A DNA stretch of 53,085 nucleotides from a virus. Its lineage: Duplodnaviria > Caudoviricetes. Below are positions 1 to 53,085 of this stretch, piece by piece. Both the position numbers and the translations under genes were made by a program. The stretch lies in the IMG/VR virus record IMGVR_UViG_3300021389_000031, positions 1 to 53,085 of that record. One strand, written 5' to 3'. The notes beneath the pieces were generated by a model. It saw nothing but the letters and a program-made list of their open reading frames with translations. It was not told the DNA's origin and searched no databases. Numbering within the stretch: position 1 is the first letter of the stretch; every line of letters starts with the position of its first letter.

Positions 1-335
1 TTAGCCCCCTGAAGGTTAGCCCCCTGAAGGTTAACCCCCTGAAGGTTAACCCCCTGAAGGTTAGCCCCACGAAGGTCGGCCCCCTGAAGGTTAGCCCTCT
101 GAAGGTTAGCCCACCGAAGGTTAGCCCACTGAAGGTTAGCATACTGAAGGTTAGCCCTCTGAAGGTTAGCCTCCTGAAGGTTAGCCCCCGCAAGGTCAGC
201 CCACTGAAGGTTAGCATACTGAAGGTAAGCCCCCCGAAGGTTAGCCTCATAAAGGTCAGCCCACTGAAGGTTAGCCCACCGAAGGTTAGCCCCCTGAAGG
301 TCAGCCCCCTCAAGGTCAGCCTCCTGAAGGTTAGC
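1..335. repeat. 15-bp tandem repeat (coding pentapeptide units)
   Basis: ttagccNNNNgaagg-type unit every 15 bp. Confidence 0.95.
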
Positions 336-401
336 CCTCACACCATCTTCAACACCTTCCAGATAGAGCTTATGTAGCCTGAGCGTTTCTTGAATTTCCA
401 T
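1..401 (-). CDS. Pentapeptide-repeat protein, 5' part (continues across the window junction into 52596-53085)
   Basis: ATG at 401 after AGGA; reads MEIQETLRLHKLYLEGVEDGVR then ANLQE-ADLEG-ADLQG-ANLRW..., about 22 A(N/D)Lxx repeats, open to the edge; absent from the ORF track because it runs off the window. Confidence 0.9.
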   Translation of the reverse strand, partial: MEIQETLRLHKLYLEGVEDGVRANLQEADLEGADLQGANLRWANLQWADLYEANLRGAYLQYANLQWADLAGANLQEANLQRANLQYANLQWANLRWANLQRANLQGADLRGANLQGVNLQGVNLQGANLQGA

Positions 402-466
402 TTGTTTTTCCTATCGTTGACGGTCCACACACACACACCACAAGGTGTTACTACGGTGACAACAGA

Positions 467-613
467 CCCCCAAGGGAAAGCCCGAGGGGGTCCAGATAAG
501 GGAAAGCCCCCAAGGGAAAGCCCAAGGGGGTCCAGATAAGGGAAAGCCCCCAAGGGGAAAGCCCGAGGGGGTCCAGATAAGGGAAAGCCCCCAAGGGAAA
601 GCCCGAGGGGGTC
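467..613. repeat. 40-bp non-coding tandem repeat, about 3.6 copies
   Basis: CCCCCAAGGGAAAGCCCGAGGGGGTCCAGATAAGGGAAAG-type units starting at 467, 507, 547 and 588 (partial). Confidence 0.95.
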
Positions 614-617
614 TAGT

Positions 618-995
618 CTAGAAACCTTCCGCCCGGAACCGCTTGCCCTTAACGCTTGGCAATGTGGTTACACCCTTAACCAATGGCTTGGGCTTGGCTT
701 TGCTATGATCTGCGCCACGGTTGATTACCTTGGAACGGTAGGCCTTGCCTGTATCTTTCACGGTAGCATCGCCCGGCTCTAACAGGCGCAACTCGCCCTT
801 AACCTCACTGGCATAAAATTCTTCACGGTACTTCTTGAAAGACGTGAGGGACGCGAAGGTGATACGTCGGGGTTTTCCATCCGTTGTCACGATAACGTGC
901 AAGGCGTAGGGCATATCGCCTTGCGCGTCAGTATCAGCATGAAAAGCAAGCCTTGCGGCTCGCTTCTTTGCATTCTTTCCCATTGTAGGGGCCAT
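618..995 (-). CDS. Hypothetical basic early protein
   Basis: 125-aa ORF directly downstream of the 998-1567 ORF. Confidence 0.7.
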   Translation of the reverse strand: MAPTMGKNAKKRAARLAFHADTDAQGDMPYALHVIVTTDGKPRRITFASLTSFKKYREEFYASEVKGELRLLEPGDATVKDTGKAYRSKVINRGADHSKAKPKPLVKGVTTLPSVKGKRFRAEGF

Positions 996-997
996 GA

Positions 998-1567
998 TTA
1001 AAGCCCTTTCAAGATTTCGGCAATGTCGGCCTTGCTCAAATTGTCGGCCTTCATCCGTGCCGCAAGGGCTTTGCCCAATTTTGCCATGGCTTCGCTCCGC
1101 GTCGTATCAGGTGCGGGGAAGACATTCTTGACATAGTCGCATGTCATACCGTCCCCGGAATTGAACACGTCCAGCAGGGCTTCCAGTTTATACTTGTCGG
1201 CAACCTTAGCCATGGTTTCAATGTGCACCATTGCGGGGCGTTTCTTGTCACCGATCAAGGCGAAATCATGCGAGGGGAAGCATGCTTTGATTGCACGTTT
1301 AGCGATAGCGGAGAGTTTGCCGTTGGCGATTGCAAAGGCTAGCGGTTGCAAATCAAAGGCATTGCCACCGTAAAGCATGGCGGGCAAGATCAATGCCAGT
1401 TCCGCCACGCCTTCTGCTTTGCGGAGTTCTTCGCGCTTGCCTTTGTTTGTCTCTTTGAGCTTGGCATAAGCTTTGATTGCTTGAGCTTGCGCTTCGTGGT
1501 CAAATGTCGTTGCAGAGGCGATTGCCAGTTCAATTGCGGTGGCGGGGGTTTTGTTCGAATTAGTCAT
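998..1567 (-). CDS. Hypothetical early protein
   Basis: 189-aa Ala/Lys-rich ORF with AAGGA RBS upstream; first gene of the leftward arm. Confidence 0.75.
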   Translation of the reverse strand: MTNSNKTPATAIELAIASATTFDHEAQAQAIKAYAKLKETNKGKREELRKAEGVAELALILPAMLYGGNAFDLQPLAFAIANGKLSAIAKRAIKACFPSHDFALIGDKKRPAMVHIETMAKVADKYKLEALLDVFNSGDGMTCDYVKNVFPAPDTTRSEAMAKLGKALAARMKADNLSKADIAEILKGL

Positions 1568-1755
1568 TGTCAGTTCCTTTCAAGGTTTGGGCGGTATTGC
1601 CCGGTATAGCGGATAGTGTATGCGACAAGACAAGCCGGTTGTGCCGTTAAGGGGGGCCTTGCGCCTAGCAGGCGGGGCCTTGTCTCTTTCCCTTTCGGTC
1701 CGGGTCGCATCCGGCTTATTCGGGCTTGTCTTGTCGCGGTCAATTTTCCGTCCGG

Positions 1756-1787
1756 TAGCTAGGGCATTTTTTCGCATACCCTGTCAA
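1756..1787 (-). promoter_or_regulatory. Possible leftward sigma70 promoter
   Basis: CTTGACA -35 at 1782-1788 on the minus strand; -10 is poor. Confidence 0.4.
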
Positions 1788-1821
1788 GCCCCCTTAGTGA
1801 GAACAAACAAGAAACATCAGA

Positions 1822-1836
1822 GAACATTGCAAGAAC
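1822..1836. promoter_or_regulatory. Alphaproteobacterial LexA (SOS) box GAAC-N7-GAAC
   Basis: GAAC-ATTGCAA-GAAC exact; one-mismatch copies at 1801-1815 and 1853-1867. Confidence 0.6.
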
Positions 1837-1988
1837 AAACGAAAATAAATTTGGACAAATAGAGAACATCCTCTGGATTATGTTACAATATAACGTAAAT
1901 TTATGGCAGGCTTATTGACCTATCTAGGCGTGAACGAATTAGCAACATGAGGTATGATGATACCCCCTTATGTGGTGCTGACCTAAGA

Positions 1989-2069
1989 TAGTTTAACGTT
2001 AAACTACTTCGGCGGGATATAGTTCAAGGTTAAACCTTTCCATGTGTGAAATGGTTCAAGGTTAAACTA
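1989..2069. promoter_or_regulatory. Three 18-bp palindromic operator-like sites
   Basis: TAGTTTAACGTTAAACTA (1989), TAGTTCAAGGTTAAACCT (2020), TGGTTCAAGGTTAAACTA (2052). Confidence 0.6.
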
Positions 2070-2633
2070 GTTTTTCGTGGTTCTCTGCGGTTTCATGGGG
2101 GTTTCCAAGTGATGCATCCCCCGTGAGGTATCCCTATACCCCATTTTTCTTCAGGGGAAAAAGATATTCCCGACGTGAAACATGTTGCAAAAATGTCACA
2201 GGAGAGGGGAGCATGTGGGTGAGGCAGGGGGGCATGGGCCATGGGGGGTGGCTATGTACGATTTATACCCACTCTGACAGAAATTTGGGATTTTTCGATC
2301 TGTAAAGGACATTATGAATAGCATCAACCTATCATAAACCCCCATATACATAGGGAAAAACTATCATAAAGGGTCCCTCTGTGTTTTGCAGCTTGAGAAG
2401 GGGTACTTTTGGTGTTTTTTGAGCGGTTTTCTGACAGTGTACGGCGGGTAGACCACATGTGTGCACTTTAAGTGGGGAACCTGAAGTAGTTGTAAGGTTT
2501 TTGGCTCTGGAAAATATTGATATTGAGGGGGCTGGAAAGGGGAAAAGGGGAGGTACTACACAAAAAGCTAGGTAACTGGACCTATCGGGCAACAAGAATG
2601 GTACCTTTTCTGGACCTAATGTCACTTTAGGGA

Positions 2634-2661
2634 TTGACAAACTTTCCGTTTCGGGTATAAT
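2634..2661 (+). promoter_or_regulatory. sigma70 promoter
   Basis: TTGACA-N16-TATAAT. Confidence 0.75.
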
Positions 2662-2920
2662 TCTCGTAGAGATCGTCTTAAGTAATACATGATGTTTCAA
2701 CCTAAGTCTTAACAACCTCTTCTAGTAAATCTAGAGAAAAAAGAAACCTAAAGTGCACTTAAGGTTACTACATAAGGTGCACTTTAAGTACGCTTGTAAG
2801 ATTTTTTCTATTTAGGTGGGAATGGTGATTAGGTGAACCAGAGGGTTCGACCCCCAAGTTGGGAACTTAAGGTACCTCGGGGGCCAGACTTAAGTATTTT
2901 TTGTTGTCCAACTTGAAGGG

Positions 2921-2948
2921 TTGACTTCAAGTGCACTTAAGGTATAAC
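2921..2948 (+). promoter_or_regulatory. sigma70-like promoter
   Basis: TTGACT-N16-TATAAC just before the 2957 ORF; GTGCACTTAAG in the spacer. Confidence 0.6.
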
Positions 2949-2956
2949 TCAAAGGA

Positions 2957-3226
2957 TTGTTTATGAAACTCTCAGATAATGTCATTGAAGAATTTTACTC
3001 TGCTGTTGCAGGTAACAACAATCATTTTATCTACTCTCTTCATATCCCTCTATCTGATGTCTTCTACACTAGGGAAGCTGTCTCAAACAAGTTCGGTAAG
3101 AGATTCACTCTGGATTACATTGAGTGGGCCATGCTGAAGGAGGGGATGATTTCCTCTAGGCACTGCTATCAGCCAGAGCTAAAGATGTCTTGGGATGAGT
3201 ATCCCTTGGATAAGGAAGTTAAGTGA
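2957..3226 (+). CDS. Hypothetical protein
   Basis: 89-aa ORF, AAGGA RBS (start may be ATG 2963), overlaps the endolysin start. Confidence 0.7.
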   Translation: MFMKLSDNVIEEFYSAVAGNNNHFIYSLHIPLSDVFYTREAVSNKFGKRFTLDYIEWAMLKEGMISSRHCYQPELKMSWDEYPLDKEVK

Positions 3227-3609
3227 TGTACCAACTTGGGATACGATCCCTTTCAAATCTGACAGGGGTTCATCCCGATTTGATTAAGGTAGTCCATAGG
3301 GCTATTCAACTCACCAAACAAGATTTCACTGTTATTGAAGGTATGAGGACTAAGAGTCGTCAGGAGGAACTCTTCAAGAAGGGTGCCTCAAAGACTTTGA
3401 ACTCACGTCACCTGACAGGTCATGCAGTTGATATCGCCCCTTGGGTAGACGGAGCTATCAGTTGGGATTGGAAGTACTACCCCGCAGTCAGGGATGCCAT
3501 GATGGCTGCTGGGGAAGAGTTTAAGGTGCCTCTCGAATGGGGTGGTAGCTGGAAGAGGTTCACGGACGGTCCCCATTGGCAATTGCCTTGGTCGGAGTAC
3601 CCACTGTGA
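3223..3609 (+). CDS. Endolysin, peptidase M15 family (L-Ala-D-Glu peptidase type)
   Basis: EGMRT..RQ, SRHLTGHAVD, WGGSW..F.DGPHWQL motifs. Confidence 0.9.
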   Translation: MMYQLGIRSLSNLTGVHPDLIKVVHRAIQLTKQDFTVIEGMRTKSRQEELFKKGASKTLNSRHLTGHAVDIAPWVDGAISWDWKYYPAVRDAMMAAGEEFKVPLEWGGSWKRFTDGPHWQLPWSEYPL

Positions 3610-3809
3610 GCCAAGAAGATTTTAACACCGTCCGGGGAGACCTCTACGCAATGGACAAGAGGTTAGCCCTCCTAGAACAAAAAGTAACTCAAATTGATAC
3701 TAACGTAGAGAAGATCGCTAGTGCTCTGGGTTGGATTGTGAAGATCACTGGCGGGGGCCTACTTACTGGTATCACTGCTTGGATCATCAAAGGTGGCTTG
3801 GGTGGGTAA
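3606..3809 (+). CDS. Holin/XhlA-like coiled-coil membrane protein
   Basis: GTG start 3606; coiled coil then C-terminal TM (WIVKITGGGLLTGITAWII). Confidence 0.55.
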   Translation: MSQEDFNTVRGDLYAMDKRLALLEQKVTQIDTNVEKIASALGWIVKITGGGLLTGITAWIIKGGLGG

Positions 3810-4032
3810 GAAAACCTTCAAAAGGGAGTACGCCCTCTTTTTTGTTGTCCTCTTGGCCTACCAGATTTGTGTAGGTAATGCGGAGATCTTAAGTATCATA
3901 ATCTGGCCCTTCATCTCTTTTGTTGCAGCTAGTGCGGGGTTACATATCTATGATAAGAACACTACTGCTTCTAGTCATGCTGACAGGTTGTACGGGACTC
4001 CCGGGAGCACTCCTCTCAACCCTGACAAATAG
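3793..4032 (+). CDS. Small membrane protein (possible holin)
   Basis: Two hydrophobic segments, inside the lysis cassette. Confidence 0.5.
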   Translation: MAWVGKKTFKREYALFFVVLLAYQICVGNAEILSIIIWPFISFVAASAGLHIYDKNTTASSHADRLYGTPGSTPLNPDK

Positions 4033-4270
4033 CCAACCCGGAGTAGCTGTAGAAGCTCAAGTTGGGAAAGAGAATACGAAGGTTATTGGTATCTCAGAAC
4101 AGGTGAAGGGTGACAAGGTTACCAAATCTGTTGAAGCCAACAACGTTGAAAATATCAATGTCCAACAAACTCCTGTGTGGTTGTACATAGCCCTGATACT
4201 GGGGTGGATGCTCCCAAGCCCGGGAGAGATGGCCAGAGGGATTCTATCCCTGTTCAAGAGGAAGACCTGA
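3950..4270 (+). CDS. Probable unimolecular spanin
   Basis: MIRTLLLLVMLTG|C lipobox plus C-terminal TM (PVWLYIALILGWMLP). Confidence 0.7.
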   Translation: MIRTLLLLVMLTGCTGLPGALLSTLTNSQPGVAVEAQVGKENTKVIGISEQVKGDKVTKSVEANNVENINVQQTPVWLYIALILGWMLPSPGEMARGILSLFKRKT

Positions 4271-4542
4271 TGCCTAGCTCCAAAAACTATAAAAGGGATT
4301 ATGGCCCCACTGGGGAGGGGAAGTACGATAAATCCCCTAAGCGGATGGAAGACAACCGGAAGCGTAAGGCTGCTAGGCGTATTCTGGAGAAACTCGGTAA
4401 GGTCTCCAAGAATGATGGTAAAGATGTAGACCATAAGAATGGTCGGCCTAAAGACAACAAAGCGTCTAACCTTCGTCCTCTCTCACCAGCCAAGAATCGT
4501 TCTATCCCTCGTACCAAGACAGCTAGGAAGAAAAATGGTTAA
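4270..4542 (+). CDS. HNH endonuclease
   Basis: ATG 4270 (MPSSKNYKRDY); DVDHKNG..DNKASNL..KNRS. Confidence 0.75.
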   Translation: MPSSKNYKRDYGPTGEGKYDKSPKRMEDNRKRKAARRILEKLGKVSKNDGKDVDHKNGRPKDNKASNLRPLSPAKNRSIPRTKTARKKNG

Positions 4543-4816
4543 AGACTACAAACTTGAGAAGGCTGGAGTTGAGGGCTACAATAAACCTAAACGTACGCCA
4601 GATCACCCTACCAAAAGCCATGTTGTTGTGGCCAAGGTGGGAACTCAGACAAAGACTATCCGTTTTGGTCAACAGGGGGTGACGGGTTCCCCCAAGAAGG
4701 AAGGGGAGTCTACAGCCTACCGTAAGCGTAGAGAGTCCTTCAAAGCCCGACATGCAAAGAATATCGCTAAGGGCAAGATGTCTGCGGCATACTGGAGCAA
4801 CCAGAGCAAGTGGTGA
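4535..4816 (+). CDS. Conserved basic phage protein
   Basis: ATG 4535; KSHVVVAK..IRFGQQG..SFKARH..SAAYWS..KW pattern typical of such phages. Confidence 0.75.
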   Translation: MVKDYKLEKAGVEGYNKPKRTPDHPTKSHVVVAKVGTQTKTIRFGQQGVTGSPKKEGESTAYRKRRESFKARHAKNIAKGKMSAAYWSNQSKW

Positions 4817-4820
4817 GATT

Positions 4821-4997
4821 GTGAAGAAGAACTGGATTCAAGAAGCTATCAAGAAACCCGGAGCTTTGCGTAAGTCTCTCGGGGTCAAGACTGGTAAGAC
4901 GATCCCAACCAAGACTTTGAACAAGGCTGCTAAGGCTCCCGGGAAACTGGGCCAAAGGGCACGTCTTGCAAAGACTCTCAAGGGTATGAAGAAATGA
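4821..4997 (+). CDS. Small basic protein
   Basis: GTG 4821; NWIQEAIKKPGALR...RARLAKTL. Confidence 0.7.
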   Translation: MKKNWIQEAIKKPGALRKSLGVKTGKTIPTKTLNKAAKAPGKLGQRARLAKTLKGMKK

Positions 4998-5395
4998 AAA
5001 AGGGTTTCATGGTTACAGCCACAATGATGGGGGATATGGTCCCTGAGATTGTGTCTGCAAAAGAGAACGAGAAAAACCTCAAACTCGTCCTAGAGAACTG
5101 GAATCTCGGGCCAGCTAAAGCTTCCCCTAAGCCGGGAGATAATAAGCCATACTGGACTAAGATGGCAAAGATCTGGGGTAACACTGAAGCAGAGGCTCGT
5201 CGTCAACTCTGTGCCAACTGTGAGTACTTTGAGGACACCCCGAGGATGATCGAGGCTATGGAAGCTATCCCATTTAATGAACTAGATGCAGATGGGGGTG
5301 GCCGTGGCTACTGCCATAAGTTTGATTTCATCTGCCACAATCTACGTACCTGCCAAGCGTGGGAAAAAGCCCCCTATTCTAAGGAAGAATTCTAA
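4994..5395 (+). CDS. Cys-motif hypothetical protein
   Basis: CANCEYF...GYCHKF..C....CQAW. Confidence 0.75.
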   Translation: MKKGFMVTATMMGDMVPEIVSAKENEKNLKLVLENWNLGPAKASPKPGDNKPYWTKMAKIWGNTEAEARRQLCANCEYFEDTPRMIEAMEAIPFNELDADGGGRGYCHKFDFICHNLRTCQAWEKAPYSKEEF

Positions 5396-5670
5396 TGTCC
5401 AACCCCTTCAACTACCTTGAGAACAACCCCACTGGTCTGATCCGAAACTGGGTTGCTGTGACACCTAACGACTCTGCAGACAATGTGGGTACAGGTAATG
5501 TAGCTATTGGTCTCTATATTACTGTAGCAGGTAACGTAACTTTTACTGATGTAGATGGTGACGATGTGACGGTGAATGTACCAGCTAACTTCTACCTCAC
5601 CTGTTCTGTAGCCCGAGTTAAATCCACGGGCACTGCTGCTACTGGCATCTTTGCACTGATCTCGGCTTGA
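5395..5670 (+). CDS. Head-spike base protein (RcGTA Rcc01079-like)
   Basis: AVTPND..GLYI..AGNV....G.......V.RV.STGT.AT.I.AL pattern, 91 aa. Confidence 0.75.
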   Translation: MSNPFNYLENNPTGLIRNWVAVTPNDSADNVGTGNVAIGLYITVAGNVTFTDVDGDDVTVNVPANFYLTCSVARVKSTGTAATGIFALISA

Positions 5671-5671
5671 T

Positions 5672-6688
5672 ATGCCCAGTATATCCCTGACACTCTCCCT
5701 ACGTGGCCAACTGCTCTCTAGCGGGCCGATTGATGCGGCGTCTCTTGTCCTGCCCGCGACCTTTGATTACGCCGCAGGAACCTATGAAGGGTCCACCTTC
5801 GCGGCGGAACACTCGTTTTCACGCGCCAGCACAGGGACTTACTTCACTTCGGCAGGGCTTTTGGCGAGTGCGGCGGTTGACACTGCGCGTTTTGATTATA
5901 ACCCAGCGACCCTTGCGGCACGCGGACTGTTGATCGAGGGGGCCGCAACCAACCTTCTGTTGCAGTCATCGACATTTAATAACGCCTCTTGGTTAAAATC
6001 CGCTGGTGCCGCTGTTACCGCAGATGTTGCGACTGGTATCGACGGCACAGCATCAGCAGACCGTCTTACTTCAACTGGCACAGGAACTGGAACACCGTTT
6101 CTGTACCAAAGCGTCTCGATGGGCGTAGGTACCTACGTTCTTAGCGTCGTCGCAAAGGCCGAAGTTGGGAATGCAGTTCGCGGCATTGCCCTTCGCACAC
6201 ATAATGTTGCAGGTGTCGTCAATGGCAGCGATGCCTTTTTCAGTCTTGATGGCGGCGGCGCGGTAGGCACCATCAACCCGGCATACTCGGCAGCCTCGGT
6301 GCGAGACATCGGAAACGGCTTTGTAGAGTGCAACCTGACGTTTGTTTGCACGGGCGCATCCAGTGCTCAAATCCGTATATACATGGCCACGGCGGCTGAA
6401 AGCACCACGATCACGCTCGGCGGTGCTGACTCGGTATTGCTCGGCGCGGCTGGCCTGCAAGTCGCACCGCTCACCTCGCATATCCCTACCACATCAACCT
6501 CGGTTACTCGCGCCGCAGACACTATCGCGGTGACAACCAACTTCGGAACCTGCGACGTGCGCATCACCTATGACGACGACAGCACAGCCGATCTGCTTGC
6601 TCAGGCAGTTACCGGAAGCTGGTGGCCGACGCTGGCCCGCCCGCGCGTCAAGAGCATCCTGTTTGCCGCAGAAGGAACCTTGCCATGA
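5672..6688 (+). CDS. Head-spike fibre protein (RcGTA Rcc01080-like)
   Basis: FSRASTGTY...RFDY.P....RGLLIEG.ATNLL...TS.IPT....VTRAAD signature; follows the spike base gene. Confidence 0.75.
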   Translation: MPSISLTLSLRGQLLSSGPIDAASLVLPATFDYAAGTYEGSTFAAEHSFSRASTGTYFTSAGLLASAAVDTARFDYNPATLAARGLLIEGAATNLLLQSSTFNNASWLKSAGAAVTADVATGIDGTASADRLTSTGTGTGTPFLYQSVSMGVGTYVLSVVAKAEVGNAVRGIALRTHNVAGVVNGSDAFFSLDGGGAVGTINPAYSAASVRDIGNGFVECNLTFVCTGASSAQIRIYMATAAESTTITLGGADSVLLGAAGLQVAPLTSHIPTTSTSVTRAADTIAVTTNFGTCDVRITYDDDSTADLLAQAVTGSWWPTLARPRVKSILFAAEGTLP

Positions 6689-7083
6689 GCTATGTTGACG
6701 CAATCCTGCACATCGAGAGTGTTCCCGATCTGATCGCGTTCTTCGCTGCCCATGCGCCCGACAAGCTGGACGCCGATGGGACTTCGATCACTGGCTTCGC
6801 CCGAACCCCGGTCGTGATGAACGGCGGGGCGGCGCTGGTCTATGTCCGCGTGACGCCTTCAGATGCTGCGGCGTTCGGGCTGGCCCCCGGCGTGACGATC
6901 TTGTCGCAGGCTCCCTACATTGGCGACGGGACGCCGGATGCGGTCTACACGGCTCTGTTCGCCAACCCGGTTGCGCTGGTCAGTTACGATGCGGTCTACA
7001 GCCGCGCGCCCTATGACGCGGATGATGGCGAGGGCGGCGTTGTCAACGTCACCCCTCCCGCAAGATTTGGACAGATGGGGTGA
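6685..7083 (+). CDS. Hypothetical fibre-associated protein
   Basis: ATG 6685 coupled to the spike stop; GC-rich; ends TPPARFGQMG. Confidence 0.7.
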   Translation: MSYVDAILHIESVPDLIAFFAAHAPDKLDADGTSITGFARTPVVMNGGAALVYVRVTPSDAAAFGLAPGVTILSQAPYIGDGTPDAVYTALFANPVALVSYDAVYSRAPYDADDGEGGVVNVTPPARFGQMG

Positions 7084-7088
7084 AGCAT

Positions 7089-7264
7089 ATGAGCGAATGG
7101 CAATCAATCATCAAAACCGACTTCTACCTGAAGCTGGATAGCGAAACCGACATGCCCACGGCACTATCCGCCTTATCGGGGACAACAAGCGGGCTGACGT
7201 AGAGGCACTGGCTACCTACTTCGTTGACCCTGAACCCACAACACCAAGCCGTGTCTGGCTGTAG
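7089..7264 (+). pseudogene. Internally deleted small fibre-associated gene
   Basis: N-terminal MSEWQSIIKTDFYLKLDSETDMPTALSA in one frame; C-terminal IRLIGDNKRADVEALATYFVDPEPTTPSRVWL* in another. Confidence 0.55.
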
Positions 7265-7287
7265 AACCTAAATAGGAGAGAATTAAA

Positions 7288-8097
7288 ATGGCTAAAGATG
7301 ACGAAGGCGACAAGTACGTCGAAGGTAAAGACTTCGAGTGGGTGACTGCTCCCGGGAGTAATTACAAGATGCGGAAGTTTTTCACTAAAGCTGAAAAGGA
7401 AGCTCTGAAGGCCCCCAAGAAGGCTGAAAAAGCTCCAGCTAAGAAAGCTCCAGCTAAGAAGACCACTACCCCTGCAACCAGCCCTCGCCCTAAGGCAAAA
7501 CCTAAGGGTCAGCTAAAGGTTGGTCCTGCACCCCGTAGCCCTAAGACTATGAATAACAAGGGTCTGACAGGTGCTGGTAAAACCTCTGGCTCAGGTGCTA
7601 CAGGTACTTGGGAGAGTGCACTTCCGGCAGGTGCTGCTGGTCTTGCTGCCATCCCCGCTTGGCGTCGTCGTGAGATCAAAGCTGGTGCAAAACCCACCCC
7701 TACAGAGATGAAGCAGATTCGCCAGCGTCCTGTACCATATAACCCCGGGGAGGTGGCTAAGGCTAAGACCTCTTCGGTCTCTGGTGCAAGTCGGGGTACC
7801 TCGGGTAAGACTGCTACAGAGACTAAACGTATTGCAATGCAGAAGCGTCTGGAGGCTAGTGGTAAGTCAGGCTCTAAAGTGAGTCTCCCCCCAAAAGCTA
7901 GGGGTGGTGGTTCGTCTAACTCTGGTGCCCCTGCAGCCCCCAAGAGCAACTCTCTTCGTAGCCGTGTACTCACTGCTCTTCGTCGTGGTGCCCCTGTTGG
8001 GGATATCCCTATGGGTGGCCGGATCTTGAGCCTAGATGATAAGCTTGAACGCCTGCAGTTCGCTAAAGGCGGTATGGTGAAAAAGAAGAAATGCTAA
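7288..8097 (+). CDS. Lys/Ala/Pro-rich basic protein (possible virion DNA-binding protein)
   Basis: AGGAGAG RBS; low-complexity basic sequence; ends FAKGGMVKKKKC. Confidence 0.75.
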   Translation: MAKDDEGDKYVEGKDFEWVTAPGSNYKMRKFFTKAEKEALKAPKKAEKAPAKKAPAKKTTTPATSPRPKAKPKGQLKVGPAPRSPKTMNNKGLTGAGKTSGSGATGTWESALPAGAAGLAAIPAWRRREIKAGAKPTPTEMKQIRQRPVPYNPGEVAKAKTSSVSGASRGTSGKTATETKRIAMQKRLEASGKSGSKVSLPPKARGGGSSNSGAPAAPKSNSLRSRVLTALRRGAPVGDIPMGGRILSLDDKLERLQFAKGGMVKKKKC

Positions 8098-8441
8098 AAC
8101 CTTCCCGCCTCAAGACCTATAACGTAAGTGCAGAAGTAGAGGATGAAGTCTATACTCTCTACACCTGCCCTGCGAATTGCTCCGCTCAGATGAATTTGCT
8201 TTTTTTAGCTAATGCTAATGGAAATACTTCTGTTAATGTGGGCTGGTATCGTGTACAATATGATGATACCTTCTCTATTCTGGGGGGCAAAAACTTGGTT
8301 TCAGGAGATTTTATTCAATTCTCTGATGCAGTTATTGTCTTTGAGGCGGGGGATTACCTGACGGTACAGGCCACAGGTAATGCTACGCCTGATATTGATG
8401 TCCTCTGTACTGTAGAAGAAACTTTCAAACCAGTAGGGTAA
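8091..8441 (+). CDS. Hypothetical structural protein
   Basis: TLYTCP...L.EAGD.L beta-rich pattern typical of small virion proteins. Confidence 0.7.
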   Translation: MLKPSRLKTYNVSAEVEDEVYTLYTCPANCSAQMNLLFLANANGNTSVNVGWYRVQYDDTFSILGGKNLVSGDFIQFSDAVIVFEAGDYLTVQATGNATPDIDVLCTVEETFKPVG

Positions 8442-8442
8442 C

Positions 8443-8820
8443 ATGACACGTAAATACACAGAAATGCAACAGAAATTCCTTGATGTCCTTTTTGAGGAAG
8501 CTCGGGGGGATACCTGTGTAGCTAAGAAGCTCGCTGGTTACTCCCCCAACATGCCTACAGCCCAAGTTGTTTCGGCCTTAGAAGATGAGATTAACGACCT
8601 TACGAAGAAGTTTATCTCCCGTACTGCAACCAAAGCAGCCTATGCTCTGTCAGAGGTTATGGGTAGTCCAACAGACTTGGGTAACAAAGAGAAGATTGTC
8701 GCCGCTAAGGATTTCCTTGATCGAGGGGGTTTTAGCAAGATTGAAAAACTTGAGATAAAAGCAGACAACCCTGTCTTTATCCTCCCAGCCAAGGTAGAAG
8801 ATGACGAAGATCCCGACTGA
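8443..8820 (+). CDS. Probable terminase small subunit
   Basis: TE.QQKFLD.L...AKKLAGYS HTH; AAKD.LDR.G; upstream of terL. Confidence 0.65.
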   Translation: MTRKYTEMQQKFLDVLFEEARGDTCVAKKLAGYSPNMPTAQVVSALEDEINDLTKKFISRTATKAAYALSEVMGSPTDLGNKEKIVAAKDFLDRGGFSKIEKLEIKADNPVFILPAKVEDDEDPD

Positions 8821-9199
8821 GATTGATTGGCAGCCCATTTTCAGGGTCTCTCGTAGAGTCCCTTGGGGGTATCGTAATGACCCAGAAGACCCCGATATCC
8901 TACTCCCAATTCCAGACGAACTTAATCTCCTAGAAGAAGCAAAACTACACGTAAAACAGTACAGCTACCGCGCAGTAGCAGAGTGGCTCACAGAGAAATC
9001 TGGGCGCTCTATCTCCCACGCGGGGCTTAGACATAGGGTTCTCATTGAAAAGCAACGACTTCAACATGAACGAAACGTCGAGCACATTGCCAAGAGGTAC
9101 GCCGAACTCCTCGAAAAGGCGAAAAAGCTCGAAGAGTCGCGTCTTGGAAAAGCCTCTAACCACAACCTCCCACGCAAAAGCCAAACCAGCGGAGATTGA
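8801..9199 (+). CDS. Recombinase-domain-like DNA-binding protein
   Basis: PWGY....L.P...E......SYR.VAEWL....ISH.GL. Confidence 0.6.
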   Translation: MTKIPTEIDWQPIFRVSRRVPWGYRNDPEDPDILLPIPDELNLLEEAKLHVKQYSYRAVAEWLTEKSGRSISHAGLRHRVLIEKQRLQHERNVEHIAKRYAELLEKAKKLEESRLGKASNHNLPRKSQTSGD

Positions 9200-10604
9200 T
9201 GTAGAGAAGGCTCAAGAAGTCATCTTCCAACCCAATCCCGGACCCCAGACCAACTTCCTCTCTGCAGCAGAACAAGAGGTAATGTATGGGGGAGCAGCGG
9301 GCGGCGGTAAAAGCTATGCCATGCTTGCAGACCCTGTGAGGAACTTCAACAACCCTCACGCCAAGCAACTTCTTGTACGCCGCTCTACGGAAGAGCTTCG
9401 AGAACTTATTTCCGTCTCAAAACAACTCTATCCTAAAGCTATTCCCGGTATCCGTTGGTTGGAGAGAGAAAAGACTTGGATCGCTCCGTCTGGAGCTTCC
9501 TTGTGGATGTCCTACCTAGACTCAGATGATGACGTTCTGCGGTACCAAGGACAGGCATTTTCTTGGATAGGTTTTGACGAACTTACCCAATGGCCAACTC
9601 CATACGCTTGGAACTACCTCCGGTCACGTCTCCGCACTACAAAAGACTCTGGCTTGAAGTTATATCAAAGATCTACAACGAACCCCGGTGGTCCCGGTAT
9701 GCAGTGGGTTAAGAAGATGTTTGTGAACCCTGCCCCTCCGGGCAAGGCTTTTTGGGCTACAGACATTGAGACAGCTAAGGTTATCACTTGGCCTAAAGGT
9801 CATTCCAGAGAGGGGCAACCTCTTTTTAAGCGTAGGTTTATTCCTGCTACACTCTTCGACAACCCCTACCTGTCAGAAGATGGTATGTATGAAGCTAACC
9901 TTCTGTCTCTCCCTGAACACCAGAGAAAACAACTCCTTGATGGTAACTGGGATGTGAACGAGGGGGCTGCTTTCCCCGAATTCAATCAAACCTTGCATAT
10001 AATAGAACCTTATGATATACCTAGGTCATGGGTCAAGTTCCGTGCAGCAGACTACGGATACGGTTCTCACTCTGGTGTTGTCTGGTTTGCAGTCTGCCCT
10101 AATGGGCAGCTTATTATCTATCGGGAGCTTTATGTCTCCAAGGTAACTGCAGTAGATCTTGCAGATATGATCCTTGATTTGGAGAGTGATGAGAACATCC
10201 GCTATGGCGTCCTTGATAGTTCTCTTTGGCATAATCGTGGTGATCGAGGTCCTTCTCTGGCAGAACAAATGATCCAACGGGGTTGTCGCTGGCGTCCAGC
10301 AGATCGCTCCAGAGGCTCTCGTGTTGCTGGTAAAAACAAGATCCACCACTTGTTGCAAGTAGATCCCTACTCGGAGTTACCGGGTATCCAGATCTTCAAT
10401 ACCTGTCGTGGGCTTATTTCTCAAATACCAGCACTACCTCTAGACAAGAAGAACCCCGAGGATATTGACACCAACTCTGAAGATCACCTCTATGATGCTC
10501 TTCGGTATGGTGTTATGACAAGACCTAAGAGTCATCTCTTTGACTATGATCCCGCTTCATCACGTAGCGGCTTTCAGATTGCAGAACCTACTTTTGGTTA
10601 TTGA
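9045..10604 (+). CDS. terL: Terminase large subunit (true start probably somewhat downstream)
   Basis: Walker A GGAAGGGKS, Walker B IGFDELT, TTNPGG, nuclease DYG and DHLYDALRY. Confidence 0.95.
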   Translation: MKSNDFNMNETSSTLPRGTPNSSKRRKSSKSRVLEKPLTTTSHAKAKPAEIDVEKAQEVIFQPNPGPQTNFLSAAEQEVMYGGAAGGGKSYAMLADPVRNFNNPHAKQLLVRRSTEELRELISVSKQLYPKAIPGIRWLEREKTWIAPSGASLWMSYLDSDDDVLRYQGQAFSWIGFDELTQWPTPYAWNYLRSRLRTTKDSGLKLYQRSTTNPGGPGMQWVKKMFVNPAPPGKAFWATDIETAKVITWPKGHSREGQPLFKRRFIPATLFDNPYLSEDGMYEANLLSLPEHQRKQLLDGNWDVNEGAAFPEFNQTLHIIEPYDIPRSWVKFRAADYGYGSHSGVVWFAVCPNGQLIIYRELYVSKVTAVDLADMILDLESDENIRYGVLDSSLWHNRGDRGPSLAEQMIQRGCRWRPADRSRGSRVAGKNKIHHLLQVDPYSELPGIQIFNTCRGLISQIPALPLDKKNPEDIDTNSEDHLYDALRYGVMTRPKSHLFDYDPASSRSGFQIAEPTFGY

Positions 10605-10609
10605 GGTTA

Positions 10610-10747
10610 ATGATGGGGATTGTCACTATTAGGAGGCGTTGTGGTGGGGCAATGCTAAGGGTAAAAAAGTCAATAAATTGGATTCTTTTTGCACGTAAGT
10701 GGGATGACAGTGGTATATGGATAGACGAGGGTACTTGGGATGATTAA
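10610..10747 (+). CDS. Small Trp/Asp-rich protein (45 aa)
   Basis: GAGG RBS; ends WILFARKWDDSGIWIDEGTWDD; overlaps the tailspike start. Confidence 0.55.
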   Translation: MMGIVTIRRRCGGAMLRVKKSINWILFARKWDDSGIWIDEGTWDD

Positions 10748-12947
10748 TAACGGTGAAAGTGGTTTTAGTGTAAGACAAAAACTAAATACTGCGTTGGAAG
10801 AGATTGATAGGCTAACCGAAATTCTTGATGATCCTCAGCCGTGGCTGGATACAGTAACCGCACTATTGGCAGATACCACGCTGACATACACTGCTGGTCA
10901 AACCGGGACCGTCACGATGGGTCAGTATATCATGACGCGGGCCGAGGGGTTCAGCTACAGCGTGGCTGCTAGTGGTGCATCGGATCACCACATCACCACG
11001 GCGGGCGGGGTTAAGCTGTATGCGCTGTCTGGCGACGTGAGGGCCTTCGGCGCTGTCGGTGATGGCGTGACCAATGATGCCGACGCTTTGATCGATGCTC
11101 TTGGAACTGGTCGAGAAGTGATCATTCCCGAAACTTCGTTCATTTCTTTGTCGGCAGGTCAGGTTCAGACGTTTATCGAGAACCTAAACCTCGTATCGCC
11201 GAAGCAGATCACGGAGTTTCTTTTGCCCGCAGGTGATCACGCGATCACGCAGCAGGTCGAGTTGACAAATCCAGACGCGCGGAACATTGTGATCAAGGGC
11301 GATGTTCGCGCTCAAGTTTCGTTGACTGCTGCGGTCAGTGTTGGCGGCGGCCCGCGCGCTCATAGCATCCGCTGCACGCTTTCCGATGCCAGCGATGTGG
11401 AGGTCGATGATTATCTCTACATCGGCTACACCAGCGGCACAGGCGTTTTCAACGCGGTTGAGGGCGTTTGGAAGGTCACGGCGAAATCTGGCAGCGACGT
11501 GACAGTCAAGAACACGATTAACGCTGCGTGGCCAACGATGACGGCGAGCGGCGGGCGTGTTGTTCCGCTCAAGACCATTCTTCGCTGGCCTGTTTCACAG
11601 CGCGGCCTTGCGATCTCTGGATGTCAGCTTCGCACGCTTGAGAACCTCGTTCTGGCGAGCCAGTTTGACATCACATCTGGATCGCCTGTCGATAGCTATT
11701 CTGATGGCCTTCAGGTCGGCACTGCATCCGACCAATTGAACACGGGCAGCTTCGAAAGCCAGCAAACGAACGGCGGCGAAATCTGGTGTAAGAATGTCGG
11801 CATCGTGGAGTGGGAAGGCAACGGCGTCCAGACTTTGGGTGGCAATGCTTACTTCTCCCAAGCTGCGGCCTGTTCCAATGGCTGGCGTGGCTTTCAGGCG
11901 GCGCGCACGGGCACGGTTGCGTGCAAGGCCTGCATTGCCAGCGGCAACGGCGCATCAGGCTTTGAGGCGGAAGCTATGGGCTTCACGAACGCCGATGATG
12001 GCGTTGCCGTAGGAAATTGGCAGCAAGGCGTTTTTGTCATTGGAGCCGCCAGCGTCAGTTTCATTGATGGCTTTTCCTTGCTGAACCAAAACGTAGGCCT
12101 CGATGCTCGTAACTACGGCACCATCCTTGCCGATGGCGCGAAAGTCGATGGCAACGTTCTTCGCGGGATCAATTCTATTGCAGGCAACGTCTTGTTCGGC
12201 GCAGGCGCGACCGCATCAAACAACGGAACAGGTGTCGGCATATCGGTCGATGTCAACACCTCAGAGGGTGGCATCGTCAACGGAAACGGCGCGTCCAGCC
12301 TCGGGATCATTCAAACTTCCACCACGACATCTTCCGTTGTGATTGACACTGACGGCGAGCAGATTTGGGGCAATGGGCTTTTTGTCGAAACCCGGTCAAC
12401 TGGTGCAAAAAACGCTATCAGAAACACCTCAATTGCTGACCTAGTCATTCAATCCGATGTGTCTGGCTCTGGGACATATCTTGATCTGTTGAGGATTAAG
12501 GGAAACGACGGAACATTCTTTCCAGATCAGGATGGCGTTCCCAATCTTGGTCGGGCTTCTGAGCGGTGGGATACCGTCTTTGCCACAACGGGAACGATCA
12601 ACACATCTGACGAGACCGAAAAACAGGACATTCGCGCAGCGACTGATGCTGAAATGCAAGTGGCGCAGGCGATCAAGTCCAGTTTTAAGATGTTCCGCTT
12701 CAAAGATGCTGTTGCTCAAAAGGGCGATGGAGCGAGGTTGCACTTCGGCGTGATTGCACAAGATGTAAAAGCGGCGTTTGAGGCAGAGGGTCTTGACCCA
12801 GAGCGCTACGGAATTTTCTGCTCGAACACTTGGTGGGTCGGTGCAGATGGAAATGTGCATGATGAACCATCTGGCGGGCTGACCGAAGTCACTCGCCTTG
12901 GCGTTCGCTATGAAGAACTGCTGGCCTTTGTGGTCGCTGCAATTTGA
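10740..12947 (+). CDS. Tailspike/depolymerase with beta-helix and C-terminal S74 intramolecular chaperone
   Basis: VRAFGAVGDGVTND entry motif, Gly/Asn beta-helix repeats, NTSD cleavage motif, HFGVIAQ, GVRYEEL. Confidence 0.88.
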   Translation: MINNGESGFSVRQKLNTALEEIDRLTEILDDPQPWLDTVTALLADTTLTYTAGQTGTVTMGQYIMTRAEGFSYSVAASGASDHHITTAGGVKLYALSGDVRAFGAVGDGVTNDADALIDALGTGREVIIPETSFISLSAGQVQTFIENLNLVSPKQITEFLLPAGDHAITQQVELTNPDARNIVIKGDVRAQVSLTAAVSVGGGPRAHSIRCTLSDASDVEVDDYLYIGYTSGTGVFNAVEGVWKVTAKSGSDVTVKNTINAAWPTMTASGGRVVPLKTILRWPVSQRGLAISGCQLRTLENLVLASQFDITSGSPVDSYSDGLQVGTASDQLNTGSFESQQTNGGEIWCKNVGIVEWEGNGVQTLGGNAYFSQAAACSNGWRGFQAARTGTVACKACIASGNGASGFEAEAMGFTNADDGVAVGNWQQGVFVIGAASVSFIDGFSLLNQNVGLDARNYGTILADGAKVDGNVLRGINSIAGNVLFGAGATASNNGTGVGISVDVNTSEGGIVNGNGASSLGIIQTSTTTSSVVIDTDGEQIWGNGLFVETRSTGAKNAIRNTSIADLVIQSDVSGSGTYLDLLRIKGNDGTFFPDQDGVPNLGRASERWDTVFATTGTINTSDETEKQDIRAATDAEMQVAQAIKSSFKMFRFKDAVAQKGDGARLHFGVIAQDVKAAFEAEGLDPERYGIFCSNTWWVGADGNVHDEPSGGLTEVTRLGVRYEELLAFVVAAI

Positions 12948-13051
12948 GGAGAAGTGAAATGACAATTCGACAACAAGGTGGAGTTACACTAAATTCAGGA
13001 AACAAAATATGGAAATAAACGATAAGCTAGTATTTGAAGAAGGCCCTTTTA

Positions 13052-13123
13052 CACTTGTTTAACTACAACCCTAATGCCCCTCGTACTGGTTTTCAGGCCA
13101 GTGATGAAAAGTTTGGATACTAA
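13052..13123 (+). pseudogene. Relic duplicate of the terL 3' end
   Basis: HLFNYNPNAPRTGFQASDEKFGY* versus TerL C-terminus HLFDYDPASSRSGFQIAEPTFGY*; 12/23 identical, no gaps. Confidence 0.8.
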
Positions 13124-13125
13124 TA

Positions 13126-15213
13126 ATGAAAACTGACGACAGAGTGTTGATGGATGAAGCTGTAGCCTCCGGGCTTAAGGACCGTTCAAAAGGTGACTAT
13201 GTTGATCGTCCTGCGGGGCAAATCTCCCAACTCGTACGGGAGAAGTACAATCGTGCATCTGATGCCCGTCAAGGGGAAGAGACTCGTTGGCTTAGGGCCT
13301 ACCGCAACTATCGGGGTATTTATGGCCCAGATGTCCAATTCACTGAGACAGAGAAGTCCCGAGTCTTTATCAAGGTCACAAAGACTAAAGTCCTTGCGGC
13401 ATATGGACAGATTACGGAAGTACTCTTCGGCAATAACCGCTTTCCCATTTCTATCAACCCCACTACCCTACCTGAGGGTGTTGTGGAGAGTGTCTATCTC
13501 GATACTAACCCACAAACATCTAGTCTGGCTCAGGGAGCCGCTCAGGGGGCACCTGCAGAGGCACCTAAGCTTCTGCCGGGGGAAACACTACGGGATTTTC
13601 GTGAGCGTCTGGGTGGCCTCTCAGCGACTCTGGAGCCTGTGAAGGATAAACTTAAGGAAGGTCCGGGTAACGGACCCACTGAAGTGGCCTTTAGCCCAGC
13701 TATGGTCTCTGCGAAGAAGATGGAGAAAAAGATCCACGACCAGCTTGAAGAATCTGATGCGAAGAAACAACTCCGCTCATCTGCTTTTGAAGCTGCACTC
13801 TTCGGCACAGGGGTCATGAAAGGTCCCTTCGCTGCAGATAAAGAGTATCCTAATTGGGATGATGAAGGTAACTACGACCCCACTATCAAAATCACCCCTC
13901 AAACTTCCTATGTGTCCCTTTGGGACTTCTACCCGGACCCAGACGCACGTAATATGGAAGAGGCTGAATTTGTGGTTCAACGCCACAAGATGTCTCGCTC
14001 CAAGCTTCGGGCACTCAAGCGCCGACCCTTCTTCCGCACCAATGCCATTGATTCTGCCCTCGTGAGTGGTGAGAGTTACATTAAAGAGTGGTGGGAGCAG
14101 GCTATGGAGGATGATGAAGACCAAGGGACTCAAGTAGAACGCTTTGAGGTCCTTGAGTTCTGGGGGTATATGGATACCTCCGCACTGAAGAAATACGGGG
14201 TGGAGATCCCCTCAGAACTTCGTGATAAGGATGAGGTCTCGGTAAACATCTGGCTTTGTAATGACCAGATCCTCCGTCTTGTCATGAACCCCTTTAAGCC
14301 TGCCTACCTACCTTACTATGCGGTGCCCTATGAGATTAACCCCTACAGTTTCTTTGGGGTAGGTGTGGCTGAGAATATGGATGACACTCAGACCTTGATG
14401 AATGGTTTCATGCGTATGTCTATTGATAACGCAGCCTTGTCCGGGAACCTTATTATCGAGATTGATGAGTCAAACTTGGTTCCGGGCCAAGACCTTTCTG
14501 TCTACCCCGGTAAGGTATTCCGTCGTGAAGGTGGTGCCCCGGGTCAGGCCATCTTTGGTACAAAGTTTCCCAACGTATCCAACGAGAATATGCAGATGTT
14601 TGACAAGGCACGTCAGCTTGCAGATGAGTCTACGGGCTTTCCTTCGTTTGCTCACGGACAGACGGGTATTACTGGTGTTGGTCGTACAGCCTCTGGCATT
14701 TCCATGTTGATGTCTGCTGCCAACGGCTCTATCCGCACCGTTATCAAGAACTTTGATGACTATCTCTTGGGGCCTTTGGGGCGAGCACTTTTCCACTTCA
14801 ATATGCAGTTTGACCACGACCAAGAAATCAAAGGTGACCTTGAAGTACGTGCTGAAGGTACCGAGTCCCTGATGGCTAATGAAGTTCGTAGCCAGCGGTT
14901 GATGCAGTTCCTTGGGGTTGTTCAAAACCCTGTACTAGCCCCATTTGCTAAAATGGACTACCTTATCCGTGAAATTGCTAAGAGTATGGAACTTGATCCC
15001 GATAAGGTAGCCAACTCTATGGGCGCTGCAGCTATTCAAGCTGAACTGCTTAAGAAGTTCCAAGCTGAAAATCCTCAGGTGGGGGCACCTCAAGCTCCTG
15101 CTGGGGTTCAAGCCCAAGACACTACTGGTAGCGGTGGTGGTAACATGGGGACTGGTTCCGTACCAACACCCGGAGAGCCGGGGTTCTCAGCTAACACTGG
15201 AGCTATGCAGTGA
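13126..15213 (+). CDS. Portal protein
   Basis: 695 aa after terminase; FYPDP, PY.FFGVGVAE, TASGISML motifs of podovirus portals. Confidence 0.9.
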   Translation: MKTDDRVLMDEAVASGLKDRSKGDYVDRPAGQISQLVREKYNRASDARQGEETRWLRAYRNYRGIYGPDVQFTETEKSRVFIKVTKTKVLAAYGQITEVLFGNNRFPISINPTTLPEGVVESVYLDTNPQTSSLAQGAAQGAPAEAPKLLPGETLRDFRERLGGLSATLEPVKDKLKEGPGNGPTEVAFSPAMVSAKKMEKKIHDQLEESDAKKQLRSSAFEAALFGTGVMKGPFAADKEYPNWDDEGNYDPTIKITPQTSYVSLWDFYPDPDARNMEEAEFVVQRHKMSRSKLRALKRRPFFRTNAIDSALVSGESYIKEWWEQAMEDDEDQGTQVERFEVLEFWGYMDTSALKKYGVEIPSELRDKDEVSVNIWLCNDQILRLVMNPFKPAYLPYYAVPYEINPYSFFGVGVAENMDDTQTLMNGFMRMSIDNAALSGNLIIEIDESNLVPGQDLSVYPGKVFRREGGAPGQAIFGTKFPNVSNENMQMFDKARQLADESTGFPSFAHGQTGITGVGRTASGISMLMSAANGSIRTVIKNFDDYLLGPLGRALFHFNMQFDHDQEIKGDLEVRAEGTESLMANEVRSQRLMQFLGVVQNPVLAPFAKMDYLIREIAKSMELDPDKVANSMGAAAIQAELLKKFQAENPQVGAPQAPAGVQAQDTTGSGGGNMGTGSVPTPGEPGFSANTGAMQ

Positions 15214-15398
15214 ACCTAAAACCTTTTGTGAATAACAAGGAACTCTACGAGGACTTCTTGGAGTTTCTTGACACAGCTATTGCTAAAGAGCACAAGAGTC
15301 TGGAACAGGCTATAGATATGGCAACGGTATACCGCACTCAAGGGTCTTTGTTTACCCTACGTAGGATGAAGACTTTGAAGGAGCAGGTTAATGGCTGA
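15210..15398 (+). CDS. Small conserved protein after the portal
   Basis: YR.QG....LR.L..LKE.V pattern. Confidence 0.75.
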   Translation: MNLKPFVNNKELYEDFLEFLDTAIAKEHKSLEQAIDMATVYRTQGSLFTLRRMKTLKEQVNG

Positions 15399-18300
15399 TC
15401 TTGAAACTCAAACAAAACAAGCTTTTCAAGAAAACTACGACTTTGGCTCTGGAGGGGAGGCCCCCAAGGGTAAAGGCTATGTGGAACTGTTGGTAGATAA
15501 TATTGTTGGTCTTGACAATGATTACGAATCCTTTGGGGAAGCCTTTAGTAAATCCTTCAATAAGGACGAGCTTGGTACGCTCAAAAACATGGCAGTCAGT
15601 GCTTACGAGGGTGCCAAAGAGTTTGTAACCAGCCCCATTGAAACTTCCAAAGACATTGCCACAGAAATCTATGATAGTGTCTCCAGACTTGGTACGGAAA
15701 GCCTTGACGGCAGAATCAAGCGGATGTATGGTGTAGGTTATCAAGAAGCTACTGACGAACAGGTCACTAAGGCCAGAGAGGCTGTCCTTGGGGATGCTAT
15801 CACTGCTTCCTCCTTGGTCCCTGCTGCTAAGGGTACAACGACAGTAGCTAAGGCTGCTATCCCCGGCAAGGTTCAGGCTGACGTTGTGGACTGGACGCGT
15901 TCTTTACTTGACGGTGACAAAGAGTTCAGAACCGAATCTAAGAAACCTGCACGAGGCTTGAGTGCTCAGGCTGTTCGCGGTGAGGGTACTTCTGAGGATA
16001 TCCTAGATACAACGGGCCTAATTGCAACAGGGGGTCTTAGCGGGGCTGTGCCTAAGGGTGCTCTTCGTAGCTTTGGGGGTAAGACTGAACAGTACCTTGC
16101 CCCAATCTATAAGAAAAAATCTGCTATAAACCCTGAAGGACCAGATATAACCTTTGGGTCAAAAAAGTTACGAGACCTCTTTGAAGAAGACAGCTTTGAT
16201 AAACCTTTAAGCTTTAGTGACGAGGGGGAGTGGGATCTTGAAGATTTAGAGGGTTTTACCCCAGTTTCCGAAAGCTACGATAGCTCAAAGTTAGGTTATG
16301 CAAGAAACATGGACCTACATACCCTAGCAGAGATTAGCCTTGGTAAGGTTAATCTAGAGGAAGCCCTAGATTACATCGGAACAGATGCGACTCCCGAGGC
16401 TATTAGTTATATCAGTTCCCGTTTGAACAGGCTCTCTAATAACCCGGAGTTTGTAGCTTACAAAAATAGCCTTGAAGCAAATCCGGGTTTTGACTTTATC
16501 AAAGCTTACTATGAAAATCTCCCAAAGGGGGAGGCTGATGTAGTTTTTAGGTCCCCAGTCCCTGAAGTCTTGGATAACATGGCTTGGCCAAAAAAGGGGA
16601 AAGATGGTTATCAAATCATCAGTGAGCTACAAAAAAACCCAAGTGTGCTCAAGTCTGAGTTAGATACAATCCTCCCCGAAATTGACAAAACTAAGAAGTA
16701 CACTCTAGACGAGGCTCAAGAGGTTGTTAAGGGGAATCTTTGGGATACTAGGGTTCAGGTACTTAGTGGTAATGACGCCAAGTGGGAAGCATACCAGAGA
16801 CAACCAATAAATGGGCCTCACAAAGACTACTTTGAGCTACTTATTAACTCTGAAAGAGCCTCCCCCGATAAATCAGGTTTTAAGCCTAAGGGTTCACATT
16901 TTCAAGATAAGACACTTGCACATGCAAGGGCTTCTGTTCAGGAAGACCAGAGGGGGGATTTTATCCTTGTAGAGGAGATACAGTCTGATCTTCTACAACA
17001 TGGGGCACTATCCCCTCAAAAAGGCAAAACGGTTAAAAGTCCCGCACAGGTGGTAGAAGAGTCCCCCCATCTAAGTAGCTATGACAACTTAGATAAAAAG
17101 CTCCTACAGTTAATTGGGGAAGATAGAGACCCCATGTTTTTTGACTGGAGGGGTTATGAGGATTTTATCCTAGAGGTGGGACCAGAGAATTTGATACCTA
17201 ACAGCAGTCTGGGGGACGTTTTAACCGTTCTTGCGAAGGAGACTGGTGGGCAGTCACCCTCAGACAATTTATTGGGTCTGTACACAAACTATAAAGTAGG
17301 TTTTAAGAACCCTAATGCTTGGACCTCCCCACAAACAGATACTGGGTGGGATTATTGGGACAATCTTAAAGATACCTATTATAATGTGGTTGCACCTGAG
17401 GTCTCTTCCTATAATGAACCGGGTATCTCTTCTCCTCCACTAAAAAAAATTGAGGATAGTGTAAGGATGACACTTACCTCTATGATATCTGAAGCAGATG
17501 CTAGGGGTATAGATCGAATTGTTATACCCCCTCTTGAGCAGATTGTTAGTCGTAGATTTACTAAAGGTACAGAGCAGTTTGAAAAGGCCATGAAGCCTAA
17601 TAGCCTCTTCTCTAAGATATATACTACATATATACAAGATGCTGTTAGAGACCTTCAAAAAGAGGTTGGTTCAGGTAATATCTCCACTAGACTGGTTGAT
17701 CTAGACTATACAGAAGGTCCAACAACAGGTCTAGAGATAGATTTTACGGGTCTGCGTAAGTCTGACTACGACATCAAGACACCTAAATTTGCAGAAGGTG
17801 GCTTAACAATGGATGAACAAATGAACAAACTCTTTGCTGAAGGTGGTATCAATACTGGTGATATCCAACGAGACCCTATCTCTGGAAATGAAGTACCCCC
17901 GGGGTCTCTCCCCGAAGAAGTGCGTGATGATATCCCAGCCAAACTTTCATCTGGGGAATATGTTATTCCTGCGGATGTACTCCGGTACTATGGGGTAGCC
18001 TTCTTTGAAAAACTCCGTACCAAAGCTAAACAAGGTTTGAGTGAGATGGACTCTGAGGGTCGTATTGGTGGAGACACTGAAGGTCCTCAAGAGACTGCTA
18101 TGGAGCAGGGTGAAGAAGAAGACTTCCCGTTTTCTCTGGAAGAACTCCAAGCTGAAGATAACTCTTTGGAAATGGCTGAGGGTGGTGTCGTACCAGATAC
18201 TCCCACTGCTAACTTCGATCCTAACAAGTTCTCTTATAGCCCCACAACAGGTGCTACTGGTTCTCAGATGAAGCAGTATAAGGATAAGGATGGTAACATC

Positions 18301-19272
18301 GTCCAAGTTCTGTTCATCAATGGCAAACCTATTGTAGACGTAGATGCTCTTGGTTATACCCTGTACGACCCAGCTACAGAGTCAACTGCTGCTGTTGCCA
18401 CCGGAGAAGAGGTTAAGAAGCCTGAGAAAACAGACGAAAACCCCCAAGAACGCGATAAGTTCATGGTCAAGGGTGCCACAGAGAAATCAGCTAGAACTCC
18501 TACCAAAGCCTTCAAGGATGTGAATTGGGCTTCAACTAGCCCCGCAGAGGCAGCTAACTTGATCGGTAATAGCTTTGACCCTACCTTTGGGGATAAGCTT
18601 GGTACAGCCCTTGGGTCACTCTTGGGCGGTAGCGCAGGGGGAGGTCTTGGTCTTACAGCAGGAGGTAAGCTGGCAAAAACAGCCATCGCTACAATGAATC
18701 TCCGAGAAGCAGCCAGTGCAGTCGCCACCTTCAGGGCAAGTGGGAATACCGCTGCAGCAGATGCCGCCCAAGCAAAACTCGATGAACTTTCAAAAGGTAT
18801 CCCTAATGCTGCGAAAATGATCTCTGGTCTGGGTACAGTAGAACCATTTGATATTGGTCTCCCAGAGGCAGTTCAAACCCCTACATCCCTTACTTCCAAG
18901 ACTAGCTCTGGTGGTAAATCCGCAGGTATTGCAACACCCACATCTATTGTGAAAGGTGCTACTTCTCTTGGGGATGGCAGTGATAAGTCCGGTGGACTCT
19001 CTTACAGTAAGGATGTAACCGGGGGTAAGTCTGCCACAGAAAGTATCAAGAGTGCTGGTGGTACCATGAGTGGGGGCCTTGGGTTTGGCAAAGACCTTAG
19101 TGGAAGCCCTAACATGGGACCCTCTGGTAATGACTTTAGCATGGGTACCCCCGTTAAAGAAGAAAGTTATGACCAAACAATCGCTCGTGGCGGTGGCTTT
19201 AAAAAAGGCGGTCTCGTAGCAAAACCTAAACCTGCTGCAAAGAAAGCCCCCCGTCGTAAAATGAAGATTTGA
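15391..19272 (+). CDS. Large internal virion / polyvalent-type protein
   Basis: 1293 aa; HF....LAH.R.....ILVEEIQSD and DDIPAKLSSGEYVIPADV segments; repeated AEGG motifs. Confidence 0.75.
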   Translation: MADLETQTKQAFQENYDFGSGGEAPKGKGYVELLVDNIVGLDNDYESFGEAFSKSFNKDELGTLKNMAVSAYEGAKEFVTSPIETSKDIATEIYDSVSRLGTESLDGRIKRMYGVGYQEATDEQVTKAREAVLGDAITASSLVPAAKGTTTVAKAAIPGKVQADVVDWTRSLLDGDKEFRTESKKPARGLSAQAVRGEGTSEDILDTTGLIATGGLSGAVPKGALRSFGGKTEQYLAPIYKKKSAINPEGPDITFGSKKLRDLFEEDSFDKPLSFSDEGEWDLEDLEGFTPVSESYDSSKLGYARNMDLHTLAEISLGKVNLEEALDYIGTDATPEAISYISSRLNRLSNNPEFVAYKNSLEANPGFDFIKAYYENLPKGEADVVFRSPVPEVLDNMAWPKKGKDGYQIISELQKNPSVLKSELDTILPEIDKTKKYTLDEAQEVVKGNLWDTRVQVLSGNDAKWEAYQRQPINGPHKDYFELLINSERASPDKSGFKPKGSHFQDKTLAHARASVQEDQRGDFILVEEIQSDLLQHGALSPQKGKTVKSPAQVVEESPHLSSYDNLDKKLLQLIGEDRDPMFFDWRGYEDFILEVGPENLIPNSSLGDVLTVLAKETGGQSPSDNLLGLYTNYKVGFKNPNAWTSPQTDTGWDYWDNLKDTYYNVVAPEVSSYNEPGISSPPLKKIEDSVRMTLTSMISEADARGIDRIVIPPLEQIVSRRFTKGTEQFEKAMKPNSLFSKIYTTYIQDAVRDLQKEVGSGNISTRLVDLDYTEGPTTGLEIDFTGLRKSDYDIKTPKFAEGGLTMDEQMNKLFAEGGINTGDIQRDPISGNEVPPGSLPEEVRDDIPAKLSSGEYVIPADVLRYYGVAFFEKLRTKAKQGLSEMDSEGRIGGDTEGPQETAMEQGEEEDFPFSLEELQAEDNSLEMAEGGVVPDTPTANFDPNKFSYSPTTGATGSQMKQYKDKDGNIVQVLFINGKPIVDVDALGYTLYDPATESTAAVATGEEVKKPEKTDENPQERDKFMVKGATEKSARTPTKAFKDVNWASTSPAEAANLIGNSFDPTFGDKLGTALGSLLGGSAGGGLGLTAGGKLAKTAIATMNLREAASAVATFRASGNTAAADAAQAKLDELSKGIPNAAKMISGLGTVEPFDIGLPEAVQTPTSLTSKTSSGGKSAGIATPTSIVKGATSLGDGSDKSGGLSYSKDVTGGKSATESIKSAGGTMSGGLGFGKDLSGSPNMGPSGNDFSMGTPVKEESYDQTIARGGGFKKGGLVAKPKPAAKKAPRRKMKI

Positions 19273-19297
19273 CAATCTACCACAAATAGGCTAGATT
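19269..19297 (+). promoter_or_regulatory. sigma70-like promoter for the scaffold gene
   Basis: TTGACA-N17-TAGATT. Confidence 0.6.
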
Positions 19298-19354
19298 ATT
19301 AAGATAAGGCTACCCGGGGGATAGACCCCCGGCCCCACAGAAAGGATAAGCCAC

Positions 19355-20206
19355 GTGGATGTAATGGAAAAACCCAAGGTCGCAGGATTTGTGAATCAGG
19401 GTAATAGTCGTAGTAACCGTAAGCGCATTGAACAAGAAGAAAAGGAACTCGAAGAGCTTCTCACAGGAAAGACCCCCCAAGAGGAAACTACGGACGAAGA
19501 GCCTGAAGTAGAGGCTACAGAAGAAAAACCTCTCACCCGAGAGGAAGAATCCTTTAAGAAGCGTTATGGAGATCTCCGTCGCCACCTACAGCAAAAAGAA
19601 GCTGAGTGGGAAACTCGGTTCAAGCAGTTGGAGTCTAAGAGTCCAGAACTCCCTGCCAAAGAAGAGGATCTAGAGGAGTGGGTGAATAAGCATCCAGACG
19701 TGGCGGCTATTGTTCAAGCTCTTGCAGCTAAAGAGGCTGATAAGCGTTTTCAAGGTGCTGAAACCCGTCTCCGTCAAATTGATGAAGAGCGGGAAGAACT
19801 CTCTCGTCAACGGGCAGAACAAGTTATCCGTAAGTCTCACTCTGACTTTGATGAGATCAAGGCTTCTGACGCATTCCATGATTGGGCAGAGGAACAACCT
19901 AAGTGGGTTCAAGATGCAGTCTATGAGAATGCAGATGATCCTAAGTCTGTCATTCGCGTAATTGATCTGTATAAGGTTGATAAGGGGATGACCAAGCAGG
20001 CTCGTAAGCAGCAAGACAAAGATGCAGCTTCTACCATCCCCACTAAATCTCGTACTACTATCGAGGATGATGAGGGCCAAGCATATTTCTCTGAGTCTCA
20101 AGTTGCAAAGATGTCCGACAAGGACTACGAGAAAAACCAAGACAAGATTATGGAAGCTATGCGTACAGGTAAATTTAAGTACGATCTTTCAGGTGGTGCT
20201 CGATAA
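19355..20206 (+). CDS. Head scaffolding protein
   Basis: Acidic coiled coil, FKKRYGDLRRH, lies before the MCP. Confidence 0.8.
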   Translation: MDVMEKPKVAGFVNQGNSRSNRKRIEQEEKELEELLTGKTPQEETTDEEPEVEATEEKPLTREEESFKKRYGDLRRHLQQKEAEWETRFKQLESKSPELPAKEEDLEEWVNKHPDVAAIVQALAAKEADKRFQGAETRLRQIDEEREELSRQRAEQVIRKSHSDFDEIKASDAFHDWAEEQPKWVQDAVYENADDPKSVIRVIDLYKVDKGMTKQARKQQDKDAASTIPTKSRTTIEDDEGQAYFSESQVAKMSDKDYEKNQDKIMEAMRTGKFKYDLSGGAR

Positions 20207-20210
20207 AGAG

Positions 20211-20238
20211 TTGACAAAACTCAAGAACACCATATAAC
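20211..20238 (+). promoter_or_regulatory. sigma70-like promoter for tRNA/MCP
   Basis: TTGACA-N16-TATAAC. Confidence 0.65.
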
Positions 20239-20337
20239 TAGATACTATCACCAGAGGCCCCTTTAAGGATACCCTCTGGCACCTTACTAGAGTGTTAGTC
20301 TGTAGGTAGTAATACCTTTGTAAGACTAACCTATCTT

Positions 20338-20413
20338 GCCCTTGTAACTCAGTAGGTAGAGTGCCTGATTTGTAATCAGGATGCCGTGGGTTCGATTCCT
20401 GCCGGGGGCACCA
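20338..20413 (+). tRNA. tRNA-Thr(UGU)
   Basis: GCCCTTG/CGGGGGC acceptor, CCTGA-TTTGTAA-TCAGG anticodon arm, GGTTCGATTCC T arm, encoded CCA, 76 nt. Confidence 0.93.
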
Positions 20414-20578
20414 AACGAATAACACTTCAGGACTACCCAAGCTGTTGGGCCTCCGTAAGGCTGATCCCCTTAGGACACCCCATAAAGATTGGCCTCTGTG
20501 AATCTGGTCTGTTCGTTCTTTCTCGGGTCATAAGGGCCTGAGGTCTAACTTATACGCCATAACAAAGGAGAATCTCTT

Positions 20579-21652
20579 ATGGCTTTCGCTTCCGCTGCAG
20601 GTTATACGAACCTGCCCAATGGCAATTTCAGCCCGGTTATCTACTCGAAGAAGGTGCAGCTTGCACTGCGTAAGAAAACCACTGCTGCCGACATCACGAA
20701 CTCGGACTACTTTGGTGAAATCTCGGGCCAAGGTGATACTGTGCGTATCATCAAGGAACCGGAAATCTCGGTTTCGGCTTATGCCCGTGGTACTCAGGTT
20801 ACTGCTCAGGACCTGCAGGATGATGACTTCTCGTTGACCGTTGACAAGGCTAACTATTTTGCCTTCAAGGTTGATGATATTGAAGAGAAGCATTCGCATG
20901 TCAACTTCATGGACATGGCCACCAATCGTGCTGCTTACCGTCTTGCTGACCAGTATGACCAAGAAGTTCTTGGTTACATCTCGGGTTACAAGCAGGCAAC
21001 CCTCCACACCAACGCGGATACCGTGAACGATCAAGTCTCGGGCACTGTTGCTGTTGATACTGCTGGTACTGACGAACTGCTTTCGACTATGAAGCTGTCG
21101 CGTCCGAGCTTTGGTAACATCACAACAGCGGGTTCGACTGGGGACTCTATCCCGGTTGCTGCTCGTCTCCCGGGTGCTACTGCTCTCCCGACCACCTACG
21201 TCTCTCCGGTTATGCTGATTAACCGTATGGGTCGTCTTCTGGACCAACAGAACGTGGATAAGTCGGGCCGCTGGATCGTGATTGACCCGGTGCTGCTGGA
21301 AGTTCTCGCTGATGAAGACTCGCGCTTCATGAACGCTGACTTTGGTGACTCGGGTAGTCTCCGTAACGGTCTGGTCATTAACCAGTGGAACGGTTTCCGT
21401 GTGTATGTCTCGAACAACCTGCCTTCGGTTGGTACGGGTCCTGCTACTACGGGTACCTCGGCCCAGTCGAGCAACTTCGGTGTTCTGGTTGCTGGTCATG
21501 ACTCGTCTGTTGCTACTGCCGAGCAGATCAACAAGACCGAGAGCTACCGTGACCCGGACTCGTTCGCTGATATCGTTCGTGGTATGCACCTCTATGGTCG
21601 CAAGATCCTTCGTCCTGAAGGTATCTCGGTCGCACGTTACAACCTCGCCTAA
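20579..21652 (+). CDS. Major capsid protein
   Basis: AAGGAG RBS; MAFASAAGYTNLPNGNFSPVIYSKK...FADIVRGMHLYGRKILRPE; strong codon bias. Confidence 0.93.
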   Translation: MAFASAAGYTNLPNGNFSPVIYSKKVQLALRKKTTAADITNSDYFGEISGQGDTVRIIKEPEISVSAYARGTQVTAQDLQDDDFSLTVDKANYFAFKVDDIEEKHSHVNFMDMATNRAAYRLADQYDQEVLGYISGYKQATLHTNADTVNDQVSGTVAVDTAGTDELLSTMKLSRPSFGNITTAGSTGDSIPVAARLPGATALPTTYVSPVMLINRMGRLLDQQNVDKSGRWIVIDPVLLEVLADEDSRFMNADFGDSGSLRNGLVINQWNGFRVYVSNNLPSVGTGPATTGTSAQSSNFGVLVAGHDSSVATAEQINKTESYRDPDSFADIVRGMHLYGRKILRPEGISVARYNLA

Positions 21653-21659
21653 GGCGCTT

Positions 21660-21682
21660 AGGGGGGCCATAAGGGTCCCCCT
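21660..21682 (+). terminator. Hairpin after MCP (weak terminator or mRNA stabiliser)
   Basis: GGGGGGCC-ATAAG-GGTCCCCC with only a short T run. Confidence 0.5.
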
Positions 21683-21708
21683 TACAACTTCCTCGAAAGG
21701 ATAATTCT

Positions 21709-22116
21709 ATGTCTCTCGCGCAAGCTCTGCGTAGTCAGGCGATTGTGGTTGATAAATATGTTGACCTCGCCGCTACTTCGGGTACCACTGTTGGTATCTC
21801 GGTTCCTGCTGGCACTCTGGTGCTGGCTGTTGGTTTTGAACCCTCGGAAGCTGTCCCGGATGTCACCACCTACACTATGGACATCACAGACGGTACTACT
21901 ACTTTTGCTAACGATCTTAACTTTGATAATATTGCCGCTGGCACTATCAAGGTTGGCACTACCGCTGGTGTAGTTGCCGCTGCAGATACGATTGACGTTG
22001 TGACTACTATCTCGGGTTCCCCGGGTGTTATCACCGGACGCCTGTTTGCTGTGATTATTGATGCTAACGAGTCGGTTCGTCCTGCGGCTTCTGCTGCCCG
22101 CGATAAGCTGGCTTAA
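21709..22116 (+). CDS. Probable head decoration/minor capsid protein
   Basis: Follows MCP, same codon bias, VPAGTLV and ADTIDV motifs. Confidence 0.7.
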   Translation: MSLAQALRSQAIVVDKYVDLAATSGTTVGISVPAGTLVLAVGFEPSEAVPDVTTYTMDITDGTTTFANDLNFDNIAAGTIKVGTTAGVVAAADTIDVVTTISGSPGVITGRLFAVIIDANESVRPAASAARDKLA

Positions 22117-22123
22117 TAACCTT

Positions 22124-22159
22124 GGGGCCGACCTCTCTATGGGGTCGGTCTCTTCTTTT
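22124..22159 (+). terminator. Rho-independent terminator
   Basis: GGGGCCGACCTC-TCTAT-GGGGTCGGTCTC-TTCTTTT. Confidence 0.8.
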
Positions 22160-22199
22160 AGGGGGTAGCCCCTAACTTGGTAGTATAAAAGGACGCACC

Positions 22200-22628
22200 A
22201 TGTCTAAGGGCAATACTTTCGAAAATGATCTGTTGAAGTTGATCTTCAACGCCACAGCGATTGCAAACATCGCGGACAATGCGGTCACATCGCCACTGAC
22301 CAACCTCTATGTTTCACTTCACACTGCCGACCCCGGCGAGGCTGGTAACCAGACCACGAACGAATGTGCATACACCAGCTATGCTCGTGTGGCGGTGGCA
22401 CGGTCCGGTGCTGGGTGGACTGTCACAGCCAATAGTGTTTCGCCTGCGGCTGCGATTGCCTTCCCTGCGGCCACGGGCGGCACCGAGACGGCAACCTATG
22501 CTGGGTTCGGCACCGATGCGAGCGGCACTGGCAAGTTGCTCTACAGCGGCGCTATCAGCCCCACGATTGATATCTCGTCCGGGGTAACGCCTCGCCTTAC
22601 CACGGCCACGGCTATCACCGAGGATTGA
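22200..22628 (+). CDS. Virion structural/fibre-associated protein
   Basis: LYVSLHTADPGEAG..NE..YTSYARVAV..I.FP.ATG motif family. Confidence 0.75.
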   Translation: MSKGNTFENDLLKLIFNATAIANIADNAVTSPLTNLYVSLHTADPGEAGNQTTNECAYTSYARVAVARSGAGWTVTANSVSPAAAIAFPAATGGTETATYAGFGTDASGTGKLLYSGAISPTIDISSGVTPRLTTATAITED

Positions 22629-22632
22629 TCTT

Positions 22633-23289
22633 ATGGTTAAGCTCGTCAACCGCGCAAAGATGACCACGGCAACGACTGGCACGGGAACAATCACTCTCGG
22701 GTCGGCCTCTGCGGGCTACCAGACCTTTGCTGACGCGGGTGTGGTTGATGCGGATGTGGTCAGCTATGTCATCGAGGATGGCAACGACTGGGAGATCGGG
22801 ACCGGAGCCTATACGGCATCTGGCACCACGTTGTCTCGTTCTGTCTCTGAGAGTTCAAATGCAGATTCTGCGCTGAACTTGACCGGGGCCGCTGCGGTTT
22901 TTGTGTCGGCCATTGCGTCTGATATTGTCACGCCGGGTAACACCCAGACCCTCACCAACAAGACCCTGACAAGCCCAGCGATTGGCGGGACCATCCTTGA
23001 AGAGGTCTATGCCATAACGGGCACCTCGCCTGCGCTTGACCCTGACAATGGGTCAATCCAGACATGGACATTAAGCGGGGCGTCTACGCCTTCGGATAAC
23101 TTATCCTCGGGTGAGGCTATCACGCTGATGATTGACGATGGGGCCGCAAACACGATCACATGGCCGACGATGATTTGGGTCAATAACGCAGGTTCCGCCC
23201 CGACTTTGGCTACCTCAGGCTATACGGTTATTGCACTGTGGAAGGTATCCACAACGCTCTATGGCGCACTTGTAGGGGATGGATCGTAA
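22633..23289 (+). CDS. Tail-fibre-like protein
   Basis: NRAKMTTATTGTGTITLG...WEIGTG.Y...LSR N-domain; TQTLTNKTL linker. Confidence 0.75.
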   Translation: MVKLVNRAKMTTATTGTGTITLGSASAGYQTFADAGVVDADVVSYVIEDGNDWEIGTGAYTASGTTLSRSVSESSNADSALNLTGAAAVFVSAIASDIVTPGNTQTLTNKTLTSPAIGGTILEEVYAITGTSPALDPDNGSIQTWTLSGASTPSDNLSSGEAITLMIDDGAANTITWPTMIWVNNAGSAPTLATSGYTVIALWKVSTTLYGALVGDGS

Positions 23290-23876
23290 TGTTGTGGCAT
23301 AAAGCGATAGGGGCTGGGGGACTTGTAGGCGGAGGCGGAGGCGGTGGCGGTGAGGTCACTTTTGTAGGGGCCGTGGTTGATGATGGAACTTTTGCGAGTA
23401 CTATCGGGGCGGATGATTGTGTTATCTTGGTCCAAGGCAAGGGTGGCAGTAACCCATCGAGTGCCCCAGATGGATTTACTTTGCTGGCATCTAGCGTAAG
23501 CAACGCCTTTTGGGCTGCGGCGTATTACTCATTTGGGGCGCAGAGTATCAGTCTAACGGCTAACTATGGGGTGGCGTTTGCATTCACTGGCACAAGCTCG
23601 GCCCTTGCTCCAACAGTGGCTAGTATCGAGGGTTTTGATGATACCGCTGACCCGCCTTCGCTGACAGGATTTTCTGGGGGAGATATGGTTGTTGCTGGTG
23701 CTTGTTTTGATGGTGCATCCATCGACTCTGGGCCTATCGGGTTTATTTCTACGCTGAATGGCAGAATTGGGGCCGCGTATAATGGCAGCACCACATCGAC
23801 GGAAGATCCCCCCGGTTTTGGGACCTCGGGTGACGATGAGTGGATCGCGTTTACGATCAAAGTCCAAGCAGGGTAA
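23289..23876 (+). CDS. Hypothetical fibre/tip protein
   Basis: ATG 23289 (MLWHKAIGAGG), Gly linker, beta-rich. Confidence 0.65.
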   Translation: MLWHKAIGAGGLVGGGGGGGGEVTFVGAVVDDGTFASTIGADDCVILVQGKGGSNPSSAPDGFTLLASSVSNAFWAAAYYSFGAQSISLTANYGVAFAFTGTSSALAPTVASIEGFDDTADPPSLTGFSGGDMVVAGACFDGASIDSGPIGFISTLNGRIGAAYNGSTTSTEDPPGFGTSGDDEWIAFTIKVQAG

Positions 23877-23885
23877 GGAATCATT

Positions 23886-24419
23886 ATGTATATAAAACTC
23901 AAAGACGGTATGCCCGAGAGGTATTCAATATCAAAGCTCAGAAAGGACAATCCCAATACATCATTTCCGAAGGAGGTGCCTGATGCGGCCTTGGCTGGGT
24001 GGGGCGTCTATGCCTACACCCGGAAGGCTCGACCAGACTACATCCCGGAAACGCAGAGTTGCTCTGAAGGCGACTTTGAACAGGTGGACGGGGAATGGTT
24101 TCTTGGTTGGGTGGTGACAGATAAACCTATCGCAGAAATCCGCGAATATTCAGAGATCACACGGATGGAGTTCTGCAACAACCTTGCCAATGTCGGGGTG
24201 CTAACCAACAAAGATGCAATTGATGTAGCGCGCGGTGACTGGCCATATGCGATGGCAGACTTCCTTAATTATCTGAATCCAGCGGAATCGCGGGGTATTC
24301 AGATCGAGTGGGCTACCGCTGCAAGTGTCCGCAGGATGCACCCATTCGTGCTCCTGTTGGGGTCTTGGCTCAACCTCACCGATGAGCAGGTCGACACACT
24401 GTTTGGCATCGGGGCCTAG
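23886..24419 (+). CDS. Fibre-associated hypothetical protein
   Basis: YSI.KLR.DNPNTSFP N-domain; LT.EQVD.LF C-terminus. Confidence 0.7.
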   Translation: MYIKLKDGMPERYSISKLRKDNPNTSFPKEVPDAALAGWGVYAYTRKARPDYIPETQSCSEGDFEQVDGEWFLGWVVTDKPIAEIREYSEITRMEFCNNLANVGVLTNKDAIDVARGDWPYAMADFLNYLNPAESRGIQIEWATAASVRRMHPFVLLLGSWLNLTDEQVDTLFGIGA

Positions 24420-24422
24420 TAG

Positions 24423-25166
24423 ATGCTCGGGTTTTCACCCCTTGCATCTGCACCGATTGGTGCCCTACCAATCACAGCCCTTCTCGCTGATGCAGTCGCG
24501 TCATCCTCCGGCACAAGCACGGTTGCAGGAGTTGGGTCATCAACAGCCGATGGTGTTGCGTCCATATCCGGCGTTGCATCCGTGTCTGCCGTTGGTTCGT
24601 CAACTGCTGATGCTGTTGCATCCATATCCGGGTCCGCAACAGTTGCTGCGGTCGGTGAAGCTACCGCAGACGCTGTGGCATCAATCGGTGGCACAAGCAC
24701 GGTATCGGCTGTAGGAGAGGCCACGGCAGACGCTACCGCCACCATATCAGGCACAAGCACAGTTGCCGCTGTAGGGTCGACTGTGGCCTTCTCTGATGCG
24801 TCTGCCACCATATCAGGCACAAGCACAGTTGCCGCTGTAGGGTCGGCTATCATTCTTGCAGAAGCCGCAGCAGGGGCTTCTGGTACAGTTACAGTCTCGG
24901 TGACAGGTGAGTCCACCTCGGAGAGTGTTGGTACGGTTACCAATACCAGTGTAATCTCCGTTGTTGGTTCCTCTACAGTAGACGGTGTGGTGGTGGTTTC
25001 GGGGGTAGGTGGTGTCTTGGTTTACCACCAAAGGCTTTTTGATACCAACTACAACAAGTCCCGGGTTGTATTCGCAACAGGTGAAAACAGGGTTGCTATC
25101 TTACCAATGTCGCCTAGGAAACCCACCCAAGATATCCGCCCAGAGAATAGAACAATGAGGATTTAA
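24423..25166 (+). CDS. Repeat-rich structural protein
   Basis: MLGFSPLASAPI start; about 19-aa repeats ADAVASISGTSTVAAVGxxT. Confidence 0.75.
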   Translation: MLGFSPLASAPIGALPITALLADAVASSSGTSTVAGVGSSTADGVASISGVASVSAVGSSTADAVASISGSATVAAVGEATADAVASIGGTSTVSAVGEATADATATISGTSTVAAVGSTVAFSDASATISGTSTVAAVGSAIILAEAAAGASGTVTVSVTGESTSESVGTVTNTSVISVVGSSTVDGVVVVSGVGGVLVYHQRLFDTNYNKSRVVFATGENRVAILPMSPRKPTQDIRPENRTMRI

Positions 25167-25167
25167 G

Positions 25168-25488
25168 ATGAGTTTCAAATGGCCAAATAAAGGTAGTGAA
25201 GAGGTGCTGGACTACAGCTTGGACTGGTCCCGCTTCCTGCGTACCTCAGAGACCATCTCTTCCGTTGCTTGGTCAATCAACGACGAGGATGGGGTTAAAC
25301 AAAGCTTTACCACCCCTAACACTATCAATAACCTTACCCACGGAGGGGATACAAATAGTAACACCGTGGCTACTATCACACTCTCTGGTGGAACTAATAA
25401 CACTACCTACAAGCTCTACTGCGCTGTTACACTTAGTTCTGGGTATGTGGCTGAAAGAAGTGTAACCCTACGTATCAAGGAACGCTAA
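25168..25488 (+). CDS. Fibre-tail adaptor-like protein
   Basis: WPNK...EVLDYSLDWS...LSGGT...Y...C. Confidence 0.7.
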   Translation: MSFKWPNKGSEEVLDYSLDWSRFLRTSETISSVAWSINDEDGVKQSFTTPNTINNLTHGGDTNSNTVATITLSGGTNNTTYKLYCAVTLSSGYVAERSVTLRIKER

Positions 25489-25489
25489 G

Positions 25490-26182
25490 ATGGCTTATGA
25501 TTTTCTGGGTTTAACTAATGATGTTAATCGGCGTCTAAACGAAGTAGAACTTACCTCCATCACCTTTGCCAGTGCAGTAGGTTTCTACTCCTCCCTCAAA
25601 GAGGGGGTTAACTCTGCGTTGCGCACAATTAACCACCAAGAGTTTGAATGGCCCTTTAACCACATCCTAGCAGAGGAAGAACTCTCTGCTGGTGTAACTC
25701 GTTATGGATACCCTTCAGATGCAAAGAGTGTGGATATGGATAGCTTCCGTATCAAGCGTGACGCTACTCTTGGTAATGAAACTAAACGACTCCGTATACT
25801 CTCTTACGAGGACTACCTTGACAAACACGTAGATGATGAGTATAACACAGGGGATACGTCTATTCGTAGTATCCCTACACATGTATTCAGATCCCCCTCT
25901 CAAGAGTTTGGGGTCCATCCTGTCCCTGATAAGGATTACCCGCTAGTATACGAATACTACACCTTTCCCGCAGACCTGATTTTGCACTCAGATGTACCTA
26001 CAGTACCTGAGCAGTTTCGTTCTATCATTGTTGAAGGTGCCATGTATTACGCCTACATGTTCCGTGGGGACAATGAAAGTTCCCAACTCTCCCTGCAAAA
26101 ATTTAATCAGGGTATTAAAGATATGCGTGGTATCTATATCAACCGCTATGAATATCTTCGTGACACTCGGAAAGCCTTTTAA
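25490..26182 (+). CDS. Tail tubular protein A / adaptor
   Basis: FL.LTN.V..RLNEV, EWPF, P.PDK.Y; position. Confidence 0.75.
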   Translation: MAYDFLGLTNDVNRRLNEVELTSITFASAVGFYSSLKEGVNSALRTINHQEFEWPFNHILAEEELSAGVTRYGYPSDAKSVDMDSFRIKRDATLGNETKRLRILSYEDYLDKHVDDEYNTGDTSIRSIPTHVFRSPSQEFGVHPVPDKDYPLVYEYYTFPADLILHSDVPTVPEQFRSIIVEGAMYYAYMFRGDNESSQLSLQKFNQGIKDMRGIYINRYEYLRDTRKAF

Positions 26183-27723
26183 TGCCTAACCAATGGCAAA
26201 CATTCCCAGTAGAATTTAAGGGTGGTTTGATTTCAAACCTCAGTCCTCTGCAACAGGGGATAAACGCTGTTGGCTCCGCTACAATCCTACAGAACTTCGA
26301 ACCCTCTAAAGATGGTGGGTATAAAAAGGTTCTTGGTTACAGCAAATACCTAGACAACGAGATCACAGGCTCTGGGCCTATTCTTGGGGTCAAAGTTGCT
26401 AACCCTGAAAAAGTTATTGCAGTCCGTAAGAACGGGAGTAGCGTCTCCCAGTACTGGATCAATGTGGGGGTTGCGTGGTCTTCCTTGGCTTCTGCTGCAT
26501 CTCTCGGGGGCAAGGTAAGGGGCGTCAGCTTTAACTTCAATGGCACACACAAGATTCTCTTTGTCGATGGCCTAAACAAACTGGCCCTCTTTGAGGATAC
26601 TACAGACACACTTAGCTTCCTCACCACCCCCTCAGATGTGGAAGGTGGATCTCAAGTAGCAATTTACAAGAACCACGTCTTTGTTGCAAAAGATACAGTG
26701 TTGTCTTTCTCTGCACCTTATGATGAGAGTGACTGGACTGTAGCTAATGGTGCAGGTACAGTTAATATCGGTCATAGCATTACTGGGTTGATCGTCTTCC
26801 GGGACCAACTCATTATCTTCAGCCGTAACAAGATCCAGAGGCTTGTTGGTAGTTCTGTCTCCGACTTCCAACTTGTACCTATCGCAGAAGATATTGGCTG
26901 TCTCTACTCTGACACGATTCAAGAAGTTGGTGGCGATGTCCTATTCATGGCCGCTGATGGTCTTCGGTTGTTGGGGGCTACAGAACGCCTTGGGGATTTT
27001 GGCCTAGAGGTTGCTTCCGCACCTATCACCAAAGATGCTCAAACCTTCGTCAATAGCTCAGAGATTTTCTCTAGTATTGTACTCCGGGGGAAAGCTCAAT
27101 ACCGAGTTTTTAGTTACATTTCCTCGGTCAACACTGAAAATTCACAAGGTCTTCTAACAACAAAGTTCTCGGACCAAGGTGCCTCTCGTATGGAGTGGGC
27201 TACCCTCAAGGGGTTTAAGGCTTATTGTGCAGATGGCAGATCTGTCCCCGGACAAGAGATCACTATAATAGGGGGAGACGATGGTTATGTGTACGAGTTG
27301 GAGACTCAAAGTAGTCGAGATGGGGAAGTCATTGAAGCAATCTTTCAATCCCCCTTCATGCCTATCACGGACCCTCAAAAACGTAAGACGCTGTACAAGT
27401 TGGCTCTTTATACAGATACATCAGGTACTTTTGAGATTGATCTAAATCTGTACTTTGACATCTTCAAAAATACCAACTATAATAGTACGGTAAAACCTAA
27501 CACCATCACCCTTCAAAGTTCTAGTGCTGGGGTTTACTTCTATGGTAGCACTAGCGCAGTTTATGGTTCTGCTCTCTATGGGGCGGAACTTGATAAAGTT
27601 TATGATACACCTTTGATTGGTTCAGGTAAGACTTTCTCTTTCCGTATTGAGGATAGTAGTACTAACCCCTCATTCACACTTGATACAGCCGTCTTTGAAT
27701 ACAGAGAGCACGATAGACAATGA
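26182..27723 (+). CDS. Tail tubular protein B / nozzle
   Basis: Beta-propeller-like; FRDQLIIF, IGC....TIQEVGGD. Confidence 0.75.
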   Translation: MPNQWQTFPVEFKGGLISNLSPLQQGINAVGSATILQNFEPSKDGGYKKVLGYSKYLDNEITGSGPILGVKVANPEKVIAVRKNGSSVSQYWINVGVAWSSLASAASLGGKVRGVSFNFNGTHKILFVDGLNKLALFEDTTDTLSFLTTPSDVEGGSQVAIYKNHVFVAKDTVLSFSAPYDESDWTVANGAGTVNIGHSITGLIVFRDQLIIFSRNKIQRLVGSSVSDFQLVPIAEDIGCLYSDTIQEVGGDVLFMAADGLRLLGATERLGDFGLEVASAPITKDAQTFVNSSEIFSSIVLRGKAQYRVFSYISSVNTENSQGLLTTKFSDQGASRMEWATLKGFKAYCADGRSVPGQEITIIGGDDGYVYELETQSSRDGEVIEAIFQSPFMPITDPQKRKTLYKLALYTDTSGTFEIDLNLYFDIFKNTNYNSTVKPNTITLQSSSAGVYFYGSTSAVYGSALYGAELDKVYDTPLIGSGKTFSFRIEDSSTNPSFTLDTAVFEYREHDRQ

Positions 27724-28985
27724 CCACTGGATATACTCGTCAAGATACCTCTAACAACATCGCCAATGGTAATACCATTGATGCGGATGATCTCGATCTG
27801 GAGTTCGATGCTGTCGATGCTGCCTTTAACAGTAGCACTGGTCACAGCCATGATGGCACTGCTGCTAACGGCTCTCCTATCACTGTTGTAGGCCCTGCAC
27901 AGGATATTGTCACCACAACCTCCCAGATGGCTCCTAAGACTACTAACACCTATGACCTCGGTTCTGCCACTAATCAGTGGAAGGATTTGTACATTGATGG
28001 TGTTGCGTATGTCGATGCGATTGATCTTAACGGTACTGTTATCACGGCTACAGCAGCCGAACTTAACATCCTTGATGGGGTAACGTCCACAGCGGCGGAG
28101 TTGAATATCCTTGATGGTGTGACCTCTACTGCAGCAGAACTTAACATCCTTGATGGTGCCACTCTTACGGTTACTGAACTCAATTATGTTGATGGTGTAA
28201 CCTCAGCTATCCAAACCCAGCTAGATGCTAAACAGACTCTCGACACTGGATTGACATCTATTGCAGGTCTAACCACTGCTGCGGATAAGATGATCTACAC
28301 CACTGCTCTAGATGTGTATGCTGTAGCGGATCTTACTGCGGCTGGCCGTGCCCTCCTTGATGATGCTAGTGCAGCCGCTCAACTTGTTACTTTGGGTCTT
28401 ACAGCTACCGCTGCAGAGTTGAACACTCTAGACGGTATTACAGCAACTGTGGGTGAGTTGAATATTCTTGATGGGGTCACTGCAACCACTGCTGAGATCA
28501 ATATCCTTGATGGTGTGACCTCTACTGCAGCAGAGCTTAACATTCTTGATGGTGCCACTCTTACAGTTACGGAACTCAACTATGTAGATGGGGTTACTTC
28601 TGCAATTCAGACTCAGTTGGCTGGTAAAGAGCCCATAGATGCAGAGATACTCCGTGCAGATATAGACGATAACTTGACCGCAGGCTACACTTCTACTGCC
28701 GTTAATGACGGCACAAAATCTAGTGGCACTTATACACCCACCCCGACTGGGGGTAACCTGAAACGTGTGGTCAACGGGGGCGCATTTACTCTTGCTGCAC
28801 CTACTGCCGCAGGGGATTATACACTCATTATTCAGATAACAAATAATGTTTCTGCGGGCACTATTACCCTAAGTGGTTTTAATACTTCAAGTGGTGCATT
28901 CACCACAGTAGACGGAGATGATTTTTTTGCCTACGTCACAAAATTAAATGGTTTCACTTCTATAAATATTGAGGCTTTGCAGTGA
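27720..28985 (+). CDS. Tail fibre protein
   Basis: N-terminal GYTRQ anchor; TxTAAELNILDGV repeats. Confidence 0.8.
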   Translation: MTTGYTRQDTSNNIANGNTIDADDLDLEFDAVDAAFNSSTGHSHDGTAANGSPITVVGPAQDIVTTTSQMAPKTTNTYDLGSATNQWKDLYIDGVAYVDAIDLNGTVITATAAELNILDGVTSTAAELNILDGVTSTAAELNILDGATLTVTELNYVDGVTSAIQTQLDAKQTLDTGLTSIAGLTTAADKMIYTTALDVYAVADLTAAGRALLDDASAAAQLVTLGLTATAAELNTLDGITATVGELNILDGVTATTAEINILDGVTSTAAELNILDGATLTVTELNYVDGVTSAIQTQLAGKEPIDAEILRADIDDNLTAGYTSTAVNDGTKSSGTYTPTPTGGNLKRVVNGGAFTLAAPTAAGDYTLIIQITNNVSAGTITLSGFNTSSGAFTTVDGDDFFAYVTKLNGFTSINIEALQ

Positions 28986-29593
28986 CTTTCCCTTACCCGA
29001 CCTCCTTAATAACGTCCGCGACGACGGCGGAGTTGCTACTTTTCGCGGAGGACGCTGCGGTTGTAGCGGCGGCGGCAACAACACACCAACTCGGTACACC
29101 GGGGTGGAGGCGTTGGGTTGTGGTGGTGCAGACCAGCTTTGACAGCAACACAGCAAACCCCATACCAGACGTGCCGACGATAACAGGCGTCAGCCACACC
29201 TACACAGACGGCAACAGCTACTCCTTTTCCGACGACGGGGAGGACAGCCGCGTGACGCTTTTTCACATACCAAACGGCACGGAGTTCCAGTTCTCTTACC
29301 TTGACACAACGCAAGGGAACCGGGGCGGAAGCCTCTCAGTATTTGTGCTTCGCGGCCCAAACCCTGACACGTTGACTGTTACCGACGAAGGCAACAGTGA
29401 CCCGACCACGGTCACGTTCGTAAAGCATGCCGTAACCATTGCTGCGGCACTTAATAACGCCGCAGCAGGGCCGTTAGACGCAAAATTCGACGTCGGGTCG
29501 TTTGGCGGTGGGATAGATATCAACCCGACTTCGGGGGTGTCCTACAGTGTCGTTGCCTCTAGGTGCGACTTTTACTCCCTAAAGTGGTACTGA
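28982..29593 (+). CDS. Hypothetical fibre tip/receptor-binding protein
   Basis: Coupled to the fibre stop; GC-richer codon usage. Confidence 0.6.
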   Translation: MTFPYPTSLITSATTAELLLFAEDAAVVAAAATTHQLGTPGWRRWVVVVQTSFDSNTANPIPDVPTITGVSHTYTDGNSYSFSDDGEDSRVTLFHIPNGTEFQFSYLDTTQGNRGGSLSVFVLRGPNPDTLTVTDEGNSDPTTVTFVKHAVTIAAALNNAAAGPLDAKFDVGSFGGGIDINPTSGVSYSVVASRCDFYSLKWY

Positions 29594-29633
29594 GGCTAGT
29601 GTAGTGCTTGGGCAGAGAATTAAGGTAGAATAA

Positions 29634-31103
29634 ATGGCTAAGAAGTTTCTTGGGTTCACCCCAGATCAACAATTCACCCTCCTCTCTAAGATGGGGTACT
29701 CTGGGCCTAAAGATCCAAAGTCGATGGAGCAGTTTCTAGCTGCATCACCTAGTGCTGCCAGTAAGATGGGGGCTTATACAAACAAGGCTCAGGAGCTTCT
29801 ACAGAAGCCTCTACAGATGGCTGATGGTGGTGTTGTGGCTAGTGCCCAAACAGATCTGGATGCCGCCCAGCAAGCCTATGCAGACGCCCAGAAAGCTTTT
29901 GCAACTAGCCCTGAAGACCCCTCTAAGATATCCGATCTCAGTACTACTACGCAGAACCTAGGGACTCAGACAGAGGCTTTCAAGGCTACTGCTATCCCTA
30001 CAGGTGCTGAGGCTGTCTCTGCTGCTATCCAAACTCCAGAAAGTCTTATCAAACCTTTCGAGGTGGCTAAGGTAGAGGAGAAACCAGAGCAACTGATTGC
30101 AACGGGTACTGGTCAGGTTCAAGCACCCAGTGTAGTCACCCCCACTACTGTTGTTGAAACTGCTCAAGCTACTGCCCCAGAGAAAACTGAAGCTGCTACT
30201 GTAGATACCACTAAGGTGGCCCCTGCTGTAGAACAGACTTTGGCTGATGTAACTGCTGCCACAGGAGAGCCTACAAAGGCTGCTACAGTCCAAGGTCAAC
30301 TTGAAGGTCTGATGGCACAGTTCGAGGGTGGGGCAACCCCTCCTTGGGCTTCTGGGGCTATGCGGCAAGCTATGGGGATTATGCAGCAGCGTGGCCTTGG
30401 GGCCTCGTCTATTGCAGGTCAGGCAGTTGTTCAGGCTGCTATGGAGTCTGCTATCTCTATCGCCTCTCAGGATGCAGCTACCACTGCCCAGTTTGAGATG
30501 CAGAACCTCAACAACGAACAGCAGACACTAATCTTCAAAACTCAGCAGCGTATCGCAGGTCTTTTCACTGACCAAGCTGCAGAGAATGCCTCTAAACAGT
30601 TCAATGCTGCTAGCCAGAACCAAGTAGACCAGTTCTTTGCTGGTTTGCAAGAGTCCGTATCACGATTCAACGCAGACCAAGTTAATGCCACCATGCAGTT
30701 CAATGCTGGCCAGACCAATGCTATCGAGCAGTTCAACTCCCAGATGTCTGCTCAAAGGGACCAGTTCAACGCAACGAACTCCCTCGTAATCTCTCAGGCT
30801 AACGCTCAGTGGCGTCAGAACATTGCTACACTAGACACTACGACCCAGAATGAAGCTAACCTGACTCTGGCTAAAGGTGCTATTGGACTTACTACCGCAG
30901 GTCTGGAACAGCTATGGCAGAAAGAGAGAGACTTGATGGCATTTGCCTTCCAAGCTTCCGAGAATGCTGGAGATCGTAGCCTTAAAATCCTTCTGGCAGA
31001 TAAAGAGATCTCAGCACAGAATAAGGCTGCAGCACAAGAAGAGAAAACATATATGGCAGCTACTGCGGTAAAACTCCTCTTTGGTGATGGGGGGCTATTC
31101 TAA
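29634..31103 (+). CDS. Internal virion (ejection) protein
   Basis: Gln/Ala-rich, QFNA repeats. Confidence 0.7.
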   Translation: MAKKFLGFTPDQQFTLLSKMGYSGPKDPKSMEQFLAASPSAASKMGAYTNKAQELLQKPLQMADGGVVASAQTDLDAAQQAYADAQKAFATSPEDPSKISDLSTTTQNLGTQTEAFKATAIPTGAEAVSAAIQTPESLIKPFEVAKVEEKPEQLIATGTGQVQAPSVVTPTTVVETAQATAPEKTEAATVDTTKVAPAVEQTLADVTAATGEPTKAATVQGQLEGLMAQFEGGATPPWASGAMRQAMGIMQQRGLGASSIAGQAVVQAAMESAISIASQDAATTAQFEMQNLNNEQQTLIFKTQQRIAGLFTDQAAENASKQFNAASQNQVDQFFAGLQESVSRFNADQVNATMQFNAGQTNAIEQFNSQMSAQRDQFNATNSLVISQANAQWRQNIATLDTTTQNEANLTLAKGAIGLTTAGLEQLWQKERDLMAFAFQASENAGDRSLKILLADKEISAQNKAAAQEEKTYMAATAVKLLFGDGGLF

Positions 31104-31846
31104 TGGATTATCAATACTCCTACACAGAAATGGATGCCTTGCTTAAAGATATTCTTTCTGGTAAAGTTAAGCAAGATAAAGAGGTCAGTGCTGATAAACC
31201 CAGTGCCAGTCTCCTTAGTCGTGTTGAGAAATCTCCTAGACCCAAGGCTCGTCCTTCTGGTCTTAGTAGTCTCCTTGAGTACTCTTTGGGCTTCCGTGAA
31301 GATGCTGCTAAAGCCAAACAAGAATTGGGTGTTCTAGCACCTGAAACAAGCCCCCGACCTAAAGCTCTTTCTGAGGCTCTCCCTAAGTCTGATGTTGGGA
31401 AGAGGTTGATGGTAGATCTGCAAAAGGATTTTGGTCTGACCAGCGAGCAGGCAGCAGGTTTTGTAGGTAACCTCCACCACGAGTCGGGTGGTTTTACTCA
31501 GTTGCAAGAGTTGAACCCACTGGTTCCGGGTTCTCGTGGTGGTGGTGGTTACGCTCAATGGACAGGTCCTCGTAGGGAGGCTTTTGAAACATGGGCCACA
31601 GAGGCAGGTCTCCCTTTGGACAGCTATGAAGCAAACTACGGGTTCTTGAAGTATGAACTTGAGAACACCTCAGAGGGTAACTTCTTGGGGAGTCTTCGCA
31701 AAGCCCAAGACTATCAAACTGCCGCTAATCTAGTTTCTAACCTCTTCCTTCGACCTAAAAAAGAAACTGCGAACCTGACTCGTAGGGGTCTCCTAGCTAA
31801 ACAGTACGCTTCAGAAATACCCTTCATGGCTCGTAAAGGTAAATAA
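31103..31846 (+). CDS. Virion-associated lysozyme (phage tail lysozyme 2 type)
   Basis: AAGFVGNL.HESGG...G.GYAQWTGPRR. Confidence 0.8.
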   Translation: MDYQYSYTEMDALLKDILSGKVKQDKEVSADKPSASLLSRVEKSPRPKARPSGLSSLLEYSLGFREDAAKAKQELGVLAPETSPRPKALSEALPKSDVGKRLMVDLQKDFGLTSEQAAGFVGNLHHESGGFTQLQELNPLVPGSRGGGGYAQWTGPRREAFETWATEAGLPLDSYEANYGFLKYELENTSEGNFLGSLRKAQDYQTAANLVSNLFLRPKKETANLTRRGLLAKQYASEIPFMARKGK

Positions 31847-31848
31847 CA

Positions 31849-32358
31849 ATGTTTAACGCACCTATCCCCGGACAGTCTCTGACTTCTACCCCTAGGAATG
31901 CTCCTTGGGAACGCCCCCCTGAGGTTGTTGACCCAGAGGAAGCCCTCAATATCCATCTTGATCGTCTGAACCAACCTGACAAGCTTGAGGCTCTGTTGGA
32001 TGCTATTAATATGGGCATAGATGTGAAAACCCTAACATCAGGTATTCTTCGTAGTGCTGTGGCCACAGGTATTCATACAATTGATGTCGGTTTGATTATT
32101 GCCCCTATCATCCATGAGTTTATTCGCTCAACTGCAGAGATTGCTGGTGTAGAATATGACGAGGGCTTTGAAGATAAGAAGGCTAAAGAAAAATTTGAGT
32201 ATGCGCGTACGAAGAGTAAAGCTTTGAAGAAGCTCCGTGAGATGGGTGAGGAGCCTGTACTTGAAGCATCTCCTATTGAAGAAGAGATGGTACCTATGAT
32301 TGAAGAAACACCTGTGTCTGAAGCAAGTACTTCTGGCTTTATCCAGCGGAGGAAATAA
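31849..32358 (+). CDS. Conserved virion-cluster protein
   Basis: FNAPIPGQSLT..P.NAPWERPP. Confidence 0.75.
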   Translation: MFNAPIPGQSLTSTPRNAPWERPPEVVDPEEALNIHLDRLNQPDKLEALLDAINMGIDVKTLTSGILRSAVATGIHTIDVGLIIAPIIHEFIRSTAEIAGVEYDEGFEDKKAKEKFEYARTKSKALKKLREMGEEPVLEASPIEEEMVPMIEETPVSEASTSGFIQRRK

Positions 32359-32360
32359 GT

Positions 32361-33335
32361 ATGGGCATTTGGAAAGGTATCTATCTTGGCCTCCAAGATG
32401 TTGAAGAAAAGAAGCTCCAAAAAGATCAGCTTGAAGCTGCTCGTCAAGAGAAGCTTGCAGATCGTCTAGAGCAACGCCAGATGGCTTTGTTGCAGTTGGC
32501 CCCTAAGCGGGCTTCGAGCAATGCTCAAGCTTCCAAGTATGCAGCTAACTTGTCTTGGGTGAAAGGTCGAGTGGGGGGTGGGGAAGCCGCAGAGAAGTTT
32601 ATCAACCAACTTAACCTTGATCCCTCTGCTGCAGAAGAGGTACAAAAGCTTATCACGGCTGCAGAGGCCAAGACTGGTATTCGGTACTCTGGGGATGAGT
32701 TTATGAATGCCGTAACTATTCTGGGTGGTAATATTGACAACCCAGATGTGAAGGAGCGTTTTGCCACTACTGGAGACTATGTTCAAGCTGTTCTTGAATC
32801 AGACCTTTCTGACTTCAACAACTTTGCCGAACTCTACCAAGAAGGTGTTGCAGCCCCAACCACAAAACTTGCAGTGGATGTTAACCCAAATCTGTATGCG
32901 GCTACAGATACCACTCGTTTTGAAGCACAAAATAAGCTGTTTGACGACAACATCCTTAATACTGCTAAGTCTGAAGTGTCGCGGTTGGCGAAAGAAGATC
33001 CTGTAGCTGCGGGTGAGCTTCAAGCTAAGATAAAGCTCTATGGTAAGGATGGTGGTGCTGCAGAGACTGAAGACCTTCGTAAGGTGTTTGGCCCCCAAGT
33101 TTATCAAAACTTGTTGGCTTCTTCTTCAGAATACCCAATTCTGCAGAGTATGAAAGTTAACCCTTACTTTGCCCCCTATACACAAGTCCAACAACCTAGT
33201 GTTTCTCTATCCTCTGGTGTAGGAGTTTCTGGGGAGGATGCTAGTATCCTGAAGAGCAACCCTTCCGAGGAGAATAAACGCTATTTTGATAGCTTGTATG
33301 GGTTGGGTGCAGCAGATGAAGTCTTGGGGGTGTAA
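32361..33335 (+). CDS. Probable internal virion protein
   Basis: 324-aa helical ORF in the ejection-protein cluster. Confidence 0.65.
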   Translation: MGIWKGIYLGLQDVEEKKLQKDQLEAARQEKLADRLEQRQMALLQLAPKRASSNAQASKYAANLSWVKGRVGGGEAAEKFINQLNLDPSAAEEVQKLITAAEAKTGIRYSGDEFMNAVTILGGNIDNPDVKERFATTGDYVQAVLESDLSDFNNFAELYQEGVAAPTTKLAVDVNPNLYAATDTTRFEAQNKLFDDNILNTAKSEVSRLAKEDPVAAGELQAKIKLYGKDGGAAETEDLRKVFGPQVYQNLLASSSEYPILQSMKVNPYFAPYTQVQQPSVSLSSGVGVSGEDASILKSNPSEENKRYFDSLYGLGAADEVLGV

Positions 33336-33337
33336 TC

Positions 33338-36300
33338 TTGACAGAGACCCTAAACCCCTTTAAGGGGCCTATTAAAGGCGCTACAGTTGCACCTCCTCAG
33401 AACCCTTTTAAGGGTCCCGTTGTGCAACCTGAAAAGCCCGTTCAAAAGGGTTATACCGAGTCTGACCTTGTGCTTGATGACTACTACCCTGTGGTTGCAG
33501 ATTTCATGCGCGCTCGTCACAACTACTCTGAAGAAGAGTTGGCAGACCGTGAAAACACTGTAAAAACCTTTATCAACGAATCTCGTTTCTTTGCTGGAGG
33601 TAATGCCCCTCAGGCAGTGAGCGAGATTGCCTTTATTACAAAGCACAGTAAGGATAAAGACACCCTCGCCAAACTTGGTGCAGGGTATGACTTGTTTCAA
33701 AATATGAGCGGTCTGTTCTCTGAGGATACAACTTGGGGGGAAACCGCAGGTGGAACTTGGGACTACCTTAGGTCTGCTCTGGTAGACCCGGTTAACTATG
33801 CTTCACTGTTTACAGGTGGTCTAGCTAAAGCTGCTGTTACTGGTGGGTCTAAGGTTGGTACAAAAGTAGCACAGAAGCTTGCTATGGACGCCTATACCAC
33901 AACCCTTCGTGGGAAGATTGCTGGTGGGCTTACAGAAGTCGCGGCAAAGGAGTTGGCTACCAAAGCTGCGGAAAAGGTTTTTGGACAAAGTATGCTCTCT
34001 ATGGGTGTCCAAAAGTCTGCTCAAATGGGGGTGAACCGCGCTGCTCGTATGGCCACTACAAGTGCTTTTGGTAAACTGACTAACAAAGGGGCGCTTGCAG
34101 CTATCATTGCTTCTGGTAGTGTTGATACTCTCTCCGCTATTGGTACAGATGTAGCCTACCAAAAGAGCCTGATTAAGACTGGTGCACAGGAAGAGTACAA
34201 TCCCTATCAAACGGGTTTGGCTGCTCTTGCTGGTATTGCTATGTCTGGTGTACAGGCAGGCCTACAGCTTCGTAGTGGGGCTTCTAACCTCGCACTTCCC
34301 TCTGTAGACGTAGCTAAACCTGTATCGGGGGATGTCGTTAGGAACTTTCGTTCCAGTCTTCTGGAGGGTGATTGGAAGGCTAAGGTTGCTGCAGGTAAAG
34401 AGCTAAAGGATCAAGACACAGAGTTCTTCATCCGGTTTATTCTTGGGGATGACAGTCTAAAACTAAAAGGTCTTAGCCAGAGTCTCTACGAGGCTGGGTA
34501 TGTGTGGCAACGTCGTAGTGAAGACGACAGTATCTCAAACTTTGTGACAGATATCTTGAAAGATTTTGACCCTACGGAGGCACGAGGTTTTCTCCAAGAT
34601 TTTGAGAAAGCCACTGGGGTTAAGATGCCAGAAACGACAGATGCTCTTAAAGATATGGAGACATTCTCCAACATCTTTGCAAAGAAGGTGAGTGATGGGG
34701 GTAGGCTACATAATGCACTAAGCCAAATGGCCCGCAAACTTGGTAAAGATGTTGAAGATGTTACCTTTGAAGATATGGTTACTGATGCCTTGGGGCAAAC
34801 CACCTTTAAGGGTAAAACTGTGATTGAGAAAGCTATCTTTGATAAACTCCCCAAAAACATTGCGACCTTCCAGAACAATGTTATCCGTGGCATCGTTTCA
34901 AACCTTTCTACAACAGGTCTGAACTTCCGTGGTTGGCGCTTTAACACCTTGATGAACTCCATCACAGACCTCTCTCTGGCAGGTGTGCATGGTGGGGCAG
35001 GCTTCTGGTTTAAGTGGACTGGTAACGAAGTTCTTTCTAAAGAGCAACTCCGTATTGCTGGACAGCTTGTTGAGGCTAATATTCAAAAAGCTAAAAACCT
35101 GCTTGATCCGGACATGACCCTAGAGGCGTTTGAATCTCTCGCGTTGAAAAGCCCTAAAGACTTTCAAAGTCTGCTGCACACCTTTGCAGGTGGTGTAGAC
35201 AACTCAACGCAATTTACAGGTCGGTTGGGGTTTGATCCTGAAGAGACAGTCCTCTCTAAAAATGTTGAGCGGGGTATGGAAGTTTTGCAGAAGCTTGGGG
35301 CTGTAAGAGCAGTGGATATGCTCACAAAGTCTCAGGAGTATGTCTACCAACTCGATAAGGCTCTTCGTATCTCTTCTATCAATAAAGGTTGGTCAGAATT
35401 TTTTGACCACCCTAATGCTGCCAAGATGATGAACACAAAAGAGTTCATGGAAGCGTCTGCAAAAGCTCTGTATGAGACAGAGAGGGCACTCATGTCGCAC
35501 TCCTTCCGGGGTGCAGGGGGCTTTACTGGAGAGTTTGCAACACTGCTGGAAGACTTTAGAAAGCTTCCGGGATTGGGTTTGCTTGTGCCATTTGGGAGGT
35601 TTTTCAATAACACCATTGCCACCATGATGGATGGTGCTGGCCTCTCTCTGGTAGGGAAACTTATCGGTAAGCAAAAGATGCGCTCCACCCCAGAACTTGT
35701 TATTCGTGCCGCATCTGCTTGGGGGCTTATCTTCTCTATGGGAGATAGTGCTAAGTCTGCGATAGATCAGGGTCTTGGGTTGTTTGAAACACGTAGCCCT
35801 AGTACAGGAGACGTTAAAGACTGGAAGTATGAGTACCCAGCATCAGTTATGATCGGTACCGCCAAGGTTCTAGAATATCTCAATAGCGGTGATGGGTCTG
35901 TGCCAAAAGGTATTGCAAAAGAGTATCTTGAGGTTATCGGTGGGCAGCTTACAAGAGACCTCAGTGACACTGCTACAGGAATCTTCCGGGTGGTCGAGGA
36001 TGCTCTTACAGGAGACATTGAACCTCTGGTTGCTGCTGGTAGGTTGCTTGGGGGTATCCTAGAGAAACCTACTGCTGGTATTACCCGAGCCTTTGAACCT
36101 TACAACGACCTTGCTGGCTTGCTTCGGGGTAACGATTTTGTTTCCCCTGATAGACGTCAAGGGTCAAAGGTACTTAATAACTCTCTCCGTTATATAGACC
36201 AATTCACAGGGGCTATATTTGGGGATCTTGAGGAGCAGAAGTACAACCCTGTTTCAGGTGCAGCAGGCCTAAACCCCACAAAGTATATGACTGTACGTGA

Positions 36301-36772
36301 GGGTAGGGCACCTACCTATACCTCAAGGCTACTGAACACAGTAGGTATACGGGATTTTGACAAGATTGTAGCTTCCTACTCTGATGCAGAGAAAGCTGAT
36401 AATCGGTACAACAAGATTTTTAATTTGCTGGTTGAAGAGAGGTCTAAGGCTCTTTGGAACTTGAAGGGTTTCCAAGGTAGACCCCGTGAAGAGAAAGAAG
36501 TCCTCATCAGAGATCTTATTAAAGATGTTGCCACTATGACAAAGGATCTGATGAAGCAAAACGTGGTGGACTCTGGAGACCGTAGACTTGCTAAAATGCT
36601 CTCTATTGCTAATTTGGCAGGATCTATTTCTAAGATAGATAAAGCCCTAAAAGCTATTTCTCAGTCTACTGGGGAGGGTGGGGAGCTTAAGTTTGACGAT
36701 CTCACAGAGGGTCAGTTGGATATGCTAGAGACTTACCTAAAGCAACGAGATACAATCATTCGTCTGAAATAA
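33338..36772 (+). CDS. Large internal virion (ejection) protein
   Basis: 1144 aa, last gene of the structural arm; DP.NY motif, hydrophobic Gly/Ala stretches. Confidence 0.7.
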   Translation: MTETLNPFKGPIKGATVAPPQNPFKGPVVQPEKPVQKGYTESDLVLDDYYPVVADFMRARHNYSEEELADRENTVKTFINESRFFAGGNAPQAVSEIAFITKHSKDKDTLAKLGAGYDLFQNMSGLFSEDTTWGETAGGTWDYLRSALVDPVNYASLFTGGLAKAAVTGGSKVGTKVAQKLAMDAYTTTLRGKIAGGLTEVAAKELATKAAEKVFGQSMLSMGVQKSAQMGVNRAARMATTSAFGKLTNKGALAAIIASGSVDTLSAIGTDVAYQKSLIKTGAQEEYNPYQTGLAALAGIAMSGVQAGLQLRSGASNLALPSVDVAKPVSGDVVRNFRSSLLEGDWKAKVAAGKELKDQDTEFFIRFILGDDSLKLKGLSQSLYEAGYVWQRRSEDDSISNFVTDILKDFDPTEARGFLQDFEKATGVKMPETTDALKDMETFSNIFAKKVSDGGRLHNALSQMARKLGKDVEDVTFEDMVTDALGQTTFKGKTVIEKAIFDKLPKNIATFQNNVIRGIVSNLSTTGLNFRGWRFNTLMNSITDLSLAGVHGGAGFWFKWTGNEVLSKEQLRIAGQLVEANIQKAKNLLDPDMTLEAFESLALKSPKDFQSLLHTFAGGVDNSTQFTGRLGFDPEETVLSKNVERGMEVLQKLGAVRAVDMLTKSQEYVYQLDKALRISSINKGWSEFFDHPNAAKMMNTKEFMEASAKALYETERALMSHSFRGAGGFTGEFATLLEDFRKLPGLGLLVPFGRFFNNTIATMMDGAGLSLVGKLIGKQKMRSTPELVIRAASAWGLIFSMGDSAKSAIDQGLGLFETRSPSTGDVKDWKYEYPASVMIGTAKVLEYLNSGDGSVPKGIAKEYLEVIGGQLTRDLSDTATGIFRVVEDALTGDIEPLVAAGRLLGGILEKPTAGITRAFEPYNDLAGLLRGNDFVSPDRRQGSKVLNNSLRYIDQFTGAIFGDLEEQKYNPVSGAAGLNPTKYMTVREGRAPTYTSRLLNTVGIRDFDKIVASYSDAEKADNRYNKIFNLLVEERSKALWNLKGFQGRPREEKEVLIRDLIKDVATMTKDLMKQNVVDSGDRRLAKMLSIANLAGSISKIDKALKAISQSTGEGGELKFDDLTEGQLDMLETYLKQRDTIIRLK

Positions 36773-36798
36773 AAAGAAGGGGCCGCGAGGCCCCTTTT
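36771..36798. terminator. Bidirectional terminator at the convergence of the two arms
   Basis: AAAAAG-AAGGGGCC-GCGA-GGCCCCTT-TT. Confidence 0.85.
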
Positions 36799-36801
36799 AC
36801 T

Positions 36802-37026
36802 TTAAGCATCATCATCAAGCATATAGTCAGCCCATTCGTTAGCTTCCCTCTTGATGTCCTCTCGCCTAACTGCTCCTGTGTGCCTCATAAGGAGTCCAGT
36901 AAGTGCAGCAGCAGCGAAGTATCGTCTAGCAGTCATTGGTTTTGGTGGTTGTAGTGGCTTCTTCTCTTCCAAGAACTGCTTTGCTTCTGCCTCAAGTGGC
37001 AGTGGTTTTTTTCTTGGACGTGCCAT
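36802..37026 (-). CDS. Hypothetical protein
   Basis: MT.R.YFAA.ALTGLL...A..WAD.ML motif common in phage small proteins. Confidence 0.7.
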   Translation of the reverse strand: MARPRKKPLPLEAEAKQFLEEKKPLQPPKPMTARRYFAAAALTGLLMRHTGAVRREDIKREANEWADYMLDDDA

Positions 37027-37162
37027 TGATCTTCTCTAGGTTAAGGAAGTATGCCTTATTGAAACCAAATTGCCAATCTCGGTGATCTTTGGTATCAGGC
37101 TTATGGGGGTTGCTGATCTGCCCCCGGCGAAAGTCTTTCCACCCTTGGTCGTAAGGACTCAT
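36992..37162 (-). CDS. Rmf/CrpP-like small protein (56 aa)
   Basis: MSPYDQGWKDFRRGQISNPH...DWQFGFNKAY; not in the ORF track; coupled to the upstream stop. Confidence 0.55.
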   Translation of the reverse strand: MSPYDQGWKDFRRGQISNPHKPDTKDHRDWQFGFNKAYFLNLEKINGTSKKKTTAT

Positions 37163-37353
37163 GCAGGGTCTCCCCAGTTAACACACTTGTACAAGATCTG
37201 TACATTCTCTCCCTCAGCCTGAAGAAAGAAATCTGAGGCAATGCTTTGTGCTGCAGCTTCACAGAAAGCTTCAGACATAAACACAGGCTTTGGTGCGGCA
37301 GTGACACACTGTCCAACGGACATATTACAAACCATAAAGACAAGACTAAGCAT
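37159..37353 (-). CDS. Small Cys-containing protein with hydrophobic N-terminus
   Basis: MLSLVFMVC...C...FCE...YKC. Confidence 0.6.
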   Translation of the reverse strand: MLSLVFMVCNMSVGQCVTAAPKPVFMSEAFCEAAAQSIASDFFLQAEGENVQILYKCVNWGDPA

Positions 37354-37810
37354 GGGGATCTCCTTTGAATTGTGGGTCGTCTAGTAGCTCTTGAAGGTAC
37401 TTCCTGAGTTTTTCTTTACCAGATAGTCGAGCTAGTACTCTGCATCCACTATAGATAACCTTCTTTGCATCGTAGGGAAGACTGGTACCATCCTTGTCGC
37501 CCCACCTACAGAGGGCCTTTGTGACGTTCCCCCAGTGGAAGGAGTCTGCTCCCCACTGCTTGTCGCTCTTATACTCGATGTAATCGTTAAGGGTATTCCA
37601 ACTACTGGGGAAGTCGTAGTAGTCTGAGGGGCCACCATCGGAGGTCTTTTCGTCACCGTAGTAAGGTCTAATCTCATCTTCTGTTAGAAGAAAGATATTC
37701 CCAAATTGTACGTAATAGTATACCTCTGAGATTTCCTCTACAATACCTACATAATTATAGACACTGTAAGCTTTGCTGGTACAAATCACCTTATCGCCAA
37801 CTTTAATCAT
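37346..37810 (-). CDS. DUF3310-like protein with N-terminal KOW-like segment
   Basis: GGPSDYY..LND.IE..F..GNV.KA..R...K.....D.KK. Confidence 0.6.
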   Translation of the reverse strand: MIKVGDKVICTSKAYSVYNYVGIVEEISEVYYYVQFGNIFLLTEDEIRPYYGDEKTSDGGPSDYYDFPSSWNTLNDYIEYKSDKQWGADSFHWGNVTKALCRWGDKDGTSLPYDAKKVIYSGCRVLARLSGKEKLRKYLQELLDDPQFKGDPHA

Positions 37811-38508
37811 AGACCCTCCTCATAGAAAGCTGTGAGCCACTCTTTGCAGATCTCACTTCGTACCACATCTGCCAAAGTAAACTCAATCAAATTACAACTC
37901 ATATTGTACTTCTTGGCCAAGTGGATGGCTTTAGACAACCCTGACTGTTCTTTGATGTCTGACTGTCTGATGTCCCCATTAAGGACTAGCTGGCAGTTTT
38001 CCCCAATACGAGTTACAAGCATCTTGAACTGAGCGACATCAAGATTCTGAGACTCATCCGCCAAGATAAGGGCATCTTTGAAAGAGCTTCCTCGCATGTA
38101 CTCCAAGGGAGCCATAACGATGTTACCATTCTTGATCCCAGTCTCTACTTCACCCTTCCCGAGTTGTTCCTCAAGGACACTTAGAACAGGACTAAGCCAA
38201 GGCCCGAACTTCTCCTCTAGGGTACCGGGAAGCGCCCCAAGGGATTTACCCACAGAGACTGCAGGACGTGTAATGATGATCTTGTGAATCTCTCTGGTAG
38301 CATAGAGGTTGGCTGCGTGGGTAGCTGCTAGGAAGGTTTTACCTGTACCTGAAGGCCCAAGCACGATTACCTGTTTAGAGGTTTTTAGTGCATTGATGTA
38401 CTTCTTTTGATTGTCGTTAAGCGGTTCGAGGACCCTTACTTTTGAGTTCCCTTCTTCTTTAGCCCCTTTATACCGACTTACCCGTTTTCCTCGGGGTTTT
38501 TCAATCAT
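37807..38508 (-). CDS. phoH: PhoH family ATPase
   Basis: GPSGTGKT, ITRP, LG.LPG, YMRG.SF, DESQN, GD..QSD. Confidence 0.93.
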   Translation of the reverse strand: MIEKPRGKRVSRYKGAKEEGNSKVRVLEPLNDNQKKYINALKTSKQVIVLGPSGTGKTFLAATHAANLYATREIHKIIITRPAVSVGKSLGALPGTLEEKFGPWLSPVLSVLEEQLGKGEVETGIKNGNIVMAPLEYMRGSSFKDALILADESQNLDVAQFKMLVTRIGENCQLVLNGDIRQSDIKEQSGLSKAIHLAKKYNMSCNLIEFTLADVVRSEICKEWLTAFYEEGL

Positions 38509-38541
38509 TGATCTTTCCTTGATTGAGTTTATGGAGTTTCA

Positions 38542-38570
38542 AGTATAGTTGAGAATATGGATTAGCTCAA
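38542..38570 (-). promoter_or_regulatory. sigma70-like promoter for phoH
   Basis: TTGAGC-N17-TATACT on the minus strand. Confidence 0.5.
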
Positions 38571-38572
38571 GT

Positions 38573-38598
38573 AAAAAGAAAGGCCCCGAAGGGCCTAA
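38573..38598 (-). terminator. Rho-independent terminator after nrdJ
   Basis: AGGCCC-TTCG-GGGCCT-TTCTTTTT on the minus strand. Confidence 0.85.
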
Positions 38599-38600
38599 CT

Positions 38601-40349
38601 TTAGGTAAGACTGTCACAACTACGGATACCTGTTTCAGGGTCGATATAGCAAGCACCCCCCTCAACAACTACTTCGTCTTCTTTTGTATCATCTTCAACA
38701 ACATCTTCACTGGTAGATGCGTTGAGAATCCCGAACCTCTTGCCAGCCGCACGGAAGGTAGTGCAACCTTTTGCCCCACCTTCGTAGGCACGGAGATAGA
38801 CTCCTTTGAACTCCTCCCAAGTAACACTGGCACCCACATTGCACGTCTTAGAGCAAGCACTATCGATCCACTTTTGGGCTGCAGTTAGCATATCCACATG
38901 TTCAAAAACCGAGACCTGATCCGCTGTCTTACACTTAATACCCCACTCTCGGTAAGCGTAGTCTTCGATACGTTCTACAACAGGACCATCCGCCGTCTGG
39001 ACTGTACGGTTATACTCTAGGGAGAATACTGGCTCCAAACCAGAAGAGATATTGTTTGCCGTAAGACTGATAGTACCAGTTGGGGCGATAGAGGTTAGGT
39101 GAGAGTTGCGGATGCCATACTTATGAATATCCTCCTGCAACTCTGGGTCCAACTTCTGGATAAAGGCACTACCACAATACTCTTGTGTGAACAGTGGGAA
39201 GGGACCTTTCTCTTCTGCGAGACGTACAGAAGCTCGGTAACACTCGTGGGCAATAATTTTAAGGAGACATTCAGTCCAATCTTGAGCCTCTTTAGAACCA
39301 TACTCAATACCAAGAGCACCTAGGGCGTTTCCTAGGCCAGTGACACCAAGACCCATCCTTCGTTTTGATTTGGCTTCTTGCTCCTGCTGAGGGAGTGGGT
39401 AAGTTGTCTCATCAATAACATTGTCCATTGCCCGTACAACATGGGGGATGTCTTCTTTCAGTAGGTCATAGTCAAAGACAAACACACCGCCAATTTTTCT
39501 GACATACTGTGTCAGGTTGTACGACCCAAGGAGACAAGCTCCGTAAGGGGGAAGGGGTTGTTCCCCGCATGGATTTGTTGCCGAAATATCTTCCAAGTAG
39601 AACAGATTGTTCATCTGGTTTACCCGGTCAATAAAAATGACTCCCGGCTCTGCCCAATCCCAAGTTGCCCGCAGGATAGTCTCCCAGAGACTCCTCGCAC
39701 GAACCGTCTCAAATACCCGACCTTCGAACACTAGATCAAAGTCTCTGTCAGCTTTTACAGCTTCCATAAAGTCATCAGTAACCAACACAGAGAGGTTGAA
39801 CTGTGTAAGGATGTGGTTGTTTGTTTTGGCAGTGATAAACTCTACAATGTCCGGATGATCTACCCGTAGACACCCCATCTGAGCACCACGTCGATGACCT
39901 GCAGAAGAGATTGTCTTACAGACAGCATCCATAATCCCCATAAAAGAGATTGGTCCCGATGCTTGAGAGCCTAGTGACTTGATCCGAGCACCTTTTGGTC
40001 GGATACCAGAAAAATCGTAACCAACACCACCACCAAGCTGCATGGTGCGGGCAGCCTCTTTTGCTACATCCATGATACCAGAAAGGGAATCTGGGATCTT
40101 CTGCATGACAAAGCAGTTAAAAGCTGTGACCCGACGATAAGACCCTGCTGCAGATTGCACACGCCCCCCGGGGAGGAATCGTTGATACCGAAGGATTTCT
40201 TTCAGTTTCCGGTAGTGGTTCTCACTATCGCTAAGTGCGCTGGCAACACGTGCACATTTCTGGTCGTAAGTCTCCCCTTCTTGTCGATACTTCTTTTCAT
40301 CTGCCCAAATAGCGATAGGGATTTGCGGGCCGTATGTTGTGTCTAGCAT
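38601..40349 (-). CDS. nrdJ: Class II (B12-dependent) ribonucleotide reductase
   Basis: FNCFV, RRGAQM, TNPCGEQ, IAPTGTIS, C-terminal Cys pair; no beta-subunit gene; probable start MLDTTYG at 40349. Confidence 0.88.
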   Translation of the reverse strand: MLDTTYGPQIPIAIWADEKKYRQEGETYDQKCARVASALSDSENHYRKLKEILRYQRFLPGGRVQSAAGSYRRVTAFNCFVMQKIPDSLSGIMDVAKEAARTMQLGGGVGYDFSGIRPKGARIKSLGSQASGPISFMGIMDAVCKTISSAGHRRGAQMGCLRVDHPDIVEFITAKTNNHILTQFNLSVLVTDDFMEAVKADRDFDLVFEGRVFETVRARSLWETILRATWDWAEPGVIFIDRVNQMNNLFYLEDISATNPCGEQPLPPYGACLLGSYNLTQYVRKIGGVFVFDYDLLKEDIPHVVRAMDNVIDETTYPLPQQEQEAKSKRRMGLGVTGLGNALGALGIEYGSKEAQDWTECLLKIIAHECYRASVRLAEEKGPFPLFTQEYCGSAFIQKLDPELQEDIHKYGIRNSHLTSIAPTGTISLTANNISSGLEPVFSLEYNRTVQTADGPVVERIEDYAYREWGIKCKTADQVSVFEHVDMLTAAQKWIDSACSKTCNVGASVTWEEFKGVYLRAYEGGAKGCTTFRAAGKRFGILNASTSEDVVEDDTKEDEVVVEGGACYIDPETGIRSCDSLT

Positions 40350-40350
40350 T

Positions 40351-40497
40351 CTATGTCCTAATTGTAAGTCGGTGTGGTTGGTCCAGCACATGCTCGTGCC
40401 ACTTGAAAGAAACAAGTGCTGACTCTCCCGAAATCAGCACCTGCTTTTCTTTATCTTTGATCTGTTGCAGCCTTACGATTAACTCTTCAACGGTCAT
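40351..40497 (-). CDS. Small hypothetical protein (48 aa)
   Basis: MTVEELIVRLQQ...; fills the gap between mazG and nrdJ. Confidence 0.5.
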   Translation of the reverse strand: MTVEELIVRLQQIKDKEKQVLISGESALVSFKWHEHVLDQPHRLTIRT

Positions 40498-40864
40498 CCC
40501 CATTTCCTTGCAGCTTACCCCGATTTTTACGGGAGTTAAGTTTCTCTACATTCTTGTCTAGGACTTGTTGTAGGTCTGCATCAAAGTATGCTGAGAGTGC
40601 AGTCACATAGAAGAGGACATCCCCAAGCTCCTTGATAATTACTGTGGGGTCAACTGAGCCATCTCGGAAGTACTTCTTGATCTTCTCAGCTACCTCCCCT
40701 GCCTCTCCTACAAGGCCCAAGGTGTTCTCTACAAGACGTGTCTGGCCTGTAGTCAGCATCATGGTCTCTACCCAGTGAGAGTACTGAGAGGGACTCATAG
40801 GAGCTTCCTCTTCAGAGTAGTACTCATCTCCCATAAGGGCTTCAATGTCGCTAGCGTTAATCAT
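40487..40864 (-). CDS. MazG-like nucleotide pyrophosphohydrolase
   Basis: GLVGEAGEVAEKIKK..ELGDVLFY..N.EKL.SR..RG.L.G.GD.R. Confidence 0.88.
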   Translation of the reverse strand: MINASDIEALMGDEYYSEEEAPMSPSQYSHWVETMMLTTGQTRLVENTLGLVGEAGEVAEKIKKYFRDGSVDPTVIIKELGDVLFYVTALSAYFDADLQQVLDKNVEKLNSRKNRGKLQGNGDDR

Positions 40865-41021
40865 CTTCTTCTACCTCAAGGTATCCTAGGGTTACATCAT
40901 CAATCTCGTAGATCGCAGTGATAATGAGTTCTTCGATCACGGATAGGTTAGTGTTTCGGTCAGACTCCAGAAAGTTCGCATCGGGGTCTACAGTCAGTGA
41001 AAACGTAATGTTATACTTCAT
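40857..41021 (-). CDS. Small acidic protein (54 aa)
   Basis: MKYNITFSLTVDPDANFL...; overlaps the mazG start. Confidence 0.55.
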   Translation of the reverse strand: MKYNITFSLTVDPDANFLESDRNTNLSVIEELIITAIYEIDDVTLGYLEVEEDD

Positions 41022-41033
41022 TTTGGTACCTTG

Positions 41034-41810
41034 TCAACCGTAAGCTTTCTTCAATTGAGCTAGAGACACAAACTCTGGTTCGTAGTAACCGTTGCTGAGT
41101 TCTCGCTTAATCACAACACCCTTCCACCACTCTTTGTTGGACTGACCGGCCCAAGACTCCTCCGCGCCTTTGAAGCACCCCGCCACCAGACCAATAACCG
41201 GATTAGGGAAGGAGCCATCCTTAAAATAAATACTGCGTTTATGGCTGTGACCACAAGTAGCAGAACTATTGCGCTTTTGGAGAAGCCCATAAGCATGGTG
41301 AATACCAGACATAGCAGCACCATAGTTTCCAGCACCGAAATAGTGAGCATAACTAACGCCATCGTAAGTAGCGATAGCGGGGGCGGAATGTACGTAGTCA
41401 TGGTAATCCTCGAACCAATAGTCTGTCTGTAGGTGGGAGAAACTGATCCCATACTTAGAACCCTCTAGTCGTGGGTCCAAGGAAATTGCCTTGTGGATTC
41501 TTTGCTCATGGTTCCCAACGAGACCAATGCGATAAGGTCGCTTCCTTTTTGAGAGTCGAAAAGGTGCCCACAGACGGTCTTGAGACTCGTTGTAGGCTTC
41601 GATATCCCGTTGGTAACTTTGACTGACAATTGCTTGAGGATTCTTAGCACTGTCGTAGGCGTTCAAGCTCCTCATGTCAGCCCCATCACCCAAGTCTATA
41701 GTGTAGTCTGGTTTGATGTCTTGGATCAACTTGGATAGCCAATCAAAGCGTTCATTTGGGACACTAGGGTCTGCATGAGCGCAGGTCCATACGATACACG
41801 TCTTAGTCAT
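41034..41810 (-). CDS. Metallophosphoesterase
   Basis: C.H, LGD..D, GNHE, GHSH motifs. Confidence 0.85.
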   Translation of the reverse strand: MTKTCIVWTCAHADPSVPNERFDWLSKLIQDIKPDYTIDLGDGADMRSLNAYDSAKNPQAIVSQSYQRDIEAYNESQDRLWAPFRLSKRKRPYRIGLVGNHEQRIHKAISLDPRLEGSKYGISFSHLQTDYWFEDYHDYVHSAPAIATYDGVSYAHYFGAGNYGAAMSGIHHAYGLLQKRNSSATCGHSHKRSIYFKDGSFPNPVIGLVAGCFKGAEESWAGQSNKEWWKGVVIKRELSNGYYEPEFVSLAQLKKAYG

Positions 41811-42099
41811 AGTTAATCACCAAAGGTTCAATTTTCTTTCTAAAGTGGTCTTGCCACTTCTCTACACCGTCCATATCACTGAACCAGTATTCGTTGTAGA
41901 GGATCTGCCCATCAATCTCGATCTTACAGAGGAGCATATATTCCAAACCCTCTGGAACTTCAGGGTCCCCTACCTCATCCCTATGAAAAGGTCCAGACTC
42001 GATACCCCAAACATTAATCTTACTGTCTGTGGAGGGGGTGTAGCCCCAGTCAAAAGGGTCCTTTTGTCTCACGAAGAGATTCTTAATCCACCTTAGCAT
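41803..42099 (-). CDS. Hypothetical protein
   Basis: 98-aa ORF within the operon. Confidence 0.6.
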   Translation of the reverse strand: MLRWIKNLFVRQKDPFDWGYTPSTDSKINVWGIESGPFHRDEVGDPEVPEGLEYMLLCKIEIDGQILYNEYWFSDMDGVEKWQDHFRKKIEPLVINYD

Positions 42100-42442
42100 G
42101 TTTTGTTAACTCCATGAAGTGATTAAAATCTAGGATAGCTAGGGGCTTCTTCCTGTCCCCTTGGATAACCAGAAGGGGTTGGTACCCCCCAGCGTTAGCT
42201 TTAGCTTGCTCGTAAGGCCCGTATACAGCAAATGCCCTGTGTCGTTTGCACTCTACTGAGTAGGGGAAGAGTTTCCTAGCTGCAGGAGAAAGCTGCACAT
42301 CCTCCCCTCCCTGCCCCATCGCCGTACTCTTACAGTCGTCTGGCTCCAAAGAGTCGTAGGTCTCTAGTACTGCGTCCCTTACCAGTTGTTGTAGGGCACG
42401 ACCCTTACTCTTCCTTGAAGCAGTGGAGATACCTTTAGCCAT
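42083..42442 (-). CDS. PD-(D/E)XK endonuclease / Holliday junction resolvase-like
   Basis: KSKGR.LQ, G.DV.L, SVECK, QA. Confidence 0.75.
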   Translation of the reverse strand: MAKGISTASRKSKGRALQQLVRDAVLETYDSLEPDDCKSTAMGQGGEDVQLSPAARKLFPYSVECKRHRAFAVYGPYEQAKANAGGYQPLLVIQGDRKKPLAILDFNHFMELTKHAKVD

Positions 42443-43293
42443 TACTCGATGATCTCCACTACGTTAGGTTCTTTGGCTACCTTGGTGAGATAGACTGGAC
42501 CAGTACTATAAATAAATTTGCGAGCTTCTGGCCAACAGATCTTACTGAACTCGCAGTAGCTGCACTGCATTGGTAGCATCTCATTAGGAGATGTCTTAGA
42601 TTGTGGTACGGGTGTAAGGCGAGACTCAGGGATACTACCTTTAACCAACGTCTTAGCACGTTCCATCTCCTTCTCTTTTTGCTTCAACTCCTGCGTGAAG
42701 TCATATGTGTCCAAGCAAAGTTTGAACCTGTCTTTTTGGACTACAAGAAATGCGCCTTTCGTCTTGTTGGTGACTAGAGGATCATCTTTACCTGCGTAGA
42801 CGTAAGAACTTAGCTGGCTGATATACCCAAATGGGTCGTCGTTCCGAACACTGTTGGTGGCAAACTTCTGAAAGCTGTACTTGCTCGCAGACTTCACATC
42901 AACCGTTACCCCATCAATTACACAGTCTCGGTGACCTTTGATCCCATGAACCTCTAGTGTATCTTGTTCCCCCTGCACTTCGTGACCGGAAGCCTTAGCA
43001 AGGGCAATAACCAGAGCCTCAATCATATCCCCATAGAAGAAAGTTCCAAGGGACTCTGCACTAAGTTCCTCCCCTAGGTGTGAGGAGTTGACCTTGTACC
43101 AAAGCTTTCGGTCACAGGGGGTACCAATAGAAGATAGGGAGAGGTAACTTCGGGGTTGGGGTGGTTTGGAGAAGCGGTCGTTAGCTACTTTAGCTAGGTC
43201 TTTACCAAACACTTCTCCAATAGCACTTGTCCAACCCCCGAGACCCTTAACTACTTGCTCAATGTCGTAGACCAGTGTTGAGATATCTTTCAA
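42442..43293 (-). CDS. Cas4/RecB-like exonuclease
   Basis: SSIG.PC.RKLWY, GHRD, DVKSAS, Y..QL..Y, C.YC.F...CW. Confidence 0.85.
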   Translation of the reverse strand: MKDISTLVYDIEQVVKGLGGWTSAIGEVFGKDLAKVANDRFSKPPQPRSYLSLSSIGTPCDRKLWYKVNSSHLGEELSAESLGTFFYGDMIEALVIALAKASGHEVQGEQDTLEVHGIKGHRDCVIDGVTVDVKSASKYSFQKFATNSVRNDDPFGYISQLSSYVYAGKDDPLVTNKTKGAFLVVQKDRFKLCLDTYDFTQELKQKEKEMERAKTLVKGSIPESRLTPVPQSKTSPNEMLPMQCSYCEFSKICWPEARKFIYSTGPVYLTKVAKEPNVVEIIE

Positions 43294-43523
43294 ACCACTG
43301 CCTCCAAGAGGCGATCAAAGTCTGAACGTAGTACTGTCTTGATCCACTCGGGGTTCAGTTCCCGGGTGTCATACTCCAAAAGTTCTTCCTCGGTGGAGTA
43401 GTAGGCCAGTACCTCACAGAGAGAATCCCACACCCCCACATCTTCGTAGTCATTCAAAAACTCGATGGCTTCGATAGAATCCATGAGCATCTCTCGGGTG
43501 ATCTGAGTAAGAATACCGTCCAT
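43290..43523 (-). CDS. Hypothetical acidic protein
   Basis: 77-aa ORF within the operon. Confidence 0.6.
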   Translation of the reverse strand: MDGILTQITREMLMDSIEAIEFLNDYEDVGVWDSLCEVLAYYSTEEELLEYDTRELNPEWIKTVLRSDFDRLLEAVV

Positions 43524-43524
43524 G

Positions 43525-44349
43525 TTAAACTCCTTCTACAAGTGCCTTAGCAGACACTGGGTAGTATTGTTTCAGTTGATCGTAGATCTGTTGTGCGACA
43601 AGACGCGCCTCGTATTGTGCATCCGGGGAGAGTCGTAGCTGGCACATCTTTGCGAAGGCCCCCAGAGTACCACTCCAAGTCCAAGCAGTCATGGTGGCTT
43701 GTGGGAGCACCATACGGGCTTGCTCTGGAGCCACACCCCGGGTGAGCATGGCTTCATAGCACTCTAGGGCAGTATCGTAAGCATCCTTGTTATAGGTAAG
43801 TGTCCCCTCTACTGGGTCGTAGTAGTAACTGGTATCAATGCTTACAGAGGGGTCGCTACCTTGTTTTTTATCTTCTGAAGTCCCTCTCCAAGTATCTGGG
43901 GTGTAGAACTCAATACCCTCAGTGACATATCGTCTGGAGAACTCTGACAGGATCAAGTACTCATGTTTTACAAGTTGTGCCCTGACAAAGATTGGGGCCT
44001 CAACATCAAAGCTGATAAAGCAGTGGTTGAATGGTGTATCGTGGGTTGGTGTGTTTCGCCATTGCCACATCAACTGTTTCAGAAGACCTTTATCTCCCTG
44101 AGAGATTGAGTAGGTCCCGAAAATACTGTCCTCCACCTTATTAACAAACTGTTCGTAGTCTTTGGAGGTCATACCCCTAGCTAGGAACTCTAGTAGGCTT
44201 TTGTCAGAAGCCTTCAGTTTTGTGTCACCATTTTCTCCTACATCCCATGCAGACCTCTTGTTGAAAGACCTACGTGCTGCATTAACTACCGATAGATCTG
44301 TACCACAGTGGTAGTTGTATTCAACCCTTATCTGACTTTCCGGCATCTT
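43525..44349 (-). CDS. thyX: Flavin-dependent thymidylate synthase
   Basis: VVNAAR.S, H.TPF, APIFVRAQLVKH...SE.SRRY, PEQARMVLP, R....AQ.E.R. Confidence 0.92.
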   Translation of the reverse strand, partial: KMPESQIRVEYNYHCGTDLSVVNAARRSFNKRSAWDVGENGDTKLKASDKSLLEFLARGMTSKDYEQFVNKVEDSIFGTYSISQGDKGLLKQLMWQWRNTPTHDTPFNHCFISFDVEAPIFVRAQLVKHEYLILSEFSRRYVTEGIEFYTPDTWRGTSEDKKQGSDPSVSIDTSYYYDPVEGTLTYNKDAYDTALECYEAMLTRGVAPEQARMVLPQATMTAWTWSGTLGAFAKMCQLRLSPDAQYEARLVAQQIYDQLKQYYPVSAKALVEGV

Positions 44350-44527
44350 CATCCTCACCCTCAAAGAGGTTAATCATGGTGTCCTCGTGTAGGATGAGGA
44401 CAACCGACATGAACACCCACAGCAAGTTCTCCACCTGCTGCAGGGTGTCGTTATAGTAGAAGAAGTATAGGGCCAAGTTAATCAGCCCTACAATCCCTGC
44501 TCCAATCTGGACTACAGTAATAACCAT
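44321..44527 (-). CDS. Small membrane protein
   Basis: Two hydrophobic segments. Confidence 0.55.
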   Translation of the reverse strand: MVITVVQIGAGIVGLINLALYFFYYNDTLQQVENLLWVFMSVVLILHEDTMINLFEGEDEDAGKSDKG

Positions 44528-45066
44528 TAGAAGGGGATCTCATCATCCTCAAGATCATCTTTGGGTGGGGCTGCTTTAGGGGCTGCAGCTTTTGCCTTGG
44601 GGGTCTCTGGAATATCATCATCATCATCTGCATCAGGGTGATACTCATTATGCTCGATCACGATAACTTTTTCCAACCGAGTACCTACAATGTTCTTGCG
44701 GCTGGTGTCGTATACCGAGAGAACTACATCAACAGTAGAGCCGTTACCAAGGAATCCATCAATATCAAAGTCCCAGAGACTACCATCGACCTTGATAACA
44801 GTGGGTGCACCACCTCCGTAGTTCTCCTCCCACTTACGCTTGAATTTTACCCGGGTACAACCCTCATGTTCTGGGCTGGGCTTACCAGTGAGCATGGACT
44901 TGGACTTCTTCAGCTTTGCGAAGTTGTCCCCATCGAGGTCCATATCAATAGTGGTCTGACCACCAGTTTCCTTGAGGGCATCTTCAAACCCAGTCAAGTC
45001 GCGGTTCTCGGGAAACACTTTTGCCCAATAGGAAAGACCACGAAGTTTAACTTTGCGAGTAGCCAT
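44527..45066 (-). CDS. Single-stranded DNA-binding protein (T7 gp2.5-like)
   Basis: LGNGS.V.V, RL..V.V, acidic tail ending DDEIPF. Confidence 0.82.
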   Translation of the reverse strand: MATRKVKLRGLSYWAKVFPENRDLTGFEDALKETGGQTTIDMDLDGDNFAKLKKSKSMLTGKPSPEHEGCTRVKFKRKWEENYGGGAPTVIKVDGSLWDFDIDGFLGNGSTVDVVLSVYDTSRKNIVGTRLEKVIVIEHNEYHPDADDDDDIPETPKAKAAAPKAAPPKDDLEDDEIPF

Positions 45067-45119
45067 TTATATTTCTCCATCTTCTGTTTGAGAATAGTAG
45101 CAGGTTTTCTTTAGTGTGG

Positions 45120-45686
45120 TCAATGGATATCTGCGTATCGCACACCGAATTGTGGATCAACGTCCAGAGGGACGTTTAGGTTCAGTCGTTTGTTAACTTT
45201 AGCAATAGCCAACTTCATCTTGTTGTAAGTGTCTTGCTGATCTCCATCTTTGATTTTGACAATAGTTTCGTCGTGGAACTGCCCTATACCCTTAAGTCCC
45301 ACAGACCAACATTGAGCAAGCCATGAGTCAAAGCAGTAGACCCCTGTACTCTGGTTCAAGGAAGAGAACACATCTTTCTCATACCGAAGGCTAATCCAGA
45401 AATTAGACACAGGGTTCTTAACCCACATCTGCCCATTGATCCTGCGAATAGGTTGAGCTTCCGAAAAGGCTTTGACTGCCCAGTTCCTATCCCAGTATGC
45501 CCTAATAAGGTCTGCACATTCCTGTTCTGGCATACCTGTTGTACGGGCTAGTTTGACCTTGCCTACCCCATAGATAGCACTGTAATTTACTGCCTTAAAC
45601 CGTTTCCTTACAGCTTTCAATCGGAGATATATGGCCTCCTGCTCTGGCTTGCTTAACTTCTTCATCTCTCCTAAAGTTAACTGCAT
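45120..45686 (-). CDS. polA: DNA polymerase A, C-terminal part (motifs B and C)
   Basis: R...K.VNY...YG (motif B), NQSTG, QFHDE (motif C); own GAGGA RBS. Confidence 0.9.
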   Translation of the reverse strand: MQLTLGEMKKLSKPEQEAIYLRLKAVRKRFKAVNYSAIYGVGKVKLARTTGMPEQECADLIRAYWDRNWAVKAFSEAQPIRRINGQMWVKNPVSNFWISLRYEKDVFSSLNQSTGVYCFDSWLAQCWSVGLKGIGQFHDETIVKIKDGDQQDTYNKMKLAIAKVNKRLNLNVPLDVDPQFGVRYADIH

Positions 45687-46137
45687 CAATTGCTTCCTCT
45701 AGTTTATCAAACCTACCTAAGTACTCTTTCTTTTTATTTAAGTAAAAAGACGCATCATACTTACCTTTATGGTAGTGAACACCCTTAGTGCCAGTCTTAT
45801 TATTGCGCCTAGCATATGTGTTAAAGGCATTTAGCTGTTTATCAGCGCCCCTCAGGTTGCTTGGGAGATTGTTAGACGTATTCCGATCAATGTGATCCAC
45901 ACAAGCAGGTAAGTACCCGTTACTGATAAAGAAGATAATCCTATGCACTAGCATCCTATATCGGAGACCATCTTCTGTCTTAAAGTTGACTTGTAAGTAT
46001 CCATTTTTATCAGGTGACCCAAGTGGCCTACCTGCAACCCTTGAGTTACTCTCCTCCCGTCTCCATGAAACAGGTTTGCCAAAAAGGACCCCATCCCGGA
46101 TCTCGAACAGTTCCTCTAGTTGTTCCCTTCGTACCAT
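45595..46137 (-). CDS. HNH-AP2 homing endonuclease inserted in polA
   Basis: HRII..VDHIDRN..NN..SNLR HNH; N.TG.KGV..YLGRF...EEA AP2-like domain. Confidence 0.9.
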   Translation of the reverse strand: MVRREQLEELFEIRDGVLFGKPVSWRREESNSRVAGRPLGSPDKNGYLQVNFKTEDGLRYRMLVHRIIFFISNGYLPACVDHIDRNTSNNLPSNLRGADKQLNAFNTYARRNNKTGTKGVHYHKGKYDASFYLNKKKEYLGRFDKLEEAIDAVNFRRDEEVKQARAGGHISPIESCKETV

Positions 46138-47462
46138 ATGTAAAATTGCTCCTCATCTGAAGTAATAACCCCCGCAAATTTTGAGAGGTTAATGTGCTCG
46201 TCAAACCCCGGCTTAGACATCTCCTCTACGTAGTCTGGATCATACGGGTGCATGTAGTGTCTCTTTGTAGTGGATTCTAGAGAGACCATATCTGCCCCAC
46301 AAAGTAATTCCCCTTCTTCGCAAGTTAGAGATCCCCGTATTTCTTTACCCCAAGGTTTATCAACCCCCGGGAGGTTCACGAGCGGTTTAGAGTGTTTGAA
46401 CCGAAGTGTGTTAGTAAGACCTGCAATCTCTGCCTTCACGTAGCCGTTGATGTGGCTATCAAGGATACCTTGAAAGGTCGCCAGTCTGTGTTGCAAGACA
46501 GTTAGTCCATCGAGAACCTCTACTGCAGGGTCTACATCAATCAGGAGTTTGACCGAAGGTGTAAGCTCTCCATCTTTTCTGACTTGTGGGACTTGTCGTT
46601 CCACCCCCTCATCGTTTGTCTTGTAGTCGAAGGTGCAAGGTTGCCACCCCAGAGAGTATAGCCATGCCTTAACTTGATCGGAGCTTCCGGGGTTAGCTTC
46701 CTCTTCCTTATCAAGGACCTTTACGGGTTCGTCATGAGTACGGTCAAGGCCAAGATCATCAAGAGTAGCGAACCAACGATCCCCAAGTACGGAGGGGGTC
46801 CCGTCTTTTTTGAAGGGGTTCTTCGGTTTTGTGACAACCTTGTACTTCTTGTTCTTTGGCATAACCTTTGTGAGTTCAACTGTCTTCTCCTCTTTGAGTT
46901 GGGTAAGGGTTTCTATAGAAGACCTCACCAGATCCAAATCAACCTTCCAGCCAACTTGCTCTTGATAGGCTGCACACTCCATCTTGAAGGAGAGATACTT
47001 GAGAAACCTGTCAGCCTCTTTCTTGTCCTTATAGAGAAACATCAGACGCTTGGTCAAGTCTTTCCAGAGCTTCCAGTTGATTTTGACATCTTCTGCACAG
47101 CGATGCCCGTACTCTTCTTTAGTAAGACTCTTCCAATCCTCGACATGTGGTTTGGGGACTCCGTACTTCTCCCCATAGAACTCTAGACCATGCTTGAGTT
47201 GATCGTGATCTAGGTACCAAGCCAGTGGTAGTGTGTCGTAAAAAGTGGCTGTGATATCTACACCAAGGATCTTCTTGATAACCCTCTTGTCGTACCGGAT
47301 ACCGTTGTGGGCGACAAGCCAATTTGCACTGGTCAAGAAGTCCCGCATGTCACCGTAGTCATACAAGACCGTAGGCTCTTCCCCAGCACGGGTGTAGGCT
47401 AGGCAGTGGATCTTGGTTGCGCCCTCATACAGATCGTCTGCTTCAATGTCGAATACTGCCAA
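46116..47462 (-). CDS. polA: DNA polymerase A, N-terminal part (3'-5' exonuclease, thumb, motif A)
   Basis: TTG 47462 after GGAGG; FDIEAD, HNGI.YD, C..DV exonuclease motifs; T.RF.H..P.VNLP; GADM.SLE motif A. Confidence 0.9.
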   Translation of the reverse strand: MAVFDIEADDLYEGATKIHCLAYTRAGEEPTVLYDYGDMRDFLTSANWLVAHNGIRYDKRVIKKILGVDITATFYDTLPLAWYLDHDQLKHGLEFYGEKYGVPKPHVEDWKSLTKEEYGHRCAEDVKINWKLWKDLTKRLMFLYKDKKEADRFLKYLSFKMECAAYQEQVGWKVDLDLVRSSIETLTQLKEEKTVELTKVMPKNKKYKVVTKPKNPFKKDGTPSVLGDRWFATLDDLGLDRTHDEPVKVLDKEEEANPGSSDQVKAWLYSLGWQPCTFDYKTNDEGVERQVPQVRKDGELTPSVKLLIDVDPAVEVLDGLTVLQHRLATFQGILDSHINGYVKAEIAGLTNTLRFKHSKPLVNLPGVDKPWGKEIRGSLTCEEGELLCGADMVSLESTTKRHYMHPYDPDYVEEMSKPGFDEHINLSKFAGVITSDEEQFYIWYEGNN

Positions 47463-47463
47463 G

Positions 47464-47784
47464 TCATTCCTCCAGTTCTCCTTGAATTGAAAGGATAAGG
47501 TCGGGGACATCTCCTGTCAAGACTGTGACCCCTTGATCCTTGTACATATATAGCACACTCCAACCATATGGATCGTATCCATAGGAGTCTTTACCACACC
47601 TATAGATCGAACCACTATACCCCAAGAACTCATAGAAGTTCGAGTGTTCTACAATCTTTGTGATGCCACTGTTAAACCTCCAACTATGGCCAACAAGATA
47701 ACCGCCTGACCAAGTGCCGAACACCCGATAACAATTGGGGGTTTTCACTAGGACCCACCTATCTGGTGTATAAATGCTAACCAT
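47464..47784 (-). CDS. Conserved hypothetical phage protein
   Basis: PDRWV...W.GGYL...SWR.NSGI....G.SGS.Y.C. Confidence 0.75.
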   Translation of the reverse strand: MVSIYTPDRWVLVKTPNCYRVFGTWSGGYLVGHSWRFNSGITKIVEHSNFYEFLGYSGSIYRCGKDSYGYDPYGWSVLYMYKDQGVTVLTGDVPDLILSIQGELEE

Positions 47785-47877
47785 AGAAGGTATCCATCAG
47801 GTCAAAGAACACCCAGAGCACTGCAAGGTCCCAGAGTGCAATACGGGGTTTATCCAAAAAGTTCCAGATCTTTTTCA

Positions 47878-49446
47878 TTAGTCCACCTCTGTCAAGATAG
47901 TTGTTTCAGGTTCATAGTAAACCCCACCAGCGTCTCCAAGCTTACTGAAGGGGCGGTTTTTGTCGATCACGAACCTCGTGGTGTTCTGTAGGATCTCATC
48001 GTCGCTGTCAAGATCCCGCTCTAGCAACACACAGATAATTGCTTCCTCCTCTAGTGCAGCCGCATACTTTGTTCGCCCGTCATCGTTGACTTGGGAGATG
48101 AAGATAACCCCGATGTTCAACTCTTTTGCAAGCTGTGCCATACGTGATCCAAGTGCCGTAAGTAGTGAAGTAGCACCATCTGTACCCGCCGCAGAAAGGT
48201 AAGCCAACCGCTGCACGTGGTCAATGAAGATGTAGCTTGCACCATAGACAGAGGCAGCAAGTCGAACATACTCCAAGACTTTCATGGGATCATCACTTGC
48301 CCTCATCTCAAAGATGATAGTACGTTCACCTTTAGTAGCTTTGAGGGCTGCTTCCATGACAGCTTCTTCAGTGATGCCATTCCACTTAGCGTCATCCCTT
48401 GTACGTACATTGACCCCAAGTTCATAGGTAGCCATTGCACGATAGGTTGTAGATTTCATCTCCTCGGCGTGTAACATTGCAATACGAGCATCCTCAGACT
48501 TCAGGATACCTGTCTCAAAGTACCGGATAAGTTCGGTCTTACCAGTTCCACGAGGGGCTTTGATAAAGGTGATGCCCCCTTTGACAAGTCCGCGCATCTT
48601 ATCGTCCCAACCTTGGTGACCTGTCGGGACATACTCGTAAGGATTTTCCTCTAGAAGTGCCTTCTTCACATCCTCATCTGTGCAGAAGAAGTTGTCTGGT
48701 GCATATCGTTGTGGCTTGAGTGCAGCCCACTTCAGGTCTGTCTCATCCCCGGCTTGTAGGAAGTCGTTAGCGTCCTTGTGCTTAGTGAGTGGGACATACC
48801 AGAACTTCTCTGGGATAGCCGCGTAGAGGCGCTCTGCGGCCTTCCTGCCCGCATCATCAAGCTCCCCGGCATACACCACCTCTTGAAAGGAGGAGATGTA
48901 CCCAATGTTCTTCTTGATAAACTTCTCCCCGATACTAGCAGAGGGTATTGACATAACTGGGTAAGTCTTACCTAAAGCTTGGTACAACGACGCACTATCA
49001 AATTCCCCTTCTGAGAGATAGAGACGCTTCCCCCCTGCATTAAAGTCTGGGCCGAACAGGTCGTCCATAGGTACCCCAGATTCTTTAACCCAGAAGACCT
49101 TCTCATCATAGCCACGGTATTTGATGTTGTTTTTGTGTTTGAAGGCATACCTTACCGGATTACCATCTTCATCAAGTTGCAGTTGGATGCCGTAGATCTT
49201 TGCCACCTCTGGGTCAATAGATCGAATACCTTCATAGGTAGACTTGACCACTGGCCTTTTTCTTACATCCAACTTCTTCTCCTTTGTAGGGTAGGTCTCT
49301 TTAGCCCAGTCATATGTAGCTCGCTTAGAGGGGTAGGCTTCCCCACAGCTATGACACATCCCTACACAGAGTTCCTCGTTGTAGGAGAATGCGTCAGAAG
49401 AGCCGCAGCTAGGGTATGGACAGGGTTGGTGCGCTACTTCAGTCAT
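47878..49446 (-). CDS. Primase-helicase (T7 gp4-like)
   Basis: CP..CGSSDA..CHSC zinc finger, EGEFD TOPRIM, KDAND, A.RGTGKT, IFIDH, KNR. Confidence 0.9.
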   Translation of the reverse strand: MTEVAHQPCPYPSCGSSDAFSYNEELCVGMCHSCGEAYPSKRATYDWAKETYPTKEKKLDVRKRPVVKSTYEGIRSIDPEVAKIYGIQLQLDEDGNPVRYAFKHKNNIKYRGYDEKVFWVKESGVPMDDLFGPDFNAGGKRLYLSEGEFDSASLYQALGKTYPVMSIPSASIGEKFIKKNIGYISSFQEVVYAGELDDAGRKAAERLYAAIPEKFWYVPLTKHKDANDFLQAGDETDLKWAALKPQRYAPDNFFCTDEDVKKALLEENPYEYVPTGHQGWDDKMRGLVKGGITFIKAPRGTGKTELIRYFETGILKSEDARIAMLHAEEMKSTTYRAMATYELGVNVRTRDDAKWNGITEEAVMEAALKATKGERTIIFEMRASDDPMKVLEYVRLAASVYGASYIFIDHVQRLAYLSAAGTDGATSLLTALGSRMAQLAKELNIGVIFISQVNDDGRTKYAAALEEEAIICVLLERDLDSDDEILQNTTRFVIDKNRPFSKLGDAGGVYYEPETTILTEVD

Positions 49447-49613
49447 CCTTTCACCAATATATAATCAGGACCCGACACACCAATATCGTAGCAGACAAGA
49501 AGTTTGTAGTTTACCCCTGCAATTAAAAACCTACACCCATCCATAGAGGGATCTAGTTCTAACTTATTAAAGTCTTCCCTGCAGGTTAACGTAATCAACA
49601 TTACACACCCCTT

Positions 49614-49883
49614 TCAGTTCTTAGAGGGTTTTGTTGCGGCCTTTACGGCCCACATTGCCGCGCTCTCAATTTCGGTCTGCGCGAGTGCCTTTAAGCGGCC
49701 CACCTCAGCACTTTGCGGGTCTACAACAGATGCTTTACCAAGCCCACTCACACTGTCAAGTTTAGGTAGAGGGATTGCTTCAATCAGGTCGATTAGATCA
49801 GCCGCAGCACGTTTGATTTTACCTACTGTGTCTTCATTGCTGGGGTTGAAGTTGATCCCCACTTTGTATTCACCCTTAGTCAT
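49614..49883 (-). CDS. Acb2/Tad1-like hairpin protein (candidate anti-defence sponge)
   Basis: R..ALAQT.IE.AAMWAVKA C-terminal helix, 89 aa. Confidence 0.6.
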   Translation of the reverse strand: MTKGEYKVGINFNPSNEDTVGKIKRAAADLIDLIEAIPLPKLDSVSGLGKASVVDPQSAEVGRLKALAQTEIESAAMWAVKAATKPSKN

Positions 49884-49884
49884 T

Positions 49885-50070
49885 TTAGATATCTCCCATA
49901 TCTTTGAGCCAGATCAACTTTAGTTTCCCTTTGGTGGTTTGTATATATAGGTCTCCATCATCCCAACCATAATTACCAACCCTAACAGGGTATTTACCAC
50001 AGGGATGACCCATTAGGTCCACACTACACATACCTTTTCTTAGTTCAATTGTATCACCTATCTTGGTCAC
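49885..50070 (-). CDS. Hypothetical protein
   Basis: 61-aa ORF in the early cluster. Confidence 0.5.
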   Translation of the reverse strand: MTKIGDTIELRKGMCSVDLMGHPCGKYPVRVGNYGWDDGDLYIQTTKGKLKLIWLKDMGDI

Positions 50071-50106
50071 GGTTCAACCCCTAGGCTACATGCAGGCAGT
50101 GCTACT

Positions 50107-50292
50107 TCAGTCAACAGTTCTACTCCAATCAGTCTCGTAATTTCCCTCTAGGGTTCGGAGGATACTTCTTACATAGACTTTAAGGATACCTTGCGCAGCT
50201 TCACTGTTAGGAACCTCTAACATTGCTTTCAAATCAGCGACAATATTCCTCAAGGTTTCCTCTAGGTCTAACCTAGCCTCATTAGCATCCAC
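50107..50292 (-). CDS. Hypothetical protein
   Basis: 61-aa ORF; start uncertain. Confidence 0.45.
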   Translation of the reverse strand: MDANEARLDLEETLRNIVADLKAMLEVPNSEAAQGILKVYVRSILRTLEGNYETDWSRTVD

Positions 50293-50452
50293 ATAGAGTT
50301 GAAAGTTCTCTTGTGCCTGCCCTTCAGAGGCTAGAACCTATAGAGACATCTCTCGAAGTTCTTTCTTAAGATCCTCAATACGTTCAATTGCAACTAGCGG
50401 TGTGCGGCTACCAGTGCCAACGCTAAGGTCGTGTAGTCGTTCTAAGAGAGTG

Positions 50453-50764
50453 TCACTCATTGTTTGAATCCAACCACTCAAGTGTTTCTTTTTGCAGGTC
50501 TTCAAGAATCTCCCCAACATCCTTGTAGAGGGTCAAGTCATGATGTCTACCGTTGTCCTTCATGTTGAAAGCATAGCTATGTGCCTTCATACCGTTAATC
50601 ACCATTGGGTCATAGGTTTTACCACAAGGGGTATCTCCGGTTAACTTCCACATAAGATCTGTGCAAGCTAGGGCGTACCCTTCAATCATAAGGGCTGTTG
50701 CAGTATCTATATCCTCTAGGCCCCTAATTTCTGAAGGACTAAACTCATAAGGTTTACGTAGCAT
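50453..50764 (-). CDS. Hypothetical protein
   Basis: Probable start MLRKPYEF after AAGGAGAG. Confidence 0.6.
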   Translation of the reverse strand: MLRKPYEFSPSEIRGLEDIDTATALMIEGYALACTDLMWKLTGDTPCGKTYDPMVINGMKAHSYAFNMKDNGRHHDLTLYKDVGEILEDLQKETLEWLDSNNE

Positions 50765-51126
50765 AACTTCTCTCCTTTCAGTTCTGCGAGGGATTTCTTT
50801 ATTAAAACTCGACAATCTGCGTCACTGTAGACAGGATACATCTCTAGAAAGTGTTTGGCGCTTTCAATAACAGCCCCCAACTCTTCAATACGGCTGCGTT
50901 GCTGTTCGGATACATGTTCAGCCCTCCGTTCAACCCGCATGGGTTTCGGCTTGGCGCGGTATGTATAGTTACCTCCGAACACAGGGTTTGTGGCATCCAA
51001 CCACCGTCCAACATAATTCAAATATAGCACCTCCGGCTCGGACCTCATTCTGGCCTGCGTGTCGGCATCCAGCAGGCACCAAGGCGTTGTGATGTCGGTC
51101 AGGTCGTCGTAGTGGATTTCGGTCAT
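50716..51126 (-). CDS. Hypothetical protein (possibly chimeric)
   Basis: Probable start MTEIHY after GGAG; TYRAKP motif; GC content drops mid-ORF. Confidence 0.5.
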   Translation of the reverse strand: MTEIHYDDLTDITTPWCLLDADTQARMRSEPEVLYLNYVGRWLDATNPVFGGNYTYRAKPKPMRVERRAEHVSEQQRSRIEELGAVIESAKHFLEMYPVYSDADCRVLIKKSLAELKGEKLCYVNLMSLVLQKLGA

Positions 51127-51163
51127 GTCAGGCTCCATACGTTCCAGATGATCGTGGCAATCA

Positions 51164-51352
51164 TCACGCACCGCCTTTCTTCGTCACCGTGTAACCCATC
51201 ATGTCGGCCAGCTTGGCGAATTGATCGTGAGCGCATTGGGCGTAGTATTGAGCGGCGTTCATATCGCGGCTCTCAAAATGTGCGGAGACGTTCATGTAGT
51301 ATGCCACTTCGCCAGCGAAGTATTTTGCGCGCCATTTTTCAGTTTGTGTCAT
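51164..51352 (-). CDS. Hypothetical protein
   Basis: MTQTEKWRAK...; GC-rich. Confidence 0.5.
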   Translation of the reverse strand: MTQTEKWRAKYFAGEVAYYMNVSAHFESRDMNAAQYYAQCAHDQFAKLADMMGYTVTKKGGA

Positions 51353-51531
51353 TCGTTCAGTCCCTTTAGGAGATTCTCTGCATCTTTCTGCCAGCACAAT
51401 ACTAGCAGAGCATCGGTTACCGGGTCAAGTTCATCCCTAGGGTCGGACAACAAAGACTGTGTCTGTATCTTGAAGTCCTCTTTAACGAACTCCTCTAGGA
51501 AGTCTAACAGTTTTTGTAGTTTAGTTGTCAT
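51349..51531 (-). CDS. Hypothetical protein
   Basis: 60-aa coupled ORF. Confidence 0.5.
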   Translation of the reverse strand: MTTKLQKLLDFLEEFVKEDFKIQTQSLLSDPRDELDPVTDALLVLCWQKDAENLLKGLNE

Positions 51532-51765
51532 AGCATACCACCGAACCTTGAAGAGTCATCTCTCTTAGTGTGAGGTCTGCACCAACCGTAAGACCCCCTA
51601 AGGACCCTACAAATAGACCTGCCAAAAAGAATATTATTGCTACTGCCTTCTCTGTGTCAGCCATAATCTTCTTCCTCTTCATCCTCACAAGGTTCATCAA
51701 CAAACCTCTCACATTCAACGCAGAAGTAGTCAGCCTCTGCACTCTCATTATGATTCACTACAAGC

Positions 51766-51948
51766 TCACACATCTTCAACCCTCTTGAATTTAGATACGA
51801 GATTAGTCACAATATCCTCAAAACCATCAGAACCTTTAAGGCACAAGGAACCTTTCTGGTTCACAAAGCACACATAGGTTTGCCCTTTTTTGTAGGCATT
51901 GGATTTTTGGTCTGTGCAGATATAGGTCTCACCTTTTTGAAACTTCAT
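51766..51948 (-). CDS. Hypothetical protein
   Basis: GGAGG RBS; 60 aa. Confidence 0.6.
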   Translation of the reverse strand: MKFQKGETYICTDQKSNAYKKGQTYVCFVNQKGSLCLKGSDGFEDIVTNLVSKFKRVEDV

Positions 51949-51962
51949 TAGTATACCTCCAC

Positions 51963-52154
51963 CTAAATCTTTTCAAGTTTTTTGTAGTCTTCGCACCTGC
52001 CAGAATAGTCTGAAAAAGCTATAGGTGCATACTCCATCCCAAAAGACTTGGCCCACCTCTCCGAACCAATTCTATCGTCTTCTGAGAAGAACCTAAAGCA
52101 TTCCTCATTCACGCAGTCAGATTTGCAGAAAGTTTTGTCTTTGTAGCACAACAT
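51963..52154 (-). CDS. Small Cys-rich protein
   Basis: AAGGAG RBS; CYKDKTFC..DC.N..C.R...C. Confidence 0.65.
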   Translation of the reverse strand: MLCYKDKTFCKSDCVNEECFRFFSEDDRIGSERWAKSFGMEYAPIAFSDYSGRCEDYKKLEKI

Positions 52155-52196
52155 TTTTGTTGCTCCTTATGTGAACTTAAGGTACCCTAGAGTTTT

Positions 52197-52212
52197 GTTA
52201 AATTTATCTTAA
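52197..52212 (-). promoter_or_regulatory. CtrA box TTAA-N7-TTAAC
   Basis: Minus strand TTAA-GATAAAT-TTAAC, with further TTAA half-sites at 52219, 52231 and 52243. Confidence 0.5.
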
Positions 52213-52253
52213 ATGGTGTTAATGGTATACTTAAAGAATACATTAAGTATTCT

Positions 52254-52282
52254 TATATAGAAGCCACTTTCACCTTTTCAAG
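52254..52282 (-). promoter_or_regulatory. Leftward promoter
   Basis: CTTGAAA-N15-CTATATA on the minus strand (alphaproteobacterial CTTG...CTATAT type). Confidence 0.55.
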
Positions 52283-52383
52283 ACCTTAACCAAACTTTAT
52301 TTTCACCTCAAGATTTTACTTCTATGTGGGGCCTTTAGGTCTCCTAGGTAACCCACCATACCCAAGAGACCTAGTTGGGCTTC

Positions 52384-52599
52384 CTAGGTCCCTCTCCGGG
52401 CCTCTGGGGACCTATCTAGGTGGTATAGGTAGACCAACTCTAGATCTTCCAGACCATCCAGACTGTCAACAGCTTCCCAGATAGTTACCTTGTCACCGTA
52501 GTTACCTTCTTGTTCAGCGAAGTGGTGAGCTTCTGTAAGTGTGTCTGTGTGGCACTCTGAGGTGTTACCAACCCTTACATGGTAGTAAATCAAACTCAA
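52384..52599 (-). CDS. Hypothetical protein
   Basis: 71 aa, GGAGG RBS, coupled to the pentapeptide gene stop. Confidence 0.55.
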   Translation of the reverse strand: MSLIYYHVRVGNTSECHTDTLTEAHHFAEQEGNYGDKVTIWEAVDSLDGLEDLELVYLYHLDRSPEARRGT

Positions 52600-53085
52600 T
52601 AGTCCTCCGCTTCTTGTTTAGTCATAAAGAAGTGAATGCCGTTAGTGCATTCAACCCTGATGTCCCCATCATATTGATCGGGGAAGACTTCTTCCCCAAC
52701 CTTATAGAAGGTCTTCCCTGTGTACTTATCATAGCCTTCAGGACCCTCAAGGACAATAACATAGCTTGCTCGACATTTGCGACCCACTAGGGTTGAAGTC
52801 CTTTGGGCATGTTCAGGTATCATAAGCTTGATGACCCCGGTTTGGATCTTCTTGTAGCCCACAAAGGATACCCCTTGAGGGTAGATCTGGAAGTCCGGTA
52901 GTTTGGTGTCTGTAAGGTTAGCCCCCTGAAGGCTAGCCCTCTGGAGGTTAGCCCCCTCAAGGTTAGCCCCCTGAAGGTTAGCCACATGAAGGTTAGCCCC
53001 ACGAAGGTTAGCCCACCGAAGGTTAACCCCCTGAAGGTTAGCCCCACGAAGGTCGGCCCCCTGAAGGTTAGCCCTCTGGAGGTTA
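52596..53085 (-). CDS. Pentapeptide-repeat protein, 3' part with DUF5758-like C-domain
   Basis: About 12 A(N/D)Lxx repeats then F.GYKK..I.KL.IP..A.R....RKCRA...EC..GIHFFMT..EA..Y. Confidence 0.88.
   Translation of the reverse strand, partial: NLQRANLQGADLRGANLQGVNLRWANLRGANLHVANLQGANLEGANLQRASLQGANLTDTKLPDFQIYPQGVSFVGYKKIQTGVIKLMIPEHAQRTSTLVGRKCRASYVIVLEGPEGYDKYTGKTFYKVGEEVFPDQYDGDIRVECTNGIHFFMTKQEAEDY

Follow-up and report, generated by a model that had tools for sequence, protein, structure and literature searches.

A composite cassette lies between terL and the portal gene

The window analyzed here is the whole 53,085-nt stretch of the virus record, a near-complete (completeness ~95%) genome of an HMO-2011-type marine podophage. 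Its hallmark TerL and portal, its gene order, and its genome size all place it in this group. The TerL is 67.8% identical to that of HMO-2011 and up to 75.9% identical to that of CRP-9, with the Roseobacter phages CRP-9, CRP-13, CRP-2, and CRP-603 spanning 67-76% amino acid identity. The order terS, terL, portal is the same as in cultured group members. The genome also encodes RNR, PhoH, MazG, and ThyX, which are listed in the group description as excerpted from PMC9038755. Whole-genome GC content is 0.485. An HNH_3 endonuclease is encoded far from the locus described here, at 45595-46137.

All features of the locus are on the plus strand. The large terminase gene, terL (9045..10604; Pfam Terminase_6N, 39.3 bits), has an uncertain start codon; database versions of this TerL begin at residue 34, and two of them, P0363 and P0362, are 486 aa long and identical. 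The 3' end of the gene, at 10604, reads HLFDYDPASSRSGFQIAEPTFGY followed by the stop codon. This working C-terminal tail (10533..10604) is referred to as copy 1. The portal gene (13126..15213; Pfam SU10_portal, 110 bits) starts only after a further ~2.5 kb. Immediately ahead of its ATG at 13126, the translation of 13031-13123 gives YLKKALLHLFNYNPNAPRTGFQASDEKFGY and a stop. The last part of this, HLFNYNPNAPRTGFQASDEKFGY plus stop (13052..13123), is a second TerL tail, copy 2, which we interpret as a displaced remnant. Its stop lies 2 nt before the portal ATG.

Two complete genes are found between the copies. The first is a 45-aa ORF (10610..10747) with no Pfam or PHROG match and no homolog in any compared locus, and its stop overlaps the ATG of the second, a 735-aa tailspike (10740..12947). 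The tailspike was identified by Pfam, PHROGs, and PDB sequence matches. It carries a C-terminal S74 intramolecular chaperone domain (Peptidase_S74, PF13884, at residues 623-684, 12606-12791; 41.6 bits against a cut-off of 22), it falls among tail fibre and tail spike families in PHROGs (E 1.9e-45), and its PDB matches are phage tail fibres, tail spikes, and endosialidase. Residues 100-590 match no Pfam family above cut-off. Sequence search and alignment delimit a conserved N-proximal domain at residues ~38-100 (10851..11039), which is present in 273 proteins at E<=0.01. These homologs have diverse Pfam C-terminal domains or enzymatic bodies, often bearing PF12708 or PF13229. The window's protein is the sole member of its 90% cluster.

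After the tailspike comes what is left of a second fibre gene, a stump (12959..13018) that encodes MTIRQQGGV and then unrelated residues up to a stop. The last 66 nt before copy 2 (12986..13051) are AT-rich filler with no match in any compared locus, and GC content over 12948-13051 is 0.35. The content described in the original prediction (a 45-aa ORF, an S74-chaperoned tailspike, and a truncated gene start) is therefore borne out by the ORFs, the Pfam matches, and the comparison with the podophage locus L090 described below. Its "GC-rich" tailspike is so only modestly, the body having a GC content of 0.55 against 0.485 for the genome.

The tailspike body, together with 27 nt from the start of the gene after it (11061..12985), is common to podophages of the L090 type. 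Gene order and a T7-like terminase identify L090 as an unrelated podophage type. Nucleotide identity to the window is 78.5% over 11061-12985 for L090 and 81.2% over 11799-12985 for L091. In L090, a 257-aa S74 fibre gene comes after the homologous tailspike; the first nine codons of the stump are identical to the start of that gene, and homology stops at 12985. Contigs of the sequencing run X5 begin or end at matching limits, 11061 and 12976. Judged by these matches, the cassette is a mosaic, with three or more origins, and not a single incoming piece.

We found no signal for a promoter or terminator of the cassette's own above chance (three promoter-like sites, against 2.0 +/- 1.4 expected). 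Pfam and PHROGs show no nuclease gene among the 45-aa ORF, the tailspike, and the stump, so that the cassette lacks the defining gene of a homing-endonuclease element. As had been predicted, no integrase or recombinase family was detected among the 46 ORFs scanned with Pfam and the 30 scanned with PHROGs (74 ORFs listed).

Both copies are TerL ends, with different affinities

We built a position matrix from 164 unique TerL ends of relatives. Copy 1 scores 55.3 bits and copy 2 scores 46.7 bits, while the next-best of 45,104 stop-free 23-mers from the six frames of the window scores -32.7. This confirms, far beyond chance, that both copies are true TerL ends, as proposed from their resemblance (12/23 amino acids identical) and from the position of the second just before the portal gene. 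The insert thus has part of its target gene's 3' end repeated at its flank, as in a Campbell-type element. At the nucleotide level, the copies agree at 40/72 positions. The tails of random family members agree at a mean of 42/72, and each copy has nearer matches in other phages (53-54/72).

Copy 1 is identical at 21 of 23 residues to the tails of the sister-clade TerLs P0122-P0124. These proteins are only 85-86% identical to the window's TerL, and this disparity supports the view that copy 1 is foreign to the TerL body to which it is attached. Sister-clade TerLs P0122, P0127, and P0128 are found on contigs of 17,375, 6,182, and 19,098 nt, and the portals on contigs of matching length are 74-75% identical to the window's portal. 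At one position copy 1 carries E, and D is the residue there in all 164 unique relatives. The foreign affinity of copy 1 agrees with the predicted arrival of a new terL tail on incoming DNA; the accompanying idea that one segment brought both tail and cargo does not fit the mosaic cassette, with its three or more origins.

Cassette-less alleles identify the native terL end

A run from another sample and study (X2) contains a 354-nt contig, at a depth of ~4, that joins 10548 to 13068 in frame. The 2,519 nt at 10549..13067 are missing, among them the 10549-10604 part of copy 1. Left of the joint, seven of its 124 nt are mismatched; right of the joint (13068-13296), one of 229. This one short contig is the nucleotide evidence for the cassette-less allele, and the positions of its left mismatches, and hence of the left crossover, are ones that we infer.

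Protein records point the same way. Leaving the start codon aside, the TerLs P0121 (on an 8,759-nt contig) and P0361 (on a 3,612-nt contig) have the window's TerL body up to residue 504, except at residue 319. They end in PNAHRTGFQASDEKFGY, and this end is identical to the distal 17 amino acids of copy 2 at 16 of 17 residues. The portal P0241, also from an 8,759-nt contig, differs at one residue from the window's portal (P0364, 695 aa); to judge by the equal contig size alone, P0121 and P0241 are probably on the same contig. The site is therefore unoccupied in close relatives (the X2 contig, P0121, and P0361), as it would be for a Campbell-type element, and empty-site relatives that end like the downstream copy, which the original prediction had called for, do exist.

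These alleles support the identification of 13068-13123 of copy 2 with the recipient's native terL end, which would once have abutted the portal gene. The opening 16 nt of copy 2 (13052-13067) do not seem native to the recipient and probably come from an older remnant in a donor. The predicted ancestral end is thus upheld at least for the distal 56 nt of copy 2. The N at tail position 4 of copy 2 is found in 0/164 relatives.

The occupied form is also found outside the record. A Logan contig of 11.5 kb from run X1 (depth 40), possibly the source sample, spans 9000-15300 with zero mismatches, and an identical TerL of the window type, with the copy 1 end, is present on a separate 18,994-nt contig. 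In X2 and X4, low-depth contigs are identical to the cassette and to its flanks, and none of them bridges either cassette junction. Support for the junctions beyond the record therefore comes from X1. No donor with the cassette beside a copy-1-type terL was found.

The terL-portal junction is direct in most relatives and is a recurrent insertion point

We examined 221 non-redundant terL-portal junctions, two of which were too short to judge. The portal gene starts within 45 nt of the terL stop in 203 of the 219 evaluable relatives (203/221 junctions), and the spacing is 3-10 nt in eight of nine cultured relatives. A direct junction, on which the original prediction depended, is therefore the norm.

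Small ORFs and HNH endonucleases have entered the junction repeatedly. Homologous HNH ORFs are found there in three relatives, L074, L089, and L375 (blastp E 1.7e-46 to 2e-15), of which the L089 ORF is under the Pfam HNH cut-off (17.3 vs 21.4 bits, E 0.0055). In L074, a 559-nt HNH cassette takes the place of 6 nt within the last six terL codons and supplies its own terL end, QKFGY and stop. The relatives L056 and L260 have an empty site and are 96% identical to L074 over the 502-800 nt compared per side; L074 keeps the native FGY and stop, the spacer, and the portal gene precisely as they have them. Thus, a different cargo is associated with the same end-restoring duplication, as anticipated, and this architecture arose independently in L074.

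A wider role for the junction, as a recurrent hotspot for host-range cassettes, is not supported, because no other such cassette was found there. None of the other 219 evaluable junctions holds a tail gene, and 0/77 loci with the tailspike's N-proximal domain adjoin an HMO-type terL.

Probable displacement of the native end and its alternatives

We consider it probable that a composite cassette entered the end of terL, displaced the native end, and was moved by homologous transfer. The cassette-less alleles and the sister-clade match of copy 1 are the reasons for taking the downstream copy as the displaced native end and the new end as incoming DNA. The ancestor would have had its terL stop a few nucleotides ahead of the portal ATG, like nearly all relatives. 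A composite receptor-binding cassette of ~2.5 kb (small ORF, extra tailspike, and fibre stump) would then have been placed within the final 72 nt of terL. According to a review (PMC13595956), it is the C-terminus of TerL that binds the portal in T3, lambda, SPP1, and P22. By analogy, the tail may dock on the portal in the window's phage too; since it does so in other phages, an insertion in the terL end would be viable only with a replacement end. The incoming DNA would have carried such a substitute: the last 17 codons of copy 1, which are of the sister-clade type. The recipient's last 56 nt, the 2-nt spacer, and the portal ATG would survive, with the 56 nt untranslated as copy 2, and retention of copy 2 would keep the native upstream context of the portal gene.

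A two-step history seems to us the most likely course. The foreign-looking first 16 nt of copy 2 suggest that the primary event was older and took place in a donor lineage, whose own terL end would have been displaced to leave the layout terL, cassette, remnant, portal. More recently, an ordinary double homologous crossover would have moved the cassette into a near-identical cassette-less background. The left crossover would lie in the last ~100 nt of terL, the right one inside the remnant, at 13067/13068, and no site-specific recombinase would be needed.

A simpler history, in which a single segment with a new terL end and cargo entered this lineage directly, strikes us as unlikely. Copy 2 would then be the full 72-nt native tail with a few point changes. 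It differs from the P0121 and P0361 ends at only 3/23 residues (D4N, D6N, and H10P); given a GAC or GAT codon at these positions in the cassette-less allele, a G-to-A change would account for each D-to-N replacement, and an N at tail position 4, absent from all 164 functional tails, is expected of a decaying remnant. Most of the seven left mismatches of the X2 contig could fall at tail nt 1-16, and placement of the joint may depend on how overlapping alignment pieces are trimmed. However, the joint is placed at 10548/13068 and not near 10532/13052. The copies differ at tail nt 3, 4, 6, 10, 15, and 16, so a copy-2-like contig should align to copy 2 in this stretch. Copy 2 has TTG where copy 1 has CTC, which requires a C-to-G change, and none is listed for X2. 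Uniform decay would also not place several changes in 16 nt and no more than one in the 229 nt that follow.

Homing is a somewhat weaker candidate, and a doubtful one. An endonuclease would cut the cassette-less junction of terL end and portal gene during co-infection, and repair would copy the cassette, which would account for breakpoints that cluster at the tail. The homologous HNH ORFs at the junction in L074, L089, and L375, the clean filled and empty pair with its own replacement terL end at L074, and the window's distant HNH_3 gene all fit this scheme. Passages of PMC10448857 likewise describe homing endonuclease genes near or inside essential phage genes, often near terminase genes, and large near-identical regions that have such genes at their flanks. 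Yet the window's cassette carries no nuclease gene, and L074 was entered at tail codons 18-21, the window at codon 6. HNH proteins that adjoin terminase genes may instead be packaging factors, as excerpts of PMC12724721 indicate.

Still less likely is Campbell-type integration, in which a circular cassette with one tail copy entered by a single in-register crossover at tail nt 16-18. The tail of the circle would be copy-2-like proximally and copy-1-like distally, a recombinase in trans or homeologous recombination would join it, and copies 1 and 2 would be attL-like and attR-like hybrids of the cassette-less attB tail. The in-register break of both copies suits this: the cassette-less allele is copy-1-like to nt 16 and copy-2-like from nt 17, and the P0121 and P0361 tails equal copy 1 at the first seven residues and, over the last 16, agree with copy 2 at 15. 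Against it, besides the lack of a recombinase among the ORFs scanned, there is no identical core at the two junctions, since one nucleotide is common at the joint and the copies share no in-register identical run longer than 6 nt. The contigs of runs X1, X2, X4, and X5 contain no back-joint of a circle, though contigs can drop rare forms. The left flank is 94% identical to the cassette-less allele and the right 99.6%, a poor fit to simple recent integration, and a double homologous crossover with a remnant-bearing donor yields the same picture without a circle.

An assembly chimera, with the cassette between terL and portal in no real molecule, is very improbable. The record is a metagenome assembly, and an unrelated phage type has the tailspike body as well. 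Nevertheless, the X1 contig comes from a second assembler (possibly using the same reads) and spans everything, contigs identical to cassette and flanks co-occur in X2 and X4, the copy 1 end recurs on the 18,994-nt contig, and copies this divergent would not confuse a k-mer assembler. Tandem duplication of the terL end in place, with divergence and later insertion of cargo between the copies, is scarcely credible: both copies begin with His, as do 0/164 more distant relatives, but His is a sub-lineage trait (P0121-P0132 and L459-L461 all have HLFDYD), the 40/72 nt identity is family background with each copy nearer to other phages' tails, and copy 1 matches the sister clade at 21/23 residues, and 16/17 residues of distal copy 2 agree with the cassette-less allele.

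Relation to known mobile and modular elements

Some integrative elements restore the 3' end of their target, a tRNA or protein gene, upon att-site integration. The locus resembles these in its new 3' end, cargo, and displaced old end, and in the empty site of relatives. It differs in having no integrase among the ORFs scanned and no identical core (40/72 nt overall; 1 nt at the joint), and in that its host molecule is a lytic-type phage genome, not a chromosome, with no circular form in contigs.

A close parallel in arrangement is the L074 cassette, which is also within the TerL C-terminal tail, has its own end, and leaves the native end directly before the portal gene. In contrast to the window, its cargo is a 183-aa HNH-type ORF and not a structural gene, only three codons and the stop were displaced and are fused in frame to that ORF, and the insertion falls 12 codons closer to the terL stop. 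Free-standing homing endonuclease genes similarly insert in or near essential genes, including terminase genes, and exchange of flanking DNA between related phages has been proposed for them (excerpts of PMC10448857 and PMC12724721); the window's cassette differs in having no nuclease gene. The excerpted text of PMC10448857 contains no passage on the portal and none relevant on duplication or truncation.

The cassette further resembles two kinds of phage module. Morons are extra genes inserted between conserved phage genes, and here too adjacent core genes are separated by an extra gene that differs in composition and is missing in relatives. Unlike morons, it was inserted inside a gene end, which it duplicates, and has no promoter or terminator of its own above chance. 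Tailspike receptor-binding bodies are exchanged as modules on conserved N-terminal anchors. The window's tailspike conforms to this pattern, since its N-proximal domain is common to 273 proteins with differing bodies and its own body is 78-81% identical in nucleotide sequence to that of an unrelated podophage type; its position between terL and portal, outside the tail module, does not.

Near-identical cassette-less relatives of this phage still exist in the sea. Relative to them, the tailspike would be an added host-recognition or depolymerase protein.

The two TerL ends

The terL gene (9045-10604, + strand) ends HLFDYDPASSRSGFQIAEPTFGY and a stop, its last 72 nt (10533-10604) forming the working tail, or copy 1. 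A second frame (13031-13123, +) reads YLKKALLHLFNYNPNAPRTGFQASDEKFGY and a stop, followed by 2 nt and the portal ATG at 13126; its final 72 nt (13052-13123) form copy 2. The copies have 12 of 23 residues in common and are identical at 40 of 72 nt, being unlike at tail nt 3, 4, 6, 10, 15 and 16, among others. We scored both against a position matrix drawn from the TerL ends of 279 related loci (164 unique ends) among the matches listed. Copy 1 scores 55.3 bits and copy 2 46.7 bits; of the 45,104 stop-free 23-mers in all six window frames, the one ranking next reaches -32.7. This confirms the original prediction that the TerL end is duplicated, and places the peptide at 13052 far above chance. 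None of the 279 loci among the matches listed has two TerL ends.

The motif G-F-Q-x-x-D-x-x-F-G-Y-stop is nearly invariant in this TerL family. Copy 1 has Glu where 164 of 164 tails have Asp. The Asn at position 4 of copy 2, found in 0 of 164 tails, can be read as decay of an untranslated remnant. The initial His of both copies, also found in none of these 164 more distant tails, is no more than a sub-lineage trait. Copy 2 lies inside an open frame with a possible TTG start at 13034, giving a possible 29-aa mini-ORF (13034-13123) that ends 2 nt upstream of the portal ATG and shares its frame with the truncated fibre start, with two stops between. This mini-ORF might be translationally coupled to the portal gene.

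Cassette-less alleles

Close relatives without the cassette have TerLs that end like copy 2. The TerLs P0121 (8,759-nt contig) and P0361 (3,612-nt contig) differ from the window TerL before residue 504 only at residue 319, start codon aside. Their tail, HLFDYD-PNAHRTGFQASDEKFGY, is that of copy 1 over its first 7 residues and agrees with copy 2 at 16 of its last 17. The portal P0241, recorded on a contig equal in length to that of P0121 (8,759 nt), is by reading one residue apart from the window portal (P0364), and we infer that terL adjoins the portal gene on the 8,759-nt contig. A separate 18,994-nt contig encodes a TerL (P0362) identical to that of the window, copy-1 end included. A back-translated pattern of the copy-2 end plus ATG had no match in viral_contigs or metagenome_contigs.

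Sequencing runs provide a second line of evidence. The stretch is complete in run X1, which may be the source sample, and X2, which comes from a different sample and study, has 46% of the sampled words. A single X1 contig (11.5 kb, depth 40) spans 9000-15300 with 0 mismatches. Coverage of 9000-15300 in X2, X4 and X5 is partial; short contigs in X2 and X4 match both flanks and portions of the cassette without a difference. One 354-nt X2 contig (depth about 4) joins 10548 to 13068, skipping 2519 nt, with one letter that fits both sides. As 10548 and 13068 are tail nt 16 and 17, the joint preserves both frame and register. X1 yielded no such joint, which is uninformative either way because only contigs were aligned.

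We considered whether the X2 contig could be a deletion product of recombination between the copies and rejected this: only 1 nt is shared at the joint though a 6-nt in-register TTTCAG was available, and 7 of 124 left-flank nt depart from the co-occurring cassette strain. Empty-site genomes ending like copy 2, as originally anticipated, are thus represented by the P0121 and P0361 ends and by the X2 joint, with the terL-portal adjacency on the P0121 contig being the deduced part.

Probable origin of the substitute end

Copy 1 resembles the tails of a sister clade. The TerLs P0122-P0128 (85-86% identical to that of the window) end HLFDYDPAASRSGFQIADPTFGY or close variants, 21 of 23 residues being identical to copy 1. 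Portals recorded on contigs equal in length to those of P0122, P0127 and P0128 (17,375, 6,182 and 19,098 nt) are only 74-75% identical to the window portal over residues 1-260. Since the tail is like this clade and the body like P0121, the window is probably a P0121-type phage in which the last 17 terL codons were swapped for a sister-clade-type end. The displaced native codons would now lie 2.5 kb downstream. The proposal of a displaced ancestral end and an incoming substitute end accompanied by a tailspike is thus supported by the P0121 and P0361 tails, the X2 joint and the sister-clade tail.

A cassette-less contig with the copy-2 letters at tail nt 3, 4, 6, 10, 15 and 16 would be expected to align with copy 2 from 13052. 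The X2 contig aligned instead to copy 1 up to 10548, and no C-to-G change is listed for X2. It therefore seems that sequence native to the recipient takes over again no earlier than 13068, and that the incoming DNA included the first 16 nt of copy 2 (HLFNY). The mismatches of this contig (7 of 124 nt left of the joint versus 1 of 229 nt right of it) and its left end at 10425 fit a donor-derived stretch beginning at roughly 10455.

From one short contig and from protein records, we favor, with fair confidence, a displaced native end and an insert-borne substitute end arising by recombination between related phages, with no integrase, as had been proposed. Within this general statement, a two-step history is the most economical one to accommodate these observations and seems to us evenly balanced between right and wrong. 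An older event in the donor lineage would have displaced that lineage's own terL end, giving the order terL, cassette, remnant, portal. A recent double homologous crossover would then have brought the cassette into a cassette-less P0121-type background, with the left crossover in the last ~100 nt of terL and the right crossover inside the remnant. The distance from the terL stop to the portal ATG is 2-12 nt, so the translation start region of the portal gene should lie in the last terL codons. An insertion that keeps these codons before the portal gene and gives terL a new end would disturb neither gene.

The original prediction envisaged one incoming segment and a one-step displacement. That the substitute end and the tailspike are incoming agrees with it; the position of the X2 joint speaks for the two-step refinement, and the one-step version now looks unlikely. 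Somewhat less likely still is endonuclease-triggered homing as the driver, a process compatible with recombination between related phages. A Campbell-type reciprocal crossover of a small circle is improbable. There is little room for an assembly chimera, given the X1 contig across the region, and even less for in-place duplication of the terL end, given that copy 1 resembles the sister clade.

Cassette composition

The cassette comprises a 45-aa ORF (10610-10747), a 735-aa tailspike (10740-12947) with a Peptidase_S74 (S74) C-terminal chaperone domain and a fibre-gene stump (12959-13018), and is a mosaic. Positions 11061-12985, which hold the tailspike from about residue 100 to its stop and 38 nt beyond, have 78.5% nucleotide identity to IMG/VR locus L090, and 11799-12985 have 81.2% to L091. 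L090 encodes a 747-aa tailspike, a 257-aa S74 fibre starting MTIRQQGGV, a 100-aa ORF and a T7-type terminase, and is of another podophage type. Only the first 9 codons of this second fibre remain in the window (12959-12985); the sequence after them is unrelated and runs to a stop at 13016-13018. X5 contigs resembling the tailspike (~90-98% identical) have limits at 11061 and 12976, as in the L090 match.

Tailspike residues ~38-100 form a conserved N-proximal domain present in 273 proteins with varied C-terminal domains (pectate-lyase-like, SGNH, sialate esterase and S74). Among 77 IMG/VR loci carrying this domain, none has an HMO-type terL within 8 kb. For the 45-aa ORF, tailspike residues 1-37 and the 66-nt filler (12986-13051), neither the phage collection nor the fetched loci offered an informative relative; weak exceptions are full-length N-terminal matches of 44-56% identity in 11 of the 77 loci. 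The 90% cluster of the tailspike consists of the window protein only. Against a genome-wide GC content of 0.485, the tailspike body has 0.55, the left edge 0.39-0.44 and the right edge 0.35. Direct and inverted repeats flanking the cassette are of chance size only, and a scan gave no convincing promoter or terminator. A separate IMG/VR contig (L303, ~1325-10254) has three ORFs with the same N-proximal domain and likely represents a phage with several tailspikes.

The terL-portal junction in relatives

We pooled at least 80 IMG/VR loci retrieved with TerL, 9 cultured or named phages, at least 120 loci from a tail-motif scan, at least 80 metagenome loci retrieved with the portal, and loci L373-L376, L377 and L459-L461 where motif-bearing. 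The 286 loci with the tail motif gave 221 junctions after duplicate removal, among the matches listed. The portal gene starts within 45 nt of the terL stop in 203 of these 221 listed junctions, which bears out the expected direct junction. Among the same listed matches, 10 junctions have 46-250 extra nt, 3 have larger inserts (318, 572 and 663 nt), in 3 the 300 nt retrieved contained no portal, and 2 more were too short to judge. Fetched further, one of the 3 without a portal proved to have a 161-aa HNH-type ORF, another a zinc-ribbon ORF and a 68-aa ORF, and the third a 68-aa ORF. The short inserts examined (L014, L015, L046, L060 and the L168 contig) each carry a 36-46-aa zinc-ribbon ORF. 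Such an ORF (CPKC...CPxC...NGPWK) recurs immediately 3' of the terL stop in a minority of relatives (L014, L015, L046, L060, L373, L376 and others), sometimes with the conserved 68-aa ORF on its 3' side.

Occupied junctions thus number 16 of 219 evaluable among the matches listed, with inserts of at most ~0.7 kb, and none of the 16 holds a structural gene. Against these 219 listed junctions, the 2.5-kb window insert exceeds every other in size and alone carries a tail gene. Insertion of small genes and nucleases at the terL-portal junction is recurrent; the suggestion of a recurrent hotspot for host-range cassettes finds no backing in these junctions. The listed relatives have TerL identities of at most 76% and portal identities of at most 73%; the closer clade came from a protein-collection search.

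One relative has a comparable, independent duplication around another cargo, as had been anticipated. In L074, terL reads GCTGAC followed by CAGAAATTTGGGTACTAG, then a 183-aa ORF with an HNH-type motif that ends GAAGAC followed by TTCGGCTACTAA, a spacer and the portal gene. L056 and L260 read GCTGAC AATACC TTCGGCTACTAA, then the same spacer and portal, and share 96% identity with L074 across the 502-800 nt compared per side. From this comparison, a 559-nt cassette replaced 6 nt and supplied its own QKFGY-stop, and the native FGY-stop is now fused to the HNH reading frame. L089 (MW202701) and L375 also have a homologous HNH ORF after terL, with no remnant in either. Across the listed tail-bearing loci with more than 300 nt downstream, a second FGY-stop within 4 kb occurs in L074 only, plus one chance match 3.6 kb off.

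In the HTVC033P subgroup (Pelagibacter phage HTVC033P, L378, 3925-4865; L379-L458), all 57 loci with both terL and portal carry 741-1703 nt of small ORFs between these genes. Two conserved ORFs end MADEKDY-stop and DPAIFRMAEERDY-stop, the latter often directly before the portal gene, and resemble the TerL end YRMADNKFGY-stop of some members. These could be old displaced TerL ends, captured as the termini of ORFs, or small proteins mimicking a portal-docking peptide. Four long TerLs (P0129, P0130, P0166 and P0217; 748-827 aa) are 76-81% identical to that of the window over residues 380-519, and three have LAGLIDADG_3 (PF14528), P0217 having no Pfam domain on record. Their length and this domain suggest an intein in terL of related phages.

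The phage and its group

The window spans an entire IMG/VR virus record (53,085 nt), with an estimated completeness of ~95%. Its TerL is 67-76% identical to those of Roseobacter phages CRP-9, CRP-13, CRP-2 and CRP-603 and Puniceispirillum phage HMO-2011, and it shares with these phages the gene order terS, small ORF, terL, portal, small ORF, very large ORF. The window also encodes PhoH, class II RNR, MazG and ThyX, all described for the HMO-2011-type group, whose members are likewise characterized as dominant, widely distributed marine viruses (PMC9038755). The main text of that paper makes no mention of tail fibres or tailspikes.

Three further loci lie on the - strand of the window. An HNH_3 endonuclease ORF (45595-46137) sits between a 464-aa ORF without a Pfam match and a 189-aa ORF matching DNA_pol_A; the region (45120-47510) may represent a DNA polymerase gene interrupted by a homing endonuclease. 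An 89-aa ORF (49614-49883) has a match to the Acb2/Tad1 hairpin domain (48.3 bits, cut-off 27) and is a candidate sponge for cyclic-nucleotide defence signals. At 42442-43293, a PD-(D/E)XK nuclease match is weak (20.7 bits, under its cut-off, 22); should it be real, it could belong to a phage recombination module with a bearing on these exchanges.

Proposed gene-end exchange without an integrase

Insertion that restores a gene end is a hallmark of integrase-mediated elements, and the swapping of tailspike bodies is well known. Here, the extra tailspike lies outside the tail module and is a natural presence/absence polymorphism within one species-level population, with cassette-bearing and cassette-less forms co-occurring in the same sample. 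Homing endonuclease genes are found near terminase genes, and large near-identical regions are flanked by them (PMC10448857, PMC12724721). In a limited literature search, these two papers included, no description emerged of a TerL end duplicated around cargo.

A broader and rather doubtful reading is that the TerL tail of HMO-2011-type phages is a portable docking site for non-autonomous cassettes, which would together form one integrase-less system. Each cassette would bear its own tail copy, such that insertion restores terL, and would transfer between co-infecting phages in one of two ways, through a small circle crossing over reciprocally in register or through repair set off by an endonuclease. 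Two members would be the cassettes of the window (tailspike) and of L074 (HNH), and the HTVC033P small ORFs with tail-like ends might be older relics. If true, this would give host-range genes a possible route through one of the most abundant groups of marine phages.

The window suggests a rule for insertion into the end of an essential gene: the insert supplies a substitute end, and the old end remains as the upstream region of the next gene. The same rule fits the HNH cassette of L074. These cases make testable the movement of host-recognition genes between lytic marine phages without integrases, as well as a possible role of nucleases at the terL-portal junction in driving that movement.

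Follow-up and report, generated by a model that had tools for sequence, protein, structure and literature searches.

[quoted passage not shown] We consider it likely (probability of about 0.75) that the two ORFs encode a two-subunit polymerase that assembles without splicing, and that the slot between them hosts interchangeable homing-type nucleases. The locus lies in a metagenome-derived virus record of 53,085 nucleotides, analysed over its whole length (the window). The phage is a Zobellviridae-like podophage known from metagenomes only. In the proposed arrangement, the break would fall within the fingers, in a linker of variable length that follows motif A and precedes motif B, so that the N-subunit contributes the exonuclease, the thumb and motif A, and the C-subunit motifs B and C. 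Each part would be translated alone, the N-part ending at its own stop after a short tail and the C-part starting at its own ribosome-binding site and ATG, and the two would assemble non-covalently into one polymerase fold, as suggested by sequence and modelling. The gap of ~430 nt would serve as a slot for free-standing nuclease genes, occupied here by an I-HmuI-like HNH_3 gene and in relatives by Endonuclease VII, another HNH, a decayed remnant or nothing.

The splitting of an essential enzyme by a selfish nuclease has so far been a curiosity of a few T4-like phages. Here a family A replicative polymerase is broken in the fingers, between the catalytic regions of motifs A and B, and the break is retained in many diverged uncultured phages, also where the nuclease is decayed or absent. 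Natural split sites with short, putative docking peptides for PolA are of interest to protein engineers, and the locus is well suited to finding out whether homing endonucleases give rise to split genes or settle in genes already split. For viromics it is a warning: split and mosaic alleles of PolA, much used as a marker, will distort gene calls, phylogenies and 'Leu/Phe/Tyr762' typing.

Organization of the polA locus

The N-part and the C-part are colinear with single PolA genes in an alignment with 4 annotated and 21 IMG/VR unsplit sequences, and the 3'-5' exonuclease motif and polymerase motifs A, B and C are all kept across the two (Table 1). Their homology to PolA is far beyond chance, since tblastn against intact phage PolA genes gave E values of 3e-141 for the N-part and 2e-56 for the C-part. 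Both parts matched phrog_17 (E 4e-64 for the N-part). The C-part also matched Pfam PF00476 (E 4.2e-14). The N-part alone gave no Pfam match at E<=0.01 and is identified by its PHROG match and by T7 DNA polymerase chains in the PDB (E 7e-4).

Table 1. Coordinates of the features of the split polA locus in the window.
Feature	Position	Strand	Remark
polA N-subunit gene	46116..47462	(-)	3'-5' exonuclease domain, thumb, palm motif A, initial portion of the fingers
Motif A region GADMVSLE, with catalytic Asp	46275..46298	(-)	invariant alignment columns
N-tail IWYEGNN, 7 residues	46119..46139	(-)	beyond the last residue common to unsplit relatives
Free-standing HNH_3 endonuclease gene, 180 aa	45595..46137	(-)	ATG 46137 to TAA 45595; fills the slot
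HNH catalytic motif region	45829..45900	(-)	HNH_3 profile and I-HmuI 1U3E match
GAGGA ribosome-binding site of the C-subunit gene	45695..45699	(-)	within the HNH ORF; predicted from sequence
polA C-subunit gene, 188 aa from ATG 45686	45120..45686	(-)	fingers O-helix/motif B, palm motif C, C-terminus
C-head MQLTLGEMKKL	45654..45686	(-)	N-terminal peptide kept in stand-alone C-subunits
Motif B RKRFKAVNYSAIYG	45567..45608	(-)	contains the HNH stop codon
Motif C QFHDE	45267..45281	(-)	alignment to PolA relatives

The N-part ORF is open from 47510, and the TTG at 47462 is favoured as its start because of the relatives and a GGAGG located 7 nt upstream, in agreement with the coordinate of the initial annotation. 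It terminates at a TAG (46118-46116), 52 codons after motif A. There are three start candidates for the C-part (TTG 45689, ATG 45686 and ATG 45665). The GAGGA is separated from ATG 45686 by a spacer of 8 nt, and motif B follows 26 codons after this ATG. The HNH ORF overlaps the N-part by 22 nt and the C-part by 92 nt; its start codon sits within the N-tail, and its final 17-24 codons are polA C-part sequence in another frame. The N-part stop, the C-part start with its own ribosome-binding site and both overlaps had been described in the initial annotation, and all of these coordinates were reproduced on recalculation. A scan for promoters and terminators yielded counts no higher than in shuffled sequences.

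The gene in the slot matched Pfam HNH_3 (E 4.7e-10; about 39.4-41.8 bits against a curated cut-off of 24.8) and PHROG 99 (E 4.7e-44). The latter match covers residues 4-159, indicating that a C-terminal domain exists. The only match in the PDB was I-HmuI (1U3E; E 5.9e-4, residues 43-111). Of the earlier label 'HNH-AP2', the HNH component is borne out and the AP2 component is not confirmed: a Pfam search at E<=10 returned HNH_3 alone. Homologues of the HNH protein were found at 14 loci in IMG/VR (28-43% identity) and at 80 loci kept from JGI metagenome contigs (<=45% identity), none of which sits in a PolA gene. At one of the loci examined (L081), an HNH gene precedes an intact PolA by ~450 nt, but this PolA is unrelated. 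A homologue with 38% identity in the Felix O1-like phage fBSPA4 was rejected as a counterpart, as it is located past the 3' end of a two-ORF polA, a different site.

Slot occupants and the origin of the break

Of 249 related IMG/VR loci, nine have their break where the window has it, together with conserved N-tails and heads. The tails of split loci follow the pattern F-Y/F-x-W/S-Y/F plus 4-6 residues and then a stop; the x-W-Y/F pattern of the window is kept in 8 of the 9 other loci, with S in place of W in the remaining one. An SD-like motif precedes the C start in 7 of the 9. Among homologues of 103-329 aa, 69 of the best 120 were stand-alone C-subunits starting at the conserved head, on contigs of up to 55 kb; the length limits of the search bias this proportion, and it is no measure of frequency. 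The split arrangement is kept among homologues of 50-74% identity with intact ORFs. Conservation of tail and head as protein, in nine loci and 69 C-subunits, is expected only if both are translated.

The slot is variably occupied. Six loci (L132, L133, L208, L209, L250 and L307) carry Endonuclease_7, recognized by Pfam in L132 (E 7e-19) and L133 (E 3.5e-18) and by shared sequence motifs in the other four. L148 has a 47-aa Endonuclease_7 remnant (E 9e-9), L167 an HNH gene of phrog_374 (E 2e-57), and L170 no nuclease gene. Some relatives with just 72-80 nt from the N stop to the C start keep the split. The occurrence of the same break, tail and head with other occupants or none indicates that the split is older than, or independent of, the HNH_3 gene of the window. 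Judging from these comparisons, HNH_3 probably entered a polA that was already split, or displaced an earlier occupant, and would not have made the split itself. The initial annotation had attributed the division of polA to a homing endonuclease, which in this lineage is probably wrong.

A de novo insertion of this HNH gene into an intact polA, in direct analogy to Aeh1 mobE, is unlikely, although several features are in line with it. The gap is filled exactly and both halves are overlapped, and the GC content of the slot (42.3%) is below that of the two polA parts (47.9% and 45.5%). Between strains, the HNH is far less diverged than its flanks: a variant strain in sequencing run X2 likewise carries the HNH and differs from the window at 3 of 602 positions over it (0.5%), at 11 of 651 in the next contig and at 6.5-8% farther out. 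By its divergence and GC content the HNH looks recently transferred, which equally suits its entry into an already split gene. There is also no Endonuclease VII remnant detectable in the window by tblastn (best E 0.5); searching the record of the window for PF02945 likewise returned nothing, but this outcome is uninformative, as the controls returned nothing either. Against the insertion, the window's tail and head match those of split loci with unrelated nucleases or none, and the same tail and head would not be recreated by independent insertion. Moreover, L208, the closest of the relatives whose gene context is available (66% identity in the N-part), has its break at identical codons and an Endonuclease VII gene in the slot, and in the window's clade 33 of 38 members are split.

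This clade (99*; 38 rows) was recovered in a 139-row tree on which the split label changes 15 times, with at least 6 changes forced by starred branches. Note that the number and direction of split/unsplit changes are rough, since the tree is unrooted, was searched quickly and rests on 162 columns of a demonstrably recombining gene. The recombination is visible in pairs of sequences. The unsplit P0089 and the split P0046 agree at 141 of 147 positions in the stretch that begins 15 residues beyond the motif B start, and at only 2 of 25 upstream of it; the pairs P0075/P0058 and P0040/P0038 show the same mosaic behaviour. As judged from these alignments, split and unsplit genes can carry near-identical C-parts, and the recombination break points lie next to motif B. 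Local recombination next to the slot would swap split and unsplit states among polymerase genes that are nearly identical, in the way that nuclease-driven homing with co-conversion would.

A more far-reaching proposal, which we advance tentatively and to which we would give somewhat less than an even chance, is that a homing 'split cassette' turns intact PolA into two-subunit enzymes. The mobile unit would comprise the N-tail with its stop, a swappable nuclease gene, the ribosome-binding site, the Met and the C-head, and it would home into an intact PolA gene, at a point past motif A and ahead of motif B. Tail and head would come with it as docking peptides that keep the host enzyme functional despite the cut. 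The split would stay even as one nuclease gives way to another (HNH_3, Endonuclease VII, another HNH) or disappears, and conversions between split and unsplit states would be continuing in natural phage populations.

No cultured model phage with this split was found, and the deposited relatives that were opened have single unsplit genes. Megablast of window positions 45000-47600 against deposited phages gave no match. A stand-alone C-subunit (P0010) matched 266 deposited records, all at <60% identity, and the best 25 of the 266 match DNA polymerase genes. A second PolA break, at the exonuclease/polymerase boundary, was also seen in relatives.

Two polypeptides or one

The initial annotation had suggested either a heterodimeric PolA assembling in trans or an unusual bypass or splicing event. 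The first of these suggestions is well supported by the conserved tail and head peptides and by the lack of an intron-model match, of an open frame for an intein and of spare sequence; the second finds no support, given the absence of an intron-model match, the 429 nt with seven stops between the N stop and the C start, and the C-part's own ribosome-binding site and Met. Complex prediction with the N- and C-parts gave an ipSAE of 0.89 (best control 0.00), with the mark for this score being reached by 58 of 80 solved complexes and by 2 of 110 mismatched pairs. The runs agreed in at least 96% of contacts, the pLDDT of the partner was at least 89, and the modelled interface includes tail residues 443-444 and 448 and head residues 2-6 and 8-9. 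Such a pass is expected because the halves resemble single-chain PolA structures; it indicates that they still fit one fold and is not proof of binding. The score may stem from a memory of intact PolA folds in the predictor.

Could polA be inactivated, with its pieces decaying and the phage depending on another polymerase? The split does break covalent continuity within the active-site region. However, every catalytic motif is intact, the arrangement occurs in sequencing runs of at least 3 other studies, and it has been kept with intact ORFs across the divergence of homologues described above. In addition, 27 of 32 N-part differences from X2 are synonymous (from the 40 of 76 X2 differences listed), although some of this sign of purifying selection may be older than the split in the lineage of the window. 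We regard inactivation as very improbable.

A group I or group II intron that carries the HNH gene and is spliced from the mRNA to yield one polypeptide, in the style of SPO1 I-HmuI or Pf-WMP3, is less credible still. The idea is suggested by the related HNH endonucleases, such as I-HmuI, that are intron-encoded in other phage PolA genes (PMC3428280, in the part drawn on here). An Rfam scan of positions 45000-46700 at E<=10, a search with intron models that had been proposed earlier, produced no group I or group II match and just three chance-level matches (ssnA at E 0.06, below the gathering score). The insert measures about 471 nt, of which at most about 20-40 nt are outside HNH-coding sequence. 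HNH homologues align over residues 1-163 of 180, leaving no spare sequence for an intron core, and no non-coding stretch sufficient for group I P3-P9 exists beside the HNH ORF. These results agree with the earlier statement that there is no separate space for a group I core and that intein termini are absent. The relatives with a gap of 72-80 nt and the conservation of tail and head as protein also argue against splicing, and the site differs from the PolA intron sites 674, 676 and 881 given in the same portion of PMC3428280.

An intein or split intein joining the halves at the protein level can practically be discounted. Dassa et al. 2009 described 'fractured genes' whose halves likewise enclose a free-standing nuclease gene (PMC2677866, as far as the part used here goes). 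In the window, the extra peptides of 7 residues (tail) and ~11 residues (head) are too short for intein halves, and no open frame runs across the slot, in which the frame shared by the N- and C-parts contains 7 stops.

The common frame of the two parts, with the HNH ORF lying in another, would permit translational bypass or read-through. T4 gene 60 needs a 50-nt translational bypass, and known bypasses span about 50 nt. Nothing alike was seen in PolA here: the distance and the stops to be crossed, together with the C-part's own ribosome-binding site and conserved Met, leave this route a negligible chance.

The record is a metagenome assembly, but a chimera can be set aside, as a 20-kb contig from the possible source sample (X1) spans the whole stretch at even depth, contigs from other studies (X2, X3 and X4) cover HNH and polA sequence, and nine other loci have the same architecture. 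The junction between the HNH end and the C-part start is bridged in other studies by an X2 contig (45537-46138) and an X3 contig (45481-45862). Outside X1, the junction between the N stop and the HNH start is only tiled by two X2 contigs overlapping by 28 nt, with no independent single contig bridging it by 31 letters on each side. A joint in X1 from 45584 to 46392 encloses 312 letters where the window has 807, as a polA shorter by ~495 nt in a relative would. It was rejected as an HNH-less allele: its sides match over just 23 and 30 letters, and it was taken to represent the conserved motifs of another organism.

Comparison with known split genes

The combination of a split gene with a homing nuclease is already known, from Aeh1 nrdA/mobE and from gp43A/B of phage 25. 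The Aeh1 arrangement nrdA-a/mobE/nrdA-b was reportedly described by Friedrich et al. in 2007.

The comparisons that follow draw on parts of the cited papers. The 'genes in pieces' of Aeromonas phage Aeh1 (Crona et al. 2011, PMC3045599; PMC2988022) resemble the present locus in that an essential, replication-related gene is divided into two ORFs on either side of a free-standing homing endonuclease gene of the HNH family, each ORF being translated by itself, with neither intron nor intein. The Aeh1 pieces assemble into a working enzyme, whereas separate translation and assembly are, here, predicted from sequence and modelling. The host gene also differs (nrdA as opposed to a family A DNA polymerase), and Aeh1 represents one phage with one nuclease, in contrast to the PolA break, which occurs in many diverged phages with different nuclease families.

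In Aeromonas phages 25 and 44RR, gene 43 exists as two pieces, 43A and 43B, and phage 25 also has seg43(25) (Petrov et al. 2010, via PMC2988022); the pieces co-purify and are active (PMC2988022). As with PolA here, a replicative DNA polymerase is encoded by two cistrons, and the endonuclease is present or absent depending on the member. However, gene 43 is of family B, its nuclease is a GIY-YIG seg and its site is another, as compared with family A and HNH plus Endonuclease VII. PMC2988022 asks, as we do here, whether gene 43 was split before the nuclease arrived. T4 gene 39/mobA/gene 60 is a further case, in which an HNH-family gene separates two pieces of a gene that relatives carry undivided (PMC2988022).

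Group I introns with HNH nicking endonucleases are present in the PolA genes of SPO1 (I-HmuI), SP82 (I-HmuII), Bastille (I-BasI), Pf-WMP3 (I-PfoP3I) and PhiI/W31 (I-TslI) (PMC3428280). They share with the window the PolA host gene, a related endonuclease and a target in the fingers/palm coding region. They are self-splicing elements at positions corresponding to E. coli Pol I 674, 676 and 881, while the insert described here has no intron RNA match and lies between motifs A and B, and its PolA is predicted to be two polypeptides rather than a spliced product.

Several phages have been noted to carry PolA as more than one ORF, in some cases with an intervening HNH gene. In Aeromonas podophage MQM1 it consists of three ORFs with HNH between, discussed as a possible intron (PMC10410586). 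Split PolA genes are also found in OM43 phages MEP401/402, that of MEP401 being discussed as a possible intron (PMC10580990), in an uncultured cyanophage lineage (bioRxiv 10.1101/325100) and in Salmonella phage Mushroom (PMC4392139). The portions of these reports used here do not define the break point, the tail and head or nuclease turnover, and the literature covered, which excluded supplements and subscription journals, yielded no account of a PolA break at this point or of nucleases replacing one another there. The MEP401-type break is probably at another site, the exonuclease/polymerase boundary.

Organization of the interrupted polymerase gene

The window (IMG/VR virus record, 53,085 bp; estimated completeness 95%) carries a minus-strand replication module in the order primase-helicase, PolA, SSB and ThyX. 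At 46-54% identity, the closest named relatives belong to the Zobellviridae or are allied podophages (KZY1, CRP-6, Pseudomonas phages O4 and PA11, Salinivibrio CW02). The PolA frame is interrupted exactly as the initial annotation had claimed: the coordinates of the N-part stop, the HNH ORF and the C-part start were all reproduced, as were the overlaps of the HNH ORF with the N-part (22 nt) and the C-part (92 nt). Motif A lies 52 codons upstream of the N-part stop, motif B begins 26 codons downstream of the C-part start, and between them the two ORFs retain an intact exonuclease motif and polymerase motifs A, B and C. The split is a real feature.

One 20-kb contig from sequencing run X1, which may be the source sample, spans the whole stretch. 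With regard to misassembly, the junction between the HNH end and the C-part start is bridged by contigs from other studies (X2, 45537-46138; X3, 45481-45862), whereas the junction between the N-part stop and the HNH start is, outside X1, merely tiled by two X2 contigs with a 28-nt overlap. Run X4 contains HNH pieces.

The inserted ORF has an intact HNH motif, and I-HmuI, the endonuclease of the SPO1 intron (1U3E, E 5.9e-4), is its sole match in PDB. The additional label "AP2" found no Pfam support even at E<=10. The HNH start codon lies inside the codons of the tail, the seven residues ending the N-part, 19 nt before the N-part stop, and translation of the HNH is therefore probably coupled to N-part translation, which would limit it. 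Within the HNH ORF, 35 nt from its start and 14 nt past the N-part stop, is a terminator-like hairpin with a T-run behind it (46087-46102, minus strand). HNH expression could be damped by this hairpin, but sites of the kind were no more frequent in the scan than in shuffled sequence (three against 2.5). G+C reaches its regional minimum (38.5%) at 45600-45899, along with a strongly negative GC skew, and this stretch matches the 3' half of the HNH ORF. Another ORF of HNH_3 type, which is small (4177-4542, plus strand; 121 aa; PF13392, 25.7 bits, barely above cut-off), lies among small ORFs beside peptidase-like and membrane-protein-like ORFs and is unrelated to the HNH in polA at the DNA level.

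A persistent break with changing occupants

With the C-part as query and protein length deliberately limited to 103-329 aa, a large protein collection gave 282 matches. Among the best 120 of these, 41 were pieces of unsplit genes and 69 were stand-alone C-subunits of ~175-193 aa, which share 50-74% identity with the window and come from contigs as long as 55 kb. The 69 open with Met and the conserved head that also begins the window's C-part (its first 11 residues), typically M-x-L-T-L-E-E-M-K-x-L-P. Context was examined for 249 IMG/VR loci, with a few contigs counted twice; in nine the split falls at the same codons (L132, L133, L148, L167, L170, L208, L209, L250 and L307). In all nine, the last residue common to unsplit genes is followed by a tail of F-Y/F, x, W (S in one), Y/F and 4-6 more residues before the stop, and the C-part begins with the same head. 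Note that in L209 (2155-4061) and L307 (2070-4064) the ORF ending at the slot does not open until the polymerase domain (308 and 336 aa); PolA here seems to be in three pieces, namely exonuclease, polymerase-N and, beyond an Endonuclease VII gene, polymerase-C.

Features of the polA locus in the window and occupants of the slot between the two polA parts in split relatives
Feature	Location	Strand	Signals or support
polA N-part	likely start TTG 47462, stop TAG 46118-46116	minus	start from relatives and GGAGG 7 nt upstream
HNH_3 ORF (slot occupant)	window, ATG 46137 to TAA 45595	minus	Pfam E 4.7e-10; PHROG 99 E 4.7e-44
polA C-part	start ATG 45686	minus	8 nt downstream of GAGGA
Slot: Endonuclease VII-type ORF	six loci		Pfam PF02945 E 7e-19 and 3.5e-18 for two tested; others by motifs in common
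Slot: 47-residue Endonuclease VII remnant, 80-nt gap	L148		E 9e-9
Slot: different HNH	L167		phrog_374, E 2e-57
Slot: none, stop-to-start distance 72 nt	L170		

The occupant of the break is exchanged, decayed or lost while the break persists. No Endonuclease VII trace was found in the window, and its closest relative with context, L208 (N-part identity 66%), carries Endonuclease VII. The proposal that the window's HNH split polA is therefore probably wrong, since relatives keep the same break with other occupants or none, and the HNH is more likely a newcomer in a pre-existing slot. The same question, whether the nuclease entered an already split gene, is raised in PMC2988022 with respect to gp43A/43B in the Aeromonas phages 25 and 44RR.

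A probable polymerase of two polypeptides

The sequence supports the suggestion of a two-polypeptide PolA, as the N-part has its own stop, the C-part its own RBS and start, and tail and head are conserved as protein in split relatives. This conservation, together with that of the stop and start positions, is predicted by separate translation and is not expected of intron sequence. The two polypeptides would assemble non-covalently into one PolA fold. A model of the N + C complex reached an ipSAE of 0.89 (best control 0.00); among complexes of solved structure 58 of 80 attained this mark, as did 2 of 110 mismatched pairs. Contact agreement between runs was at least 96% and partner pLDDT at least 89. 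In the model, the strand bearing motif A in the N-part is paired with the C-part's motif C region, and both tail and head contribute residues to the interface. Such a pass is expected from the likeness of the halves to solved single-chain PolA structures, and indicates no more than their continued fit to a common fold.

The initial annotation had allowed for splicing or bypass instead, while noting that there was no room for an intron. Rfam detected no group I or II intron at E<=10 within 45000-46700. Unsplit PolA genes (4 annotated and 21 from IMG/VR) are continuous at the break point, with a linker of 6-19 residues, and relative to these the window carries an insert of ~471 nt. HNH homologues align from HNH residue 1 to about 163, so nearly all inserted bases are HNH coding, in keeping with the lack of room; the final 17-24 HNH codons are polA sequence in another frame, until the stop inside motif B. 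N-part and C-part share a frame with seven stops in between, and the HNH is in a different frame. An intein is thereby excluded, and read-through or bypass across 429 nt is implausible.

This kind of arrangement is already known from genes in pieces such as Aeh1 nrdA/mobE, T4 39/mobA/60 and phage 25 gp43A/43B (PMC2988022). At the annotation level, split PolA has been noted in podophage MQM1 (PMC10410586), OM43 phages MEP401/402 (PMC10580990), an uncultured cyanophage lineage (bioRxiv 10.1101/325100) and phage Mushroom (PMC4392139), with introns suggested in two of the four. The PolA intron sites listed in PMC3428280 (E. coli positions 674, 676 and 881) differ from the window's break site. Searches of open-access main texts turned up no account of a PolA gene broken at a conserved point between motifs A and B, with a conserved tail and head on either side of interchangeable nucleases.

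Probable exchange between split and unsplit genes, and a second break site

A quick unrooted maximum-likelihood tree was built from motif B to the C-terminus (139 rows, 162 columns). On it the split/unsplit label requires 15 changes, at least six of these forced by well-supported branches, as compared to an average of 44 for label shuffles. The window's clade (99*) holds 38 rows, 33 of them split. The changes are accompanied by mosaic pairs of C-part homologues. P0089 (unsplit) and P0046 (split) are identical at 141/147 positions from 15 residues past the motif B start and at only 2/25 upstream of that point; in P0075/P0058 and P0040/P0038, identity is ~96% from residue +40 and about half over the 40 residues before it, while the sequences further upstream are unrelated. 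Thus, near-identical polymerase genes differ by a replaced patch around the slot, the footprint that would be expected of nuclease-triggered gene conversion in either direction. Phage homing endonuclease genes are treated as recombination promoters in the abstract of PMC10448857, whose title places nuclease genes at genetic-exchange boundaries.

The X2 strain diverges from the window by 3/602 over the HNH, 11/651 in the adjoining contig and 6.5-8% at greater distance on either side. Among the 32 N-part differences listed (40 of 76 being listed in all), 27 are synonymous and 5 conservative. GC is 42.3% in the slot, versus 47.9% and 45.5% in the two polA parts. The low HNH divergence and low slot GC suit a recently transferred element with co-converted flanks.

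Many related PolA genes (L018-L024, L026-L028, L030) have a second break site at the exonuclease/polymerase boundary (~residues 160-168 of the window's N-part), where the window polA is uninterrupted. In some of these loci the break is only a frame change or stop-start overlap; L020 holds a 68-aa ORF with no assigned function (3435-3641) and L019 a 268-aa ORF resembling cytosine-5 DNA methyltransferase (2226-3032). The "split DNAP with a small unknown ORF" reported for OM43 phages MEP401/402 probably represents this break. In the Felix O1-like Salmonella phage fBSPA4 (L045, 32-3504), polA is annotated as two ORFs with a 229-nt gap without annotated ORF, in agreement with the published remark on phage Mushroom, and an HNH 38% identical to the window's overlaps the 3' end of the second polA ORF.
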